Shown here piece by piece: positions 1 to 64,000 of a stretch of DNA of 64,000 nucleotides (the stretch's first letter is position 1; each line of letters begins with the position of its first letter). Location of the stretch: positions 1,408,001-1,472,000 of the forward strand of contig CAWIAD010000001.1 of the NCBI GenBank assembly GCA_963833985.1. Direction: 5' to 3'. The notes under the pieces are model-generated. The model had not been told where the DNA came from and did not search any database. It saw only the letters and a list, made by a program, of their open reading frames with translations. This stretch comes from an uncultured Planctomycetaceae bacterium. Its GTDB lineage: Bacteria > Planctomycetota > Planctomycetia > Isosphaerales > Isosphaeraceae. Position numbers and translations under genes: made by a program.

Positions 1-654
1 GAGCTCGGAAACAAAGCGTTTCCAGAACGAGACCGGTTGAAGATGAGCAGAATCGAGACGGAAACCGTCGCAGTCCGATCGCTCCTTCCAGCGCTTGGAG
101 ACGCCGATCAGGTAGTCCGCAACCTCGGGATTCTCGACCTTCCAGCGGCGGGCTCCGTACTCGGTAGGAGCGGCAAACCAATCCCGCTTGGCCGGATCGA
201 CCAGGAACGGGTGCTCGAACCCGGGCATCGCAAGAGGCATGTCGAGAATTACATGCATGTTGCGAGTATGGGCCGCGTCGACGAGCACGCGCAGAGTCGC
301 GTTGTCGCCAAAGTTCTTATCAACGTGTTCGTAGTTTTTCGGGCGATAACCAGTCGGTAGAAACTTGCCGACTGGGCTCTCGTCGTTTTGCATGATGGGG
401 TAAAGCAAGAGTGTGGTGACGCCCAGGTCCGTCAGGTCATCGAGCTTGGCGATCACACCCTTCAAGTCGCCTCCCCAGTAACCGCCCTCATAGCTTTCGC
501 GATCCCTGAGAAAACGGTCGCGCATGATGTCATTCGCGTGGTCTCCATCGAAAAACCTCTCGACGATGACGACATAGACGATCTCGTCTTCCCAGCGCCG
601 CGCCTTGTCGCTGGCAAGAGGCAAGGCCAGACTTGCTAACAACGCGAGATTCAT
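1..654 (-). CDS. GH13 alpha-amylase family glycoside hydrolase, secreted; 3' end runs off the window
   Basis: Manual translation (absent from the ORF track): MNLALLASLALPLASDKARRWEDEIVYVVIVERFFDGD...GGDLKGVIAKLDDLTDLGVT...VDKNFG...DAAHTRNMHVILD...DGFRLDSAH, which contains GH13 conserved regions. Confidence 0.85.
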   Translation of the reverse strand, partial: MNLALLASLALPLASDKARRWEDEIVYVVIVERFFDGDHANDIMRDRFLRDRESYEGGYWGGDLKGVIAKLDDLTDLGVTTLLLYPIMQNDESPVGKFLPTGYRPKNYEHVDKNFGDNATLRVLVDAAHTRNMHVILDMPLAMPGFEHPFLVDPAKRDWFAAPTEYGARRWKVENPEVADYLIGVSKRWKERSDCDGFRLDSAHLQPVSFWKRFVSEL

Positions 655-908
655 CGCCAATCACACCGTCCCAATCTTGGCCGGAACTCCTCAGATGAGG
701 AGGTCCGACTCGGTAGCTGGCATCAAATGGTTGATTGGAACTCAGGACAGAAGTGAGCAGAGCACCCGATTCAAGGCATTTCCATGGCCCTCTCGATCTT
801 GCGCGAGGGCGGCCTCGACAGCTCTCCGGCGTCGCGTTCTGTCCGGCTGCTACGGAAAGGCCTCAAGAGAATCGCTCGGACGCTCGTGTCGAGGATGGGA
901 CGGGACGG

Positions 909-1375
909 TCAAGCGCTTCGATCGGCGGAGGCCTTGACATCGTCGAGGGCCTGCAGGAGCGGCTCGCGGTGCAGATCGTCCGCCGCGACCTCAATCTCGC
1001 GAGCCAGGTCCCGTCCAAGGTTCGCCGCGGCAAGATCGGGCGATTCGCCATGCGACCGGAGTCGGGAATGCTGCGGTGATGAACCTGGACCGAATGGGCC
1101 GTGGCACCGGCCGTGACGATCACCTGGCTCGGGTCGGCCGCCCCTGGGGTCTCCTGCGTCCGGATGTCCTCTCCCCCGCACTTCGGAGACGTGATGGGCA
1201 GCGGTAATTCGGACTGGACAATCTCCATGGTGACGACCGGCGCCTTGTCGGGACGCTGCTGGCTGGTATCCGCCGGGCCAGCCCCGCCCTCGTCCTCGAA
1301 GCGGTCGATTCCTTGCGGAACAGGTTTGGTGGCCGCGGCGATAAATCGCGGCTCAGACGCAGCTTGATTGTTCAT
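909..1375 (-). CDS. Hypothetical protein, probably frameshifted near 1062
   Basis: RBS AAGGAG before ATG 1375. ...VQVHHRSIP continues more plausibly in another frame as LRSHGESPDLAAANLGRDLAREIE... Confidence 0.45.
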
Positions 1376-1432
1376 GGTCTGGCTCCTTTGGGATAGACTG
1401 TAACAGAATCTCTTGATTATTTCAAGTAAAAA

Positions 1433-2353
1433 TTATGTATCGACCTGATAACGCGCGAGGACGACCGTCACATTGTCGGGCCCGCCACGACGGAGGGCCA
1501 GGTCCACCAGGCGAGCGCAGGCGTCGTCGGGGTCGTGGTGGTGTTTTAAGACCTTGGCGATTGCCTCGTCGTCGACGGGCTGCGTCAAGCCGTCGGTGCA
1601 GAAGAACAAGGTGTCGCCGTCGAGCAGGGAGAGCTTGTGGATCTCGGCAAAGACGCCCTCGCTGGGGCCGCCGATGACGTTGGTCACGACGTGGCGCCGC
1701 TTGTGCCGCCTGGCCTCCTCGGGCGAAATCGAGCCGTCGTCGATCAAGGATTGGACGAGCGTGTGGTCGCTGGTCAACTGCAGCAGTTCGCCATCGCGAA
1801 ACAGGTAGGCGCGCGAGTCGCCAGCGTGGACGATATACAGGTCGGTGGCGACGCTATAGGCCATCGTCAGGGTCGTCCCCATGCCCTGGAGGGAGGGATT
1901 GCTCCGGGCGCGCTCGATCACGCTCCGATCGGCTCGTTCGAGGCTCTGGCGAAGTTCGGCCAGGAGCACGTGCTCGTCGTGGCCGCTCAGGTGGAGGAAC
2001 CACTTGAGCGTGTTCAGGACGAACTCCTCGACGCTCCCCACCGCCAGGGCGCTGGCGCGTTCCCCGGCCGCGGCGCCACCCATGCCATCGGCGACGACCA
2101 CCAGGTACCCCTCTTCCTCAGAAAGCTGCGTCTTGCCTCCTCCGGGCAGGCTGGTCTTGCACACCTGCATCGACTTGGACAGCCTGGAGATCAGAAAATG
2201 ATCCTCGTTGTTACCGCGGAGTTTGCCGGTGTTGGTCAAGCCACCGAACTTGACCCGAAACCGAGGTGGATCATGATCGGCGAGCACCTGGAACTCACCG
2301 GTCGAGTCGTCGAGCGTGGGACTGGGTTCCTGGAGCGGCATCCTCGCGGTCAT
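1433..2353 (-). CDS. PP2C/PPM family Ser/Thr protein phosphatase
   Basis: Motifs NEDH, VADGMGG, GMGTT, HAGDSRAY, CTDGL and GGPDNVT. Confidence 0.95.
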   Translation of the reverse strand: MTARMPLQEPSPTLDDSTGEFQVLADHDPPRFRVKFGGLTNTGKLRGNNEDHFLISRLSKSMQVCKTSLPGGGKTQLSEEEGYLVVVADGMGGAAAGERASALAVGSVEEFVLNTLKWFLHLSGHDEHVLLAELRQSLERADRSVIERARSNPSLQGMGTTLTMAYSVATDLYIVHAGDSRAYLFRDGELLQLTSDHTLVQSLIDDGSISPEEARRHKRRHVVTNVIGGPSEGVFAEIHKLSLLDGDTLFFCTDGLTQPVDDEAIAKVLKHHHDPDDACARLVDLALRRGGPDNVTVVLARYQVDT

Positions 2354-2388
2354 GTTTCTGGCACCCTATCGCAATGGAACCGGTAAAT

Positions 2389-2502
2389 CTAATCGATCAA
2401 GTGTGCGAGGATATCCTTGGGTCCACGGCCCGTGAATTCCTGCTCGAATCGGCTCATCCACTTGCAGATGGCGGCTTCGATTTCCCCCTGCGTTTTCATC
2501 AT
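2389..2502 (-). pseudogene. Truncated DUF2294 (MpsC-like) gene, N-terminal ~37 codons only
   Basis: MKTQGEIEAAICKWMSRFEQEFTGRGPKDILAHLID* is near-identical to the N-terminus of 6462..6851, then homology stops. Confidence 0.85.
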
Positions 2503-2722
2503 GACCTCCGGTGCGTTCCACCTCACGGTTGAGAGGCCACGCGCTTGGCTCGCCCCGCGGTGCAACCAAGCCTGGATCGCCCGCTCTCGGGCCATTTAAG
2601 ATTGATCCTACAAGGAAACGAAAAACAATTCACTTGCTATTTGCATCGCGCAGGACAATAACGAGCTGAAGGGGTTTCATGTCATCTTGACTTGAGCTCC
2701 GGAGAGATCGTAAACGAAACAC

Positions 2723-2832
2723 CTCGGACGACTAGGTAAAGAGCAACTCGGCTGGTCCGAGAGGCTCGTTAACGAGTAAGCCGATGTGGTCGAAGCCTTC
2801 AGGGTTTTCGACCACGTCGGCTTTTTTTGTTT
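2723..2832 (+). ncRNA. Structured cis-regulatory leader RNA with intrinsic terminator, copy 1
   Basis: CUCGGACGAC...GAGC-AA-CUCGG/CCGAG-AG-GCUC...GUAAG, then long hairpin GCCGAUGUGGUCG...CGACCACGUCGGC and U7. Three further copies in the window. Confidence 0.75.
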
Positions 2833-2878
2833 CGCTCACGGTGGGGCCGGAGGCCCGCAGGCACCAAGGAGGCACCGG

Positions 2879-3088
2879 ATGGAGAAGTCCAATCTGACCA
2901 TCGCTTACCAGATCGCCCGAGTGAGAAGGCCCATGGCAGAGGGGGGAAGAGGTCACGTGACCCGATGGCTGGCGGAAATCTCGGTCGAGGACACGACCGC
3001 AGCTTTGTGGATTGGGCCGTTCCGCCAGCGGCGGAGGCCATGGCCGGGAAGCCAGCCCCGAGCGGGTGTCTACCATCCTCTGATTTGA
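2879..3088 (+). pseudogene. Remnant of the second-type DUF2294 gene; only the first ~15 codons are homologous
   Basis: Same RBS block (CGCAGGCACCAAGGAGGCACCGGATGGA) as 7229. MEKSNLTIAYQIARV aligns with MEEVSLTMAQRVAEV, then diverges. Confidence 0.6.
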
Positions 3089-3142
3089 AGCAATGTCGAT
3101 ACCATGTGGAGAGCAGTCCCCCTTTTTTTAAGGAGTAACCGC

Positions 3143-3346
3143 ATGAATTGGGATCAGATCACCGGCGACTGGAAGCAGTTCAAAGGCAAGGTGAGAGAGA
3201 AGTGGGGCAAGCTGACCGACGATGAGCTGACGACCATCGCCGGAAAGCGTGAGCACCTCGCCGGCCTCCTCCAGGAAAGGTACGGCTACGCCAAGGACCA
3301 GGCCGAGAAGGAACTTAACGAGTTCGCACAGAAGCTGAAGCTGTGA
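3143..3346 (+). CDS. CsbD family stress protein
   Basis: MNWDQITGDWKQFKGKVREKWGKLTDDEL; RBS AAGGAG. Confidence 0.95.
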   Translation: MNWDQITGDWKQFKGKVREKWGKLTDDELTTIAGKREHLAGLLQERYGYAKDQAEKELNEFAQKLKL

Positions 3347-3405
3347 GAATCACCGACCAGGAACGAACGATCACAACCCCGATGACCCCCAAGGAGAACT
3401 GACCG

Positions 3406-3615
3406 ATGGCGACGACCACCAAGCATCCCGCTTACGAGCACCATCACCAGGCCGCAGCCCACCACGCGGCCGCCGCGCACCATCACCTGGAGGCAGCCCA
3501 TCACCACGATACGGGCGAGCACGACCAGGCCAAGAAGCACGCCGAGGCCGCGCACCACCACAGCGAGCACGGTCATAAGCACACAACCACAGCGCATCAG
3601 CACTCGAGCAAGTGA
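3406..3615 (+). CDS. Small His/Ala-rich protein, candidate metal-binding
   Basis: RBS AAGGAG; 22 of 69 residues are His; followed by a hairpin. Confidence 0.8.
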   Translation: MATTTKHPAYEHHHQAAAHHAAAAHHHLEAAHHHDTGEHDQAKKHAEAAHHHSEHGHKHTTTAHQHSSK

Positions 3616-3625
3616 GCCTTCTGTA

Positions 3626-3662
3626 CCGAGGGCCCGGGGCTTTCGCGCTCCGATGCCCTCGG
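3626..3662 (+). terminator. GC-rich hairpin after the His-rich gene
   Basis: CCGAGGGC...GCCCTCGG inverted repeat; weak U-tract. Confidence 0.4.
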
Positions 3663-4894
3663 GCAGTTGTTCAGCTCCTGCCTCAAGGGGGAAGCGAGAA
3701 TGAGCGGGGCCGGCTTTGAGAGAGGTGAAGAAGGCAAGAGAGGCGGAACGGCGACGCGCCGACTTCCCTTACCGGCATGATAGGTTCATCCCTAATTCTA
3801 ACTTTACTATAACATGTGTTCGTAACTGAGGGAATGGCGTCAAGATGCAGTCCCATGTCGGCGCGAATCGTGAACCGCAAGAGGAGTGTATCGGGACGGA
3901 ATCCGAGTGTTTCGTCGCGGGTGCGATTGTGGACTCGTGGGTCGAGTCCACGAGGTCTGCGGATGCCGTTGCCCTCTTGATCCTGCAAGTTGCGCCGCGA
4001 GGGCACTCCAACGACCTGGTTATCGTTGAGGCAGAGGCTGCGCTGGTCCCCGACCGGCTCTGGCTGGAAGACCTGAGCGAGAACCTCTGCCATGGGAGAC
4101 CGGTCGTTGCGCTCGGGTCACCGCCTTTGAGTGGTTTCTTCGCGGCCACTTGGCTGCACCTGACGCGGTAGGCTCGTCTCTCCAATCCAACGCGGTGCCA
4201 TCGCTGTGCGGGGGCTTAGCCATTGGGTGCGATGATCGTGGTTCCTGCTCAAGAAAAGAGGGTGTCCCAGGGCGTCAACGAGTAGGTTTGCTGATGATCA
4301 ACTCTTGGTCTGCGAGTTACTCCTCGCCATCGAGAAGCAGAGCAAGCGTGCACGGTGGCGGGAAAATGTGCCATCGACTCCGGTGACGTCCTTCCCGAGC
4401 CGGAAGGTCGGCAACACTCATCTCCATCTCGATCACACGGCGTTTGACATGGCCGGCGTCGTCTGTTCTCTGCTGATCTACCTTCAGTATCGCTCACAGG
4501 TTCTTCCAGATTCGAATGGGAAAGTCAGGATCCATGAATCAGAGTGACAGCGTGACTTCCCCCGCGTTCAACATCTCCGCATTGTCGAGAGGGGCACGGT
4601 CGATCGGCCAGCATAATGCGATCCCCAAAGCTCGCTTCGAGCCAAGCGAATTGCAAGCATTGGGCTCTCGTGAAGAAGTTCTCGTCGTCGACGAGCGTTC
4701 CAAGTTGCGTCCATCTCAAGTGATCGAAAGCAAACTGACTCACCTGCTCAGACATTCATCGCTTCCTGTCAGCGTGCTCTTGATGAGACGGATACTGCGA
4801 GCTCGCTAAGTCTCCGCGCCTTTGCTTCTCCGCCCTCAAGTTCGACCTCGGCTGACTGTAGGTCGGGGCAATCGACCGACTCGAAAGGAAAGCA

Positions 4895-5173
4895 ATGAAG
4901 AAGCTGACTCTGCGCCCTCTGCCCGAGCGAATCACAGTCACACTGTACGGCAGTCGTGGTGGTGACAAGGCAAATGAGGGTTGGTTCTTCCTCAGTCCCG
5001 AGGAATGGAAAAAGTACAAGGTCAAGCTGGCCAACTCAACCACAGAAATGCGGACAGTTCAGCCCAAGAGTTGGCACGACATCGACGTGTACTCTCCGGA
5101 TGACTTCGACGCGGCGATCAGGGATCTTCGCGGCCAGAGATACTTCGGCGGTTGCATCATGGAACCTCTTTGA
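4895..5173 (+). CDS. Hypothetical protein (92 aa)
   Basis: RBS AAAGGA, ATG start, globular-looking composition; no family recognised. Confidence 0.55.
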   Translation: MKKLTLRPLPERITVTLYGSRGGDKANEGWFFLSPEEWKKYKVKLANSTTEMRTVQPKSWHDIDVYSPDDFDAAIRDLRGQRYFGGCIMEPL

Positions 5174-5225
5174 TTCTCAACCCCCCTATAGCCGCCCTGT
5201 ACGCGAGAGCCCTTGATCAATTCGT

Positions 5226-6452
5226 TCATCCCGCTCTTGCCGGTGGGCTCACGATGGCGTCGATGAGGTTCTGGATCACGTCACGGAGTTGCTCAGCAAG
5301 CTGGTGGCGGACTGCCTGTGGATCGTGAAGGTAGCAAGGAACAAAGCGCCCCAGGTCGATGGGATCGCCGATGCGCAGGAAGACGTCCCGCCGTGCCAGC
5401 TGGCGCGGCCGGCTGGTCCCGTAGACCTCGCGCTCCAGCTTGAGAACCATTTCGGCCAGCCGCTCTTGAGACGGATCGAGGTCGACATAATGCGGCTGCC
5501 AGCTTCCCATCTGGGCAACGCGCTTGAGATCTGCCAGGTCGTCGTGCAGCCGCGCGCGACTCTGGTCGCTGAGTTCCTTACCCTGCCTCAGCAATTGCCG
5601 AAGGAAGGAACTGAGCCGCCAGGTACGATCCATGGTCTGTGACTGGGTGCCAATGGCAGGCCGTGGGTAGAGGCCCTCCATCTCCGCGAGGACCGCCTGA
5701 CGCACGTGCTTGACGCGCTCGCTCAGCTCCGCGAGACGATCCGGATCGGGCTTGAGACGATGACTGAGCTCCTGGCGATGCAAGAGTTCGGCCACGATGA
5801 GGGCCAATCGTCGCGGGAGCGAGCCACCGGTATTGCGCTGAAAGAGAGCCTGCTCCAACAATCGGGTACGCTGCTCCAGGAGGGGGCGAATGGGCTGGCG
5901 GTAACGGTATTTGATGGCCATCGGGACCAGATGCGCCGTCCAGGTTGGCTGGGTCCGCCGCGCCTCGAGCACGGCTTGCATTCCGATATCGACAGCGCCG
6001 CTCTTGAACGGCTGTACCAGATCGTTCAGGTAATAGATTTCGCCTTCCGGGAAGATGACGAGCACCTCACGTCCCCGCTTCACCACCTCGATGGCGTAGC
6101 GCTTGGCCTCCTGGTTCTGACCCCCGCGCTCCACGGAAAAAGCGCCCAGGCGCTGGAGCCACCAGCCCGCGATTCCGTGACCTTCGTCGAACGCCTCTCG
6201 GTTCATCATGAAGAGGAACCGGCGGTTGCAGCGGCCGGAGAGTTCCAGGCAAGCCTTGAGGTCCGTTTCATCGGCGTGGTTGGAGACAAGGATCAGCCCC
6301 GCGCCCTGGGGGAGATCCCTCAATACCCGGAGGTCGCTTTGTTCAAGACGCAACCGATTCCGCCAGGCCAGATCGAGTTTGAGGTAGTTCCGAACAGCCC
6401 AGATCACCCACCCGCAAGGCGTTGCCGGTCGAAAGCTCGGGTTTTCCGACAT
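5226..6452 (-). CDS. Lysophospholipid acyltransferase (PlsC family)
   Basis: SNHADETD (NHx4D), GAFSVER and IFPEG motifs. Confidence 0.9.
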   Translation of the reverse strand: MSENPSFRPATPCGWVIWAVRNYLKLDLAWRNRLRLEQSDLRVLRDLPQGAGLILVSNHADETDLKACLELSGRCNRRFLFMMNREAFDEGHGIAGWWLQRLGAFSVERGGQNQEAKRYAIEVVKRGREVLVIFPEGEIYYLNDLVQPFKSGAVDIGMQAVLEARRTQPTWTAHLVPMAIKYRYRQPIRPLLEQRTRLLEQALFQRNTGGSLPRRLALIVAELLHRQELSHRLKPDPDRLAELSERVKHVRQAVLAEMEGLYPRPAIGTQSQTMDRTWRLSSFLRQLLRQGKELSDQSRARLHDDLADLKRVAQMGSWQPHYVDLDPSQERLAEMVLKLEREVYGTSRPRQLARRDVFLRIGDPIDLGRFVPCYLHDPQAVRHQLAEQLRDVIQNLIDAIVSPPARAG

Positions 6453-6461
6453 CGCTTTCCT

Positions 6462-6851
6462 TCAGGAGTTCGACCTCTTTTTGACCTCGCGGAGAAGCGG
6501 CGACTCGGCCAGAGTGAAGATCACCACCTCTTCACCGGTCGTGGTACTGATATCGTGGTGCATGCTGAGTACCTTGATGCCGGTGCACTCTCGGATCATC
6601 GCTTCCATGAGCGGCCGCGCGGTTTCGATCAGATGCGTCCGAACTTGCTTGAGCAGGTCTCTCCCCTTCTCGGCCGGGAGAGACTTGACCAGATGCTGCT
6701 CGGCCGCGGTCAGAACGCCCTGAAGCCGGACAAGGACCAGATCATCGATCAGGTGTGTGCGAATATCCTTGGGACCGCGGCCCATGTACTCCAGCTCGAA
6801 GCGACTCATGCCCTGACAGATGGAGGCTTCGATCTCACCCTGCGTTTTCAC
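6462..6851 (-). CDS. DUF2294 / MpsC-like protein, intact
   Basis: GTG start: KTQGEIEASICQGMSRFELEYMGRGPKDIRTHLIDDLVLVRLQGVLTAAEQHL...LSMHHDISTTTGEEVVIFTL. Confidence 0.9.
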   Translation of the reverse strand: MKTQGEIEASICQGMSRFELEYMGRGPKDIRTHLIDDLVLVRLQGVLTAAEQHLVKSLPAEKGRDLLKQVRTHLIETARPLMEAMIRECTGIKVLSMHHDISTTTGEEVVIFTLAESPLLREVKKRSNS

Positions 6852-7074
6852 GATGGCCTTCAACGCGTTCGATGTCGCCGGGCGGATGCCACTCGCTCGG
6901 TCCACTCCGGAGTGCAACCGAGCATCGCGCGACCCTTCTGGGCCGCTGTCACATTGATCGTACAAGAAAACACAAAAATTGTCACTTGCTTTTTTCATTT
7001 CTCGCAGGCTACAGTCGTTGTATAGGACTCATGTCCACATGGCAAGGGCTTCGGTCGGATCATGAGTGCAGGTT

Positions 7075-7182
7075 GTCGGACGACTAGGTGAAGGGCAACC
7101 CGGCTGGTCCGGGGGGCTCGTTAACAAGTAAGCCGACGTGGTCGAATACCTGAGGGTGTTTGATCACGTCGGCATTTTTTTT
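7075..7182 (+). ncRNA. Structured leader RNA with intrinsic terminator, copy 2
   Basis: GUCGGACGAC...GGGC-AA-CCCGG/CCGGG-GG-GCUC...GUAAG; hairpin 7132-7173 with UGAG loop, then U8. Confidence 0.78.
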
Positions 7183-7228
7183 CGCTTGCGGTGACACCCG
7201 GCGGTCGCAGGCACCAAGGAGGCACCGG

Positions 7229-7648
7229 ATGGAAGAGGTCAGTCTGACCATGGCACAGCGGGTTGCCGAAGTAGCAGCCGCTTTCGAAAAGCAGCGAACA
7301 GGCCACGTGCCGCAGGCGGTGACGGTTGTTCTGGGCGACGAGACCTTGGTTATCACCCTGCACGGAGCCTTGTCGCCAGCCGAGCGTGCGCTTGCCCAGA
7401 CACCGGAGGGAGCCGCACAGGTGCAGGAGTTTCACCGCCAGTTGTTCAACGACTCCGCCGACGGGCTGCGGCAGGAGATCAAACGGATCACGGGAGTCGA
7501 GGTGCGCGAAGCCAGGGCGGAAATCGAAACGAAGACGGGCACCGTGGTGCAAGTCTTCACGACCGGCACTGTGGTGCAAGTATTCTTGCTCGCCAGTGGC
7601 ATATCCACGGAGACCTGGAACGGAACTGGGACTGTCAAGGCGTCATGA
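7229..7648 (+). CDS. DUF2294 / MpsC-like protein, second subtype
   Basis: FEKQRTGHVPQAVTVVLGDETLVITLHGALSPAERAL...IKRITGVEV...TGTVVQVF aligns with the DUF2294 pattern; strong RBS. Confidence 0.85.
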   Translation: MEEVSLTMAQRVAEVAAAFEKQRTGHVPQAVTVVLGDETLVITLHGALSPAERALAQTPEGAAQVQEFHRQLFNDSADGLRQEIKRITGVEVREARAEIETKTGTVVQVFTTGTVVQVFLLASGISTETWNGTGTVKAS

Positions 7649-7664
7649 GCACGGAGGAGATTGC

Positions 7665-7892
7665 ATGCTGATCTTGTCGAGAAAACCACTGGAATCGGTT
7701 GTGGTCGGCGGTGCTGTCGGCTTCGAGCGCGTGCTCAAGATCACGGTACTCGAGCTCAGTGGCGGTCGCGTGCGACTTGGCTTCGAGGCCGACTCGTCCG
7801 TTCCCGTCCATCGCTGGGAGGTGTGGGAAAAGATCCGCGCTCGAGGCCAACCGGAGAGCCCTCTGGAGGAACCCACGGCGCCGGCGGTCTGA
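7665..7892 (+). CDS. csrA: CsrA family RNA-binding regulator
   Basis: MLILSRKPLESVVVG...ITVLELSGGRVRLGFEADSSVPVHRWEVWEKI; RBS GGAGG. Confidence 0.9.
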   Translation: MLILSRKPLESVVVGGAVGFERVLKITVLELSGGRVRLGFEADSSVPVHRWEVWEKIRARGQPESPLEEPTAPAV

Positions 7893-7976
7893 TGAGGAAC
7901 CGAATGGCGCGGCGATCAGAAGCTCTGACCGCACTGTCCTCACCAGGTGAACCTTGAGATGAAGGAGAACTTGATC

Positions 7977-8153
7977 ATGTTACGCTTTGCTGTAGTTTTC
8001 ATCGTGATCGCACTGATCGCTGGGCTTCTCGGCTTCGTTGGAGTCGCAGGGCACGCATGGGAAGGGGCGAAGATCCTCTTCTTCGTTTTCCTCGTACTCG
8101 CGGTGCTGTCCCTCTTGGTGCACGGGTCGCGCAGGCGAACTTTCGTGGGTTGA
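7977..8153 (+). CDS. DUF1328 small membrane protein
   Basis: MLRFAVVFIVIALIAGLLGFVGVAGHAWEGAKILFFVFLVL. Confidence 0.9.
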   Translation: MLRFAVVFIVIALIAGLLGFVGVAGHAWEGAKILFFVFLVLAVLSLLVHGSRRRTFVG

Positions 8154-8195
8154 GTGGTTCGTATCACGATCGAGAACATTCTCTGGAGGTGACTC

Positions 8196-9449
8196 GTGGG
8201 TATCGTGCGGCCCTTGTTTGTCTCGACCTATCCGCCGGAAGAGTGTGGACTGGCAACTTTCACCAGGGACTCGGCGGATGCGGTCGATGTGGCAGCGCGG
8301 GCCCCAGTATCCTCGGTAGCGGCTATCCGGAAGACGGGCTCACTTCAATACGATGACCAGCGCGTTGTCCATGTCATTGACAACAACAACCGGGATGCCT
8401 ACCGACTGGCTGCGGAAATGGCGAGCGACGGCCCGTTTGACCTCGTGAGCTTGCAGCACGAGTTCGGCCTTTACCCTGGCGAATGGGGCAACCGCGTGCT
8501 GGATTTCGTGCGTGCCTGCCGCAAGCCCGTGGTCACGACTTTCCACACGCTCATGACTCAGCCCGACCCGCTGCCAAGGCGACTGATCCAGAAACTGGCG
8601 GCCCATAGTCAGGGCATGGTGGTCATGACGAAAGTCGCCTCAAGGCTTTTGACAGGCGTCTACGCTGTCCCCTGTCTGAACGTGCAAGTGATTCCTCATG
8701 GCGTGCCACAGGTCACCGTGGAGCGCAGTGAGATTCACAAGGCACGGCTGGGGCTGGGCGGCCGACGCGTGGTGTGCACCTTCGGACTCATCAATCGCGG
8801 TAAGGGCCTGGAATACATGATCGAGGCCATGCCTCGGATCGTGGCCGCCTATCCCGACGTTCTCTACCTGATCGTCGGTGCCACGCACCCAGAAGTCAAG
8901 CGCCACGAGGGAGAAGGTTATCGGAAGCGCCTGGTGGAAATGGCCGGGTCGCTGGGCGTCGGCGATCATGTTCGCTTCGTGAACAGGTATCTCAGCCTGG
9001 CCGAACTCATGGAGCACCTGCACGCCTGCGACGTTTACGTTACGCCCTACCCGGGAAAGGATCAGATAGCCAGCGGTACCCTGGCGTACGCCATGGCCGC
9101 AGGACGGGCCATCGTCAGTACTCCCTACCTCTACGCCGAGGAAGTTCTCGCTGACCAACGAGGCTTGCTCGTTCCTTTCAACGATGCATCCGCCCTGGCC
9201 GAGGCGACAATGCGATTCCTGAGTGATCCCGAGTTCCGACTTGAAACTCAGCGCAGGGCTTACGCGTACGCCAGGCCGATGTTCTGGTCGAATGTGGGAC
9301 GTCAATACCTGGAGTTCTTCCGCCGCATCGTGTCTGCAAGTCGGGAAACACAAGGGGCAGCCAGAGCTTACCGTGCAGATACATCAGCAATTCTGCGGAG
9401 ATCCGAGGGCCAGATTGTACTCCAGTCTTGTGTAGTACCTCCCGAGTAA
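8196..9449 (+). CDS. GT4 family glycosyltransferase
   Basis: [48 protein letters not shown]. Confidence 0.92.
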
Positions 9450-9794
9450 GTGAGTGGCGTCTTTTCCCGTGCTCATCGCGCATGGTACTTTCGAGAAGGT
9501 GGTCTTGCCGTCCCGTGCAAGATGCCGTTCATCGCAAGCCAGTTCTTGCGGCGCGAGCTCGGCGATCGATCGAAGCTCGTGCCGGACGGCTTGATCAATC
9601 TCGCCTTCGTCCGCCAGCTCTGCGAAGTTTACATCGACCCTGTTTTTTACCGTCGAGTACTGGGTGCGCTGCGCCAGATGGCGGTCCCCTCACTCCTCGG
9701 GCTGAAACGCAAGCTGCCGCCCGTCTCCATGGATCAGTGCAACCCGCCCGTGCTGTACCGTGCGTTCAAGACCTTGCACGAGATCGGTAAATGA
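9450..9794 (+). CDS. Hypothetical protein
   Basis: Abuts the GT4 stop codon; globular-looking sequence; start uncertain. Confidence 0.45.
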   Translation: MSGVFSRAHRAWYFREGGLAVPCKMPFIASQFLRRELGDRSKLVPDGLINLAFVRQLCEVYIDPVFYRRVLGALRQMAVPSLLGLKRKLPPVSMDQCNPPVLYRAFKTLHEIGK

Positions 9795-9996
9795 CCGGCA
9801 GCGACCGCGGATGACCAGCCTCGCCTCGGAACGCCGTTGCTGCCGGGTTAGCATGCGCTGGACGCGGCGGTCAATAACTGGGCCATCAATCACATCTTGT
9901 ATTCGAGAATTCTATATGTGGGCACAAAACTTGCAGATTCTTATTTCTCACAGGAGACCATCCTTGTTCGCGTAGAGTCCGTCACCGGGAGCCTTC

Positions 9997-10221
9997 ATGT
10001 CCAGCTTCACCTACTGCCAGGAATGCGGGCGCAGGCTCACGGATGTTGTCTTCTGTCCCAGGTGCGGGGAATGGTTTTGCTGCACCGCCTGCCTGACCGC
10101 GGGCTTGGACCGGCACCTTGGCTCGTGCTCGACTTCTGAAATGACGTTGCCACCAGCCGATGCAACGACCTGGCATCTCTCGCCATGGATACTCTGGCCG
10201 GGTTCCCATTCAAGGGGCTAG
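9997..10221 (+). CDS. Small Cys-rich protein, possible Zn-binding
   Basis: CxxC-x9-CxxC-x4-CCxxC pattern; RBS GGGAG. Confidence 0.5.
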   Translation: MSSFTYCQECGRRLTDVVFCPRCGEWFCCTACLTAGLDRHLGSCSTSEMTLPPADATTWHLSPWILWPGSHSRG

Positions 10222-12051
10222 TCTCGGAGTCGGACCCACCCCGTGGGAGCTGGCAGCAAGGAAATTCGGGCCTGCCAGAAGTGCCTTCAAGAGGTCCAGG
10301 TGCACCGGCTTGGCGAGGAAGGCGTTGAAGCCGGCTTCCTGGGACCGGTGGCAATCCGCTTCCTGACCAAGGCCTGACAACGCCACCAGAAGAGTGTCTC
10401 GAAGGCCGAGCTCCTGCCGCAGGTGGCGGGCCAGATCAAGGCCGTCCATTCCCGGCATACTGATGTCGCAGATCACAACGTCGGGGGGGTGCAGGCGGGC
10501 CAGGGCCAGCGCTGTCCAGCCGTCGTACGCGGTTCTCACTTCATAGCCGGCCAGTCTGAGGAGCAGTGACATGCTGTCGATCGCGTCCCTGTTGTCGTCG
10601 ACGAGGAGGATTCGTCGCCCTGGTGCAATCCTGGCTGGCCTCTGCTTGGCCTGCGCGGCGGGATATTCTGCGGGCAGCCGGCTCAGTAGAGGCAGACGAA
10701 CGACGAACTCGGCTCCGTGGCCCAGCCCCGCGCTCGCGGCTTGAACAGAGCCATCGTGCAATTCGATCAGGTTGCGCACCAGAGCCAGTCCAATCCCCAA
10801 TCCCTCCCCGGAGCGGCTCGTCGAACCGTTCGCCTGGGTAAACAGATCGAAGATCGTCGGCAGCATGGCCGGATCGATACCGATGCCCGTGTCCCGCACG
10901 CGGAGAATTGCCTGGTCGCCGTCCGCCTCCACGGTCAGTTCAATGCGGCTTCCATCCTCCGAATATTTGGCGCTGTTGTTCAGGAGGTTCGAGACGACCT
11001 GGGCTAATCGGCCTGCGTCTCCTGCTACCTTGACCGCCCGTCGGGGAAGGGAAATCTCCAGGACGTGTTTTCGCTTGTCGATCAGAGGGCGGCTCATTTC
11101 GACGGCGAGCGCCACCACGACTTTGAGATCAACCGGTTTCATCTGCAGGTTGATCTTGCCATGGCCCACGCGCGACACATCGATCAAATCATCGACCAGC
11201 CGGTTCAGTTGATGGATCTGACGCTCGATCATCTCGGCGAGCTCCTGATACTCAGGACTTTTCAGGCGGATGATCTGCACAGCGTTGCGAATCGGGACGA
11301 GCGGGTTCCTCAGCTCGTGTCCCAGCATCGCCAGGAACTCATCCTTGCGGCGGGAGGCGGCCAGGAGCTCGTGGTAAAGCCGGGCATTCTCCACGACCAA
11401 GGCAGCGCGGTGGGCGAGGTCCTCGGCCACCCATAGGTCTTCCCGGCAGTAACGGCGTCCCGAACGCTCGGAGTAGCAGAAAGTGAGCACCCCCAGTGTC
11501 CCGCCAGGAACCTGAAGCGGCACGGCGATCATCGAGCGGAGCTGCAACTCACGCATGATCTCGAAGTGCCGTTGACTCGTGGCGACTCCCCACATCCAGG
11601 CATCGTTGACTTCCGGGACGAATTCGGGTTGGCCAGTGCGCAATACCTTGCTGACCGGGTCATCGATAGAGCTTCGTACTGGGACAAACTCGAGGAATCG
11701 CTCGAAGAGTTCGTGCTTGATCGTGCTGGCGTGTGCCCAGCTCACCCGCTTTATCGTTCCATCCGTCTCAACAACGTCAAAGAAGCAAAATTCGGCGAGG
11801 AAGGGAACGGCCTGAAGGGCCAGACGTTTCAATGTGGTATCAGAGTCGCGGGAAATGAACTCCCCGCTGCTTTGTAGCAGAAAGCGTTGCGCGTCTTCGG
11901 ATTGTTGGTGCGGGCCTGACGTCGCGGTTGCGGGCATCTCTGCCACTGCAGTCGGGCCAGGGCCGGAGCTCTGCGAGTGCGGCCTACTCGGTAACACCAA
12001 GCCCGGTTTCTTTTCGAAGGGGACAAGTGATTCGAGTGAGGTTGCTTTCAT
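10210..12051 (-). CDS. Hybrid sensor histidine kinase (GAF-HisKA-HATPase-REC)
   Basis: EFLAMLGHELRNPL, NLLNNSAKY, DTGIGI, GLGIGL, ILLVDDN and CDISMPGMDG; RBS GGAG before ATG 12051. Confidence 0.95.
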   Translation of the reverse strand: MKATSLESLVPFEKKPGLVLPSRPHSQSSGPGPTAVAEMPATATSGPHQQSEDAQRFLLQSSGEFISRDSDTTLKRLALQAVPFLAEFCFFDVVETDGTIKRVSWAHASTIKHELFERFLEFVPVRSSIDDPVSKVLRTGQPEFVPEVNDAWMWGVATSQRHFEIMRELQLRSMIAVPLQVPGGTLGVLTFCYSERSGRRYCREDLWVAEDLAHRAALVVENARLYHELLAASRRKDEFLAMLGHELRNPLVPIRNAVQIIRLKSPEYQELAEMIERQIHQLNRLVDDLIDVSRVGHGKINLQMKPVDLKVVVALAVEMSRPLIDKRKHVLEISLPRRAVKVAGDAGRLAQVVSNLLNNSAKYSEDGSRIELTVEADGDQAILRVRDTGIGIDPAMLPTIFDLFTQANGSTSRSGEGLGIGLALVRNLIELHDGSVQAASAGLGHGAEFVVRLPLLSRLPAEYPAAQAKQRPARIAPGRRILLVDDNRDAIDSMSLLLRLAGYEVRTAYDGWTALALARLHPPDVVICDISMPGMDGLDLARHLRQELGLRDTLLVALSGLGQEADCHRSQEAGFNAFLAKPVHLDLLKALLAGPNFLAASSHGVGPTPRLAP

Positions 12052-12119
12052 CCGTTTCTCCGTGAGCCTTTTGGTCCTGAACAGCGAACTCAACCCTGCA
12101 CTTGTGAACCCCGCGCAAC

Positions 12120-12228
12120 AAACAAAAAAAACCGGCGCGGTGGAGCACCCTGAGGTATCCACCGCGCCGGCTTACTCACTAACGAGCCCCCCGCGAAAGG
12201 CGAGGTGCCCTTTATCCAGTCATCCGAC
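12120..12228 (-). ncRNA. Structured leader RNA with intrinsic terminator, copy 3
   Basis: Reverse strand: GUCGGAUGAC...GGGC-AC-CUCGC/GCGGG-GG-GCUC...GUAAGCCGGCGCGGUGGAUACC-UCAG-GGUGCUCCACCGCGCCGG, then U8. Confidence 0.75.
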
Positions 12229-12384
12229 GATCCCAACTCAAATTGCTATGGGATTTGCCCGCAAAAGTTGGACAGGCTCCCCAAAGTCAATTATTATGCC
12301 AGAATCAGCGTCCATTGCAAGGAAGTTGTTGTTTCTAGATAGGGTGATATCCAAATGACCGGCGATGGAACGGTCCAGGTCACC

Positions 12385-12892
12385 ATGAAAAGAGGGGGAA
12401 ATCGAAGCCGCCATCTGCGCGGGGATGGGTCGCTTCGAGCAGGAATACATGGGCCGTGGGCCCACGGACATCCGCACTCACCTGATCGGCGACTTGCTCC
12501 TCGTCCGCCTCCAGGGCGTCTTGACCGCGGCGGTACGGCACCTGGCCAAGTTGCGGCCGAGAGAAAAGGGGAAGGACCTGCTCAAACAGGTGCGCACGCA
12601 TCTACTCGAAACCGCGCGACCCCTCATGGAAGCCTTGTTCGAAGAAGTCACCGGCATCAAGGTTGCGAGCATGCACCACGATATCAGCACCTTCACCGGG
12701 CAGGAGGTCGTGCTCTTCAGGCTGGCCGAAACTCCGCAGGTCCGCGAGGCGACGAGGAGCTCAAGCCTTCGAACGGTGGCCGCCCAGGTCAAGGTGGTCC
12801 GTTGCAAAAAGCTGCTACCCGGACATAATTTCAACTGCTCTTTCCATGTGACCGTGGCTGCAACGACAAGCGTTCTCCAGGATTTGAATTGA
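12385..12892 (+). CDS. DUF2294 / MpsC-like protein, frameshift in the first codons (~12392)
   Basis: ATGAAA then GEIEAAICAGMGRFEQEYMGRGPTDIRTHL...; ATG 12385 is out of frame with the body of the gene. Confidence 0.85.
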
Positions 12893-12930
12893 GGCAAGCG
12901 AACGTCGGCTCCCGGAATCAAAGAGAAGAT

Positions 12931-13035
12931 GTCGGATGACCAGGCAGAGGGCGGCCCGGGTATTCCGGTCAATTCGTCGAAGCGTAAGCCGGCCTGGTCC
13001 AGGACCTGAGGGTCCTCGACCGCGCCGGTTCTTTT
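12931..13035 (+). ncRNA. Structured leader RNA, copy 4 (diverged, no downstream gene)
   Basis: GUCGGAUGAC...GUAAGCCGGC...GGUC-AGGACC-UGAG-GGUCCU-GACC...GCCGGUUCUUUU. Confidence 0.65.
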
Positions 13036-13074
13036 GCTCGCGCTCCGGTCGCTGGGCCGCAAGGACTTCACGAG

Positions 13075-13350
13075 CGATCCGAAAATGAAGAACGCCCAGT
13101 AGCCGGGCTCGTCCTTGAAGCGCTTCGAGTCCTGGATCGACACCGCCAGGCCGCGGAAGTCACCCATGAAATACCCCTTGCCGCTGGTCGCCTCCCGGGT
13201 GCCGGCGCCGATGAGTTCCTTGATCATCACGGTGCCGTCTCGGAATTCGCCGGTCTTCTCATAGTGAAAGAAGCTCTCCCGGTCCATGTCGACGGCATGG
13301 AACTCGGGGAAAGAGCCCTCGCCACCGTTCATCAGGTCATTGGGTGTACG
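13075..13350 (-). pseudogene. Internal fragment of a cytochrome P460-family gene
   Basis: TPNDLMNGGEGSFPEFHAV...YEKTGEFRDGTVMIKEL...KGYFMGDF...DSKRFKDEPGYWAFFIFG; no signal peptide and no CxxCH. Confidence 0.7.
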
Positions 13351-13731
13351 ACGCTCTCCACGGGTGCCCTCGACAGGATACCAGTTCGGGTTCCACCGCG
13401 GCTCGATCCCCCCGGTCGTTGCACCAGCTAATCAATCCGATGCACCAGGGCATCCTCGAACCCTGCTGGACCGGTTTCGCATCGTATCTGGAGCGGGCAT
13501 TCCCCGTGGAATCGCGCATCCGCAAAAGTTTGGCCTCGATGGGAGACGATCGCACGGGCGGAGGCTGTCAACTTGTGGGGCTTGCGCGAAATGTTATAGA
13601 CGGAAAATGCTGCGCGTTGGCGCCGGCAACCATGCGGATTCTGATTTGCTTAGGCTTGCTTAGTGCCGTGGAGCGAGATAGCTTACGGAGACGATTATTC
13701 CCGTTTTACCCGTCATCTCAGGGACCGAATC

Positions 13732-14163
13732 GTGCGCAAGACTCAGATGGTGACCGATCGAGAGCTCGAGATCATGAAGATCTTGTGGGCTCGGGAGAAG
13801 GCCAGCGTCCGCGAGGTTCAGGACGACCTGAACCGCGACAGCGGACCCGTGGCCTACAGTACGGTGCAGACCTTACTCAATATCATGGAAGAGAAAAAAG
13901 GTCTCGTCCGTCATGTTGTCGAGGGAAGGACGTTCATCTACTTCCCGAAGAAGTCCTCGGAGCGGACCATTCGCGAGCTGACGAAGCGTTTCGTCGATCG
14001 CGTCTTTGACGGTGCGCTCGACCGGGTGATGGTGGCCTTGCTCGACTCGAAGCCGCCGACGCCCGAGGACCTGGAACGTCTTCGTGCCATGATTGACGAG
14101 GCCCAGCGCCAATCATCGCAGAACTTCAACGGACACGCGGAGCTTCATCTCCAGGAGGCTTGA
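13732..14163 (+). CDS. BlaI/MecI/CopY family transcriptional repressor
   Basis: TDRELEIMKILW...SVREV...AYSTVQTLLNIMEEKKGLV. Confidence 0.93.
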   Translation: MRKTQMVTDRELEIMKILWAREKASVREVQDDLNRDSGPVAYSTVQTLLNIMEEKKGLVRHVVEGRTFIYFPKKSSERTIRELTKRFVDRVFDGALDRVMVALLDSKPPTPEDLERLRAMIDEAQRQSSQNFNGHAELHLQEA

Positions 14164-14353
14164 CGGGAGTTGACCCTCACCGTCATGCTAATTGAAGTGT
14201 CCGGGGATCCCGGGCCAGGAAGGTGCCTCTCCAGCGCGGCACTGACCTGGCCCTTCGCTTTGACCGCTCTCTCGTCCAGGCGGTTTGAAGGGTCTGTCGG
14301 ACGTCCCTTGGCTCAATTTCACCCGATCATTTTCCCCAGGTAGGGCCACTCAG

Positions 14354-15904
14354 ATGTGGGCCGGCCTCGACCGGTTCGACCGGATTCTCCTGGATGCCAC
14401 GCTTGCAACGACGATCCTGCTCAGCTTTGTGATCCTGCTGGTCTTGCTCTGCCGTCAGCCCAGCCGGCGCCTGGTCGTCGTCCAGGCCGCCACCGTCCTG
14501 ACCATCTTCATCCTTCCTCTGGTGGCCACCAACCCGTTCTCGCCGTCGCGCGTCGGGCTGCGGCTACTTGTTCCGGGGCGGCGCTCCCAACCGATCCGGC
14601 CGTCGCTGCGCCCCTCCGAAGCCGTCCATGCCAGCGCGGGGGACGGTGAGGGAAGCGGTAGAGTTCTTCGGGCCGTGCTGCCAGGCCGGGCCGGAAACGC
14701 GCCGTCCTGGAGCCTCTGGATGGCGCGAGCCTGCGGGCTGGCTTACCTGGCGGGTGTTGCGGCCGGAATGGGCTGGACGGCCCTGGGGTTCTGGGGAATC
14801 CGCCGGCTGATTCACGACTCCAGCGCGCCGCGACCGGAGACCAGCGCCTTCTTTCATTCGCTGATTCCCTTGCAGGGCGAGAACTTGCCGGCTCCCGAAC
14901 TGCGGGTCGCGACCAGGCTGCGACGACCGATCCTGGCTGGGCTCTTCCGCCCCTGTATCTTGATACCCGCGGATTATGACCAGGCGGGATTCGACCGCGA
15001 ATCTCTCAGGCTGATTTTCTTGCATGAGCTGGCCCATGCCGGCCAGTCCGATACGTACTCCAGCGCCGCGGCGAGCCTGGCACAGTGTCTCTGGTTCTTC
15101 CATCCCTTTGTGTGGTGGCTGCGCGCTCAGTTGCGGGTGGACCAGGAATTCCTGGCGGACGAGCGAGTCGTCCATCACACAGGTTCGCCGTCGGGATATG
15201 CAACCCGGCTGGTTTCCCTGGCAGCCGGCTCGGAAGCGGGTGCTCCCTCGGCGCCGAGCGGCAATCAGGCCGGGTCCCGCGCCATGTCTCCGCTCCGTGA
15301 CGCCTCCCCCAGCCCGCTCATGCAGCGGGTTGTGATGCTGCTCCACTGTCCGTTTCCGGTTGAATCAAAGGCTCCGAGGTGGTGGACCTTGTCCGCTCCC
15401 TTTGGTGTTGTGGGGCTAGCAATACTGAGCATCGGCACCAGCACGGCACTGCTGAAGACCTCGTCCCTCGCATCGCGGCCGTCCCGGTCTGAACTCGAAT
15501 CGGGCGTTTTCCAGGTGGGTCAATTCATTGCGCCGCCTTGGAAGCGAAAGTCCACAGGGCGAAGCGTGCCCTACGTCTTACCCCTTGCCCTGCCACCGCG
15601 ATTCGAGCTGACAGTCAAGATCGAGGGATCGCCCTCCGCCCTGTCGCGGATGTACCTGGCAGGGCTGTCACTGGAACCCCCCCTCTCACTCTCTCTCGAA
15701 TCCGGGCCGCCGCCAACGCCCGAGGATGCCGCCGCCGGCTGGCACCTGGTCAAAGTTGCCCGCCAGTCCGATCAGATCGCCATCACCGTCGATACGCGCA
15801 CCTGGCACATGGAAGCCACCAGGGAACGACTCTCGGAATGGCTGTCGATCGAGCCGCCACCCGCCGAGACTGTTGTGCTACGCGACTTACAGGTCATCTG
15901 GTGA
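14354..15904 (+). CDS. M56 (BlaR1-like) membrane metallopeptidase
   Basis: HELAH, WFFHPFVWW, EFLADE; adjacent to BlaI; start uncertain. Confidence 0.9.
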   Translation: MWAGLDRFDRILLDATLATTILLSFVILLVLLCRQPSRRLVVVQAATVLTIFILPLVATNPFSPSRVGLRLLVPGRRSQPIRPSLRPSEAVHASAGDGEGSGRVLRAVLPGRAGNAPSWSLWMARACGLAYLAGVAAGMGWTALGFWGIRRLIHDSSAPRPETSAFFHSLIPLQGENLPAPELRVATRLRRPILAGLFRPCILIPADYDQAGFDRESLRLIFLHELAHAGQSDTYSSAAASLAQCLWFFHPFVWWLRAQLRVDQEFLADERVVHHTGSPSGYATRLVSLAAGSEAGAPSAPSGNQAGSRAMSPLRDASPSPLMQRVVMLLHCPFPVESKAPRWWTLSAPFGVVGLAILSIGTSTALLKTSSLASRPSRSELESGVFQVGQFIAPPWKRKSTGRSVPYVLPLALPPRFELTVKIEGSPSALSRMYLAGLSLEPPLSLSLESGPPPTPEDAAAGWHLVKVARQSDQIAITVDTRTWHMEATRERLSEWLSIEPPPAETVVLRDLQVIW

Positions 15905-15922
15905 GACGATCACGCCCTTTCC

Positions 15923-16114
15923 TGCCATTCTGGCAAGACAACCTGACAAGACAGCATCTCCTGTCAAAATGACATCAAGCCGACGAATCATGCGCATTCC
16001 CGCGGGGGCGGCTCGGATCTGTGACTTCGGGCTTAAACTCAAAGGCTGCTTGAAATTAAGTCTGGAATGCGGACGCTCGGCCGAAACGCCGGCCAAATTG
16101 GCACGCGCCCTGCT
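15923..16114 (+). promoter_or_regulatory. Putative sigma54 promoter with upstream TGYCA-N3-TGRCA palindromes, for the hsp20 cluster
   Basis: TGGCACG-CGCC-CTGCT at 16099-16114; palindromes at 15923-15935 and 15962-15974. Confidence 0.55.
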
Positions 16115-16159
16115 CATGGGTGGAGACAGCGAAACGGTGAGGTAAAGGAGACCGATGGT

Positions 16160-16603
16160 ATGAACGGTTCGGAATGGCAAGGGCGGTGGGATCCACTGCG
16201 GGAACTCCAGCGCGAGATGGGGCGGCTGTTCGATCGCATTGACCCGTTCCAGCCACTTCGGAGTATCCGTCAGTATCCGCCGGTGAATGTGTACGACGGC
16301 GGGGAAAGCTACCTGCTTTCCGCGCAGCTCCCCGGGCTGACCGCCGAGGAGGTCGAGTTGACCATCACCGGTGAGAGCCTCACGATGCGCGGCGAGCGGA
16401 AGCGAGCGGACAATGTGAAGGACGATAGTTATCGCCGGCAGGAACGGCCGATGGGCCGGTGGTCGCGCACGATCACGCTTCCCGATCGCGTCGACAGCTC
16501 GAAAGTCTCCGCTTCGTTCTCCAACGGAATCCTCACCGTTCAGCTCCCCAAGGCCGAGGACGCGAGGCCGCGGCACATCGCGGTCAATGCCGGCAACTCA
16601 TGA
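16160..16603 (+). CDS. Hsp20/alpha-crystallin small heat shock protein
   Basis: YPPVNVY...AQLPG...RQERPMGRWSRTITLP...FSNGILTVQLPK. Confidence 0.95.
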   Translation: MNGSEWQGRWDPLRELQREMGRLFDRIDPFQPLRSIRQYPPVNVYDGGESYLLSAQLPGLTAEEVELTITGESLTMRGERKRADNVKDDSYRRQERPMGRWSRTITLPDRVDSSKVSASFSNGILTVQLPKAEDARPRHIAVNAGNS

Positions 16604-16658
16604 GCCAGCGCGGGGCAGGACGCAACACTCCTCCAGTCGAGGTTACGGGACGTCGCCA

Positions 16659-17084
16659 ATGAAAGCCGCACATCCATCAATCCGCGTCACCGTCAGCCGC
16701 CAGCGCACACAGGCACCCGGTCAAGGCGAGTTTTCGGATTCCCCGGCCGATGTCCAGCGGGCCTTCACGCCCCCGATCGACATTCACGACGGGCCCGATG
16801 GGCTGACCCTCGAGGCAGACTTACCCGGGGCCACCGAATCGAACCTGGTGATCCAGCTCGAGGACAATGTCTTGACCCTTCATGCGCGCATCGATCCGCC
16901 CGCCCCGGATGGAGCGCGGCCCATTTACCAGGAATACCACGTGGGCGACTATTACCGGTCGTTCATCCTCAGCGACGAGGTGGACCGCGATCGGATCACG
17001 GCCGAGCTGCGCCACGGGGTCCTGCGCGTGGTGCTGCCCAGGGCGGATCGGGCGCGGACCCGCCGCATCGAGATCCGCTCCTGA
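16659..17084 (+). CDS. Hsp20 small heat shock protein
   Basis: TPPIDI...EADLPG...YYRSFILSDEVDRDRITAELRHGVL. Confidence 0.93.
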   Translation: MKAAHPSIRVTVSRQRTQAPGQGEFSDSPADVQRAFTPPIDIHDGPDGLTLEADLPGATESNLVIQLEDNVLTLHARIDPPAPDGARPIYQEYHVGDYYRSFILSDEVDRDRITAELRHGVLRVVLPRADRARTRRIEIRS

Positions 17085-17134
17085 GCGGAGCTTGATCAAG
17101 GTCTTTTTTTACTCATCCCAGCTGGAGTCCCTCC

Positions 17135-17605
17135 ATGGCCCGTTCCAATCACTGGCGCCGCGAGCAGTTCATCCCGTTCAATTTCCTGCAAAACGAGCTG
17201 GCCCGCGTGCTCGAGGACTACTTTCAACCGGAAGGGCGAGGTCACGCCCAGAGCCCGCCGACCGACCTGGAGCCCACGGCGTGGAGCCCGCTCATCGACG
17301 TTTATGAGACTCCGGAAGAGACCATCGTCGTGGCCGAGATTCCCGGCGTGGATCCGACCCGCATCGAGCTCTCGATCAGCGGCAACCTCCTGGTCCTGCG
17401 CGGCGTGAAGGAGACCGGCGAGCTGCCCGAGGCGCAGCTTCAGGTGCGCGAGCGGCGGTTCGGCACGTTCGTGCGCCAGATCATGGTCCCCGCCGACGTC
17501 GATTTCGACGCCGCCCAGGCCGATGCCAGGAACGGCGTGTTGACCGTCCGCATGCCAAAGCGGCGGGCCGCGCAGCCCCGCACGATCCCGATCCGTCCCA
17601 GTTGA
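17135..17605 (+). CDS. Hsp20 small heat shock protein
   Basis: WSPLIDVYET...EIPGVD...ERRFGTFVRQI...NGVLTVRMPK. Confidence 0.95.
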   Translation: MARSNHWRREQFIPFNFLQNELARVLEDYFQPEGRGHAQSPPTDLEPTAWSPLIDVYETPEETIVVAEIPGVDPTRIELSISGNLLVLRGVKETGELPEAQLQVRERRFGTFVRQIMVPADVDFDAAQADARNGVLTVRMPKRRAAQPRTIPIRPS

Positions 17606-17709
17606 ACGGAATCGCCGCCCGGTTCGGTTCGGAACGCCCTCGTCCAGCGCCGGAAATATGGTAAATTGGTGAGGCTGTATTCGCTTCACACTCAGCGGAG
17701 AGTCTCTCC

Positions 17710-17892
17710 ATGCAGACCGAGAAGGTCATCACGTACACGGCGATGGGAATAGCCGGCCTGATCGTCTTGCTCTTCCTGCTGGACCTGGCGGCCGGGATCT
17801 TTGGCCGAAACACGGCGATGGACATCCTCTTCATCATCGGCGGCGCATTCCTGCTCTGGCAGGGCGTGGAGACGATTCTCGAGCTCCGCTAA
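17710..17892 (+). CDS. Small two-TM membrane protein
   Basis: RBS GGAG; two hydrophobic helices. Confidence 0.7.
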   Translation: MQTEKVITYTAMGIAGLIVLLFLLDLAAGIFGRNTAMDILFIIGGAFLLWQGVETILELR

Positions 17893-17994
17893 ATAGCTCC
17901 CCATAAGTGGGAAAGTGTGGGACAGCCGCGCTCGGCCGTCCTGAGCCAGCCGAGGGCGGCTGGCCCACATTACTGGAGGCGAGGCTCTATTTAG
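17889..17994. repeat. REP-like palindromic element
   Basis: Outer IR CTAAATAG/CTATTTAG; inner IR TGTGGGACAGCCGCGCTCGGC / GCCGAGGGCGGCTGGCCCACA. Confidence 0.65.
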
Positions 17995-19570
17995 GCCTCC
18001 TCAGCAGAATTTGTGGCTGCGTTTCGGCTCGGGGAGGTGACCGAGGTCGTGCAAGAGAGCCAGTTTCGCGATTTTCGCCGTCCGAAATCCATACGACTTT
18101 CTCGTAACCAGTTTCACCTTGTTGTTGAGCCCTTCGACGGCACCCGCGGAGACCAGTCCTTTGGCCCGAAACCAATTCAAGATCAGTGGCCGATGAGTCC
18201 GAATACTACGGGCGATCTTCTTCATCGGCTCCAGTCTCGAACGCATCACTCGACCTGTCCACTCATCGAGAAACCTCCCCGCCCACCACGCGCTTTTGTA
18301 CTCCCAGACCCGCTGGAACTCCTCGCGTAGCAGGTACGCTCGCACCGTCCGCAGGTTGTACCGTAAGACTTCCGACAACTTCACCGTCTGCTTGTCCGTG
18401 AGGTTCTCCGGCCGCTTCAGGAAGCACCACCGCGACTTCCTCAACACCGGCTCGTAGCCGTCACGTACCAATCGCTTCGACTCCTCCGCGCGGATCTCGT
18501 CCAGTGCCTTGCCGAACATCTGCATCACATGGAACCGGTCCAGCACGTGGACCGCCTGGCCGAGTCTCTCGGCGATCACGTTGAGGTACGCCTTCCACAT
18601 GTCGCTACACACATATTGTACCTGCTTGCAAACTGTCTCCCCAAGGCCGTCCAGGCACGACCGCAGGCTCGCTTCGGTCCGTTCCTCGGCTACGGCCAAC
18701 AGTCGCTTCGTTGTCCCGCCAATGTCGTAAACCAGTGTCAAATACGTGTGGCCGCGAGCCCAGGCGATCTCGTCCACGCCCAGGGCCGCCACCTCGCTGA
18801 GGTCCCGATGCCTCAGTCCCCACTCGACCTCGTGCTCCACGGCCCGGAAGACGCTGTCCCATGATGTGCGGAAAATCGAGCCGACTTCACTCCAGCTCAG
18901 CCTCTTGGCCCAGGTTGCCAGGAACCAGCGGTAGGTGGTGGTCAGTTGGTTCTTGCCGTCGCACCATGGGACCAGCTCGACGGTCACCCCGCACCGTCTG
19001 CAATTCACTCGCCGCATCCGGTAGGCCAGGAACACCAAGATCCCCCAGATCGGCACGAACTCGAACCGCCGTTCCTCAAGGCGATCATACGCTGGACCAG
19101 GTCGGCCGCAACCCGAGCACAACACCCGACTGTTCTTGCGGGCCACCATCTCAACGACCAGTGCTGGGCCGTCGGCACACTCCTCCAGGGTGGCCTGGCC
19201 GTAAACAAACGACTTGAACTTCTCCACCCGATTGAGCATCGTCTGGATACGCATCCTGGGGTACTCCTGGTTCTGATGAAGCCTGGTAACTCCATCGTGA
19301 CCGAGAGATGCCTCAGGATGCGATCTTTCTCGCCAGCGCGAATCGTCTTCCGCTGCTGCTCCGCAGGACTTTGCTGACAAACCTGAAAACCAAGCTGGTC
19401 ACTTGATCTGTGCCAGCAAGAACCCTTGCTTTCCCCCCCCCCGCCTTCGCCATCACCTCGCCCTCACCTGACCCGGGCGAGGTGATGGTGAAGGTGGAGG
19501 GGAACCCTCCTGTCGAGCCGGAGCCGAGCTCGCAGGCTGAATTCACACCCACAGATTCTGCGGAGGAGCC
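17995..19570 (-). mobile_element. ISL3 family insertion sequence, complete
   Basis: 22-bp imperfect terminal IRs (19/22 match); 8-bp target duplication CTATTTAG at 17987-17994 and 19571-19578. Confidence 0.92.
18001..19254 (-). CDS. ISL3 family transposase
   Basis: CSGC/CRRC zinc finger, LGVDEI, CSDMWKAY, LDRFHV, VEGLNNKVKLVTRKSYGFR. Confidence 0.95.
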   Translation of the reverse strand: MRIQTMLNRVEKFKSFVYGQATLEECADGPALVVEMVARKNSRVLCSGCGRPGPAYDRLEERRFEFVPIWGILVFLAYRMRRVNCRRCGVTVELVPWCDGKNQLTTTYRWFLATWAKRLSWSEVGSIFRTSWDSVFRAVEHEVEWGLRHRDLSEVAALGVDEIAWARGHTYLTLVYDIGGTTKRLLAVAEERTEASLRSCLDGLGETVCKQVQYVCSDMWKAYLNVIAERLGQAVHVLDRFHVMQMFGKALDEIRAEESKRLVRDGYEPVLRKSRWCFLKRPENLTDKQTVKLSEVLRYNLRTVRAYLLREEFQRVWEYKSAWWAGRFLDEWTGRVMRSRLEPMKKIARSIRTHRPLILNWFRAKGLVSAGAVEGLNNKVKLVTRKSYGFRTAKIAKLALLHDLGHLPEPKRSHKFC

Positions 19571-19575
19571 CTATT

Positions 19576-19721
19576 TAGAGCGGTTTTCACTCGGATCGCA
19601 GATTGAGACCGGCGGCAGGCATTCCTGCTTGCCGGAGCAGGCCTGCCCTGGCAGACAGGAATGTCTGCCCCCCCCTTTCAAAACTCAGAAACTGCCTGCA
19701 ACCGTCAGAAAACCGCCCTAG
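19576..19721. repeat. ~145-bp MITE/REP-like element A, copy 1
   Basis: Ends TAGAGCGGTTTTC / GAAAACCGCCCTAG; inner GGCAGGCATTCCTG / CAGGAATGTCTGCC; reverse-complement copy at 50337-50484. Confidence 0.85.
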
Positions 19722-21290
19722 ACGCCTTCGCGCGCCGGTTCGCGTCCGGCCGCCACGTTTTCGATCAGCGCCTGGAGCAACCCCTCCCAGGTGTAGGTCC
19801 GTGCTTCGGCGGCGACCCTCCAGCCCAGACGCTCGACCGCCTCCGAGGTCACGGGGCTGAGACTTGCGAGCTTGATGCGCGTGCCGACCAGGCTGCGCGC
19901 CTCGGCCGGCAGGATGGCGTGCAGCCTGGCGGCGATCGCAGGACTGGTGAGCGTGATCCAATCGACCGTTCCGGACTCGATCCTCCGGGCAACCTCGTCC
20001 GGCAAGGCATCGACATCGGCGTTGCGATAGACCGCGACCTGGTGGACCTGGGCGCACTTCTCAAGTTCTTCCTTGAGGATCATCCGGCCGCGGTCGGCCC
20101 TCGCCAGCAACACGCGCTGCCCGGCGGCCTGCCGGGCCAGGGCCTCGGCCAGGGCTTCGGAACGGAAAGACCCGGGAACCAGGTCTGCTCTCAAATGATA
20201 ACCGGACAATGCCCGCGCCGTGGCCGGCCCGATGGTTGCCAGCTTCAGCCGCCCGATGGCGCAGGTCCAGTCCCAGCACATCCAGCCGATCCAGAAAACC
20301 CTGAACGCCGTGGGCGGACGTGAACACCAGCCAGTTGAACTGATCCAGGCGGCTGATCGACTCATCGAGGAGGCGATGATCCACCAGCGGCAGAATCTGG
20401 ACTGTGGGAGCGAGCAGGACCTCGGCGCCGAGCGCCTCCAGCGCCGGGGCGACCTGCCGCCCTTCATCCGCCGGCCGCGTGACCACGATGCGCTGTCCAG
20501 ACAAGGGCAGGCTCTCATACCAGGCCAGCACCCGACGCTGGTCCACGACGCTGCCGATGACAAGCAGAGCAGGGGGGCGCACGCCCTGCGACCGGGCCGC
20601 CTCGCCGAGCGTCCCGAGCGTTGCCTCGAGCACCCGCTGTGCGGGAGTGCTGCCAGATTCGATGACGGCCGCGGGTGTGCTTTCTTCCTTGCCCGCCCGG
20701 ATCAGCGTCCGGCAAATCGCGGCCAGGTGCGTCACGCCCATGTACACCACCAGCGTGCCCGGAAATGCCGCGAGGGCATGCCAGTCGAGCGCGGTTCGTC
20801 CCGCGGCCGTTGCATTCGGATCCGTCCCGGCTTCTGGATCACCATGCCCGGTGACAAATGCCACGGCCGAGCAATGGCCGCGATGGGTGATGGGAATGCC
20901 CGCGTACGCGGTGGCCCCGACGCCCGCGGTGACGCCCGGCACAACCTGGTAAGGGATGCCGTGCCGGGCGAGATGCTCTGCCTCCTCGGCTCCGCGGCCA
21001 AACACGAACGGGTCACCGCCCTTGAGCCGGACGACAACCCGGCCCGACAAAGCATGCTCCAGCAGCAGCGCGTTGATCTGGTCCTGATCCAGGGTGCAAT
21101 GTCCGCTGGACTTGCCGGCACAGATGCGGATCGCACGCGCGGGGGCAAGGTCGAGCAGCCGGGCCGAGGCCAGGTGATCGTACACGACCACGTCCGCGCG
21201 GCCCAGAACCTCGGCACCCCGCACGGTCAAAAGCCCTGGGTCTCCGGGCCCAGCACCGACCAGATAAACGATTCCCGGCTCGAGGTTCAT
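19718..21290 (-). CDS. cobA: Uroporphyrinogen-III C-methyltransferase / synthase fusion (CobA-HemD), frameshift near 20255
   Basis: LVGAGPGDPGLLT, RLKGGDPFVFGRG, RIVVTRP; HemD C-terminus (ATIGPATA, LTSPA) lies in another frame. Confidence 0.92.
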
Positions 21291-21305
21291 GCCCGACGGT
21301 CAATA

Positions 21306-21523
21306 ACGTTGAAATAGCGATAAGTTAAGTGCAGGCATAGGTGTGTCCCTCGTTCCCACGCTCCGCGTGGGAATGCCGACTGCGACGCTCCGCGTCGTTT
21401 GGGCCCGTGCCGAGGCTGGGAAATCCATGGGACGCTGAGCATCCCGACCGGTGTTCCCACGCAGAGCGTGGGAACAAGTCTGTCGCAAGCCTCCTGCCCC
21501 TTTCTGTTAACACTATTTCAACG
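21306..21523. repeat. REP-doublet element B, copy 1
   Basis: GTTCCCACGC..GCGTGGGAA palindromes; outer IR CGTTGAAATAG/CTATTTCAACG; reverse-complement copy at 55683-55872. Confidence 0.85.
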
Positions 21524-21568
21524 GCATTGGCCCGAGAGTGGTCTGCGCGGTAGGGCGGCAACGGTTTG

Positions 21569-22021
21569 CTAACCTTGCTTCCTGAGATAATCCTCGACCA
21601 TCGTCCGGAGCTGTCCGTCAACCTCCAGGCCCATCGCTTTTCCCCTGGCGACGGCCTCCTCGGCCGTCCAGCCGTTCGCACGCGCCTGCTGGATGAGCAC
21701 CAGGGCCATGGCCCGGCCGCCCTTGCGGCAATGGACGAGCACCTTGCTGCCGGCCTCGCAATGACGGTCGATGAAATCGCAGACCTCGGTCACCCCGGGG
21801 TCGGCCAGAGGTGCTCCACCAACGCCATGATGAAGGTAATCCATGCCCAGGACGCGGACCTTCTCCCCCTCCGCCACGGTCGAGAGCGGCTGCTCGGGTT
21901 CGCGATCGTGTCGCAGGTTGACGACACCGGCAATGCCCTGGTCCCTGCATTCGAGCAGGTCGTCTTCGGAAGGCTGGTCGCCTATATAGATCGTCGCGGT
22001 GACTGGCCGTTTCACGTTCAT
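21569..22021 (-). CDS. DUF442/Blh-like Cys phosphatase-fold protein
   Basis: GDQP, VVNLR, VLVHCRKGGRA (Cx5R). Confidence 0.85.
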   Translation of the reverse strand: MNVKRPVTATIYIGDQPSEDDLLECRDQGIAGVVNLRHDREPEQPLSTVAEGEKVRVLGMDYLHHGVGGAPLADPGVTEVCDFIDRHCEAGSKVLVHCRKGGRAMALVLIQQARANGWTAEEAVARGKAMGLEVDGQLRTMVEDYLRKQG

Positions 22022-22304
22022 CGGATGGGTCCTCGACGGTCGGGAGCAGGGTCGAAAACAAGGCGATCGCCGGGCGATTTCCTCGTTTCAAGCCTACTGA
22101 TTCGGCTCGGAGTTCGCCAGGAGCCCTGGACGAAATGCACGACCGGGACCGCGTTTCCAACCCGGTCTTCCTGGTGAATCCGGTGAGCGGGAGGTTCTTT
22201 CGCACGTTGCGTGCCTGCTTTTCGTGATCCGTTTCCCCGCTGCTGGTATCATGGAATGGCAATGACGGTTGTGCCCGCTCCAGTCAGGTCATCGGGAGGC
22301 CACC

Positions 22305-22733
22305 ATGACGACTCTCGTGTTGCTGCTCTCGGCGCTTGTGATCGGCGGTGAAGACCCGGCGCAGACGGACCTGGAAAAGCTCCAGGGCACATGGTACCTG
22401 ACCGCCAAGGAGTCCGACGGAGAGCAGGCCCTCGCCGAGGACATCCAGGGCGAGACCGTGGTGTACGAGCAGAACCACGTGACGCTCAGGAGCGGAGACC
22501 GCGTGCGCAAGCGTGGGATCATCACGCTCGACGCGACACGCAAGCCGAAAGCGATGAACACCTGGGACCGGGATGGCCCGTATGAGGACCAGACCATTGC
22601 CGGCATTTACGAACTGGAGGGCGATACGCTCAAGGTGTGCTTCGCCCGTCCGGGTGAAGAGCGGCCCAGGGAATTCACCACCAAGTCGGGTACCGCGTTT
22701 CTCCTGTGCATCTACAAGCGGAAGCCCCGCTGA
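22305..22733 (+). CDS. TIGR03067 Planctomycete domain protein
   Basis: DLEKLQGTW...LDATRKPKAM...GIYELEGDTLKVCF...RPREF. Confidence 0.9.
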   Translation: MTTLVLLLSALVIGGEDPAQTDLEKLQGTWYLTAKESDGEQALAEDIQGETVVYEQNHVTLRSGDRVRKRGIITLDATRKPKAMNTWDRDGPYEDQTIAGIYELEGDTLKVCFARPGEERPREFTTKSGTAFLLCIYKRKPR

Positions 22734-22778
22734 TCCGGCTCATTCCATGTCGATTGATCCGGCTCATTCCATGTCGAT
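22731..22778. repeat. Perfect 24-bp tandem duplication
   Basis: TGATCCGGCTCATTCCATGTCGAT repeated twice. Confidence 0.9.
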
Positions 22779-23392
22779 GGGGTCGCGGCGAATCTCGCGG
22801 CCCGTGCGGACCTCATGAATCTGGACCGCGAAGCTCGGAAGATCGAGCACGGCGAACGTGTATGAGGTCTGGACGCCGGGGACGCCGAGCACCGAGCCGG
22901 GATTGATGACGGTACCGCGCGGGCCGCGGTCGATCATGGGCACGTGCGTATGGCCCAGGACCAGCACCCGGGCGTCGCCCTGCTCCCAGAACTCCTCGAC
23001 CGACGCGGGCATCGGCTTGTACGCCGTGACGTACTCGGTGTCGCTCGCCGGCGAGCCGTGAAAGAACGTGATGGCCTCACCGGCCACGACCAGCCGAAGA
23101 CTGGGCGGCAGCATCGCGAGGAACGCGCGGGTGTCGTCGCGCAGGTCGGCCGTCTTCCAGCCGCGCAGCCCGAGCATCTGTCCGCGCTCGAGGACCCAGC
23201 GATCGTGATTGCCGCGAATGCAGGGAATGCTCCGCGCCCGGATCTCCGCCACGACGGCGTCCGGCTCGCTGCCGTAGCCGACCAGGTCGCCCAGGCAGAC
23301 CACCTGGTCCACGGCGAGCTGCTCGAGCCGCCCCAGCGCCGTCTCCAGGCGCGCAGGTCGGCGTGAATATCTGCGATCAGGCCGATCCGCAT
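22764..23392 (-). CDS. Metallophosphoesterase family protein, frameshift near 23355
   Basis: MRIGLIADIH in one frame; CLGDLVGYG, RGNHD, HGSP, GHTH and NPGSV in another. Confidence 0.88.
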
Positions 23393-23501
23393 GGAATTGA
23401 GTCGCTTGCCAGGTCACTGGTACAATTTGAGTGATCTCACTGCACAAACTCTCGCCGTCCCACCAACAGTCCTATTGTGTCGGGAGAGCTGGCTTCTGAC
23501 C

Positions 23502-25775
23502 ATGTCTGACAGGGAACAACTCGAGCGCGAGCTGCTCGTCCACCACCCGGATCGTTGGGTCCGGCACCTGCTGGCCTCGTTCCCTGACGATTATTTCCAG
23601 GCGTTTTCACCCGCCGAGGTGAGCCGGCAGCTCGAGGCGATGAAGACGCTCAGCGACGACCGGCCGGTGCAGGTCAGCGCCGAACCGGAAAGCGGGGACG
23701 TCTGGCGCGTGGACGTCGTGGGTTACGACGCCTTTCAGTTTCTCTCGACGGTGTGCACGCTGCTGGCGGTCTCCGGACTGTCCATCCTGAACGGGCGGGT
23801 ATTCACATCACGGCCCCCGCCAGCCGATTCCGGGGCCACGCTGGCGCGCAAGGCCTCGCCGTTCCGGCGCCCGGCGCGGCCCCCGGCGGCGGCCGGGCCC
23901 GACCGCAGGCCGCGGATCGTGGATGTGTTCCGGGTCCGGCCCGTCCGCCCGCAACTCCCCGCTGCCGACTGGGATCATTTCCAGAGTGAGCTCCGTGACC
24001 TGACCAGGCTGCTGCGCAGTGACAGGTCGGAAGAAGTCAATCACCGGCTGATCCGCCGCTTCGTGGCCGCGCTCGGGCCGCCAGACGGCGATCTGGACCG
24101 CCTCGAGCCGATTGACCTGACGCTCGATGTGGACAGTCAGCTCGATGCCACGGCGGTGCGTATCCGGGCCCGCGACAGCTTTGGCTTCCTTTCGCTCACG
24201 GCCAGCGCCCTGGCCCTGTGCGGCATCCGCATCGTGCAGTCAGAGATTCGCACCGTCGACGACCGCGTGGACGACGTGCTCTGGGTCACCGACCGCTGGG
24301 GGCACAAGATCACCTCGGAGCCGAAGCTCCGCGAGCTGAGGCTGTCGCTGATCCTCATCGAGCACTTCAGCAGCCGGCTGCCGTGCGCGACCGATCCTGA
24401 GGCGGCACTGGTGCATTTCAGCCGGTTTGCCACGGAAACGATGGCCCGCCCGAACTGGGTCGAGGAATTCGAGGCGCTGGAAAAACCCGAGGTGCTCGAT
24501 GCGCTTGTGCGCATGCTGGGCGAGAGCCATTTCCTCTGGGAAGATTATCTGCACGCCCAGCCCGAGAACGTCCTGCACATGATCTGTGATCCCGCGGAGT
24601 GGATGCGTCATCCGGGACAGAAGAGGCTCACCGACGAGCTGGTATCGAGCCTGGCCGCCGTGACGACCATGGAAAGCCGGGGACAGGCACTGCGGCGATT
24701 TCGCGACCGGGAGATCTTCCGCGCTGACCTGCGATCCATCCTCGGGTTGAGCCGGGGGCAGGACGAATTCTCCAACGAGCTCGCCAGCGTGGCCGAGGTG
24801 CTGCTCGGCACCGCCTTCGAGCTGGCCCTGCGTGAGGCCGCCTCCCGGCATATGGTGGACGACCCGCGGCGAATGCCCCCCTCGATCCTTTGCGCCCTGG
24901 GCAAGTTCGGCGGCCGTGAGCTGGGCTTCGCGTCGGACCTCGAGGTGATGATCGTCTATGACGATCGGGCCCAATCCGAAGCCGGTCACGAGACCAGCCC
25001 CGGGCAGCTCTTTGATACGGTCGTCTCCGCTCTGCGCGCGCTGCTTGCCAGTCGCGAGGGGCATGCGTTCGAGCTCGACTTCCGGCTTCGCCCGTACGGA
25101 CGGGCCGGCCCGCTGGCCACGTCCATCTCCACATTTCTCGATTACTACAGGCCAGGTGGCGCGGCCTGGGGCTATGAGCGGCAAGCCCTCATCAAGCTGC
25201 GCCAGATCGCTGGCCACGCCGGCCTGGCACGCGAGCTGGAGCAGCACCGCGACTGCTACGTTTACGGACCCGAGCCGCTGGACCTGGAGGGGCTGCGGCG
25301 GATGCGCAGGCTCCAGGTCGAACAGCTTGTCCCACCTGGCACCATGAGCGCGAAATACAGCCCCGGAGCGCTCGTCGACGTGGAATACGTCGTCCAGGCC
25401 TTGCAAATCGTTCACGGTCGGAGCGACATCGCGCTGAGGTCTCCCAACACCCTCGAGGCGCTCAGCGCATTGGGCGAAGCGAACTGCCTCGATCCCCTGA
25501 GAGTCGGGCAGCTCCAGCTTGGCTATCGCTTCTTCCGCCGTCTCATCGACGCGCTGCGGGTGGTGCGCGACCACCCGAAAGACTTGACGGTCCCCCCCGT
25601 GGGAAGCGACGATTTCCTGCTCCTGTCGCGGCGGATGCGGGTGCCCGACCCGGAGAGTTTGCGAAACGAGCTGGAACTGCGGCTTCAGGAGACGCAGGCC
25701 GTCGCCGTGGAGCTGCCGGCACTCGTCGGCACCCGGCCCGCCGAGCCTGGCTCCTGTGCCGGCCCGGCGGCCTGA
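23502..25775 (+). CDS. GlnE-like glutamine synthetase adenylyltransferase with N-terminal ACT-like domains
   Basis: ALGKFGGRELGFASDLE, LDFRLRPYGRAGPL, YERQALIK, KYSPGALVDVEYVVQ. Confidence 0.85.
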   Translation: MSDREQLERELLVHHPDRWVRHLLASFPDDYFQAFSPAEVSRQLEAMKTLSDDRPVQVSAEPESGDVWRVDVVGYDAFQFLSTVCTLLAVSGLSILNGRVFTSRPPPADSGATLARKASPFRRPARPPAAAGPDRRPRIVDVFRVRPVRPQLPAADWDHFQSELRDLTRLLRSDRSEEVNHRLIRRFVAALGPPDGDLDRLEPIDLTLDVDSQLDATAVRIRARDSFGFLSLTASALALCGIRIVQSEIRTVDDRVDDVLWVTDRWGHKITSEPKLRELRLSLILIEHFSSRLPCATDPEAALVHFSRFATETMARPNWVEEFEALEKPEVLDALVRMLGESHFLWEDYLHAQPENVLHMICDPAEWMRHPGQKRLTDELVSSLAAVTTMESRGQALRRFRDREIFRADLRSILGLSRGQDEFSNELASVAEVLLGTAFELALREAASRHMVDDPRRMPPSILCALGKFGGRELGFASDLEVMIVYDDRAQSEAGHETSPGQLFDTVVSALRALLASREGHAFELDFRLRPYGRAGPLATSISTFLDYYRPGGAAWGYERQALIKLRQIAGHAGLARELEQHRDCYVYGPEPLDLEGLRRMRRLQVEQLVPPGTMSAKYSPGALVDVEYVVQALQIVHGRSDIALRSPNTLEALSALGEANCLDPLRVGQLQLGYRFFRRLIDALRVVRDHPKDLTVPPVGSDDFLLLSRRMRVPDPESLRNELELRLQETQAVAVELPALVGTRPAEPGSCAGPAA

Positions 25776-25864
25776 ACCCCGGTCTGCCGGCATCGCCAGC
25801 GCTCGTCGATCGGCTGTTTCACGGCCTGCGTGCTCCACTTCGAAGCAGGCCACGTATCGGACAG

Positions 25865-26359
25865 TCAGCCTGTCGTCATTCCGGTCGACCCGTCCAGCGG
25901 CTGGCGGGCCTTCTCCAGCAGGCCGATCAACTGCCGCAGCTCGGCGGGGCTCATATGCCCGAGCAGCTTCCTGTGCAAGGCCAGTACCGGGTCGTCGAGC
26001 TGGCCCAGCAGGTCAACGCCTCTCGAGGTGATCGTCACGAAGACGACCCGGCGATCCTCGGTCGAGCGATCCCTCGCGACGAGCCCCATGCCCTCCAGGC
26101 GATCGATCAGCCCGGTGATGCCCGGCACGGCCGCAAGCATCCGGTCGGCGATCTCCAGGATCGGCAGGGGCTTCGCCTCGCCGCGGAGGATCCGCAGGAC
26201 GTTGTACTGCGAAGGGGTCAGTCCGTGTGCCCGGAAGAGGCGGGTGAAGCAGATGCCGAAGCGGTCGGCTGTGCGGGCAATGCTCAGGCTCGCCTCCTGC
26301 TCGGGCGAATCGAACGGCTTTCGTTTCTTCAGCTCCCTCTGCAACCGTCCGCCGGACAT
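25865..26359 (-). CDS. MarR family regulator
   Basis: GLTPSQYNVLRIL...ITGLIDRLE...DRRVVFVTIT. Confidence 0.95.
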   Translation of the reverse strand: MSGGRLQRELKKRKPFDSPEQEASLSIARTADRFGICFTRLFRAHGLTPSQYNVLRILRGEAKPLPILEIADRMLAAVPGITGLIDRLEGMGLVARDRSTEDRRVVFVTITSRGVDLLGQLDDPVLALHRKLLGHMSPAELRQLIGLLEKARQPLDGSTGMTTG

Positions 26360-26646
26360 GACGCCCTCCGTGAGTGTGCCAGGTTCTCCCTTATTAGTTT
26401 AAGCATCAAAAAAGGATATCGCAAGCATCGCCACGAGGTGCCAGGCACGGTTTGAACGGACTCTGGGCCGGCCGGAAACGCCCGGCGCTCGTGCAGGGCC
26501 CTCGGATCTCGATGTCTTGAAGGCTTCTCGCCGGCGGCGGACCGCCATTCCCCCGGCGCGGACGCTCGGGTACGATGCCAGATCGGTCGGGCCTCCACAC
26601 GGATCGAGAGGCCGGCTCTTACCGATCCGCACGAGACCCGCCCGGC

Positions 26647-27666
26647 ATGGACACCCCCACACCGAGAACGATCTTCATCACTGGGGCCACTGGACTGGTC
26701 GGCGGCCACGCGGCCGAGGAAGCCGTGCGCCGGGGTCATCGCGTGCGGGCGCTCGTCCGCGCCAGCAGCGATACGCGCTGGCTCGATCGGCTCGGAGTCG
26801 AGAAGGTCGTGGGCGACCTGGAAGATGCGGCGTCGCTGCGCCTCGGAGCCGCGGGCGTGGACTGGGTCTTCAACTGCGCCGCGAAGGTCGGCGACTGGGG
26901 AACGCTGGCCGAGTTTCGCAGGCTCAACGTGCAGGCGCTCGAGCTGCTCCTGGAGGCGGCCTGCGATGCCCGCATCGAACGCCTTGTGCACGTGAGCTCG
27001 CTGGGCGTTTACGAGGGTCGCGACCACCACGGCAGCGACGAGACCGTCCCGCCGGCGGCCAGTTCGCTGGACGCGTACACCCGCTCCAAGACCGAGGCGG
27101 AGGCCCTGGTGCTCAGGTATCATCGCGAACGCGGTCTGCCGGCCACCGTCGTCCGGCCGGGTTTCATTTACGGCGAGCGCGACCGGACCGTCCTGCCCAA
27201 GCTCCTGGTTAACCTGCGCCGGGGCTCGTTTGCCTATTTCGGATCGGGGGAGCAGGCGCTCAATTGCATCTACGTCAAGAACCTTGTGCACGGCATCTTC
27301 CTGGCCGCCGAGAACCCCGCGGCGGTGGGCGAGGTGTTCAACCTCACCGACGGCGAACCCGTGAGCAAGCTGCGCTTCGTCGGCCGTGTGGCGGAGCTTG
27401 CCGGCCTGCGGCCTCCGTCACGGCACATCCCGCTGGGCCTGGCACGCGTCCTGGCCGCCATGGTGGAGGGAGGTGCCAGGCTGCGCGGGGCGAAGAACCC
27501 GCCAATCATCAACAAGGCCCGGTTCAAGTTCCTCGGTCTGCACCTGGATTATTCCATCGACAAGGCGCGCCGGGTGCTGGGTTATCAACCACCCTTTCCG
27601 TTTGACGAGGCCATCGAGCGCGCCATGGCCGAGCACCGCGACGAACCGAAACCATCCTTCGGATGA
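26647..27666 (+). CDS. NAD-dependent epimerase/dehydratase (extended SDR)
   Basis: ITGATGLVG and YTRSK motifs. Confidence 0.93.
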   Translation: MDTPTPRTIFITGATGLVGGHAAEEAVRRGHRVRALVRASSDTRWLDRLGVEKVVGDLEDAASLRLGAAGVDWVFNCAAKVGDWGTLAEFRRLNVQALELLLEAACDARIERLVHVSSLGVYEGRDHHGSDETVPPAASSLDAYTRSKTEAEALVLRYHRERGLPATVVRPGFIYGERDRTVLPKLLVNLRRGSFAYFGSGEQALNCIYVKNLVHGIFLAAENPAAVGEVFNLTDGEPVSKLRFVGRVAELAGLRPPSRHIPLGLARVLAAMVEGGARLRGAKNPPIINKARFKFLGLHLDYSIDKARRVLGYQPPFPFDEAIERAMAEHRDEPKPSFG

Positions 27667-27677
27667 GGAGCAACGTG

Positions 27678-28208
27678 ATGAGCAGCCTCAAAGGAAAACG
27701 CGTGGCCGTGCTGGTGGAGAAGTTTTACGAGGACCTCGAGCTCTGGTATCCGGTCCTGCGCCTCCGCGAGGCCGGGGCCGATGTGCAGATCGTCGGGCCG
27801 AAGGCCGGGGAAACGTACCTCTCGAAGCACGATTACCCCGCGCGTTCCGACGTCGGGGCAAGCGACGTGAAAGCACAGGATCTCGACGCCGTGATCATTC
27901 CCGGCGGCTATTCGCCCGATCACATGAGGCGCCATCCGACGATGGTGCACCTTGTGACGCAGGCAGCCCAGCTGGGCAAGGTGATCGCGGCCATCTGCCA
28001 TGGCCCCTGGATGCTCTGTTCGGCCCGCTGCCTGCACGGCAAGAAGGTGACCGGCTTCTACTCCATCCGCGACGACGTGGTCAATGCCGGCGGAATCTGG
28101 CAGGACGCCGCGTGCGTGCGCGACGGCAACATCGTCACCAGCCGCACACCGGACGACCTGCCGGAGTTCATGCAGGGCATCTTCGCGGCGCTCGTGGAGC
28201 CCGCCTGA
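27678..28208 (+). CDS. PfpI/DJ-1 family protein
   Basis: YEDLELWYP, IPGG, AICHGP, VTSRTPDDL. Confidence 0.95.
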   Translation: MSSLKGKRVAVLVEKFYEDLELWYPVLRLREAGADVQIVGPKAGETYLSKHDYPARSDVGASDVKAQDLDAVIIPGGYSPDHMRRHPTMVHLVTQAAQLGKVIAAICHGPWMLCSARCLHGKKVTGFYSIRDDVVNAGGIWQDAACVRDGNIVTSRTPDDLPEFMQGIFAALVEPA

Positions 28209-28274
28209 GCGATGCGTCCGCCGCGGCCGGCATCCGGCTCTCGCCAGGGCGCACCTGGCGAGAGCGCCCGGCCA

Positions 28275-29588
28275 TCAGATGAAGTCGTTGAACAGGTTCT
28301 CGAGCATTTCCTGCCGCCCGCTGACATTCTTGGCGGCATCGCCCTTGGGCAGGATGTAGGCTTCCAGATCGGCCAGGTTGCACTGGCCGGACTCGACCCG
28401 CTTACCCAGCTCGCAATCCCAGCTCTGGTACCGGCTCTTGACGAACTCGGCTAGCCGGCCGTCGCTGATGATGGCCTGCGCGGTCTTCAGTCCGCGGGCG
28501 AACGCGTCCATGCCGCCGATGTGTGCGTAGAACAGGTCGATCGGCTCGAAGCTCTCCCGGCGCACCTTGGCGTCGAAGTTGACGCCGCCCGTCGTGAACC
28601 CGCCCATGCCGAGAATGCAGAGCATGCACTGCGTGGTCAGGTAGATGTTGGTGGGGAACTGGTCAGTATCCCAGCCCAGGAGATAATCTCCGGTATTGGC
28701 GTCAATCGACCCCAGCGCCCCTGCGCCGATGGCCACTTCCATCTCGTGCATCATCTCGTGACCGGCCAGCGTGGCGTGGTTGGTCTCGAGGTTGAGCTTG
28801 AAATGCGGCAGCAGGTTGTAGGTCCGCAGGAAGTTGAGGCAGGCGGCCGCGTCCGAGTCATACTGGTGCTTGGTGGGCTCGCGCGGTTTCGGCTCGATAT
28901 AGAAGTTCCCCTGGAAGCCGATCTGCTTCTTGTAGTTCACCGCCATGTGCAGGAACTGGCCGAGGTGATCGAGCTCGCGCTTCATGTCGGTGTTCAGCAG
29001 GGTCGAGTACCCTTCGCGTCCCCCCCAGAACGTGTACCCGGCGCCGCCGAGCTCGAGGGTGATCTCCAGGGCCTTCTTGACCTGGGCCGCGGCGAACGCG
29101 AAGACGTCGAAGTTCGAGCTGGTGGCTGCCCCGTGCATGTAACGGGGATTGGTGAAGAGGTTGGCCGTGCCCCAGAGTAGCTTCACTCCGGTTCGGGCTT
29201 GCTCATCCTTGAGGACCTTGACCACCTCGTCCAGGTTGGCATGGCTTTCCTTGAGCGTTGCGCCTTCGGGCGCGACGTCGCGGTCGTGGAAGGCGTAGAA
29301 GGGCGCTTGCATCTTCTCGAAGAACTCGAAAGCCATCTTGGCCTTGCGCTGGGCGTTGGCCACCGAGCCGGAGCCGTCATCCCAGGGCCGGTGCGCCGTG
29401 CCCACACCGAACGGGTCGGAGAGCTGGTTGCAGAACGTGTGCCAGTAGACGACCGAGAACCGAAGATGATCCTTCATCGTCTTGTCGCCGACCATCTCAT
29501 CGGGATTGTAATGCTTGAACTCCAGCGGGTTGCGTGACTTGGGGCCCCCGTACTGGATCTTCGGCACGTCGGGAAAAAAGGCGGTCAT
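28275..29588 (-). CDS. xylA: Xylose isomerase
   Basis: [39 protein letters not shown]. Confidence 0.98.
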
Positions 29589-29857
29589 CGGCTCGTCTCA
29601 CCCCTCGCATGTTCAGAGTCTGTGCAAGACCATCGCACCCACTAATCTACTGGCCCGGAAAGCCCGTGGGCAATCCCCCTGTGCACGCCCGCACCCGGTT
29701 TTCCGGGTTGAAATCATGAACTGAGCATATGCGCAAGAAAATGGCCAAACGCCGATCGCTCCGGCCCGCAATTCCAGTATCGTGGCCGCTTGCCGCAAGC
29801 TGACAAAGTCGATAAAATGGACGCATGTGGTGGGTCGAGGCTCATCAATTCAATCCC

Positions 29858-29928
29858 GGGCGGCTAACTCAGCGGTTAGAGTGCCATCCTCACACGGTGG
29901 AAGTCGCAGGTTCGAATCCCGCCGCCCA
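29858..29928 (+). tRNA. tRNA-Val(CAC); 3' side appears 2 nt short
   Basis: GGGCGGC acceptor, D arm CTCAGCGGTTAGAG, anticodon stem CCATC/GGTGG with CAC at 29891-29893, GGTTCGAATCC. Confidence 0.9.
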
Positions 29929-30051
29929 TTCCGCTCATGAGTTTCCTGCGTTATTTCACTGCATGCTTCGCCCGTGCAAGGCTAGCCGAAGAACGGGTCA
30001 AGAGCCGGTCTGAGGATTGCGCGTTGTTGGTGGTTGCCATAAGATAGTGCG

Positions 30052-30642
30052 ATGACGATCTTGCCGCTGGGTTTGCAATCCTGGGAGCGGACGATACGAG
30101 CCCTGGAACTCGTCAAAGACCGTTTGTTGCGCGCGACTGCGGCTCTAGAAAATGCGCGTATTCCTTACGCGGTGATCGGAGGCAACGCGGTCGCCGCGTG
30201 GGTTGGGCAGGTCGATCAGTCGGCCGTGCGCTTCACGCAAGACGTGGACCTGCTGATCCTTCGCTCTGATCTGGATGCGACCAAGTTGGCGCTTGAAACG
30301 GCGGGCTTCATTTATCGCCACGTCGCCAGCGTAGATCTGTTCCTCGACGGTCCTGATGCGAAAACCCGCGATGCGGTCCACGTCATCTTCGCTGGTGAAA
30401 GAGTGCGCCCGGACTATGCCTTGCCAGCTCCGGATGTGATCGAGTCCGAACCCGCGGAAGCGTTTCGCGTGTTGCGCCTCGACGCGCTCGTGCGGATGAA
30501 ACTCACGTCATTCCGCGACAAGGACCGCACTCACCTCCGCGATCTGATCAGCGTCGGACTCGTTGATGAATCGTGGCGTCTGAAACTGCCTGGTGATTTG
30601 ACAGCCCGCTTGCAATCCTTGCTCGACACTCCGGACGGCTAA
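30052..30642 (+). CDS. Nucleotidyltransferase-fold protein
   Basis: YAVIGGNAV...TQDVDLLI...LVRMKL...RDKDR. Confidence 0.8.
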   Translation: MTILPLGLQSWERTIRALELVKDRLLRATAALENARIPYAVIGGNAVAAWVGQVDQSAVRFTQDVDLLILRSDLDATKLALETAGFIYRHVASVDLFLDGPDAKTRDAVHVIFAGERVRPDYALPAPDVIESEPAEAFRVLRLDALVRMKLTSFRDKDRTHLRDLISVGLVDESWRLKLPGDLTARLQSLLDTPDG

Positions 30643-30777
30643 CCCGGGGCCAAGCGATCGACCCCCGGGACCGGCTGACTTCGAAATGGCCTTGAGAAGC
30701 GGCGGCCACCGCCGGCTAGGTCTGCACGCTAACCTTGAGATTTGTGTGATCCTGTGATCCATGCTCACCTTGTAAAT

Positions 30778-30872
30778 CGTAAGTCGTTATTTTCCTAGAT
30801 TCTTCGCTTTTCGGCTCTCCTCACACGGTGGAAGTCGCAGGTTCGAATCCCGCACCGCCCATTCGACTTACG
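30778..30872 (+). repeat. att-like duplicate of the tRNA-Val 3' half with flanking inverted motif
   Basis: 30818-30864 repeats 29887-29931; CGTAAGTCG (30778) and CGACTTACG (30864) form an inverted pair. Confidence 0.9.
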
Positions 30873-30964
30873 GCGATCGTTAGCCGAGTTTTCAGTCTTC
30901 CCTTCAGCTTTTCTGGACGATAGCCGGGGACGGATCGAACTGGACTCCGGAACGTGAAGTGCGG

Positions 30965-32207
30965 TCACCCTGCCTCGGGCCTTGCGAAGATGAGCGAGGC
31001 GTTCTTGCCCCAGAATCCCAGCGAATTCGACATCGCGACTTTCATGTCCATCGGTCGTGCCGTGCCCCTCACGACGTCGAGGCGACATTCCGGGTCGAGG
31101 TCGAGGCAGTTGGCCGTGGGCGGGGCGATCTGGTCTCGGAGACTGAGGATCGTGATCACGGTTTCCAGAGCAGACGACGCTCCCAGGCAATGTCCCGTGA
31201 CAGGCTTGGTCGAGCTGCACGCCACCAGGTCCAGGTGGTCCCCCAGCAGTCGGCGCATCGCCAGAGCCTCGATCCGGTCGTTGAGCGGCGTGCCGGTCCC
31301 GTGGGCGTTGACATAGTCGATCTCCTGCGGGTAGAGCCCGCCGACGCGCAGGCGCTCGCCGCATGGCCCGCACCAGACCCTCGCCATCGTTGCGGGGCGA
31401 CGTGCGGTGCGTGGTGTCGGCGGCCATCGCCCAGCCCAGAAGTCGCGCATGCACGGCCGCGCCGCGACGAAGGGCGGATTCCAGCGATTCGAGGACCAGG
31501 AATGCGGCGCCTTCGCCGATCAGCGTGCCGTCGCGGGTCACGTCGAACGGGCGGCAGGACCGGCGTGGGTCGGCGTGGGAGCCGAGGATGCCGGTGGCGA
31601 GGGTCAGCCGGATGACCGCGTCCCTGAGCGGAGCATCCGCTCCCCCCGCCACCATGATCTCCGCCTCGCCCAGCGCGATCTGTTGCGCGGCCAGAGAAAT
31701 GGCGTAAGCGGCCGAGGCGCAAGTGGCGGAAACTGTCAGGCAAGGCCCGCCGGCGCCCAGGGCCATGGAGAGCGCCCCGCTGAGGCCGTCGAGCGTACTG
31801 TTGGCCGCCAGGGTCGGCGGCAGGCGATTGCGGCTGGACCTGGACCGGTCCACGCATTCCGTCCACTTCTGCATCGGCCCACGCGACGTGCCCGCGATGA
31901 TGCCCAGCGACGAGGGGTCCGGAGGCTGCGCGTCCAGACCCGCGTCGGCGTGGGCCTGGACGGCCGCCTCGAGCGCAAGCTGGACGCATCGATCCATCCG
32001 ATGGCTGCGGCGCAGCCCGATGGCCGTATCGTCCGGCCCATGCACGACACAGGCCGGTATCGTCGGGCTACCCGGGGAAGTGGGATCGGCGAAAGCGATG
32101 GCCGGTGACATCCCATGCACGACCGCCCGCCACAGGTCCTGGGGCGAGTGACCCGCGGACGCGACCACGCCCATGCCGGTCACGACGATGGTTCGTTCGC
32201 TTACCAT
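30965..32207 (-). CDS. FabF/FabB-like beta-ketoacyl synthase, frameshift near 31360
   Basis: VVTGMG, SATCAS, RPFD, GEGAA; NAHGTGTPLND, TGHCLGAS and SNSLGFWG in a second frame. Confidence 0.9.
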
Positions 32208-32228
32208 GGACCGGGAACTCCTCGCGGT

Positions 32229-33170
32229 TCAGGGAGCCACTTCGGGGAACACGCCCACGGCCGTCAGCACGGCGTCGTCGCTGGGGAGGAGATGGTCGAT
32301 CAAGAGGGCGTGAGACTGGCCGGGATGTCGGCCGATGACCGGCAGGAACTCGCCGAGGAGGTGGTCACAGCCCGCGCGGTGGAGATGCGCACGGATCACA
32401 AGCTCGTCCGGCACCGGCTCGCCGAGGTGGATTGTCAATGTCATGCGTGGACCTGCTGTGATCAGGCAGGGGATGACGATGGCGCCGGTCGCTGCCGCGA
32501 GTCGGAATAGTCCCGTGGCCATGTCGAAGGCGAGCCCCTCTCGGTACAGGCGAAGATGCCGGTAGTGCCGGCCCTCCGCCGTCATCAGCAAGATTTTTCC
32601 CGCCCGCAGATGGTCGTGCACGGAGCGGAGCTCGGTCCTATCGAAGACGCTGGGGCCGTCCGAGCGTCCGGTCACGGCGCTGAGCCGGTCGATATAACGC
32701 CAGTGGAGGGGCCGCGTCGTGGAGCGAGTGTCCCGAAGCCCCGCCGCCGGCAGCCCCCGCGCTCGCAGCCAGTGGCCAAGCAGAACCGCCGGCCCGAAAT
32801 GCAGGGTGGCCAGGATGATCGGCCGGCCGAGGGCATGGTTCCGTTCCACTCGCTCCAGATTGACACAGCGGCAACGGCCCTTCCAACGCCCCCTAGCAAG
32901 ACGATCCGGCCAGAGATACATGAGCCGCGCCAGGGTCATGTGCGTCCGCTCTCTCCAGAGGTGGGCGACCCATCCGAAACGGTCCGTGCATGGCCGTACC
33001 AATACCGGCATCCGGTCAAAACGGCGGATGGTTGACGCGCCCAACATCGTCTGGCAGACGGCCCGGACCGCCGCCATCGGCCAGCACAAGATCCAGAGGG
33101 CGCTGACCGGCAACAATCGCTCGAGCGATCGCATACATCGCCAAGCAAAAAGGATGCAGCGTTCTCTCAT
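32229..33170 (-). CDS. LpxL/lysophospholipid acyltransferase-like protein
   Basis: VNLERV...GRPIILATLHFGP...LRAGKILLMTAE...GLFRLAAATGAIVIP...HPGQ. Confidence 0.7.
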   Translation of the reverse strand: MRERCILFAWRCMRSLERLLPVSALWILCWPMAAVRAVCQTMLGASTIRRFDRMPVLVRPCTDRFGWVAHLWRERTHMTLARLMYLWPDRLARGRWKGRCRCVNLERVERNHALGRPIILATLHFGPAVLLGHWLRARGLPAAGLRDTRSTTRPLHWRYIDRLSAVTGRSDGPSVFDRTELRSVHDHLRAGKILLMTAEGRHYRHLRLYREGLAFDMATGLFRLAAATGAIVIPCLITAGPRMTLTIHLGEPVPDELVIRAHLHRAGCDHLLGEFLPVIGRHPGQSHALLIDHLLPSDDAVLTAVGVFPEVAP

Positions 33171-33409
33171 CGGGACTCCCTACATCCTCGATATCCCCGT
33201 ATCTTGCGGCCGGGGACAACGAATTCGCTCAGGAGATCTTCGGCCACAAATTACCGCGATTATAGACCATTATCAATCCACCCATCGCCACGAGCAAGCA
33301 GTCTGTCCGGTTTACCTTCGATTGGCAAATTAATCTGTGTCCGCGTGCTGTGGGCGCGGCCTCGAAGAGGGATTTCGGGCCCTCCTGCCGTGCGTTTGTA
33401 TTACGTCAG

Positions 33410-33493
33410 CGTAAGTGCTCATTTCTCTCATACATTGTTTTCGGGCACATCCTCCCACAGTGGGAATCGCTGGTTCGAGACCGGCGCCGGCAT
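33410..33493 (+). repeat. Degenerate third copy of the tRNA-Val 3' half (att-like)
   Basis: CATCCTCCCACAGTGGGAATCGCTGGTTCGAGACCGGCGCCGGCAT, about 37/47 identical to the tRNA; CGTAAGT 40 bp upstream, as at 30778. Confidence 0.7.
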
Positions 33494-33761
33494 GTATAAA
33501 TACATATGACTTCGATGTCTATCGCTCTGCCTTTCGTCGCCAAGATTGATTCATCATAAGAGTTTGATCCATCATTAGAGTTTGCGACTGCGACGATACT
33601 CCTTCGGCACGGAGTGATGGTCCCACACTCGAGAGCACCGCCCCGATTTTCGAGCGATGAGCGAGACTGGTTCGCATCCGAGCTAAAAACGGACGAGATC
33701 GCCCGAGCGCCGCGTATCGTTCATCGTATCTTGCGCGACTCACCTTGTTCTGATACGGTCT

Positions 33762-34367
33762 TATACTCTACGCGGCCATGACTGAACCATCTTCGAATTG
33801 CCGGAAGTTGAGCGTCATCAGCGATTTCAGCTTCTCAGCGTGAGTTGGATGGCGACTTGAAACTGGGCCAAGGTTGGATGGTATCGGCCGTAGAGGGCAG
33901 GGATCGGCCGAATCCGCAGGAACTTCGGTCCCATGTCCTTGAGGGATTTGCGCACTTGACTGGGACCGCGTCGCAGCCCGGTCAATTGTAAAGATACGCT
34001 GGCAGGCCTCCGCAACGGTGCTGATGGGTTGTTTCTCGAAAAGACCTGCGGATCATGTCGCGATAAGCGGCCATCTCGCCCGCCGGCCGATTGGGGTTCC
34101 ACTGGCGCAGACCCTCCAAACCGCCCTCTCGAAACCCGGCGACGTACCGCTGAACGGTGGCCCGACTGGCACCGACGATCCTGGCAGCGTTCTGGCGCGT
34201 GACGCCGTTATGCAACAGCCAGAGCACGAGCATCTTTTCCCGGATTCGCGGGTTGGGATGGACGGATGGTTCCTCGTTGACGACTCGCAGTTGCTCTTCG
34301 GTCAACTGAATGCGAAGCCAAGCCATGGTGTGCCTCCTTGCGATCCAACACGATTTCGCTCAACTTC
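33762..34367 (-). mobile_element. Internally deleted IS630-family element (transposase pseudogene 33768..34326)
   Basis: N-terminal HTH (ARIVGASRATVQRYVAGFREGGLEGL) joined via TGLRRGPSQVRK to the C-terminal tail LYGRYHPT...MTLNFRQFEDGSVMAA*; ends in TATA; DDE core absent. Confidence 0.75.
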
Positions 34368-34709
34368 CTTGTCGCCAAGATCATCGAGCTCGCTTGTCCA
34401 CCAGCCGTCGGAAAGCTGCCGCGCAGCATGAGTCCATTCCGGCTGCTCATCGACGTGGAGGGCGACTTTTTCGTACCCGGTCTCCAGCTCGTCTCCGGCG
34501 CACGGTGTGTAGCCGAAGGCTGCGAAGAGGCCCGCCAGGGCGGAGAGGTCATCTCCCGGCATGCCTGGCCAGGAGGTACCCGGTTCCCACCACCGGCTCG
34601 CGTACCCAACGGCCCAGGCGACGCAGTTGTACGCGTGCGTCTTCGCACTGGCCGCGACATGGCCGCCATCGGCGAGGTTGGGGAAGGCTCCGCCCAGTTC
34701 GGCACTCAC
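34368..34709 (-). pseudogene. Cys/His papain-like domain protein (DUF7689-like), C-terminus cut by IS630
   Basis: FPNL...YNCVAWA...WWEP...GYEKVAL...THAARQL...WWTS; runs into IS sequence at ~34367. Confidence 0.6.
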
Positions 34710-35029
34710 ACCACAGACCCTCCTGGTCGTCCCCGATCGAGCCAGGCCCGGGCCATGTCGTCAACCCGACCAGCAGCCGTGGGCGGTACCGGGTTCTCTC
34801 CCGTGATCGCGTCGAGCCCGGTGATCCAGGTTGCGCTGGACTCTCGCTCGAGTTCGGCCAGGATCAGCGGAACGGCTGGTTCACCCAGGGCGACCAGCTC
34901 CTGATAGACCGGGTGGTTTCGCAGGGCGCGCGTGTTCGAGCGGTAACGTGTCACCGCGTTCCATTGGGTCGCCAGGCCCTGGAACCGCCGCGCGACGTCC
35001 TGTTGTTGCTCGGAGGTCAGCCTGATCAT
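34706..35029 (-). CDS. Small helical conserved hypothetical protein
   Basis: RBS GGGAGG; HPVYQELVALGEPAVPLILAEL...AITGENP; GTGA overlap with the next gene. Confidence 0.75.
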   Translation of the reverse strand: MIRLTSEQQQDVARRFQGLATQWNAVTRYRSNTRALRNHPVYQELVALGEPAVPLILAELERESSATWITGLDAITGENPVPPTAAGRVDDMARAWLDRGRPGGSVV

Positions 35030-35327
35030 GGCGCCTCCCCAACCTCCTGTTTGCTGGATACCGGAACTCGCACCTGGCCGCATTCAGGACAACCGGTAAG
35101 GCCTTCCTCGGGCGAGCGGATGGAACGGCCGCAGCGACCCGCAAGCAGGAGAGCGATCGATGACGCGAAGTTCGCATTCGGGCGCCGGTGCGCGGGAAGA
35201 AGGGCGGGACGCTGAACGCCCTCTCGAGAACGAGTTCCCCGCATCGATGGGCCGTTCCCGCAGCACTCTTGGTCCATGCGGCCTGCCCGAGCATTCGACC
35301 GTGGGGCAGCATCTCTTGAGAACGGTT

Positions 35328-35963
35328 TCACGGCTGCTTTTCGGACAGCCTGCTTGCGAGATAGAGCCTGTTCATGGCGCGCATCTCGGCCTGCGCACCG
35401 GGGCTGGAGGGGCTGCCCGGCTCGAAGGTCAACAACTTCATCGTTTTCATGTTGTGCAGCAGCACAACGGCGATGTCTCGGGCTGTTTCCGCATTCAGGC
35501 GCGGGGCTCGAAGAGTCAGCACCCGCGCAATCCGCTCCAGTGCTGCCGCGCGGAATTCGGTTCGCTTCCGCGACCACTCGGAACGTGCTTCCAGCAGGGC
35601 GACCATGGCCCTGGTTTCGCCATGCAGCCCGACAAGAATCTGCACCAGCGAGTCCGCCAGGTCTTCGACTGACGACGACGACGCCTCAGCCTCGATCTTA
35701 CCGAAGGCCTCCTCGACAAGCTCGCCATAACGCTGGAACAAGGCATCCGCCAGCGCGTCCTTGCAGGGGAAGAAACGGTACAGTGAGCCGATCTGAGCAC
35801 CGGCCCGGGCGGCAATCTCCGCCATCGTCGCGGCCTCGAAACCCCTCTCCGCAATCACCGCCGCTCCCGCCTCCAGCAAGGACGCCACGCGCAGCACGCC
35901 GCGTTGCCGCTGAGGAGCACGGGCGGGTCGCTGCGAATTCGAGGTTGACTTGATTGAGGACAT
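35328..35963 (-). CDS. TetR/AcrR family regulator
   Basis: GFEAATMAEIAARAGAQIGSLYRFFPCK. Confidence 0.95.
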   Translation of the reverse strand: MSSIKSTSNSQRPARAPQRQRGVLRVASLLEAGAAVIAERGFEAATMAEIAARAGAQIGSLYRFFPCKDALADALFQRYGELVEEAFGKIEAEASSSSVEDLADSLVQILVGLHGETRAMVALLEARSEWSRKRTEFRAAALERIARVLTLRAPRLNAETARDIAVVLLHNMKTMKLLTFEPGSPSSPGAQAEMRAMNRLYLASRLSEKQP

Positions 35964-35997
35964 CCTCAACAATCCTCCTAGATGAGGGTTTCCTCAA
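35954..35997. promoter_or_regulatory. Pair of palindromic operators, probably TetR sites
   Basis: TTGAGG-ACAT-CCTCAA (35954-35969) and ATGAGG-GTTT-CCTCAA (35982-35997), between divergent genes. Confidence 0.7.
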
Positions 35998-36078
35998 CTA
36001 TCTTAGCCCGCCCGCATTTCGCGGTCAAGCACCAGCCTGGCGGCGAGGCGGCGCCTCGTTTTTCAAAAGGGAGTGCTC

Positions 36079-36648
36079 ATGGTCCGACTGAACCCCAGAA
36101 CCACCGCCCTCGTACTGATCGACCTTCAGAACGGTGTCCTGGGGCTGCCGCTAGGCCCGCGTTCAGGTGCCGACGTCGTGCAGGCCGGTCGCGTGCTCGC
36201 CGAGCGGTTCCGGCAGGCAGGCGCACTTGTTGTACTGGTCCAGGTTGCATGTTCCGACGATGGAGGCGATCTGCTGCGGCAACCCGTCGACAAGCCCAGG
36301 CCGCAGCCGCCCGGCGGTTATCCGGACGGCTGGAGCAACCTGGTCGATGGCCTTGCGCGGCCCGGTGACCTGGTCGTGGCCAAGCGTCAATGGGGCGCCA
36401 TTTACGGGACGGACCTGGACCTCCAGCTCCGGCGGCGCGCGATCAGGACGGTCGTCCTGGGCGGTGTCGCGACCAACATGGGTGTTGAGTCCACGGCCCG
36501 GCAGGCCTGGGAGCACGCCTACGAGGTCGTGATCGCGGAAGACGCGACGACGAGTCGCACGGCCGAGATGCATGGCTTCGCCATCAATGTGATCCTGCCC
36601 ATGATCAGCCGGGTCACCACGGTCTCGAGAGCTCGAGATGCGGAATGA
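36079..36648 (+). CDS. Isochorismatase family hydrolase (YecD-like)
   Basis: ALVLIDLQNG, KRQWGA, GGVATNMGVESTAR. Confidence 0.92.
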   Translation: MVRLNPRTTALVLIDLQNGVLGLPLGPRSGADVVQAGRVLAERFRQAGALVVLVQVACSDDGGDLLRQPVDKPRPQPPGGYPDGWSNLVDGLARPGDLVVAKRQWGAIYGTDLDLQLRRRAIRTVVLGGVATNMGVESTARQAWEHAYEVVIAEDATTSRTAEMHGFAINVILPMISRVTTVSRARDAE

Positions 36649-36652
36649 CTGA

Positions 36653-37843
36653 ATGGAGTCCGTCGTCATGGTCGACCGTTTCGTGCCTGTCTCGCGGCTT
36701 TCCCGCCCGGCACAGTGGGCTCTGCTCCTGGCGGCCTCGATGGTGTTTGCGGCCCTGCTCAGAGCCGCGGGCCTGCCGGCGGCCCTGATGCTGGGCCCCA
36801 TGATCGCCGGTGTGATGATCCGGATCAGCGGAGGTGTCATCGAGATTCATCGCTCCGCAAGCGATGTGGCGCAGGTTGTGGTCGGCTGCATGATTGCCGG
36901 CAGCTTCACGTCGGCCATCCTGGCAAGGGTCATGACCGAATGGCCGTTATGCCTCGCGGTCGTGTCCTCCACCGTTGTGGTCAGCAGCTTGCTGGGTTGG
37001 GCCGTCGCCCGTGCGCGGGTGATTCCCGGTTCAACGGCTGTATGGGGGCTGTCTCCCGGTGCCGCAACGGCGATGATGCTGATGGCCGAGGAGTTCGGGG
37101 CTGATGGCCGGCTTGTCGCTTTCATGCAGTATCTGCGTGTCGTCTTCGTCGCCGTTGCGGCTGCCGTCATTGCCCGCTACTGGGGAAATCCGGCCGCATC
37201 CGCGGTGACCCAGACCGCGACGTTCGCGCCGCCCGCGCACTGGCACGCTCTCGCGACGACTCTGTCGGTTGCCGCCCTGGGCGCAGGCCTGGGACGTCTC
37301 GCGCACATCCCGGGCGGGCTGCTGCTCGGGCCGATGGTACTCGGGGGCGCCCTGCATGCGTCGAACCTTGCTTCCATGAGGCTACCAGCGAGCCTGCTCG
37401 TGGCAAGCTACGCGATTATCGGCTGGCGGATCGGGCTCCAGTTCACCCGGCCCGTCCTGACCCACGCCGTGCGCGTCCTGCCGCAATCCATGGTGGTCAT
37501 CCTGGCGCTCATGGCGTTCTGCGCCGGAGTTGCGGTCATCCTGGTCAGGCTGCTCGGAGTCGATTTCCTCACGGCGTATCTCGCCACGAGCCCCGGCGGC
37601 GTGGATTCGGCGGCCATCATCGCTGTTTCGAGTCCTGTGGATTTTCCGTTTATCATGGCGCTGCAAACGCTACGCGTTGTGATGGTGTTGCTCATTGGCC
37701 CTTCGATCGCGCACACGATCGCGGGACGGCTGGAGCGGGAGTCGGAGGCGGTCAGGCCGGGGCGCGTGCCATTGCATGGGCCGCAGGATCACCCTCAATC
37801 CTGCCGTGCCAATTCCAGCCGGACCTCGTCGCCCGCGTCTTAA
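36653..37843 (+). CDS. AbrB family (E. coli type) membrane protein
   Basis: Duplicated LGPM / SPG repeats, MQYLR / LQTLR, many TM helices. Confidence 0.88.
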   Translation: MESVVMVDRFVPVSRLSRPAQWALLLAASMVFAALLRAAGLPAALMLGPMIAGVMIRISGGVIEIHRSASDVAQVVVGCMIAGSFTSAILARVMTEWPLCLAVVSSTVVVSSLLGWAVARARVIPGSTAVWGLSPGAATAMMLMAEEFGADGRLVAFMQYLRVVFVAVAAAVIARYWGNPAASAVTQTATFAPPAHWHALATTLSVAALGAGLGRLAHIPGGLLLGPMVLGGALHASNLASMRLPASLLVASYAIIGWRIGLQFTRPVLTHAVRVLPQSMVVILALMAFCAGVAVILVRLLGVDFLTAYLATSPGGVDSAAIIAVSSPVDFPFIMALQTLRVVMVLLIGPSIAHTIAGRLERESEAVRPGRVPLHGPQDHPQSCRANSSRTSSPAS

Positions 37844-38057
37844 CTGCGGACCGGTTGAGCACCCTGGAAGGCCTGACGCGTCGGCCCGGCCCTGGCGAGG
37901 TCGAGAATGGCCATGGGCGCGGTCTGCGTCCCGGGAGACAGGTTCGTCCACAGCGTAGAATAGGCGGTCGGCCCGCGGCACGCCCCTTGCAGTCCGCGTA
38001 TCGGGCATGTTTTGCCGACGCAGCGTCGTCGTACCCATGGTCGGTTCAGGAGCGGAC

Positions 38058-39425
38058 ATGTCCCATCGCGACGCAGCCGAAAGCCGGGAGTCCGGCCGCA
38101 AGGAACGCCGGCAAGCCGGCTGGAACGCGGCTCATCCCATGCTCCGGGCCTTCGCACACCGCGATTTCCGGCTCTTCCTTGGCGGTCAACTGGTGTCGCT
38201 GATTGGCACCTGGATGCAATCGTTGGCCCAGTCCTGGCTCGTCTACCGGCTCAGCGGCTCGGCCCTCATGCTGGGCCTGGTCGGTTTTGCCGGTCAGATT
38301 CCGGTCTTCCTCCTGGCACCCCTTGGCGGCAGCCTTGCCGATACGCGCAGCAGGCACAGGATCATCCTGCTCACCCAGACCGCCTCGATGCTGCTGGCGT
38401 TCGTGCTGGCGGGGCTGACGCTCACCGAGCAGGTGCGGTACTGGCATGTGTTCGTTCTGGCGTCGCTGCTGGGAGTCGTGAACGCGGTGGACGTCCCGGC
38501 GCGGCAGGCATTCCTGGTGGAGCTTGTCGGCCGGGAAGACCTCATGAACGCCATCGCGCTCAACTCCTCGATGTTCAACGGGGCAAGGATCGCCGGCCCG
38601 GCGCTCGCGGGAGTCCTGGTCGCCGCCCTTGGCGAGGGCTGGTGCTTCTTGCTCAATGCCGTGAGCTACATCGCGGTGCTGGCCGGGTTGCTGATGATGA
38701 GCCCGAGGCCAGCCCCGCCCCTGGCCAGCGACGGAACGCCGCTGGACCGCATGTTCAAAGGTTTACAGTACTCGGCGCGGACGCCGCCGATCCGCGCGCT
38801 GCTGCTCCTGCTGGGACTGGTGAGCCTCGCCGGCATGCCCTACTCGGTGCTCATGCCCATCTTTGCCGACGAGGTCCTGCACACGGGTGCCTGGGGGCTG
38901 GGCGTGCTCACGGGTGCATCGGGTCTGGGAGCCCTTGCGGGTGCACTGCTGCTGGCGAGCCGGCGCAACGTGCGCGGGCTGGGATCGTGGATCGCGTGGG
39001 CAACAGCTGGGTCGGGAACTGCGCTTTGCTGCTTCGCGATCTCGCGGTCGTTCTGGTTGTCGGCCGTTCTTCTCGTGGCAATCGGTTTTGCGATGATCGT
39101 GCAGACGGCCGCTTCGAACACGCTCATCCAGGCGATGGTACCTGATGAGCTGCGCGGCCGGGTCATGGCAAGCTACTCCATGATGTTCATGGGCATGGCG
39201 CCCTTCGGTGCGCTGCTGGCTGGCGTCCTGGCCGGCCATCTCGGAGCGGCCATGGCGGTCGCGGTCGGGGGCGCCGTCTGCATCGCGGGTTCCCTGGCGT
39301 TCGCGGCGCGCTTGCCGGCGCTGCGCACCGCGGGCCAGGCCCTGCTCGTCACCCAGGAGATGGCCGCCGGCGTGCCCATGGGCGGTCCACCGCACGCAGC
39401 CGCGTCTGCGGCGTCCCGCAATTAG
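38058..39425 (+). CDS. MFS transporter
   Basis: RDFRLFLGGQLVSLIGTWMQ, GGSLADTRSR, LRGRV. Confidence 0.95.
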   Translation: MSHRDAAESRESGRKERRQAGWNAAHPMLRAFAHRDFRLFLGGQLVSLIGTWMQSLAQSWLVYRLSGSALMLGLVGFAGQIPVFLLAPLGGSLADTRSRHRIILLTQTASMLLAFVLAGLTLTEQVRYWHVFVLASLLGVVNAVDVPARQAFLVELVGREDLMNAIALNSSMFNGARIAGPALAGVLVAALGEGWCFLLNAVSYIAVLAGLLMMSPRPAPPLASDGTPLDRMFKGLQYSARTPPIRALLLLLGLVSLAGMPYSVLMPIFADEVLHTGAWGLGVLTGASGLGALAGALLLASRRNVRGLGSWIAWATAGSGTALCCFAISRSFWLSAVLLVAIGFAMIVQTAASNTLIQAMVPDELRGRVMASYSMMFMGMAPFGALLAGVLAGHLGAAMAVAVGGAVCIAGSLAFAARLPALRTAGQALLVTQEMAAGVPMGGPPHAAASAASRN

Positions 39426-39495
39426 CCCGGGCACTCGGTTTCAAGCCGCAGAGAAGGCACCGTCCGCGGGCTCGATGACAGTCCCGCGTACCCGC

Positions 39496-40470
39496 TCAAA
39501 CCGCCACGGGGTGTCCCAGGTTCTTGCCGATGTAGTGCTCCAGCTTGACGATGTCGGCAGCGAAGCGGCGAATGCCGTCGGCCAGCTTTTCCGTCGCCAT
39601 CGGGTCCTCGTTGAGCATCCAGCGGAAGGTCTTCTCGTCCATTTCCACCTCCGGGATGTCCTGCGCCTGGGCGGCCTGCACCGACAGCTTGCGCTCGAGC
39701 TTGCCCTCGGTTTTTTGCAGGTCCGCCAGCAGCTCCGGCGAGATGGTCAAAAGATCGCAGCCGGCCAGCTCGACGATCTGTCCGACGTTCCGGAAACTCG
39801 CGCCCATGACCTCGGTCTTGTAGCCGAACTTCTTGAAATAGCTGTAGATCTTCTGCACCGAGTGGACACCCGGGTCGTCGTGGGCGGGAATCTCCTTGAC
39901 GCCCTGCTCCTTGACGTACCAGTCGTAGATACGGCCCACGAACGGCGAGATGAGTGTCACCTTCGCGTGGGCGCATGCCACGGCCTGAGGAAAGCTGAAC
40001 AGGAGAGTCAGGTTGCAGTGGATTCCCTCCTGCTCCAGCCGCTCCGCGGCGCAGATGCCCTCCCAGGTGGAAGCGATCTTGATGAGGATCCGTTGCCGGT
40101 CGATCCCATCGTTTTCGTACAGCTCGATGAGCCGCCGAGCCTTGGCCATCGTCGCTTCGGTATCGAACGAAAGCCGTGCGTCGACCTCTGTGGAGACGCG
40201 GCCGGGAATGATCTTGAGGATCTCCCTGCCGAAACCGACCGCGAGCATATCGGAACAGGCGTGGATCTGGGTTTCGGGATCATCCCCCACGGACTGCGCA
40301 TGGGCGATCGCCTCGTCCAGTATCGATCGATACTGGGACATCTGCGCGGCCTTCAGCAGAAGCGACGGGTTGGTGGTCGAGTCACGCGGCTTGTACTGGG
40401 CGATCGATTCGATGTCGCCCGTGTCGGCCACGACTACCGTCATCGAGCGCAACTGGTCGAGCAAGTTCAT
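39496..40470 (-). CDS. tal: Transaldolase
   Basis: [46 protein letters not shown]. Confidence 0.98.
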
Positions 40471-40749
40471 CAAGAGCTCCTTCGTGTTGCAGATCGCCAC
40501 CAGAACCGTGATCTCGTACGCCGGCTGGCCCAGACCTCGAACCGAGCGGCGCGAGGCCTCTTTGAGATTTATTCTAGCAACCTCCGGACCAATGCCGCCA
40601 CCGGCGAGGGTGACGGCAGCCGCAACGCCTGCGGCGGAATTGGAACGGCAGCACGGCAAGGGCCGGCCTCGTGGTATCATGGTCGGGGTTTCGCTCACCC
40701 GGGCGACACGATGGACCGAAAACACCAGGCAGCCTGATCGGAGGCGGGA

Positions 40750-41604
40750 ATGGCGGAGCGACCGTTCGGCAGAGGCGCCTCGACTCTGGCTACGATTCGC
40801 GGCTTCGCGTTTGACCTCGACGGCACGATCTGGGCGGGACCGACCTTGCTTCCGGGTGCCGTCGAGCTGGTCTCTCACCTCCGCGAAGCGGGGCTTGGCG
40901 TGGTCTTTGCCTCGAACTCGTCACGGCACGGCGCCACGCTGCTGGCCCAGCGGTTGACGGCGCTGGGGATCGCGGCCGGTGATCGCGACGTGGTGACGGC
41001 CTTCGACCTGGTGGGCGACGAAATTCTCCGCCGCCTGGGGCGAGTGCGCGTCATGCCCCTGGGCACCAGCGACCTGACCGAACTGCTGGAAGCGGCCGGG
41101 CACCAGGTCGTGGCGTTCGAGGATTGGTCAAGCGCCCAGGCGGTTGTTGTGGGCAATGACCCGCACTTCGATTTCGGCCGGCTGCGCGCGGCATCACGCG
41201 CCGTGGCCTCGGGAGCTGCGTTCTTCGCCGTGAACATGGATGCGCGGTTCCCGGTGGCTGACGGGCAGTTTGATCCCGGCTGCGGTGCCCTGGCCGAGGC
41301 AGTGGCCGTGGCCTCCGGCGTGCAACCCATCTCGATTGGCAAGCCAAACCGTCCCCTGTTTAACGTGACTATCTCGCGACTGGGCCACTCGGCCGCGGAA
41401 TCCGCCATGGTCGGCGATAACCTGCCCTCGGACATTGCCGGGGGCCGAGCCGCGGGCATGCTGACTGTCTGGCTGGATGCGAGAAATCACCAGCCCTTGC
41501 CCGCGGAGGTCGACCTGAGGGTCGCCAACCTGAGCGAACTGCATGAGCTCTGGTTGAAACAGCGCGCCGGCACATCCGGCCGATCCGCTTCCTCTTCGAT
41601 TTGA
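40750..41604 (+). CDS. HAD-IIA (NagD-like) hydrolase
   Basis: [24 protein letters not shown]. Confidence 0.93.
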
Positions 41605-41813
41605 AAGCGGCTCTCGCCGCGAAGGTTTCGAGGGCCGTCGGCCAGAGGTCATTCGCTCGAGGTCGAACTCGTCTCCAGCCCGCGTTACGCGTCACCCCGG
41701 GTTCTGGCGGACAGCACTCTTGCCGCCTATGATCTAGAGAGGCACATCCATTCCGCCGAGACGAGGCTCGCGGAGATCGGTAGGGCCGTTTCCGCGAAGG
41801 GAGTCGTCGCGCC

Positions 41814-42458
41814 ATGCGGATCATCGCGGGTCAGCGACGGGGACACAAGATTGATGGACCGCGAGCAAGCCTCGAGATGCGGCCGACGAGCGACCTGGTC
41901 CGCGAGTCTCTCTTCAACATGGTTGGCGGCCTGATGCCGGGCCTGCTGGTGGTCGACCTGTTCGCGGGCACCGGCGCCGTGGGGCTGGAGGCCCTCAGCC
42001 GCGGCGCGGCGCGGGCCATCTTCATTGACCGGAACCGCGAAGCCGCGAGCCTGATCCACCGTAACATCGGCATCCTTCGTTATCAGGATCGGGCGCAGGT
42101 GCGGCTGGCCGATGCCTACCGCTGGGCGAGGAGCTTCAGGCCGCCTGATCCCGGGCCGATGGCCGTCTTTCTCGATCCGCCCTACCGCGAGTTCGAGATC
42201 CGCCGACGCCCTCTTGGCCAGTTGATCCGGACACTCACCGAGCAGCTTCCCGCGAGTTCGCTCATCGCGCTGGAGGCGGGCCGCATCCTGGACGAGGAGA
42301 TCTTGCCCGAGTTCGAGAGGTGGGATATCCGCCGCTACGGCGACACCCAGATTGCGATCCTCGTTCTCGCAGGGACACCGGCGATCGCGGCGAGTGAGCC
42401 GGCGTCCGGCGGCGATGCGGAGCCAGCGGCCGACCCGGAGGCGAAGCCCGATGTCTGA
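41814..42458 (+). CDS. rsmD: RsmD family 16S rRNA methyltransferase
   Basis: MRIIAG, RPT...VRESLFN, DLFAGTGAVGLEALSRGA, DPPY. Confidence 0.93.
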   Translation: MRIIAGQRRGHKIDGPRASLEMRPTSDLVRESLFNMVGGLMPGLLVVDLFAGTGAVGLEALSRGAARAIFIDRNREAASLIHRNIGILRYQDRAQVRLADAYRWARSFRPPDPGPMAVFLDPPYREFEIRRRPLGQLIRTLTEQLPASSLIALEAGRILDEEILPEFERWDIRRYGDTQIAILVLAGTPAIAASEPASGGDAEPAADPEAKPDV

Positions 42459-43899
42459 GATCAGGGCCAGCCGCGACTTTGCGCTGGAGGTCGTCCGGCG
42501 ATTGCGCTGGCCGGGTTCCAGGCGCTCTGGGCGGGAGGTTGCGTGCGCGACCTGCTGCTGGGGCTGTCGCCCGCCGATTACGATGTCGCCACCAGCGCCA
42601 CGCCTGAACAGGTGATGGAAGTCTTGCCGTACCGCTCCGTGACGGTGGGTATCTCGTTCGGAGTGGTGCGTCTCCGGCATCCGCGACATCCGGGAATGGA
42701 GGTGGAAGTCGCCACGTTCCGCAGCGACAATGCCTACATTGACGGCCGCCGGCCGGCCTCGGTGGTTTTCAGCTCTCCCGAAGGCGACGCAGCCCGGCGC
42801 GATTTCACCGTCAACGGCATGTTCATGGATCCCGAGACCGGCAGGGTGATCGACCATGTTGGGGGCCAGACCGACCTGCGGAATCGCATCCTGCGCACCA
42901 TTGGCAACCCCGAGGAGCGATTTCGCGAAGACAAGCTGCGGCTGCTGCGCACCGTGCGATTCGCCGCGCGATTCCACCTGACCGTTGATCCGGCCACGCG
43001 CGAGGCGCTCCGATCCATGGCGGGCGAAGTGGTTGTGGTCTCTCCCGAACGGATCGCCCAGGAGCTGCGGCGGATGCTCGTGCATGAGACCCGGGCGGAT
43101 GCCATGAACATGGCCCTGGATCTTGGCCTCCTTACGGCCATCATGCCCTCCGTCGCACGGATGCGCGGGCTCTACCAGGGGAAACCGGTGCAGCCGGAAG
43201 GAGACCTCTGGGACCACACCATCCTGGTGCTCCGCCTCCTTCCTCAGCGGCCAAGCTTCACTCTGGCATTCGCCGCCCTGGTGCACGACGTGGGCAAGCC
43301 GTCCACTCGATCGAATCATCACGGTCGGACGTGCTTCCATGGACACGACCTGGAAGGCAGCCGGATCGCCGAGCGGCTGTGCAGGAGCCTCCGGCTTTCC
43401 AATCTCGAGCGCGAGCGGATCACCTGGCTGGTCGCGTACCATCAATATCTGGGAGAGGCGAAGAAACTACGTGAGGCGAAGCTCAAGAGGATCCTCGCCG
43501 AGCCCGGAATCGACGAGTTGCTGGCCTTGCACCGGGCCGATGCTCTGGCCTCCACGGGCGATACGGAGCACATCGATTATTGCCTCTATTATCTTCAGAA
43601 TCAGCCGGCGGGGCCGATCAACCCTCCGGCCCTGCTGAGCGGTCACGACCTTGTCCGCCATGGCCTGGCGCCTGGTGCCCGGTTCGCCGAGATCCTCGAG
43701 ACCATCCGGGAAGCACAGCTCGAAGAGGAAACTTCAGAGCAAGCGCGAAGCGCTGGAATGGGTCGATCACTTCACCGCAACGGGTACCTGGCCGGAGCTT
43801 GCCAGCGAAAGTACCGAGATCGACCAGGAAGATCGGCGGCGGCAGGCCATCGACTCGACCGGCGATCTGTCATTCCCCGCGGACAGCGCAAGCGGTTGA
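42451..43899 (+). CDS. cca: CCA tRNA nucleotidyltransferase with HD domain, frameshifts near 42510 and 43730
   Basis: GGCVRD...DYDVAT, EVATFR, DAARRDFTVN, EDKLRLLR, HDVGK; N- and C-termini lie in other frames. Confidence 0.9.
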
Positions 43900-43989
43900 T
43901 GCCGGGGTGACGCCCGCCTACAATTCCACTCCAAGTGCGTCCCCGCGGCCCTTGCCTCAAGAAACCACGAGCGAGTTGCTCCACACGAA

Positions 43990-44721
43990 ATGGGAACTGA
44001 TCACCAGACCGCAGTGGCCGTGCTCATCAGCGGCGGGCTCGATAGTGCGGTCCTTGCCGTGGACCTGCTGGGCAATCACGACCGCGTGTTCCCGCTGTAT
44101 ATCCGCGGCGGTCTGCAATGGGAGGAGATCGAGCTGGCAGCAGCCCGCGCCTTCCTCGCTGCCGTGCCGGCGCCGGGGCTTGAGCCGCTGACCATCCTTG
44201 AAGAACCTCTTGCGGACGTCTACGGCCCGCACTGGAGCACGGGGGCCGCTTCAGTTCCGGATGCCGACACGCCCGACGACGCGGTCTACTTGCCGGGTCG
44301 CAACCTGCTCCTCACCGTCAAGGCGGCGGTCTGGTGCCGGCTTCGCGGGGTCGGCGAGCTCGCGCTCGGCTGCCTGGGATCGAACCCTTTTCCGGACAGC
44401 ACTCCCGCATTCTTTCGCGATCTGGAATCGGTGCTCAGCCAGGCGATGCGCGGCGCACCCCGGCTGACACGGCCCTTCGATCGACTGCACAAGCGCGATG
44501 TCGTGCTCAGGGGGAGGCACCTTCCCCTGCACCTGACCTTCTCCTGCATCAATCCGAAGGGCCTCATGCACTGCGGCACCTGCAACAAGTGTGCTGAGCG
44601 GCAGCAAGGTTTCCGGGATGCGGGCGTGCCCGACCCGACGCGTTACGCCGGCCTGGTGGAGGCCGCAAAGCCAGTCCTGAGCGGCCTTGCCTCCCTTTCC
44701 CGATCTCAAGGAATCGCTTGA
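43990..44721 (+). CDS. queC: 7-cyano-7-deazaguanine synthase
   Basis: SGGLDS, YLPGRN, FPD, SC...HCGTCNKC. Confidence 0.92.
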   Translation: MGTDHQTAVAVLISGGLDSAVLAVDLLGNHDRVFPLYIRGGLQWEEIELAAARAFLAAVPAPGLEPLTILEEPLADVYGPHWSTGAASVPDADTPDDAVYLPGRNLLLTVKAAVWCRLRGVGELALGCLGSNPFPDSTPAFFRDLESVLSQAMRGAPRLTRPFDRLHKRDVVLRGRHLPLHLTFSCINPKGLMHCGTCNKCAERQQGFRDAGVPDPTRYAGLVEAAKPVLSGLASLSRSQGIA

Positions 44722-44723
44722 CG

Positions 44724-45128
44724 ATGTATCGAGTGACGCGAGAGATCAGCTTTTGCTACGGGCATCGCCTGCTGAACTACGACGGCAAGTGCCGCCACCT
44801 GCACGGCCACAACGGCCGGGCCCTGATCACCTTGCAGGGCAAGCAGCTTGACCGGCAGGGCATGCTCGTGGACTTTCAGGACATCAAGCTACGGGTCCAG
44901 CACTGGATCGACGAGCAACTCGATCACAACATGCTGCTCTGCCGTGACGATCCGCTGCTGCCGCTGTTGCGCGAGCGCGGCGAACGCGTCTTCGTGATGG
45001 ACTCGAACCCGACCGCTGAGAACATTGCGCGGCTGATCTTCGAGAAAGCGCGCGAGGCAGGGTTGCCGGTCATCGAGGTCGTTCTCTGGGAAACCGAGAA
45101 CTGCTTTGCCACGTACGCCGCGGAATGA
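44724..45128 (+). CDS. queD: 6-carboxytetrahydropterin synthase
   Basis: GHRL...KCRHLHGH, LDH, NPTAENIA, WET. Confidence 0.95.
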   Translation: MYRVTREISFCYGHRLLNYDGKCRHLHGHNGRALITLQGKQLDRQGMLVDFQDIKLRVQHWIDEQLDHNMLLCRDDPLLPLLRERGERVFVMDSNPTAENIARLIFEKAREAGLPVIEVVLWETENCFATYAAE

Positions 45129-45231
45129 CGCTTGTCGTCAACCCGATACGCCCCTGCCGCGAGAACGTGGGGCCCTTGCCCGCCCCGTAGCGATGAACGG
45201 CTTCGACCCGGCTGCCGCGCAGCCGCTCAAT

Positions 45232-46044
45232 TCAATGGGCGTGGCCGTGGCCGTCGTCGACCGGCTTCTCCGGCAGGGCCAGCGATGCCGGCTTGTAGGG
45301 GTAACGGACCTCGTCGACCCACCAGTCGTAGCCCTTTCCGCCCTCGGTCGATCCCTTGAGCACCGCGAGAGCGTAGTTGCCCGGGTCCGGCCCTTCGGCG
45401 GGAGCCGGCGCGTGGACCTCGAAGAGTGCCAGGGCCACGAGGTTCATTCCCTCGGTCCCCTCGCGCTCCAGCCCGATGAAGTGGAGCTCGCTCTCCTTGG
45501 AGGCATCAAGCCGCTTCTTCAGGCTGCGGACGGGACCCGTCCTCATCTCGTAGACCATCGCTTCCTTCTTCTTCGTGGATTGCATCTTCTCAATCACTTC
45601 CGCGGGAGAGACGTTCTTGCGCTGGACGGGAGGGATCTCCAGCCACAGGATATCCGCCAGCGACCTGTTCTTGACGACATCCGCGTAATATCTGGCGAAG
45701 CTCGCGGCGCTGCGGGAGTGGATCATCCCCCGAACGTACGTGACGGTGAAGATGCCCAGCCCGAAGACGAGGCCGAGCGCCACGCCGGCCTGGGCGAGGC
45801 TACGGCCCGTGAGAATGTCGGAGTAGTGCTGGATGCTTCGGTCGGCCCAGAGTCCGAGCACCACAGCGAGGATCGCGCAGAGGTAAAAATAAGGACTGGC
45901 AATGCTGAAGAGACCGAGCACCCCGAAAACCAGGCTGAAGACCGCAAGAGAACTGACGGCCCGATAGCTCGGCAACTCGTTCTCGATCACGGAGTTCTGG
46001 GTCGTTTCCGGAAGCAGGTCGCTTGACTTCTGATCGGTCGCCAC
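45232..46044 (-). CDS. DUF4190-like membrane protein
   Basis: YRAVSSLAVFSLVFG...TGRSLAQAG; RBS GGGAGG before GTG 46044. Confidence 0.75.
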   Translation of the reverse strand: MATDQKSSDLLPETTQNSVIENELPSYRAVSSLAVFSLVFGVLGLFSIASPYFYLCAILAVVLGLWADRSIQHYSDILTGRSLAQAGVALGLVFGLGIFTVTYVRGMIHSRSAASFARYYADVVKNRSLADILWLEIPPVQRKNVSPAEVIEKMQSTKKKEAMVYEMRTGPVRSLKKRLDASKESELHFIGLEREGTEGMNLVALALFEVHAPAPAEGPDPGNYALAVLKGSTEGGKGYDWWVDEVRYPYKPASLALPEKPVDDGHGHAH

Positions 46045-46176
46045 GAGTCGAATCCTCCCGGGGCCCTGGCAGTTCGGGGTGAAATCAGTATCAAGGGGTG
46101 TGCACGCAGCACTCCGGTTCCAGGGTGCGCCCGCATAGCTACTAACGCTAATCGGTGAGGTTTGAGCCGTCAAGGA

Positions 46177-46701
46177 TCAGCGAAGAACCAGCGCCGAGAG
46201 CCGGGCCGGCGGCGCGAGGAACCAGGACCCGGCCGCCAGTGCCACCCAGGAGAATCCGAGCGCCCATCCCATGACGTTTGTCCAGGACCAGTCCCGGCTC
46301 GCCAGGCCGCATCTCCAGCCGGCGAGCAAGACGGCCAGGACCGCCAGGCCCATTGTCCGGTCGCCCAGGGGGGTTGCCCAGTTGATTCCACGGGCAGGGC
46401 CCTGGAGCACGGCCGAAAGATCAAAGAGCCAGATGAGCAGTCCCCCCGTGAGCCAGGTGAGCTCTCCCAGGCTGCCGCTCTTGCCGCCTGATCGAGCCAG
46501 CACCAGGGGCCCGGCCATGCCCAGGCAACCCACCAGCGTCGAAAGGCTGGACAGAAGAGCCAGAGGCGGCCATGTGAGCCGCCCTTTCTGAAAGAGCACC
46601 AGCAGGCCCCAGCCCAGTGCCGCGATGAGCAAGACCGCGTTGGTCAAGGCGTGGTCAGGGGTGCCGGCCGCACCGGCGCTGCTGGATCGATTGGTACCCA
46701 T
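46177..46701 (-). CDS. Hypothetical membrane protein
   Basis: About five hydrophobic segments; start uncertain. Confidence 0.65.
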   Translation of the reverse strand: MGTNRSSSAGAAGTPDHALTNAVLLIAALGWGLLVLFQKGRLTWPPLALLSSLSTLVGCLGMAGPLVLARSGGKSGSLGELTWLTGGLLIWLFDLSAVLQGPARGINWATPLGDRTMGLAVLAVLLAGWRCGLASRDWSWTNVMGWALGFSWVALAAGSWFLAPPARLSALVLR

Positions 46702-46877
46702 GGATTCGTGCCGACCGTGCCAGAGTGGGAAGGAAGAACGGTGCCGGGACCGTGGCGACTTCTGGATGGCACGCGCGCGGTCCCGGCATCTTCTTCGGCT
46801 GGCGGCACGGCCCTGCTTGAGAGTCAGCGGCTGCCGGAGCGTGGCGGGGTCCAGGTGGGGACGTGGCCGGCCGACTC

Positions 46878-48380
46878 TCAGTGCACGAGGCTGGTCAGAC
46901 GCGCCGGCGAAGGGGTTGCGCACGCATCGGCGAGTGCTTCGGTGAACGCGGCCTCGGAAACCAGGGGGGTCTCGGCGGTCGTGTCGAGCTCCACGTCGGC
47001 GATGACAGGGTCGATGACCACCAGCTCACCCTCGTGTAGGCCAGCGCTGATCTCCAGCAGGTCGCGTGTCCCCTCACCGAGCTGGACCTCCCGGCGCTCC
47101 AGGCCCGCGGCATGTGCGACGTAACAGACCTCGTGCCCCTCGAACTCGGTCACCGACTGGGCAGGCACCGTGAGCACATCGTCGCGGCGATTCAGCGAGA
47201 TTTCCACCTGGGCGGTCATGCCCGGCAAGATCCCCCTGGGCGGATTGTCCAGCTTGACCTTGCCGTCAAAGTAGCGGACATCGGAGCGCCAGTTATAGGT
47301 CGGAAGTGTCGCGATGTCGCTCACGTGCCCCTCGAGCCGGCGCTCGGGCATTCCCTCCACCACGACACGGGCGCGCATGCCTTTGGCGATGTCCGGCAAG
47401 ATCGATTCGTGCAGGTTGGTCACGACCTCCATATCCGACAGGTCCGGCAAGTACATCAGGTCTTGCTTCTGGCGCACGTACATGCCTTCCTCGATGCGGA
47501 TCTCGCGGCGCTGATCGTTGGCGTAGATCACGAAGCCATCGTGTGGTGCCCGGATCGTGCACCGCTGGACCTGCTTTTCCAGCTTGGCCAGGCGCTCCAG
47601 GTTGCGGCTTAACCTGCTGGTCTGGTAGCGCAAGGTTGCCTCGGCAGCCAGGGTGGCGTTCCCGAGTGTGCGCAAGGAATGCGGTGCAATCCATTTGCGG
47701 AAGAGGCCGAAAGCGGCGCGCTCCTCCTCGAGGTTGAACTGGGCCTGCGCGTAGTTGAACTCTTCATTACGTACCTGGCCGGTCGCTATGTAACCCTTCA
47801 CCTTCATGCGCCGCGCCGATTCCAGCCGGTCGCGGATGCGCGTCAGGTCCGATTCGGCAAGCGCCACGCTGCGCTCGAAGTCCTTGGTCGCCTCGGTCAT
47901 GGAGCCGTCGCGATATTCGATGACGGCGAGCTTGGTGATTTCGTAATCGAGCGTGGCCTGGCGATGATCGGCGCGCGACCGCTCCACCGTCATCTGCTGT
48001 TGCCTCAGCAGTTCCTCGTATTCGGACGAATCCAGCACGGCAAGCACATCGCCACGATGGACCAGCGAACCCTCCGGGACGATGCTCAGGAGCACCGAGG
48101 CGCCGCCGGCCCAGAGCCGCTGGCCCAGCACGCCAATGGTCATCGCCTCGATCTCGCATTCGATCACGGTCCGCTTCGAACTCTCGACCCGGCCGCTCGC
48201 CGTGAGCGAAGGATGCAGATCGATACGGCGAACGCTGGCCAGGGCGTACCTTTCGGACGGAGGCCGCACCGAGCGATGGGCGGTGGTTCCGTAGGCCAGG
48301 GCCACCGTGGCTCCCGCGGCAACGATGACGGCCAGGAAAGGCACCCATCGAGACAGCCACAAATTCCTTTGCGGGCTCAT
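46878..48380 (-). CDS. Efflux periplasmic adaptor subunit (HlyD/MFP)
   Basis: PEGSLVHRGDVLAVLD, IRAPHDG, LPGMTA, GLHEGE. Confidence 0.92.
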   Translation of the reverse strand: MSPQRNLWLSRWVPFLAVIVAAGATVALAYGTTAHRSVRPPSERYALASVRRIDLHPSLTASGRVESSKRTVIECEIEAMTIGVLGQRLWAGGASVLLSIVPEGSLVHRGDVLAVLDSSEYEELLRQQQMTVERSRADHRQATLDYEITKLAVIEYRDGSMTEATKDFERSVALAESDLTRIRDRLESARRMKVKGYIATGQVRNEEFNYAQAQFNLEEERAAFGLFRKWIAPHSLRTLGNATLAAEATLRYQTSRLSRNLERLAKLEKQVQRCTIRAPHDGFVIYANDQRREIRIEEGMYVRQKQDLMYLPDLSDMEVVTNLHESILPDIAKGMRARVVVEGMPERRLEGHVSDIATLPTYNWRSDVRYFDGKVKLDNPPRGILPGMTAQVEISLNRRDDVLTVPAQSVTEFEGHEVCYVAHAAGLERREVQLGEGTRDLLEISAGLHEGELVVIDPVIADVELDTTAETPLVSEAAFTEALADACATPSPARLTSLVH

Positions 48381-49325
48381 CGAAAGGACTCCTCGGTTGC
48401 TTCAGGCTACGAGCCAGTTCTCCGGCCCGGATTGCCCGTGATCCTCGGCAAGTCGCACAGCGACCACGCGGCGAACCTTCATGTCGGCTCACGCAGGCCC
48501 GGTAGGCTGCCTTACGTGAACCCGGTCAGGCGGGATCATGCCGATGAATACGATGGCGGCCGCAAGGCCGGAACTCCATCGTCTCGTTCCCCCGGCATGA
48601 TAGTAGACTGCTCACGCGGATTTCTTGACCTCTGGAAAAAGATCTATCCAAGTATACGGCAGTTCTCCAGGAACAATCCAGAATACAGAGATTGTAAAAC
48701 AAAAATCCCACATTGCCAACCCCTATGTCGCGCCGTTTCGTTGCAGCAGTGTTGCAACCCCTACCGCGGCGACCGATCACGCCCCGCGGGCCGAGCCCCA
48801 TCTCGGGCCAGCCGGGGGGCGGCGGTCGCTTCCCGGCTCCCGCAGTCGAATAATGCTTTCATACTATAAATAAATGTAAATTCTTCGATTATGAATTCAG
48901 GCGACCCGAGGTCGCGGCGGTGCGGCGCGCTGGAGAACCAGGACCCCGATGTACGGCTCGGGGAAAAAACTCTGCCAATCCTCCGCGGCTGCTGGTGGCC
49001 AGCGCGCTGGCTGCCGGTTGCGCGGGACGAATGTCGTCTTCGCGCCCAGGCTGCCGGGTCGTTCCAGAACCTTCCCGCTCAGCGGGTCCTGCGCGGCGCA
49101 TCGGTGCGATGGTCCACGCCTGTTTCGCAGGTTGGGGACTGGTGTTTCCGTCGCCGGCCGGTGTAGGCTGAATGGGGAGTGATCCATGAGACTGCGGCGC
49201 CCGGCGCCCTGGCACCTCGGACCCGGAATCGTTCGGATTGACGGATCTGGAAAGAGGCTCTAGGATTCGACATTCCGTCCCTGGCCCGAGCAAGGCGTCG
49301 CCGAGGATCAGAAGGGTGGCGAGAA

Positions 49326-49712
49326 ATGGCCGGTGGTCTGAAGCACGACGAGCTCGAGTTCTTTCGCCTGGCTCTTGCGACCCTGCGGGCCAGGCTCCGC
49401 GGCGACCTGGACCAGATGACCGATGAGGCGCTCCGCCGCAACCTGGTCAACGGTTCCGGCAACCTGTCCAACGTGCCCCTGCACATGGCCGATATCGGCA
49501 CGGAGAATTACGACCAGGAGTTCACGCTGGGGTTGATCGAGAACGAGCAGGGAACCCTGGAGCAGGTCAACGAGGCGCTCGGGCGTCTGGAAGTGGGAAA
49601 GTTTGGACTGTGCGTGGAGTGTGGGGAAGCCATCGCGCGTCCCCGGCTGCAAGCCATTCCTTACACGCGGCATTGCATCGCTTGTGCCCGGGTGGTGGAG
49701 AACGGCGGATGA
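49326..49712 (+). CDS. TraR/DksA family zinc-finger protein
   Basis: HMADIGTE, FGLCVECGEAIARPRLQAIPYTRHCIAC. Confidence 0.93.
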   Translation: MAGGLKHDELEFFRLALATLRARLRGDLDQMTDEALRRNLVNGSGNLSNVPLHMADIGTENYDQEFTLGLIENEQGTLEQVNEALGRLEVGKFGLCVECGEAIARPRLQAIPYTRHCIACARVVENGG

Positions 49713-50287
49713 TGCATCGTGTGGGACTGAGCCGATGGCTGCTGTTCTGGGCCATCGCCCTGGGTGGCGCAGCGTTTGATCTTGGCACCAAGTCGCTCAT
49801 CTTCGCCAGAATTGGCGAGCCGTCCTCGGCTGCTCCGGTCTCCGTGGTCCGAGGCATTCTGGAGCTGCAATCCAGTTACAACCCCGGAGCCCTCTGGGGG
49901 TTTGGCCGTTCCCTTCCCTACAGCAGCCAGATCTTCGCCGGCCTGTCCATCGTCGCCGGCATCGCCATCTGCTACTGGCTTTTCGTCCGCGGCGCCGCGG
50001 CCAGCCTGGCACTGACCATCGCCCTGGGGCTGATCATGGCCGGAGCGATGGGGAACTGCTACGACCGCCTCGTCTACGGCCACGTTCGAGACTTCGTCCA
50101 CTTCCATGTGGATTCCGTCGGCTTCGACTGTGCCATCTTCAACTTCGCCGACAACATGCTCGTCCTGGGCGCCATCTTCCTGGTGCTCTTCGCACTTCGG
50201 CCCGAGGCTCCGGCCGTCACGGAGCAAGCCGGCCCTGCCTCCGCGCCGCTCGGCGTCGATTCCGTCGAGTCCATACGCCCGGCGTGA
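49709..50287 (+). CDS. lspA: Signal peptidase II
   Basis: DLGTK, NPGALWG, GAMGNCYDRL, VRDF, FNFAD. Confidence 0.95.
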   Translation: MMHRVGLSRWLLFWAIALGGAAFDLGTKSLIFARIGEPSSAAPVSVVRGILELQSSYNPGALWGFGRSLPYSSQIFAGLSIVAGIAICYWLFVRGAAASLALTIALGLIMAGAMGNCYDRLVYGHVRDFVHFHVDSVGFDCAIFNFADNMLVLGAIFLVLFALRPEAPAVTEQAGPASAPLGVDSVESIRPA

Positions 50288-50336
50288 TTCCACCCGGGCA
50301 GACGCCCCGCCCCCAGGCACTTCGTTACACCAGAAC

Positions 50337-50484
50337 CAGGACGGTTCTCTGACGGGTTGCAGGGATTTTCTGAGTTTGGAAAGTGGGGGACCGACATTCC
50401 TGTCTGCCAGGGCAGACATGCTCCGGCAGGCAGGAATGCCTGCCCCCCGGTGTCAGTCTGCGATCCGAGTGAAAACCGCTCTAG
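50337..50484. repeat. MITE/REP-like element A, copy 2
   Basis: Reverse-complement homologue of 19576-19721, between convergent lspA and glnA. Confidence 0.85.
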
Positions 50485-51893
50485 ACGTCATAGTAAAGTG
50501 AGAACTCGTAGGGGTGCGGGCGGACCCGCAGGGCCTCGATCTCGTAGGTCTGCTTGTACCAGATCCAGGTGTCGATCACGTCCGACGTGAAGACGTCGCC
50601 GCGCAGCAGGAAATCATGATCTGCGCTGAGGGCGTCCAGCGAGGCGTCGAGCGAATGCGGTGTGGTGGGTACCTTCTCCAGTTCCTCGGGCTCGAGGTCG
50701 TAGATGTCCTTGTCGAGCGGGTCGCCGGGGCGGATCTTGTTCTGGATGCCGTCGAGCATCGCCATGAGCATGGCCGAGAACAGCAGGTACGGGTTGGCCG
50801 CACCGTCGGGACAGCGGTACTCGATCCTGCGGCTGCGCGGGCTGGCGCTGCCGACGGGAATGCGGATGATGGCCGCTCGGTTGCGCCGGCTGTACGAGAT
50901 CTTGGTCGGGGCCTCGAAGCCCTCGACCAGCCGCTTGTAGCTGTTCGTGGTGGGGTTTGCGAACGCGCAGAGGGCATGCGCGTGCTTGAGCAGGCCGCCG
51001 ATGGCGTGCAATCCGTTGTCGCTCATGCCGCCGTAGCTATGGCCGGCCAGGAGCGGATCATCGCCCTTCCAGAGCGTCAGATGCGTATGCAGCCCCGAAC
51101 CGTTGTCGCCCCAGAGCGGCTTGGGCATGAATGTGGCCGTCTTGCCGCTGTTCCGCGCCACGTTGCGAATGATGTACCGCGCCATCATCACCTGATCGGC
51201 GCTTTCCACCAGGTCTTGCGGATTGAGGTCAATCTCGCACTGGCCGCCGGTGGCGACCTCGTGAAAATGGGCGCTGGTCTTGATGCCGCAATCGGCCATG
51301 CAGCGCGCCATCTCGGAGCGCAGATTCGCCAGGCTATCCGTGGGAGGGCAGGGGAAGTAGCCCAGCCCTGAGCCCGGCTTGTAGCCGAGGTTGGGACGCT
51401 CGACCCGTCCGCGGTTCCAGGCCCCCTCCGCGGAGTCGACATGATAGAAGGCCTCGTGCTCGCGCTGATCGAATCGGACGTCGTCGAAGACGAAGAATTC
51501 GAGCTCGGGCGCCAGCAAGCAACGCTCCGCCAGACCCGTGCTCCGCATGTAGCTGACGGCCTTGCGAGCGATGTTCCTGGGGTCCCTGGTATAGTCCTGA
51601 TGGGTGATCGGGTCATGGATATTGCAGATCATCGTCAGGGTGGGCAGGGCCGTGAACGGGTCCACCAGCGCGGTCTCCGGCTGCGGAACCACCAGCAGGT
51701 CCGCCTCGTTGATCGCACGCCAGCCCACCACGCTCGATCCGTCGAACGCGATGCCTTCCTCGAAGGTCTCCTCGGTCAGGGTGTCGGCCGGGATCGAGAA
51801 GTGTTGCCAGACCCCGGGAAAGTCCATGAACCGGAAGTCCACGGTGGAGACGTCGCGCTGGCGGATCTGGGCCAGTACTTCTTTGGGAGTCAC
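50481..51893 (-). CDS. glnA: Glutamine synthetase type I
   Basis: FDGSS, HEVATGGQCEI, TFMPKP, NGSGLH, NSYKRL, DKDIYDL adenylylation site; RBS AAGGAG before GTG. Confidence 0.98.
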   Translation of the reverse strand: MTPKEVLAQIRQRDVSTVDFRFMDFPGVWQHFSIPADTLTEETFEEGIAFDGSSVVGWRAINEADLLVVPQPETALVDPFTALPTLTMICNIHDPITHQDYTRDPRNIARKAVSYMRSTGLAERCLLAPELEFFVFDDVRFDQREHEAFYHVDSAEGAWNRGRVERPNLGYKPGSGLGYFPCPPTDSLANLRSEMARCMADCGIKTSAHFHEVATGGQCEIDLNPQDLVESADQVMMARYIIRNVARNSGKTATFMPKPLWGDNGSGLHTHLTLWKGDDPLLAGHSYGGMSDNGLHAIGGLLKHAHALCAFANPTTNSYKRLVEGFEAPTKISYSRRNRAAIIRIPVGSASPRSRRIEYRCPDGAANPYLLFSAMLMAMLDGIQNKIRPGDPLDKDIYDLEPEELEKVPTTPHSLDASLDALSADHDFLLRGDVFTSDVIDTWIWYKQTYEIEALRVRPHPYEFSLYYDV

Positions 51894-52063
51894 GCGGGAT
51901 CGCTCCTTGGAATGGCCGTCGAAATGGAACTCGGGCAGGGCCGGATTTCCGCCGGACCGGGTAGCCATGGTGCGCTCAAGCGGCAGCCTCGCCTGATTCG
52001 CGAAGAAGTCCTGGCCGTTCCGTAAGCTTACTACGATTGCCGAATTCGGTCGAGGCGTTGAGA

Positions 52064-52457
52064 ATGGAAAGGCACAGAGACGAGGGCCGGTTCGTGGTGC
52101 TCGAGCACACCTGGAAGGGAACTCACTGGGACTTCATGCTCGAGAGCGGTCAGGCACTGCGGACCTGGGCGATCGATGCGCCGATCGTGCCGGGGATGGA
52201 GCTGCCGGCCCGGTCCCTGCCTGATCACCGGCTCATCTACCTGACGTACCAGGGGCCGATCTCACGCGGGCGCGGAACGGTCAAGCGCGTTGCCGAGGGC
52301 GTCTACCTGCGCGCTGCGGTGGAGCGAGCAGCGGGTTCTCGTGCGGCTCGCCGGCGCTCAGCTCGTGGGCGAGGTGGACCTGTACCGGTCGCCCGAGGGG
52401 ACCGTCTCGAACGACGGGTCTTCCATGTGGACGTTTCGCCTTGGGAAGGTGGATTGA
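52064..52457 (+). CDS. LigD N-terminal 3'-phosphoesterase domain protein, frameshift near 52310
   Basis: RFVVLEH...HWDFMLE...LRTWA...DHRLIYLTYQGPISRGRGTV; the second frame gives WSEQRVLVRLAG. Confidence 0.8.
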
Positions 52458-53164
52458 AGCACCTTGCGCGAGGGCAGCCTGGGGAGATAGAAGGCGCCCT
52501 TGGTTCGATCGGACCGGCCCGCCAGGCGGATCTGACCGGTGCGGATGTCCATCTCCTGCAACTGGACGTCGTCGCGCGTGAGATTCGGCGTGTAGCGCAG
52601 GACCACCACCGGATAGCCGTCACGCCGCCACCACTGAACGTCCACGCCATGATGGCGGGCGTGATCGATGATCCGGTCCAGGACGTTGTCGGCCGGCACC
52701 GGAAGAATCCCCGCGCGGATCTTCTCCAGGGTCAGCTCGACGGTATTGCCCTGTGGGACGCGGGGCCGCGCAACGACCGAAATGACCGACTGGATGCCTC
52801 CCTTGTCGAGCTGGAAGGCCAGAATCACGCGGTTGGTCTCGAAGAGCACCCGCGGGTCGTGCACTTCTGGAGGCAACTGGTCCGCGAAGTGGGTGACCAG
52901 GTCCTGAGCAAGCCAGGCGTTGACCTCCTGATCGGAAAAAACAGCCTCCCATGTGGGCTCGTTGCAAATGTCGTTGCGCAGTTGCAAGCTCTGCGCCACG
53001 AAATGCTTCGCCTTCAGCTCGCGCTGGTCCCGGGGAAGGCTGATGATCGACCGATAATAGGCGGGCTGGTAGGTCAGGGACAGCCAGATGACCGACGGAA
53101 TGGAAACGCCGACGCAGAAAAGCATGCCGATCCGGATAAGCCGCCTGGTGAGCGTTTTGAACAT
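52358..53164 (-). CDS. Membrane-anchored conserved hypothetical protein
   Basis: N-terminal TM segment; WEAVFSDQEVNAWLA, IRAGILPVP. Confidence 0.8.
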   Translation of the reverse strand: MFKTLTRRLIRIGMLFCVGVSIPSVIWLSLTYQPAYYRSIISLPRDQRELKAKHFVAQSLQLRNDICNEPTWEAVFSDQEVNAWLAQDLVTHFADQLPPEVHDPRVLFETNRVILAFQLDKGGIQSVISVVARPRVPQGNTVELTLEKIRAGILPVPADNVLDRIIDHARHHGVDVQWWRRDGYPVVVLRYTPNLTRDDVQLQEMDIRTGQIRLAGRSDRTKGAFYLPRLPSRKVLQSTFPRRNVHMEDPSFETVPSGDRYRSTSPTS

Positions 53165-53687
53165 CGAAGAACCCATCTACCTGGAAGGGACAGAGTGATG
53201 GGAAACGACCCGCACACGGCTGAATGAAAACGGTATGCCGAACGGGAGGGTTTTGACGTGGACGCGTGGTCGTACCAGGCGCAGCATACGGATGCCCGGA
53301 AAAGCGGTCAACCCGGAGTTCGATGCCTGGGACCCGCAGACCCGCATTGCATCCGCGAGATCCATGCGACGCACGGGTGCTGGTAAAGCGGCACTCCGCG
53401 CCGGTAAGCATCAGAGGGGGCGCCGGCAACTCCACTTGGTGAGCCCTTGTATCGCCTGCTAAACTGGATGGATCGATCAGTCAGGCCGCGCCGGGGGTCT
53501 CGACGACTGTGCGTTCCCGGCCAATCACCGGCTGGTCGATTGATCGAGAAGGTCTGGAAGCCACGGAGCCGGGCAGGCGTGCTTTCGCTGTCCCGGTCCG
53601 TCTCTCACTCGGAAATAACTGGAACCTCGTTGCAAGCTCTCTGAAGACTCCCGCCTGTTTGCATGCCCAATCTGGGAGGACGGACCT

Positions 53688-55649
53688 TTGTTCGCTGGAC
53701 CGATCATCGCTCGGGAACTGGTAACGACCCCTCGCCCCTGGCGTTACTACCTGTCGCGCGCCTCCTTTTCGTGTCTTTTGTTCATCCTCCTCTGGACGGC
53801 CTGGCAGCTCATCATCGGCTGGCAAGACGTGCGTGAAGTCGGCGTGCTGGCGCGGTTCGGCAGCGTGCTGTACGTGGCCTTCGCGCTGCTCCAGCTCACC
53901 CTCATGCTCTTCTTCGCGCCGCTGTTCACGGCGGCGGCCGTGTCTTACGAGAAGGACAGGCGTACCTTCAACCTGCTGCTCATGACGAGCCTGAGCGACA
54001 CCGAGATCGTCGTCGGCAAGCTCGTCGCCGGGCTGCTGAACATCCTCATCATCCTGGGAGCCAGCGTGGGCCTCCTGTCCATCTGCGCGCTGCTGGGCGG
54101 CATCTCGTTCGGCCAGGTCGTCAACCTGTTCGCCGTGACCGCCGCCTCGGGCATGGCGGGAGGGGCGATGGGCCTGCTCATCGCCCTCTGGCGCGATCGC
54201 ACGTTCCAGTCGATCTCGCTGACCATCCTCATGGTGGTCTTCTCGGTGGTGGGTGTGGAGCTCTTCTCGGTGAACTTTCCGACCCTTGAATTCATGGGGG
54301 TGCCGGTCAAGGAAGTCCTCAACCCCTACCGCGCCATGATCGCGCTCCTGTATCCGCGCGCTGACCAGGTCACGGGCGTAGTGCGCGCGTCGAGCCTGGT
54401 GTACGTCGGTGTCCGCCTCACCTTCGCCACGCTCATCGTCGCCTTCGCCACCCGGATGCTGCGAGTCTGGAACCCCGGAGGAAACGAGCCCCGGGAGACG
54501 GCCGAGGAGACGGAGATCGAGACCGTCGAGACGCTCGTCGAGGTCGAGGAGAACGCCGCCTACGCCGAGCTGCCGGCCACGGTGGGTGCTGCCGGTGGGC
54601 GAGAACCGGAGGTTGGGCGGCACGCGCGATCTCTGGGCGGTTCAGGCCGTGAGTTCGATGGGGTATCTGGCGATGGCGCGGACGCCGCCGGCGCACTCGA
54701 CGGATCCGCGGGCTCCACCACGGGTCTGCATGTACCCCGGCGGACCCATCGCCGCGTGGCCCCGGCCGCAAGATCTTATCGCCGTCCCTGGGCCAATCCC
54801 ATCCTCTGGCGCGAGCTGATGACCCGCGCCTACGGCACCAAGCCGCTGATCATCAAGGGCTGCTACGTCCTGCTGTTCGCTCTGGGAGCGGGCTTCTTCA
54901 TTAACCTCGCTCATGGCATGGAGAACCCCCTGGGCACCTCCCTCTGCCTGATTCCCTCGGGACTGGCCATTCTCAGCCTGTTGCTCGTCAATGCCCAGGG
55001 GGTGACCGCGCTCACCAGCGAACGCGATACCGGTGCACTCGACCTGCTGCTGGTGACCGAGCTCTCCCCGGGGGACTTCATCTACGGCAAGCTCTACGGG
55101 ATTCTCTACAACGCCAAGGAGATGGTCCTGCTCCCGGCCATCGCCGCAGTCTACCTGTGGTGGTCCGGCTGGCTCACGGGCGAGAACGCGGTCTTCTTCC
55201 TGGTCGATTACCTGCTGATGTGCCACTTTTCCGCGATGCTCGGCCTGCACTCGGCAATCACCTACACCAGCAGCCGCTCCGCGGTCGCCAACAGTCTGGG
55301 CACGATGTTCTTCCTGATGGTGGGCATCCTGCTCTGCGCCTATCTGATCATCCTCAGCGATCGCGAGTTCGGACGCCAGCTCCTGAGCTTCATGATCTTC
55401 ATCGGCGCCGGCAGCGTGGCCCTCTTCGGCTCACTCGGCGCCAAGAACCCTTCGCGGGCCATCGCGCTGGTCTCGCTGCTCACGCCATTCTGGACCTTTT
55501 ACTGCATCATCAGCCTGATCCATGCCGATTTCCTGGCTGCCTTTCTCTTCAGCATGGGAGTCTACGGTTTCGCACTGCTGGCGATGCTGGTTCCCGCCGT
55601 CGGTGATTTCGATATCGCGCTGGGCCGTACCAACGCCATCCAGGGGTGA
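53688..55649 (+). CDS. ABC transporter permease (duplicated permease domains)
   Basis: EKDRRTFNLLLMT...IVVGKL and ERDTGALDLLLVT...FIYGKL. Confidence 0.9.
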   Translation: MFAGPIIARELVTTPRPWRYYLSRASFSCLLFILLWTAWQLIIGWQDVREVGVLARFGSVLYVAFALLQLTLMLFFAPLFTAAAVSYEKDRRTFNLLLMTSLSDTEIVVGKLVAGLLNILIILGASVGLLSICALLGGISFGQVVNLFAVTAASGMAGGAMGLLIALWRDRTFQSISLTILMVVFSVVGVELFSVNFPTLEFMGVPVKEVLNPYRAMIALLYPRADQVTGVVRASSLVYVGVRLTFATLIVAFATRMLRVWNPGGNEPRETAEETEIETVETLVEVEENAAYAELPATVGAAGGREPEVGRHARSLGGSGREFDGVSGDGADAAGALDGSAGSTTGLHVPRRTHRRVAPAARSYRRPWANPILWRELMTRAYGTKPLIIKGCYVLLFALGAGFFINLAHGMENPLGTSLCLIPSGLAILSLLLVNAQGVTALTSERDTGALDLLLVTELSPGDFIYGKLYGILYNAKEMVLLPAIAAVYLWWSGWLTGENAVFFLVDYLLMCHFSAMLGLHSAITYTSSRSAVANSLGTMFFLMVGILLCAYLIILSDREFGRQLLSFMIFIGAGSVALFGSLGAKNPSRAIALVSLLTPFWTFYCIISLIHADFLAAFLFSMGVYGFALLAMLVPAVGDFDIALGRTNAIQG

Positions 55650-55682
55650 GTGCGATCTCCAGGGCGGACCATCAGGACGATA

Positions 55683-55872
55683 CCGTTGAATTGGCGTTAA
55701 CGGACAAGGGGGCGAGAGGTGTCGACAAACTTGTTCCCACGCTCTGCGTGGGAACACCGGTCGGGACGCTCAGCGTCCCATGGATTTCCCAGCCGCAGCA
55801 CGGGCCCAATCGACGCAGAGCGTCGCAGACGGCATTCCCACGCGGGAGCGTGGGAACGAGGGACATACCTAT
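55683..55872. repeat. REP-doublet element B, copy 2
   Basis: Reverse-complement homologue of 21306-21523. Confidence 0.85.
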
Positions 55873-56074
55873 ACGCCAGGCGCACGAGAAGCGGGGCAAG
55901 GGCGACCGCGGAGGCACCGTCAGCCCCTGGTGCTGGGGCAATCACCAGGGCGACAAACGGGCGGCCTGAAACGAAAACGCCGGACATGAATGTCCGGCGC
56001 TTCGATGAGCTGCTTGATCGGGGACCTGAATCGGCCCCCTTGAAAATCACCCTGTCATCTCCGCGGCAACGGGC

Positions 56075-58141
56075 TCACGGGTTCACGACGTCCGATTTCA
56101 CCGGGTTGGCAGCAAGGACCTTGGAGCCGAGCGTGAGGTAGTCGCCAATGATGCGGACGACCTCGTCGTTGTAATAGTCCGACGACCAGACTTCACGCTC
56201 GATGAACTTCTTCTTTTTCAGGTCCTTCTTGGCCTTCTCCTCCTCGGCATGCAGCGGGTCGTCGTCCTCGGGGGCATATTCAGACTTGAACTTGGCCTCG
56301 TTCAGAGCGATCGAGTGGCGAGCCTTGCGATCGAGGAATTGCTTGATGCGTTCGTCGAGCTTCTGGAACTTGGGATCGCCCTTGCGGCGCTGGTCTGACC
56401 GCTCCTTGAGCAGGGTGACCAGCTCGGGCGAGACCTTGTGGTAATTGTCGTGGGGCAGCTCGGCCACCTTGTCGAACTTCAGTGCGTTGTCCATTTTCCC
56501 CTCACCCAGGTCGAAGTTCTCGCGGATGGAGGGAAGGTGAACGTGCGGGGTGACGCCGTGAATCTGGGTGCTCTCGCCGTTGGCGCGGTAGAACTGCTGG
56601 ATGGTGAGCTTGAGGGCCCCGTGATTCTTGCGATCGCGCCGCCGGGTGTGGTCGCCAATCTGGACGATGCTCTGCACGGTTCCCTTGCCGAAGGTGCTGC
56701 TGTCACCGATGATCAGGCCGCGGCCATAGTCCTTGATCACGCCGGCGAAGATCTCCGAAGCACTGGCGCTGAGCTTGTTGATGAGCACCACCAGGGGGCC
56801 GTCCCAGGCTGTCCCCTGGTCGTCGTCGGCGAGCGGGCGGATACCGAACACTTCCTTCACCTGCACCACCGGCCCCGTATCGATGAACAGGCCGGAGAGC
56901 GTCTTGGCTTCCTCGAGCAGCCCGCCGCCGTTGTCGCGCAGGTCAACCACCACCGCATCAGCACCCGCGGCCTTGAACTCGCCCAGGATCTTGCGGCAGT
57001 CGGCCGTGGCGCTCACGGCGTTCGGGTCGCCGCGAAGGATGGCCATCGTGTCACCATAAAAGGCCGGCAAGCTGATGACGCCGATCTTCAGTTCCTTGCC
57101 GTTGATCTTCGTCTCGAGCATCTTCCCCTTGGCGTGCTGCTCCTTGAGCTCGATGCGCTCGCGCGTCAGCTCGTAGACCTTGCGGTCCTTGGTGCCGGAC
57201 GGCTGCACGATGATGCGGACCTTCGTGCCGCGGGGCCCGCGGATGTAGCGGACCACGTCGCTGAGCTTCTTCTCGATGAGGTCGACTTCCTCGCCGTTGG
57301 GCTGCTGGATGCCCACGATCTTGTCTTCCGGCTGGAGCCGGCCGTCCTTGTCGGCAGCCATTCCGGGCACCACCTCGGCGACCACGGCATAGCCATCCTC
57401 GGATCGCAGCGAGGCGCCGATGCCCTCCAGCGAGAGGTGAAGCTGCTGGTTGAGCATGTCCTCCAGGTTCTTCGCGCTCAGGTACGACGAGTGCGGATCG
57501 AAGGTGCGGGTCAGGCTCGAGAGATAGACCTCCAGCAGCTCGCTTGAATCGAACTGGTGGAACATCCGGTTGCGGTCCTTGTAACGCACGGAGAGTTTGC
57601 GAAGCGCCTCGGCCTCGTCCGTCTTGTCGACCCGTAATTGCAGCAGGTCGAGCTTGATCTTCTTGCGCCACCGCTCGTCGGCCTCTTTCTTGTCGACCGG
57701 GTAGTCGATCTTGTCCGGGTCGTCGGTGAGGTACTCATCCGCCGTGAAGTCGAACTTCTGCTTCAGCAGCTCTTGCACCGTCTTGTAGCGCTCGTCGTTG
57801 CGCTGGAGGAATCGCTCGAAGACGCGGCGGGCGAAGTCGATGTTCCCCTCACGGATCTGGTCGTCGAGGTTCTTGGCCTCTTTCTTGAATTCCTCGATGT
57901 CGGCCTTCAGAAAGTAAAACTTCTGAGGGTCGAGGTCCTTCAGGAAATTGTTGCACCACTTCACGGCGATTTCGTCGTCGATGATCGGCCGCGCCATGTG
58001 CCCTTGCTCGAGCAGGTTCACCACGGTCTTGGCCGTCTCCTGGTCTTCATTGGTCGGCATCGGGGCTTGCGCCGCCACCACGGCCGCCATGAGGGCCAGC
58101 ACGGCAATCAGCGTCAGTGGACGAAATGCTAACCGTGGCAT
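56075..58141 (-). CDS. Carboxy-terminal processing protease (S41, Prc/Tsp-like)
   Basis: DPHSSY, EGIGA (PDZ), DLRDNGGG, SASASEI, FGKGTVQ. Confidence 0.96.
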   Translation of the reverse strand: MPRLAFRPLTLIAVLALMAAVVAAQAPMPTNEDQETAKTVVNLLEQGHMARPIIDDEIAVKWCNNFLKDLDPQKFYFLKADIEEFKKEAKNLDDQIREGNIDFARRVFERFLQRNDERYKTVQELLKQKFDFTADEYLTDDPDKIDYPVDKKEADERWRKKIKLDLLQLRVDKTDEAEALRKLSVRYKDRNRMFHQFDSSELLEVYLSSLTRTFDPHSSYLSAKNLEDMLNQQLHLSLEGIGASLRSEDGYAVVAEVVPGMAADKDGRLQPEDKIVGIQQPNGEEVDLIEKKLSDVVRYIRGPRGTKVRIIVQPSGTKDRKVYELTRERIELKEQHAKGKMLETKINGKELKIGVISLPAFYGDTMAILRGDPNAVSATADCRKILGEFKAAGADAVVVDLRDNGGGLLEEAKTLSGLFIDTGPVVQVKEVFGIRPLADDDQGTAWDGPLVVLINKLSASASEIFAGVIKDYGRGLIIGDSSTFGKGTVQSIVQIGDHTRRRDRKNHGALKLTIQQFYRANGESTQIHGVTPHVHLPSIRENFDLGEGKMDNALKFDKVAELPHDNYHKVSPELVTLLKERSDQRRKGDPKFQKLDERIKQFLDRKARHSIALNEAKFKSEYAPEDDDPLHAEEEKAKKDLKKKKFIEREVWSSDYYNDEVVRIIGDYLTLGSKVLAANPVKSDVVNP

Positions 58142-58429
58142 GTGGTTCTGTTCCTGAAATGAAGGGCGAATGGTCCAGACGACCAAACTTGTCCGCTGAG
58201 TTGATCTTAGCCGTGAACCGATTGCTGGACAAGGCCGTCCGGCAAGGCACGGATGTTGAAAACGACGCCAGTCGGCCATGATAGGCCGATGCCCCGGATC
58301 GCTACCGGCCGCCCGGCCCTCCTTCTCTTCGTATCTGGGGGCCCCGAAGTTCTCGGTTTCTTCAGAAAAGCGTCGGGCGCCGCCGCGCAGGCTCGTGAAA
58401 AGCCATCTTCCACCGCCTCAGAACCGCGC

Positions 58430-59128
58430 TCACATCATGCCGCCCGGGCTGGCCATGGAACCGAACCACTCACGGTTCATGCCACCCATGCCCATCATGC
58501 CGCCGCCGAACCCGTCTCGGGAGTTCGGAATCCCTTGCCGCAGCTCGAGCAGCTTGTACGCAAGTTCATCGACCTCGGTCCGGGTTTGCTCCACCTCGAT
58601 CCGCAGCCGCTGTGCCAGTTTCTTGAGCTCGGCACGCGGAGCCAGCCGCCGGAGCTGCTCCTTCTCCTGCGCGGTAGGCTCCTTGGGCAGGGCGCTGCCG
58701 AGCCCGTAAAAGAGGTCGTGCTGCCACGTGAGCTGCGTCATCCTGGGGCGCTGCTCGGGTTGCTTTTTCTCCTGGTCGGCCGGCCATTCCCTGACGACGG
58801 GCTCTGCGCTGTAGACGCCTTTTGCGGCCAGGTCGGCACGCATCTCCGCAATCGCCGCTTCCATCTCGAACCGCAGGTCGATGAGTTCGTGGAGTTCGCT
58901 CCGCAGGCGCTCCACCTCGCCCCGTGACTGCTCGATTTCCTTTTCCATGCGGGCTGTGTAATTGTGGAGCAGGGCATCTGCCTTCTGTGCCGCCGGCCCG
59001 GTCGGCTTGACGGCTTGAGAGTCGCGCGCTGGATGCCCCTGCACGGCGCCAGCCTGCCCCAGGGCACCGGGACCATGGCTCAGGCATATTCCGAGCGTGA
59101 ACGCGACGAGTAGGCTGCACCGCGGCAT
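58430..59128 (-). CDS. Secreted coiled-coil hypothetical protein
   Basis: Signal-peptide-like N-terminus, heptad-rich body, GM-rich tail; RBS CAGGA. Confidence 0.7.
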   Translation of the reverse strand: MPRCSLLVAFTLGICLSHGPGALGQAGAVQGHPARDSQAVKPTGPAAQKADALLHNYTARMEKEIEQSRGEVERLRSELHELIDLRFEMEAAIAEMRADLAAKGVYSAEPVVREWPADQEKKQPEQRPRMTQLTWQHDLFYGLGSALPKEPTAQEKEQLRRLAPRAELKKLAQRLRIEVEQTRTEVDELAYKLLELRQGIPNSRDGFGGGMMGMGGMNREWFGSMASPGGMM

Positions 59129-59261
59129 GATCCTGTCTCCGTCTTGGGGGCGACGTTCGGCGAGAGGACGCTGGAGAACCTAAATCTGGAAATCGAAAAA
59201 AGTCAGGGCCGGGGCACCGCGCGGAGACGTCATGCGCGGAGGCCAAACCCACTGGTGCCGG

Positions 59262-59522
59262 TCACATGCCGAGTCGAAACCGTGCACGCCGGAGCTCGGC
59301 TTCCTCTGAGCGGAGCACCGCCTGCGAGACGTAGCCTTTCTGGAACAGGCGGCGCGCCCATTGCACGCGCTGCGAGGCACGCTGAACGTTGTCCCAGCGA
59401 CCCTTGAGCACGTAGCCCCAGGCCATGAGCGCCGAGAGTGCCACCAGCGCCAGGAGTGTTCCCAGCCGGAACCTGAACCGTTGACGCCAGCGGGAGCCCG
59501 TCCTGGACGCGGCCATCGGCAT
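59262..59522 (-). CDS. Small single-TM hypothetical protein
   Basis: RFRFRLGTLLALVAL N-terminus typical of Planctomycetes; RBS GGAGG. Confidence 0.6.
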   Translation of the reverse strand: MPMAASRTGSRWRQRFRFRLGTLLALVALSALMAWGYVLKGRWDNVQRASQRVQWARRLFQKGYVSQAVLRSEEAELRRARFRLGM

Positions 59523-59868
59523 TTGCCTCCGAAGGGTCTCGTTTCATTGAACCACAGCCCGCTCCCTGCTGCAATCCGCAGAGCCGCTAGAGGCCGGTTG
59601 TTTGATGCGTCAGTCACGTCGTTCCCAGGAGGACCACGGGTGCTCGAGATTCGGCAATTGGCTCCAACCTGAAGCCTGACGGAGGACGAAACCTAGTTCC
59701 AGAGTTCGCTGATCCCGCGCACGGACGAATCGACGCGGAAGGGCGGGTCGGGCGACGTCTGCTGGTGGTATAAATGTCTGTCGACGTTTCAACCGTGTCA
59801 TGGGTTGGGAGCCCAGGCCGGCTCTCCCACGCACGCGGAGAGACCGTGGGCCCTTCGGCCGCAGGGAG

Positions 59869-61034
59869 GTGTTCGGTGTTGCCTTGGCTAACCCTTCGCG
59901 CCCGTCTTGATCGTCGCGCCCGACGCCGGATGAACCTGGCCGCCCTGGAGGCGCTCGAGGGGCGGCAACTGCTGGCCTATTCCTCGCTGGGATACTCGCT
60001 GGCCGAGCTGAAGATCTCCGGCCAGGCCGCCCCGGTTGCCGCCTGGGGAAGCAGCTACCAGGTCCAGGTGACACTTCAGAACACCGGCACGAGCACCATG
60101 GTCGAGCCGCTCTCGCTGGTGCCCGCCTCCGAGGTCACCACCGGTCCCACCGGCACCATCGTGCCTCCATTCTGGGTCCCCAGCCAGGCGAGCGCGGGGG
60201 CCAGCCAGGTGCAGGTCTACCTGGCGCCGCGGCCCCGCTCCATGGCCGGAGCGATCGAGATCGGCACGGTCACGGCCCCGGCCCTGGGCCAGAACGATGT
60301 GAACCAGATCAGCGTGCCGCTCACGCTCCCCTCGCAACCCGCGGGCTTCCGCGCTTCGGGCATTTACTACATCCGCCTGGTGACGAACCAGAATCAGGCG
60401 GTCGTGGAATCGAATTATAATAATAACATGAGCGCACCTTTACCGGTGCGGTTCATCTCGCAGGCGTTGCCCGAGCTGCGAACCACCGCACTGGACTTGC
60501 CTTCCAACTTGCAGCCCGGCGACACCGTGGCCCCGACGTTCCAGATCACCAACCTGGGCACCGCGAACACGAGCACGCAGGGGCCAGTGCAGGTGGCCCT
60601 GGTGGCCTCGACGAGCCCCGATTTCAACCTCGGAAGCTCGATCGTGGGGCTTTACACCTTGCCCGCGGGCATTCCCGGCCAGTCGAGTGCGCCGGTCAAG
60701 AGCAGCGTGCGCCGGCATTCCCGGCTCTACCAGTCGAGCCTCTACAGTAACAACGTGACACCCGGCAACAACGTGGAGACCTACACCGGCGCGGCGGTGA
60801 CCCTGCCCACCAGCCCGAGCACGTACTACCTGGGCGTGGTCATCGATCCCTACAATACTCTCAACCAGCTTTCACTGCCGGCCAACCGGCTGGAGCTCGA
60901 TTCGCACGGTCAGTGCCTCAGCCTCCGGACTGCCCGCCGCCGGGGTGGTCTCCACACCGGCAAGCCCGGTTCCGCAGTTCCCCAACACGCCCGACGGAGT
61001 CCCTGTCGGCCTGGTGAACGTCGGCAACTACTGA
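59869..61034 (+). CDS. Secreted CARDB/Ig-like repeat protein with LEPR-XLL-like motif, frameshift near 60900
   Basis: LEALEGRQLL; repeated N.GT and YY...ESNYNNN motifs; a Pro-rich tail ends at TGA 61034 in another frame; start uncertain. Confidence 0.7.
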
Positions 61035-61191
61035 GCGCGGAGCAGGCGTCGCTAATGAAGTCCTCGAAGGGGCGCTCGACCAGTTATCTCGTCGCGGAAA
61101 TCGGGCCGGCCCTGGCAAGTTCGCAATCGTTCCTGACAGGCATTGAGCCGATCGATGCGATCCTGGATGACCGGGAGGCCCTCTTTCTGGA

Positions 61192-61296
61192 ACACGATTC
61201 CAATCGTGTCACTTCTTCGATCTGACGGACCAGGAATGGCACGATTGGAATCGTACCCCACAAGAGATGCCTGGCACGATTGGAATCGTATGCCAC
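61192..61296. repeat. Three REP-like palindromes (one inverted, two direct)
   Basis: TGGCACGATTGGAATCGTA..CCAC at 61237 and 61272; inverted copy at 61192-61211. Confidence 0.75.
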
Positions 61297-61536
61297 GAGG
61301 AGAGCGGCCGGGCCTGGCTCTCTGCCCCGTGCAAGCGAACGGCAATCCTGTCCAGAGACTTCCGCGGATCGGCTTGGCTGGCCATTTCCGCGATGCGGGC
61401 GTCCGGGCGATCGGGCCGTGGAAACGCCCGCGGCTCCCTTGACCGCGCACTTGGCATCTTCCTACAATCGGCCGCTTGTGGGCCAGTCGGCCCGGCTCTT
61501 CTCTTCCCGTACTCTCGCACCGAATCGATTCGCCGC

Positions 61537-62541
61537 ATGAGCCGCCGTTACGTGAACCAGCTAACCCACGGTGATTCGGTTGACGAGTCTTACCTGGTCG
61601 CCGACAAGCAGTTACGAGCCAACCGGCAGGGCAACCTTTATCTCCAGCTCGAGCTCCGCGACAAGACGGGCAGCGTGGGCGCGCGGCTCTGGAACGCCTC
61701 GGAAGAGCTGGCGCGCTCCTTCGAGCCCGGCGATTACCTGCGGGTGCGCGGCAAGACCCAGATCTTCCAGGGCTCGCTCCAGGTCATCCTCACCCATATC
61801 GACGTGCTCGACCCGACCCGCGTCGAGTCCGAGGACTTCCTCCCCCAGAGCTCTCAAAACGCGGCCAAGCTGATGGCCCGCCTGCGCGAGCTGGTGCTGA
61901 CGATGAACAAGCCGCACCTGCGCGCGCTCATCGAATGCTTCCTGATCGACGACGAATTCGTTCGCAAATTCACCGCGGCACCCGGGGGCATCAAGAACCA
62001 TCACGCCTATCAGGGCGGGCTGCTGGAGCACGTGGTCGCCCTGCTCAACATCGCCGACCGGATAATTGACCTCTATCCCGAGATCGATCGCGACCTGCTG
62101 CTCACCGGCATCTTCCTGCACGACATCGGCAAGGTGGACGAGCTCTCCTACGACCGCGCCTTCGCCTACACGGACGAGGGCCAGCTTGTGGGTCACCTGG
62201 TGATGGGCGTGGAGATGCTCCGGGAAAAGGTCAACCGCACCGAGAAGCTCACCGGCGAGCCCTTCCCGCCCGAGCTCTTGCTCCGGCTCAAGCACATGAT
62301 TGTCAGCCACCATGGCGCCTACGAGTTCGGCAGCCCCAAGCTGCCCATGACGCTCGAGGCCGTGGCGCTCCATTACCTCGACAACTTCGACGCCAAGATC
62401 CACGCGTTCAGCCGCGAGATCCGCGACGACCCCAGCCGCGACTCGAACTGGACGCCATTCCAGCAGAGCCTGGGCAGGCGGCTCTACAAGGGACTGTCAC
62501 TGGGCGCCGACTCGTCCAACGGCGACACGCTGGGGGACTGA
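61537..62541 (+). CDS. YhaM-like OB-fold/HD-domain 3'-5' exonuclease
   Basis: YLQLELRDKTG, HHAYQGGLLEH, LHDIGK, SHHG, LHYLD. Confidence 0.93.
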   Translation: MSRRYVNQLTHGDSVDESYLVADKQLRANRQGNLYLQLELRDKTGSVGARLWNASEELARSFEPGDYLRVRGKTQIFQGSLQVILTHIDVLDPTRVESEDFLPQSSQNAAKLMARLRELVLTMNKPHLRALIECFLIDDEFVRKFTAAPGGIKNHHAYQGGLLEHVVALLNIADRIIDLYPEIDRDLLLTGIFLHDIGKVDELSYDRAFAYTDEGQLVGHLVMGVEMLREKVNRTEKLTGEPFPPELLLRLKHMIVSHHGAYEFGSPKLPMTLEAVALHYLDNFDAKIHAFSREIRDDPSRDSNWTPFQQSLGRRLYKGLSLGADSSNGDTLGD

Positions 62542-62615
62542 AGGCCGCGGCAGTCCGTCCTCATGCCGTCGTCGTGGAATGACCGTGTCGCGGGCGTTGC
62601 GCGGAGGGTCACCCC

Positions 62616-63167
62616 GTGGGCAAGCCTCAACTCTCGCTGGCGAGCCTCATGGGACTGATCGCCGTGATCGCCCTGGGCATCACAGGCGTGATCTCGGCTA
62701 GCAGCTTCTGGACCTCGGCGGCCGCGACCGCCACGCTCGGCCTCCTGCTGGCCGCGGTGCTGGGCGCCTTCCTGCTGCGCGATGCGGAGCACGCGTTCTG
62801 CCTCGGGTTCGCCCTCTTCGGCGTCGTCTACCTGGTGCTGGTGGATTGGGACTGGGTCGGAGGGCCGCTGGGCCATGACCTCACGGCAGGCCTGCGCGAC
62901 GCGGCCGACCAGATTCTGCCAACGCCTGCGATTGCCAGCAGCGCGAGTGCCTCGGGCGCTCCCGTTCCGATCTCCGTCGAAAGCCTGGCCGCCAGGCAGG
63001 TCCGCGTGGGCAACTTTGTCGAGATCAGCCGGATGGCACTGGCAATCGGCTTCGCATGGATTGGCGCATTCCTGGGACGCTGGTTCGACGAGCGCCGGCG
63101 TGCCGGGGCAGCAAAGCGTGCATCGCCGGCCGCGGACGCTCGCACCGACAGGCCGTCAGCTCAGTGA
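62616..63167 (+). CDS. Hypothetical membrane protein
   Basis: PQLSLASLMGLIA start, four TM segments; RBS GGAGG. Confidence 0.75.
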   Translation: MGKPQLSLASLMGLIAVIALGITGVISASSFWTSAAATATLGLLLAAVLGAFLLRDAEHAFCLGFALFGVVYLVLVDWDWVGGPLGHDLTAGLRDAADQILPTPAIASSASASGAPVPISVESLAARQVRVGNFVEISRMALAIGFAWIGAFLGRWFDERRRAGAAKRASPAADARTDRPSAQ

Positions 63168-63564
63168 AAGACCATCCGCGGCAGGTTCTTGCACTGTTCG
63201 ATCCACCCGGCGATCTGGCTTTCCGACGGGATCTGCCGCACCAGCTTCTTCTGCTCGTTGACCTCGGCCATCTTCGCATGCAGGTTGGCGGCCACGCGCT
63301 GGGCCAGCTCGGGGACGGAGTCCACCCCGGAGGCTTCCAGCAGCTCCGAGAACTGCTGGGCCACGCCCACGATCCGGATCAGGTCGGCGTGGTTCACCCA
63401 GCGCAGGATCAGTGCTCCGGAAATGCCCGTTTTCTCGGCGAGCTGGTCGCGCCCCTGGGCGTGGCGCCCTCCTGGAGAAGCTGTTCAACGCTCTTGATGC
63501 CAGCGTCCTGTAGTTTCTGGGCGTAGACCTCGCCAACACCTTCGATGTCGATGATCTGCTTCAT
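63161..63564 (-). CDS. DUF4332 domain protein, frameshift near 63455
   Basis: IIDIEGVGEVYAQKL...; WVNHADLIRIVGV...ELLEASGVDSVPELAQR in a second frame. Confidence 0.88.
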
Positions 63565-64000
63565 GGTCAACTCCAGGGCCTGAGGGTCTTCTCGACCTCG
63601 AGAGAAGCACGGAACCGCCAGCGACCGCGGCGGTGTACCATACATACCCAGCATGCGTGCTGCGTGCAAGCCGCCGACCCCGACCGCTCCAGGCCGTGTC
63701 CGTCTCCCACGTACGCTCAGCGGTCGTGGGACTGTTCCGAACATCCGCTCCGGAAGGAGCACCGCGCCCCAGCCTCGCCCGGCTCACGGCGGGACGGCCG
63801 GAGCATCTCGCATGATTGAGCCTGCGACTACGGGACAGGCACCCCCCCTGGAGGTCGAGCGAAGTTGAACCGGACGCGCCCAGTTCAGGCATCCGGCTCT
63901 CGGACTCGACGCTCACCGCCCTGTACCTGGAGGGATCCCGACACCGCTAGTAAGTGCTTCAGGACGTGTCATGTGCGACGCCTCCCATATCAGAGAGCGT

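Follow-up and report, generated by a model that had tools for sequence, protein, structure and literature searches.

Several described systems control gene expression at an intrinsic terminator. In the BglG/SacY/LicT/GlcT systems, an imperfect RAT hairpin of about 30 nt, interrupted by internal loops, shares sequence with the 5' arm of the terminator; the regulator gene adjoins its target, and the default state is off. In ANTAR twin-hairpin leaders and in the HutP/hut leader a small protein governs readthrough of the terminator, and ANTAR proteins serve a multi-operon regulon. The Na+-I (DUF1646), Li+ (nhaA-I/II) and fluoride riboswitches are turned on by terminator competition and have transport and stress genes downstream; the base stem of an ON riboswitch usually overlaps its terminator. 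MpsC of Staphylococcus aureus mpsABC and YbcI belong to the same protein family, PF10057 (DUF2294), as the genes described here.

The locus lies in GCA_963833985.1 (contig CAWIAD010000001.1, positions 1,408,001 to 1,472,000 of the forward strand), and all coordinates below are positions within this 64,000-nt window. A leader RNA unit of ~109 nt combines a promoter-like site with a rod-shaped hairpin that an intrinsic terminator overlaps; the window has four copies and the whole genome ten. In architecture it resembles the BglG/SacY-RAT pair, with an irregular hairpin overlapping the 5' arm of the terminator and a candidate regulator gene beside the target. Unlike the RAT, the rod is ~65 nt long and matches no catalogued family, and unlike BglG or SacY, the protein is a 129-residue PF10057 member with no CAT or PRD match that has two paralogue types and accompanies many leader copies before stress genes. 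As with ANTAR and HutP, a small protein is proposed here to act on terminator readthrough, but the RNA is one long rod instead of twin small hairpins or single-stranded repeats. The terminator competition layout and downstream stress genes recall the Na+-I, Li+ and fluoride riboswitches, whereas the absence of an Rfam match and the fixed companion protein gene set the leader apart.

All four motif copies reported by the first-pass annotation are present, and they score 78–121 bits with covariance model R2, whose training set included them. Six more full-length copies lie outside the window in the same genome (E<=4e-24), four of which were recovered by model R1, trained on the window copies alone plus flanks. 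Nine of the ten copies fall in two islands. Copy 2 (7073..7181, +; R2 120.6 bits) belongs to the sole fully intact cassette, with its terminator stem at 7132-7173 by terminator scan and computed folding energies of -28.1 kcal/mol for the rod and -34.3 kcal/mol for the terminator. Divergent from it is an intact type-A gene of the KTQGEIE type (6462..6851, -; 129 aa; PF10057 E=4.7e-38), the candidate trans factor, with an acyltransferase directly behind (5226..6452, -; PF01553). The first gene under copy 2 is an intact type-B DUF2294 gene (7229..7648, +; 139 aa; E=1.5e-23), followed by a CsrA-like gene (7665..7892, +; PF02599 E=6e-16), a DUF1328 small membrane protein (7977..8153, +; PF07043) and a group-1 glycosyltransferase (8196..9449, +; PF00534). 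The two intact DUF2294 genes score 130.1 (type A) and 83.4 bits (type B) at a Pfam cut-off of 23 bits.

Copy 1 (2721..2829, +; R2 112.7 bits) has its rod at about 2724-2784, then the overlapping terminator and U-tract, with computed energies of -23.7 and -32.2 kcal/mol, respectively. Its divergent type-A gene is truncated to 40 aa (2389..2511, -; PF10057 positions 1-34, and alignment) and has a PP2C-family phosphatase behind it (1433..2353, -; PF13672). On the other side lies a frameshifted type-B derivative (2879..3088, +), a 69-aa ORF recognised by DNA alignment with the 7229 gene; its first 36 aa gave no Pfam match, and it has a 73% identical counterpart ORF in L041. The likely targets of copy 1 are a CsbD-like stress protein (3143..3346, +; PF05532 E=1.5e-21) and a small histidine-rich ORF (3407..3616, +) seen in the sequence, with no Pfam match. 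Copy 3 (12123..12230, -; R2 103.8 bits; promoter-like site 12320-12293) precedes a GAF-HisKA-HATPase-receiver hybrid kinase assigned by Pfam matches (10210..12048, -). Between copies 3 and 4 lies a broken type-A gene (12385..12892, +; E=3.2e-27) with a frameshift near its start and its normal stop lost, which may be an assembly error. Copy 4 (12929..13037, +; R2 78.5 bits) is the most diverged: it directly follows that gene on the same strand, as first described, and has its own promoter-like site at 12802-12829, but its best fold is not the rod (-16.9 kcal/mol enforced, -21.0 unconstrained). Three of the leaders had been said to precede target genes, and this holds for copies 1–3. The target of copy 4 is gone: its similarity to the paralogous cassette on C2 stops near 13080, and a convergent cytochrome P460 fragment comes next.

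The repeated layout of a KTQGEIE-type gene divergent from a leader is borne out in three cases. Five DUF2294 genes or remnants had been listed and all can be traced, four by PF10057 matches (2392-2511, -; 6465-6851, -; 7229-7645, +; 12425-12889, +) and the 2879 remnant by DNA alignment, but only those at 6462-6851 and 7229-7648 are intact. That three of the five are broken counts against an antiterminator role. The two subtypes first distinguished do hold fixed places: type A adjoins the promoter or faces away from it, and type B opens the gene series that the leader precedes.

The upper rod and the terminator covary, and the base stem is near-invariant. In a MAFFT alignment of 38 sequences that had not been fitted to a model, 94.0% of cells were paired and 10 of 21 pairs showed two-sided change (0/500 shuffles), and two-sided change was found in 25 of 33 pairs among 118 model-fitted sequences. 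A pairing of 5' GAC with 3' GUY was not counted, as it would exclude two helices paired in 94-98%. The rod base consists of GG/CC, a 3x3 internal loop and ACU/AGU, conserved in sequence, and because its 3' strand (CCG) is shared with the stronger terminator, the base stem reads as an antiterminator. For 117 of 118 sequences the MFE structure of the nascent RNA contains this stem, and in the full leader the terminator captures its 3' strand in 112 of them. Two-sided change in the base stem occurs in none of the 38 sequences and in one of the 118, which counts against the antiterminator reading, so that support for this helix comes from conservation and folding only. A promoter-like match lies upstream of 69 of the 118 leaders, compared with 7.7 in shuffles. 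By computation, then, the leader has the layout of a transcription attenuator, with an intrinsic terminator in the 5' leader and a mutually exclusive upstream helix.

Taking a score at or above the gathering threshold as membership of an Rfam family, a scan of window positions 1-20000 against Rfam 15 gave RT-12 as the best overlap with a copy (25.2 bits, threshold 44.2, E=1.4), and eight loci from both RNA classes returned tRNA only. The leader appears to be uncatalogued, no Rfam family matching it. No description of it was found in the literature on DUF2294/MpsC/YbcI and on leaders and riboswitches, though the supplements of PMC11109978 and PMC5737381 may list the motif; by term look-up it is absent from the available portions of PMC11109978, PMC8632094 and bioRxiv 10.64898/2026.10.21.760802 and 10.64898/2026.09.08.750065.

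In the genomes sampled the RNA does not occur independently of DUF2294. Two of the three outcomes named at first as refuting the proposal, a match to an Rfam family and occurrence apart from DUF2294, were thus looked for and did not arise. Among 40 relatives, 15 have both, one the RNA only, two the protein only and 22 neither, and in a 150-genome sample of the phylum the leader was found in 11 of 13 DUF2294 carriers and in none of the 137 non-carriers. RNA with no DUF2294 match is found in G001, an assembly of 1,220 contigs that is 89% complete. Because RNA and genes share common islands and kin are not independent, such genome-level counts overstate the coupling, against which it also counts that for 37 of 128 RNA matches DUF2294 is missing both from the surrounding 50 kb and from the contig. 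At 70 of 80 type-A loci the leader is divergent from the type-A gene at 114–391 nt, a tight positional link; the first-pass proposal of a new terminator/antiterminator leader linked to DUF2294 is supported. In neither RNA class does type A follow its nearest leader, so its placement is that of a regulator, not of an output.

A second RNA class, class II, is built in the same way but comes after type-A genes of another subfamily (KTRGQLE-type) and stands before PEPCK genes (50/80 loci); none was found in this genome. Two Bacillota records contain weak leader matches (36.7 and 25.5 bits) after DUF2294 and before SbtA and a membrane-protein gene; the label of record L123 is probably wrong, as the intended Bacillota sampling returned the same phylum. 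RNA class tracks protein subtype, with only weak cross-matches. The pairing persists though all other genes change, as in the PEPCK and SbtA contexts, and this counts for the reading we prefer, at a probability of roughly 0.58: that type-A DUF2294 proteins are antiterminators of a new kind, which operate the leader as a protein-run transcription attenuator.

Under that reading, RNA polymerase would start at a sigma70-like promoter ~50-60 nt upstream of the leader core, and the nascent RNA would first fold as an irregular rod. By default the terminator is computed to win and the genes would be off. Type-A DUF2294, whose gene lies next door and is not under leader control, would in the presence of a signal bind the rod base and block the terminator, turning on several general-stress operons. 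The related classes suggest CO2/bicarbonate, pH or Na+ as candidate signals. Type-B DUF2294, a product of readthrough only, may act as a feedback partner, the weakest step of the scheme.

The rod loops might instead bind bicarbonate/CO2, Na+ or a stress metabolite as a small-molecule or ion ON riboswitch, with DUF2294 in the same pathway and not in contact with the RNA. Near-invariant loop nucleotides (G10 100%, A74 99%), a base stem overlapping the terminator and many copies before diverse genes, among them a second ATP synthase operon and, in related classes, PEPCK and SbtA, all favour this. A riboswitch needs no fixed neighbour, however, and the near-constant distance at which type-A genes face the RNA, the absence of leaders from non-carrier genomes, a loop sequence that differs between classes I and II in step with protein subtype, and a fold that amounts to a simple rod, in which neither junction nor pseudoknot was found, make it unlikely, though still the strongest alternative.

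It is improbable that the terminated transcript of 160-170 nt is itself the product, a small RNA acting on DUF2294 or CsrA by binding or titration, with low, constitutive readthrough. Its promoter-like site and strong terminator, the GGA with which 88% of class I begin at the 5' end, the CsrA-like gene under copy 2 and a variable extra hairpin seen by eye upstream of the core would fit, but by a rough ORF rule the same-strand gene usually begins 30-100 nt past the U-tract, leaving little room for a promoter, class II lacks the GGA, and CsrA is found in 40 of the 40 relatives and the RNA in 16. Mere duplication of a promoter-leader-gene cassette within a mobile stress island, RNA and DUF2294 being functionally unlinked, accords with the clustering of copies beside transposases and broken genes, the 73-79% identity of the duplicated window cassettes and the patchy presence of the leader within one genus (10/13), but is improbable given that the pairing recurs in unrelated contexts with RNA and protein diverged and that compensatory change keeps the structure in copies before different targets.

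Types A and B share 24% identity (hhalign probability 98%). Both type-A sets conserve residues R25, R42, K68, R71, R79 and H98, which counts for the antiterminator reading; against it counts that neither type is basic as a whole, the median pI being 6.5 for type A and 5.5 for type B. Type A is predicted at pLDDT 93; the predicted complex of the two types (score 0.13, mark 0.32) speaks neither for nor against their pairing. In the window, Pfam at E<=0.1 detected no CAT, PRD, ANTAR or HutP domain, the DUF2294 proteins matching PF10057 only. A sequence search of solved structures gave no match at E<=10, Foldseek none at E<=0.001 and the ESM Atlas none usable with PF10057 excluded. VIA-align gave nothing at Z>=8 for both DUF2294 models (best Z 7.3, FtsK), with the KH-II proteins RbfA (Z 5.5, rmsd 3.8, 87 aligned; and 5.0), Era (5.1) and KhpB (5.0 and 4.5) at background level. 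ANTAR and HutP are not among the fold matches listed for these models.

What the planctomycete class precedes are general-stress genes and not dabAB. In the second ATP synthase, whose operon is encoded beta first, the c subunit reads ESIAIY, as against ESTxxY in the Na+ motif. As first stated, no DabAB/MpsAB-type transporter lies in the window: the DabA gene of this genome is 1.2 Mb away, and the surrounding 12 kb contains no copy of the leader. DabA is found in 22 of the 40 relatives (12 of 16 RNA carriers, 10 of 24 non-carriers), so DabA does not closely track the RNA, and the suggested inorganic-carbon link is weak for the planctomycete class and better for the related class with PEPCK and SbtA. 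On a staphylococcal plasmid DUF2294 follows dabB-dabA and a terminator-like hairpin stands just before the first gene, but no rod was detected on it, the match of 10.6 bits covering the terminator only. The window cassettes also differ from mpsABC in having no dab gene nearby. According to PMC6689103, MpsAB does not require MpsC, for which no function has been assigned, and S. aureus showed no growth phenotype when mpsC was deleted, which counts against the antiterminator reading. DUF2294 is also present in the control genome of Bacillus subtilis; in strain 168, PMC2965217 tabulates a 158-nt RNA, ncr181, ahead of ndhF.

More tentatively, DUF2294/MpsC/YbcI proteins may be signal-sensing RNA-binding antiterminators of unassigned fold across phyla, co-evolving with rod leaders and sensing CO2/bicarbonate or the accompanying pH; the planctomycete expansion would then be a termination-level general-stress regulon in which another paralogue gives feedback. 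Should the RNA bind a ligand directly, it would be a new riboswitch class with more than 100 representatives already aligned. If type-A DUF2294 is the antiterminator, this would lengthen the short list of known protein-RNA antiterminator pairs, explain what a family found in Staphylococcus bicarbonate-pump operons and in B. subtilis does at the molecular level, and show a route by which soil planctomycetes turn on general-stress genes.

The repeated motif that the first-pass annotation took for an attenuator RNA proved to be real, and its four copies in the window align with an invariant core. The model matches lie at 2721–2829 (copy 1, plus strand), 7073–7181 (copy 2, plus), 12123–12230 (copy 3, minus) and 12929–13037 (copy 4, plus), the last of which has a poor fold and no longer has a target gene. 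In the 10.2-Mb genome, with 150 scored among 4,578 candidates, a model built from these copies found six further full-length leaders (E ≤ 4e-24), while the other 10 of its 20 matches were terminator-only. Two islands contain nine of the ten leader copies and all six matches to PF10057, the DUF2294 family. An isolated leader (G000:C2:3615594–3615700, minus strand; locus L289) is remote from any DUF2294 gene and precedes a gene of no clear family. The five DUF2294 loci first annotated in the window are present, though only two are intact, the others being truncated, frameshifted and diverged, or broken near the start. The frameshifted derivative of the type-B paralogue (2879–3088, plus) keeps a frame of 67–69 aa open that is 73% identical in another genome (L041, 1274–1474) and broken again in L040 and L100 (L102 was also compared), reflecting either shared decay or a reused microprotein.

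Upstream of the leader core, mostly by 40–69 nt, a sigma70-like site with at least 8 of 12 matches to a consensus pattern devised for this analysis is found in 69 of 118 leaders, versus a mean of 7.7 in 20 shuffles, and a variable hairpin, judged by eye, often lies between the two. The rod consists of a base stem, a 3x3 loop, a 3-bp stem, a second 3x3 loop, a 3-bp stem and a purine mismatch, followed by a 4-bp stem, a 2x2 loop, a 5-bp stem and a variable cap. In an unfitted alignment (n = 38), 94.0% of rod cells are paired and 10 of 21 pairs show two-sided change, a result reached in 0 of 500 shuffles; in the terminator 12 of 19 pairs do so, and in a model-fitted alignment of 118 distinct sequences from the wider Planctomycetota 25 of 33. 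No covariation is seen outside the terminator and the upper part of the rod. The base stem and the first small stem hardly vary in sequence and are therefore backed only by conservation and by folding. In 117 of 118 sequences the nascent RNA is predicted to form the base stem, and in predicted folds of the full leader the terminator takes its 3' strand in 112 of 118. As modeled, the leader is a default-off switch needing a stabilizer, since the base stem forms first and then cedes its 3' strand to the terminator.

Among 40 relatives, the full-length RNA (E < 1e-10) was found in 16, PF10057 in 17, both in 15 and neither in 22 (Fisher's p 5e-8, which is overstated because the genomes are kin and share islands). 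Weak RNA matches in two genomes, G016 and G022, were terminator-like on inspection and scored negative. As controls, CsrA was present in 40 of 40 and DabA in 22 of 40 (12 of 16 RNA carriers versus 10 of 24 others). Among the matches listed, 50 of 128 full-length RNAs lie within 600 nt of PF10057 and 41 more within 50 kb, and for 37 PF10057 is farther away or absent from the contig; an RNA lies within 600 nt of 64 of the 84 PF10057 matches, some of which are pieces of one gene, and this count leaves out 51 unlisted matches, two weaker full-length rows and terminator-only rows. A divergent leader lies 114–391 nt from the type-A (KTQGEIE) gene in 70 of the best 80 of 607 loci in named genomes, a set biased to the query's close relatives; 76 of these 80 have a leader within the locus and four have none. 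The best protein matches bear Isosphaeraceae names, and 78 of 80 related loci are labeled planctomycete. In one archaeon-labeled genome a single contig bears both a type-A gene and a leader copy scoring 114 bits (L134; G188:C6:377679–377787); this is probably misbinned planctomycete DNA.

In other Planctomycetota a shorter leader, class II, lies just 3' of a KTRGQLE-type gene on the same strand, its stems and loops following one another as in class I. With a shared-core descriptor it was detected in 35 of 80 metagenome loci, of which one is probably spurious, versus 0–2 in three shuffles; 90.4% of its cells are paired and 10 of 17 pairs show two-sided change, a value reached by 4 of 500 shuffles, with 0 on the other measures. 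At E < 0.001 the class II model matches 50 of the 80 loci, of which 24 had served to train it, and the two class models cross-match only weakly. In a 150-genome phylum sample PF10057 occurs in 13, which include all genomes with class I (three) or class II (eight, of which seven had contributed to the model); neither class was found in the 137 PF10057-free genomes, with 25–28 candidates scored per genome. Genes 3' of class II include those for GTP-type PEPCK, type-B DUF2294, a DUF2294-PEPCK fusion, and CBS and HAD proteins. In L088 (580–2424) a GTP-type PEPCK carries type-B DUF2294 fused at its N-terminal end, and class II-like leader matches lie upstream, and four loci (L195, L211, L212, L238) each have two tandem leader-terminator units 3' of a DUF2294 gene. 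The class I model also gives matches in the spacer immediately behind DUF2294 in two of the three Bacillota plasmid records examined, two cases rather than a survey (36.7 bits, and 25.5 bits for the one preceding a bicarbonate permease); in the third, a staphylococcal dab record, it matched a terminator only.

Leader targets in this genome include DUF3309, DUF1328, holin-like and AI-2E genes, a radical SAM gene, CsbD, a type B-CsrA-DUF1328-glycosyltransferase cassette, a hybrid kinase, a YflT-PPK2-pentose phosphate-ATP synthase run and SPFH-RND genes; ferritin, BON and HPr genes are added in relatives (85 selected ORFs scanned). CsbD and YflT are taken, partly from their Pfam descriptions, as general-stress markers. 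No leader copy lies near this genome's dabA. In L288 (283–15085, minus) one leader heads a long same-strand run beginning with YflT, PPK2, phosphomannose isomerase, HAD and GH130 and continuing with transketolase, RpiB, G6PD, a transaldolase piece and a second ATP synthase operon, beta first. Elsewhere in the window, a histidine-rich 69-aa ORF without a match in the Pfam search follows csbD (3407–3616, plus), a BlaI-like repressor is paired with an M56 peptidase (13663–15904, plus), and an ORF at 18001–19380 (plus) that resembles an ISL3-family transposase is followed by a 28-bp hairpin (19436–19502).

Leader structure, terminator overlap, gene position and co-occurrence were all obtained by computation, and readthrough of the terminator is very probably regulated. 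We suggest, with a probability of about 0.58, that DUF2294 is the factor acting on the leader, mainly because of placement: in both classes type A stands outside the control of the nearest leader, and it remains beside the leader while targets, RNA sequence and host vary. Types A and B are homologous (24% identity) with a predicted helix-strand-strand-helices-strand-strand fold (pLDDT 93 and 82), and five basic residues and one histidine of type A are conserved across both classes; neither type is basic overall. KH-II proteins recur in fold comparisons, at background Z scores, and are for that reason a lead only. A database protein, P0146, carries PF10057 and CsrA domains, as a true fusion or through a lost stop. 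That the rod is instead a riboswitch seems rather unlikely, beside a type-A gene that stays in place as the RNA varies. With its promoter-like site and terminator the leader might itself yield a small RNA product, which is improbable. Simple hitch-hiking of the RNA with DUF2294 is slightly less probable again.

The leader may be likened to the RAT hairpins, an analogy compared here through Pfam and Rfam. The first-pass annotation's statement that MpsC accompanies MpsAB in several phyla has to be tempered, as the available portion of one study reports collocation, by its authors' synteny, in staphylococci only, with mpsC dispensable (PMC6689103). The accessible part of a preprint terms regulation of the B. 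subtilis transporter unexplored and has no mention of mpsC, ybcI or the leader (bioRxiv 10.64898/2026.09.08.750065). Excerpts of two further papers list a 158-nt RNA 5' of ndhF (PMC2965217, table) and report ndhF-ybcC up sevenfold without c-di-AMP (PMC7857571). No description of the leader RNA was found in the literature covered. The attenuator family to which these leaders belong is real and uncatalogued, and DUF2294 is a strong candidate for its protein partner; the type of mechanism is already known, and the parts are new.

Follow-up and report, generated by a model that had tools for sequence, protein, structure and literature searches.

The window analysed here is a stretch of 64,000 nucleotides from the genome of an uncultured Planctomycetaceae bacterium. 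It contains four copies of a leader RNA, interspersed with genes of the MpsC/DUF2294 family (PF10057). The features are as follows.

2383..2499, − strand: shortened MpsC type A (MpsC-A) remnant, divergent from copy 1
2721..2827, + strand: leader copy 1 (covariance model 108.8 bits; member of the training set)
3143-3346, + strand: CsbD gene, after copy 1 and the remnant start of a type B gene
6462..6851, − strand: MpsC/DUF2294 type A gene, divergent from copy 2 (PF10057, E 4.8e-38, 130.1 bits against a cut-off of 23)
6957..6985, − strand: promoter-like site of the MpsC-A gene that diverges from copy 2 (by consensus match only)
6986..7015, + strand: putative sigma70-like promoter of leader copy 2 (−35-like hexamer at 6986, −10-like at 7010, 18-nt spacer)
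7075..7182, + strand: leader copy 2, antiterminator rod plus terminator, its letters as originally given
7075..7137, + strand: antiterminator rod of copy 2, with P1 at 7075-7079/7133-7137
7080-7082/7130-7132, + strand: 3x3 loop of the rod, between P1 and P2a
7083-7085/7127-7129, + strand: P2a
7089-7091/7121-7123, + strand: P2b
7093-7096/7116-7119, + strand: P3, followed by an AA/GG mismatch and P4 (7099-7103/7109-7113)
7132..7182, + strand: intrinsic terminator of 19 pairs (7132-7173), then U8/U-tract; its 5′ arm overlaps P1
7229..7648, + strand: MpsC type B (MpsC-B) paralogue, first gene after copy 2 (PF10057, E 1.5e-23, 83.4 bits against a cut-off of 23)
7665..7892, + strand: CsrA-like protein, below the NCBIfam equivalog cut-offs
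7977..8153, + strand: DUF1328 small membrane protein
8196..9449, + strand: group 1/4 glycosyltransferase
10210-12051, − strand: GAF/histidine kinase/receiver gene behind copy 3, start uncertain
12125..12230, − strand: leader copy 3, preceding the GAF/histidine kinase/receiver gene
12386..12892, + strand: MpsC-A gene, divergent from copy 3 and frameshifted close to its start
12929..13035, + strand: leader copy 4, decayed (71.1 bits; P3 disrupted)

The four copies were found by exact pattern match, with starts at approximately 2723 (+), 7075 (+), 12228 (−) and 12931 (+). When two mismatches are allowed the pattern gives nine matches against 8.5 by chance, and thus no excess, while the 3′ motif occurs four times against 0.38 expected, a number reached by no shuffle. 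The putative promoter at 6986 was missed by a stricter promoter scan. The upstream search for copy 4 gave no promoter-like site, and the computed probability of its base helix in the nascent RNA is 0.01. The source genome (65% GC, 10.2 Mb) contains eight copies by pattern and ten by covariance model, arranged as two islands plus one copy that is 2.27 Mb from the nearest MpsC gene.

Copy 1 and its flanks (2383-2920) duplicate the cassette of copy 2 (6744-7272) at 73-76% identity; in the duplicate both MpsC genes are now remnants and CsbD follows. A 69-aa His/Ala-rich ORF lies after CsbD (3406-3615); it has no Pfam or NCBIfam match, and similar proteins are found behind leaders in loci L055 and L098. 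Between 12125 and 13035 two leaders face away from each other around one MpsC-A gene, frameshifted and decayed, and the same arrangement is present intact on contig C2 (G000:C2:1345215-1346178). A cytochrome P460-like ORF (12478-13332, −) has a long frame that overlaps two + strand features, copy 4 in its decayed form and the broken MpsC-A gene. The ribosome-binding region of MpsC-B (7210-7235) has two GGA motifs, possible sites for the adjacent CsrA-like protein. Beside the island is a BlaI-like repressor with a BlaR1/M56 peptidase (13747-15904). Further away there is a tRNA gene (29858-29928) with an exact 36-nt repeat ∼930 nt downstream at 30818-30853, resembling the attachment site of an integrated element, and a 78% similar stretch lies at 33450.

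The original prediction was made from the letters alone, and its central claim of mutually exclusive antiterminator and terminator pairings in the 5′ leader is upheld. In copy 2 the nucleotides 7075-7079 (GUCGG) can pair with 7133-7137 (CCGAC), and the latter are both the 3′ strand of P1 and part of the terminator 5′ arm. The full-length RNA is computed to adopt the terminator fold (z = −6.5), and RNA cut at 7142, before the terminator 3′ arm, adopts the antiterminator rod (z = −1.9, equalled by 9 of 200 shuffles). The rod is unbranched and irregular, about 63-65 nt in length, with a variable apical loop. It had been suggested that unpaired GGAY and GUAAG face each other to form a binding pocket. 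There is indeed a conserved internal loop that is a likely recognition site, but the GG lies inside the base helix and the GU of GUAAG pairs with AC, so that the unpaired part is a 3x3 loop, AYG/AAG. For the AGUA opposite GAC, a bulged-G (loop E) motif and plain P2a pairing fit the present data alike.

How widespread is this RNA? A pattern scan of contigs gave at least 132 loci; among the matches listed, 77 of 80 titled loci are from Planctomycetota, and the scan of viral contigs gave no match. From 143 extracted matches L083, which lacks a terminator, and L042, which could not be aligned, were dropped before counting, leaving 141. The main covariation alignment comprises 108 copies found by the fixed-motif pattern. 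Scanned against Rfam 15 at the gathering threshold, the window and 14 MpsC loci contain only tRNAs, and an E-value scan of 20 loci gave only five chance matches, all below gathering.

The inner-hairpin variants noted in the window copies are correct, and among the 108 homologues seven of the nine pairs of P3/P4 have two-sided changes, where slid controls pair far less. Two-sided changes are also found at all three pairs of P2b and at 15 of the 19 terminator pairs, in each case well above slid controls; the terminator stems do vary in sequence yet stay paired, as had been described. For P1 the outcome is different. Two-sided changes are found at none of its five pairs, of which two are fixed by the search pattern and two vary by G•U only; 35 of 108 copies leave the outermost one unpaired. 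The claim of compensatory change in the switching helix is not sustained by these homologues, and the substitution of CCGAC by CCGGC that had been read in this way is really one-sided, from U-A to U•G. Two-sided changes in P1 occur only in two copies found by covariance model, L167 and L204. Thus a wider alignment bears out covariation in the inner and terminator helices, but not, in the main alignment, in the switching helix. The terminator apex CCU(C/G)AGGG, thought to be conserved, is present in only 22 of 141 homologues. There is strong conservation of bases around the internal loops of the rod.

A U-tract ends the element in all 137 homologues with sufficient 3′ sequence. In 131 of 137 the terminator is the more stable fold, with a mean advantage of 6.9 kcal/mol, and when the RNAs are shortened before completion of the terminator the computed probability of P1 exceeds 0.5 in 137 of 137. 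Upstream, 61 of 139 homologues have a sigma70-like site, where 2.4 would be expected; the pattern used was devised from these copies. A conserved terminator and U-tract overlapping an alternative helix, with a promoter 5′ and genes 3′, is the arrangement of the general class of intrinsic-terminator attenuators, and the element is very probably a cis-acting transcription attenuator.

Two other origins for such a sequence can be set aside. A mobile repeat or DNA palindrome is ruled out by the many changes that keep G•U pairs, by the fixed length and by the fixed orientation between promoter and genes. A leader-peptide attenuator was considered, as many copies have a three-codon frame, but this begins with ACG in 44 of 141, copy 2 included; a Shine-Dalgarno-like site is found in six of 141 against 14 expected, and the upstream frame is absent from the second RNA type described below.

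The genes that accompany the leader were counted in 70 DNA-pattern matches having at least 1 kb of flanking sequence. An MpsC gene is present in 33 of these loci and in 37 there is none. Type A is found in 27, divergent within 900 nt of the leader in 18, and type B in 21, as first gene in 15; a CsrA-like gene is found in 14. Of 112 predicted downstream ORFs 79 were scanned, those left out being mainly ones already known as MpsC or CsrA. The families identified are DUF3309 (5), PAS/kinase/receiver (5), YflT (4), CsbD (3), ferritin-like (2), SPFH (2), DUF2934 (2), DUF1328, PRC, Hsp70 and S30AE (one each) and cation transporters, and 24 of the 79 have no family. We take these families to mark a general stress response. 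CsbD is described as a general-stress protein in PMC11109978.

The strongest clue, overlooked in the original prediction, is the tie to the MpsC/DUF2294 genes; it makes a protein ligand more probable than a pocket for a metabolite. In a sample of 400 genomes of the phylum true copies were found by the DNA pattern in six, five of which carry MpsC at at least 62% identity, and the type A protein was matched in 29 genomes. Behind more distant MpsC genes (44-58% identity) there is often a promoter with a leader-terminator that is related but shorter, which we term type II. Its helices covary at 17 of 24 pairs in 27 sequences. As a reverse test 80 metagenome loci were picked by one such distant protein alone, and among the 66 with at least 280 nt downstream, 45 have a type II leader-terminator at 30 bits or more, 20 of these 45 having trained the model.

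The two RNA types are related. The type I and type II models match each other's RNAs weakly, at identical coordinates. Few bases are shared overall. Both have a common core in which GG-NNG-AY faces RU-ANN-CC, and in the middle of P2a type I has a C-G pair where type II has U-A. Using covariance models on the 29 MpsC-positive genomes, type I is found in 8, type II in 12 and either in 19, and 10 have no match by either model; six genomes of each positive set took part in model training. Positives outside the training sets are G137, G269 and G046 for type I, and G013, G046, G132, G266, G311 and G355 for type II. Among the 371 MpsC-negative genomes 130 were tested, and neither RNA was found in any of them. 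A single RNA-bearing genome, G057, has a type I RNA and no MpsC match, in an assembly that is 89% complete. These searches scored 48-52 candidates per genome, and related genomes are not independent.

The type of RNA follows the type of protein. Where MpsC is at least 60% identical to that of the window, seven of seven genomes have type I and none type II; at 44-58% identity type II is found in 12 of 22 genomes and type I in one. Furthermore, the leaders that are far from any MpsC gene (37 of 70) nonetheless fall in MpsC genomes, as a factor acting in trans requires. Linkage and matching types can also arise by co-transfer of a cassette or by shared regulation.

Type II leaders, together with others found by model, have 94 predicted downstream ORFs, of which 48 were scanned. 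They include diverged MpsC (13), PEP carboxykinase (10), chorismate synthase (3), pyruvate:ferredoxin oxidoreductase (2) and SbtA with its PII partner (1), the rest being mixed. These genes point to CO2 or bicarbonate as a possible signal. In family f35 type II is found in three of the four MpsC-bearing genomes of genus g133 and in none of six MpsC-negative relatives tested; the leaders of this genus precede SbtA-PII and pyruvate:ferredoxin oxidoreductase. In loci L220, L222 and L235 type II leaders occur in tandem, two before one operon.

Related leaders extend to Bacillota. In an Anoxybacillus plasmid record one lies directly after MpsC and before an annotated SbtA-type bicarbonate permease (35.7 bits), and in a plasmid record of Acetoanaerobium (Bacillota) another lies directly after MpsC (39.5 bits). 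Neither model matched the mpsAB-mpsC record of a Staphylococcus plasmid, the mpsA leader included. A strong terminator-like hairpin with a U-tract is present directly before the mpsA ribosome-binding site in a Staphylococcus pettenkoferi plasmid (L205, ∼2445-2490), and neither model matches it. Leaders beside MpsC genes that bear terminators and are scored by neither model were also noted in L179 (after 5887), upstream of MpsC in L180 and L181, and in L177, and these may be further RNA types.

The type A protein is modelled with confidence (pLDDT 92), its elements ordered helix-strand-strand-helix-helix-strand-strand. In 55 sequences spanning the RNA types the invariant residues are G24-R25-G26-P27, R42, G63, K68, R71, H98, D100 and S102; thus the basic residues R25, R42, K68 and R71 are invariant, and R64 is nearly so. 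In the model three of these K/R residues lie on one face of the helix at 60-90. Despite these residues' presence in type A, the net charge of its members in this group is acidic, −4 on average. The type A and type B proteins of the window are 24% identical; type B is homologous (99.4%), has lost the invariant type A motifs, K/R residues included, and stands apart in the tree save for one long branch. Bacillota members keep the type A motifs, and two of them adjoin a related leader.

Searches by structure gave no clear relative. No match by VIA-align reaches Z 8, and type II KH proteins recur at Z 4.4-6.1. RbfA aligns with type A at Z 5.4 (rmsd 3.9, 87 aligned) and with type B at Z 6.1 (rmsd 6.2, 102 aligned), in both cases below unrelated proteins. 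Foldseek gave no match at E 0.001 or better, PDB sequence and profile searches gave nothing significant, and the ESM Atlas returned MpsC clusters only. According to PMC6689103, deletion of mpsC in S. aureus causes no growth defect, mpsAB works without mpsC, and mpsA is down-regulated at 5% CO2. MpsC is therefore not a required activator in that organism, which counts against a universal activator role. The Na+ transport implied by the Pfam name finds no support in that paper.

The evidence points to an attenuator operated by a protein rather than a riboswitch, and since the RNA tracks MpsC/DUF2294 so closely it is probably MpsC that flips the switch. We consider a direct role for MpsC-A as an ON factor, binding the conserved loop and blocking termination, to be the better-supported reading and a fairly probable one. 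Its computed basis is the promoter-like site ∼60-90 nt upstream, the two exclusive folds, their order of formation and the association of RNA with protein. The nascent leader would fold into the irregular rod, whose last five bases double as 5′ arm of the stronger terminator. Lacking its partner, P1 would be displaced by the terminator 3′ arm and transcription would stop at the U-tract near 7180. MpsC-A, supplied by the divergent gene or by one at another place in the genome, would bind the loop between P1 and P2a (the common core, GG-NNG-AY opposite RU-ANN-CC) and clamp P1, so that the polymerase reads on. One protein could in this way govern a dispersed regulon of general-stress genes from the ten leaders of the source genome. 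More speculatively, the type B paralogue as first controlled gene, together with the CsrA-like protein, might act in feedback. Inorganic carbon may have been the ancestral signal.

The ON logic put forward originally fits these data, because it is only the antiterminator that contains the conserved unpaired bases, and on average the terminator fold is the more stable. Termination as the default state is something that we infer, since the computed ensembles have the rod form before the terminator as transcription proceeds.

A true ON riboswitch, in which a small molecule or ion binds the loops of the rod and MpsC is a pathway partner in the same cassette, is an improbable alternative. It would account well for the high conservation of bases around the internal loops and for the overlap with the terminator, and terminator-overlapping aptamers exist in the HMP-PP class (PMC7266159). 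The diversity of downstream genes, with stress and cation transport among them, and the presence of RNA in G057 where MpsC was not found, are further points in its favour. Yet the RNA is a simple unbranched rod with few bases common to types I and II, it is nearly confined to MpsC genomes, and its type follows that of the protein. Moreover the MpsC-A gene is mostly divergent or upstream, which places it outside the controlled transcript, in the layout of a regulator.

MpsC-A could instead act negatively, capturing the 5′ strand or destabilizing the rod to promote termination, with read-through by default. The rod does form with a probability near 1 before the terminator is complete, and in S. 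aureus the lack of a growth defect on deletion of mpsC and the lowered mpsA at 5% CO2 would fit a repressor (PMC6689103). Against a negative role, the loop that is found in the antiterminator alone has conserved bases in its two strands, with cross-type compensation beside it, and the terminator form is favoured by ∼7 kcal/mol; we judge such a role unlikely.

Less likely still is a model in which the target of MpsC-A is the DNA of the divergent promoters, or another protein, and some other factor switches the leader. A divergent gene arrangement is typical of DNA-binding regulators, the net charge is acidic and the fold searches gave no decisive RNA-binding fold, all of which can be counted for an indirect role, but the matching of RNA type to protein type and the confinement of unlinked leaders to MpsC genomes would go unexplained. 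That a CsrA-like protein recognizes GGA in the 5′ strand, blocking P1 and enforcing termination as negative autoregulation, is scarcely credible despite the CsrA-like gene in 14 of 70 loci and a weak hairpin that the 5′ fragment could form in 107 of 141 copies, for the other 56 loci have no such gene, GGA is missing from type II RNAs and from two model-found type I copies, and the A commonly found before GGA in sites for CsrA is absent here.

The leader is thus an uncatalogued attenuator family with a strong candidate protein partner. In the literature covered, which lay outside most subscription papers and the motif lists of PMC11109978 (50 genomes), neither this RNA nor binding of RNA by MpsC is described. 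If direct action of MpsC-A on the leader is correct it would provide a function for a widespread protein family, including MpsC of S. aureus and YbcI of B. subtilis, and would enlarge the small set of antitermination systems by a new pair of protein and RNA. It would also make testable how planctomycetes control CsbD/YflT-type stress genes, and how non-photosynthetic bacteria match genes of bicarbonate uptake and carboxylation to CO2. According to a 2026 preprint (10.64898/2026.09.08.750065) the mechanism of such matching in B. subtilis remains to be explored. Two RNA types that follow two protein types would be a basis for a specificity swap, and possibly for orthogonal switches.

A broader and more tentative proposal, doubtful when taken as a whole, is that MpsC/DUF2294/YbcI proteins form an unrecognised family of RNA-binding antiterminators, possibly KH-like, that sense CO2 or bicarbonate and use cognate leaders in different phyla to control SbtA, PEP carboxykinase and genes related to these; a degenerate paralogue would supply feedback from within the system. 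One such pair would, in planctomycetes of soil and peat, have diverged and multiplied into a general-stress regulon controlled by antitermination, not by an alternative sigma factor.

The leader resembles several known systems and differs from each of them. Like the ON riboswitches of the HMP-PP type it has a conserved element that competes directly with the terminator stem (PMC7266159), but here there is no family match and no evident ligand, and instead a dependence on a protein family at the level of genomes. The helix-strand-strand-helix-helix-strand order predicted for MpsC resembles the type II KH fold (RbfA, S3, Era, KhpB); however MpsC lacks the GxxG loop and has one extra strand, and the scores are within the range of unrelated folds. 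Both proteins encoded in the window are members of the family (PF10057, DUF2294) of MpsC of S. aureus mpsABC and B. subtilis YbcI, but in contrast to mpsABC the window MpsC is found with stress genes, with no MpsAB seen in the loci read. HutP, GlpP and the ANTAR proteins (AmiR/NasR/EutV) are likewise small proteins encoded beside an operon that act on a leader terminator. Neither HutP nor GlpP was found in the five RNA-bearing genomes tested. ANTAR proteins were found in three of these five, but not in G162 and G269, and are not near the leaders of the source genome. Their targets are twin short hairpins with conserved hexaloops, whereas the leader is a single long rod with a variable apical loop and no twin short hairpins. 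The RAT hairpins, bound by the CAT domain of the BglG/SacY/LicT/GlcT antiterminators, are stems with internal loops that overlap the 5′ arm of an intrinsic terminator, and in both systems a clamping protein would turn the genes on. The CAT RNA-binding domain (PF03123) was found in none of the five RNA-bearing genomes, control genomes being positive. Unlike RAT, the rod of the present leader is ∼63 nt, its partner is an unrelated protein of ∼125 aa, and the targets are genes of stress and inorganic carbon rather than sugar operons.
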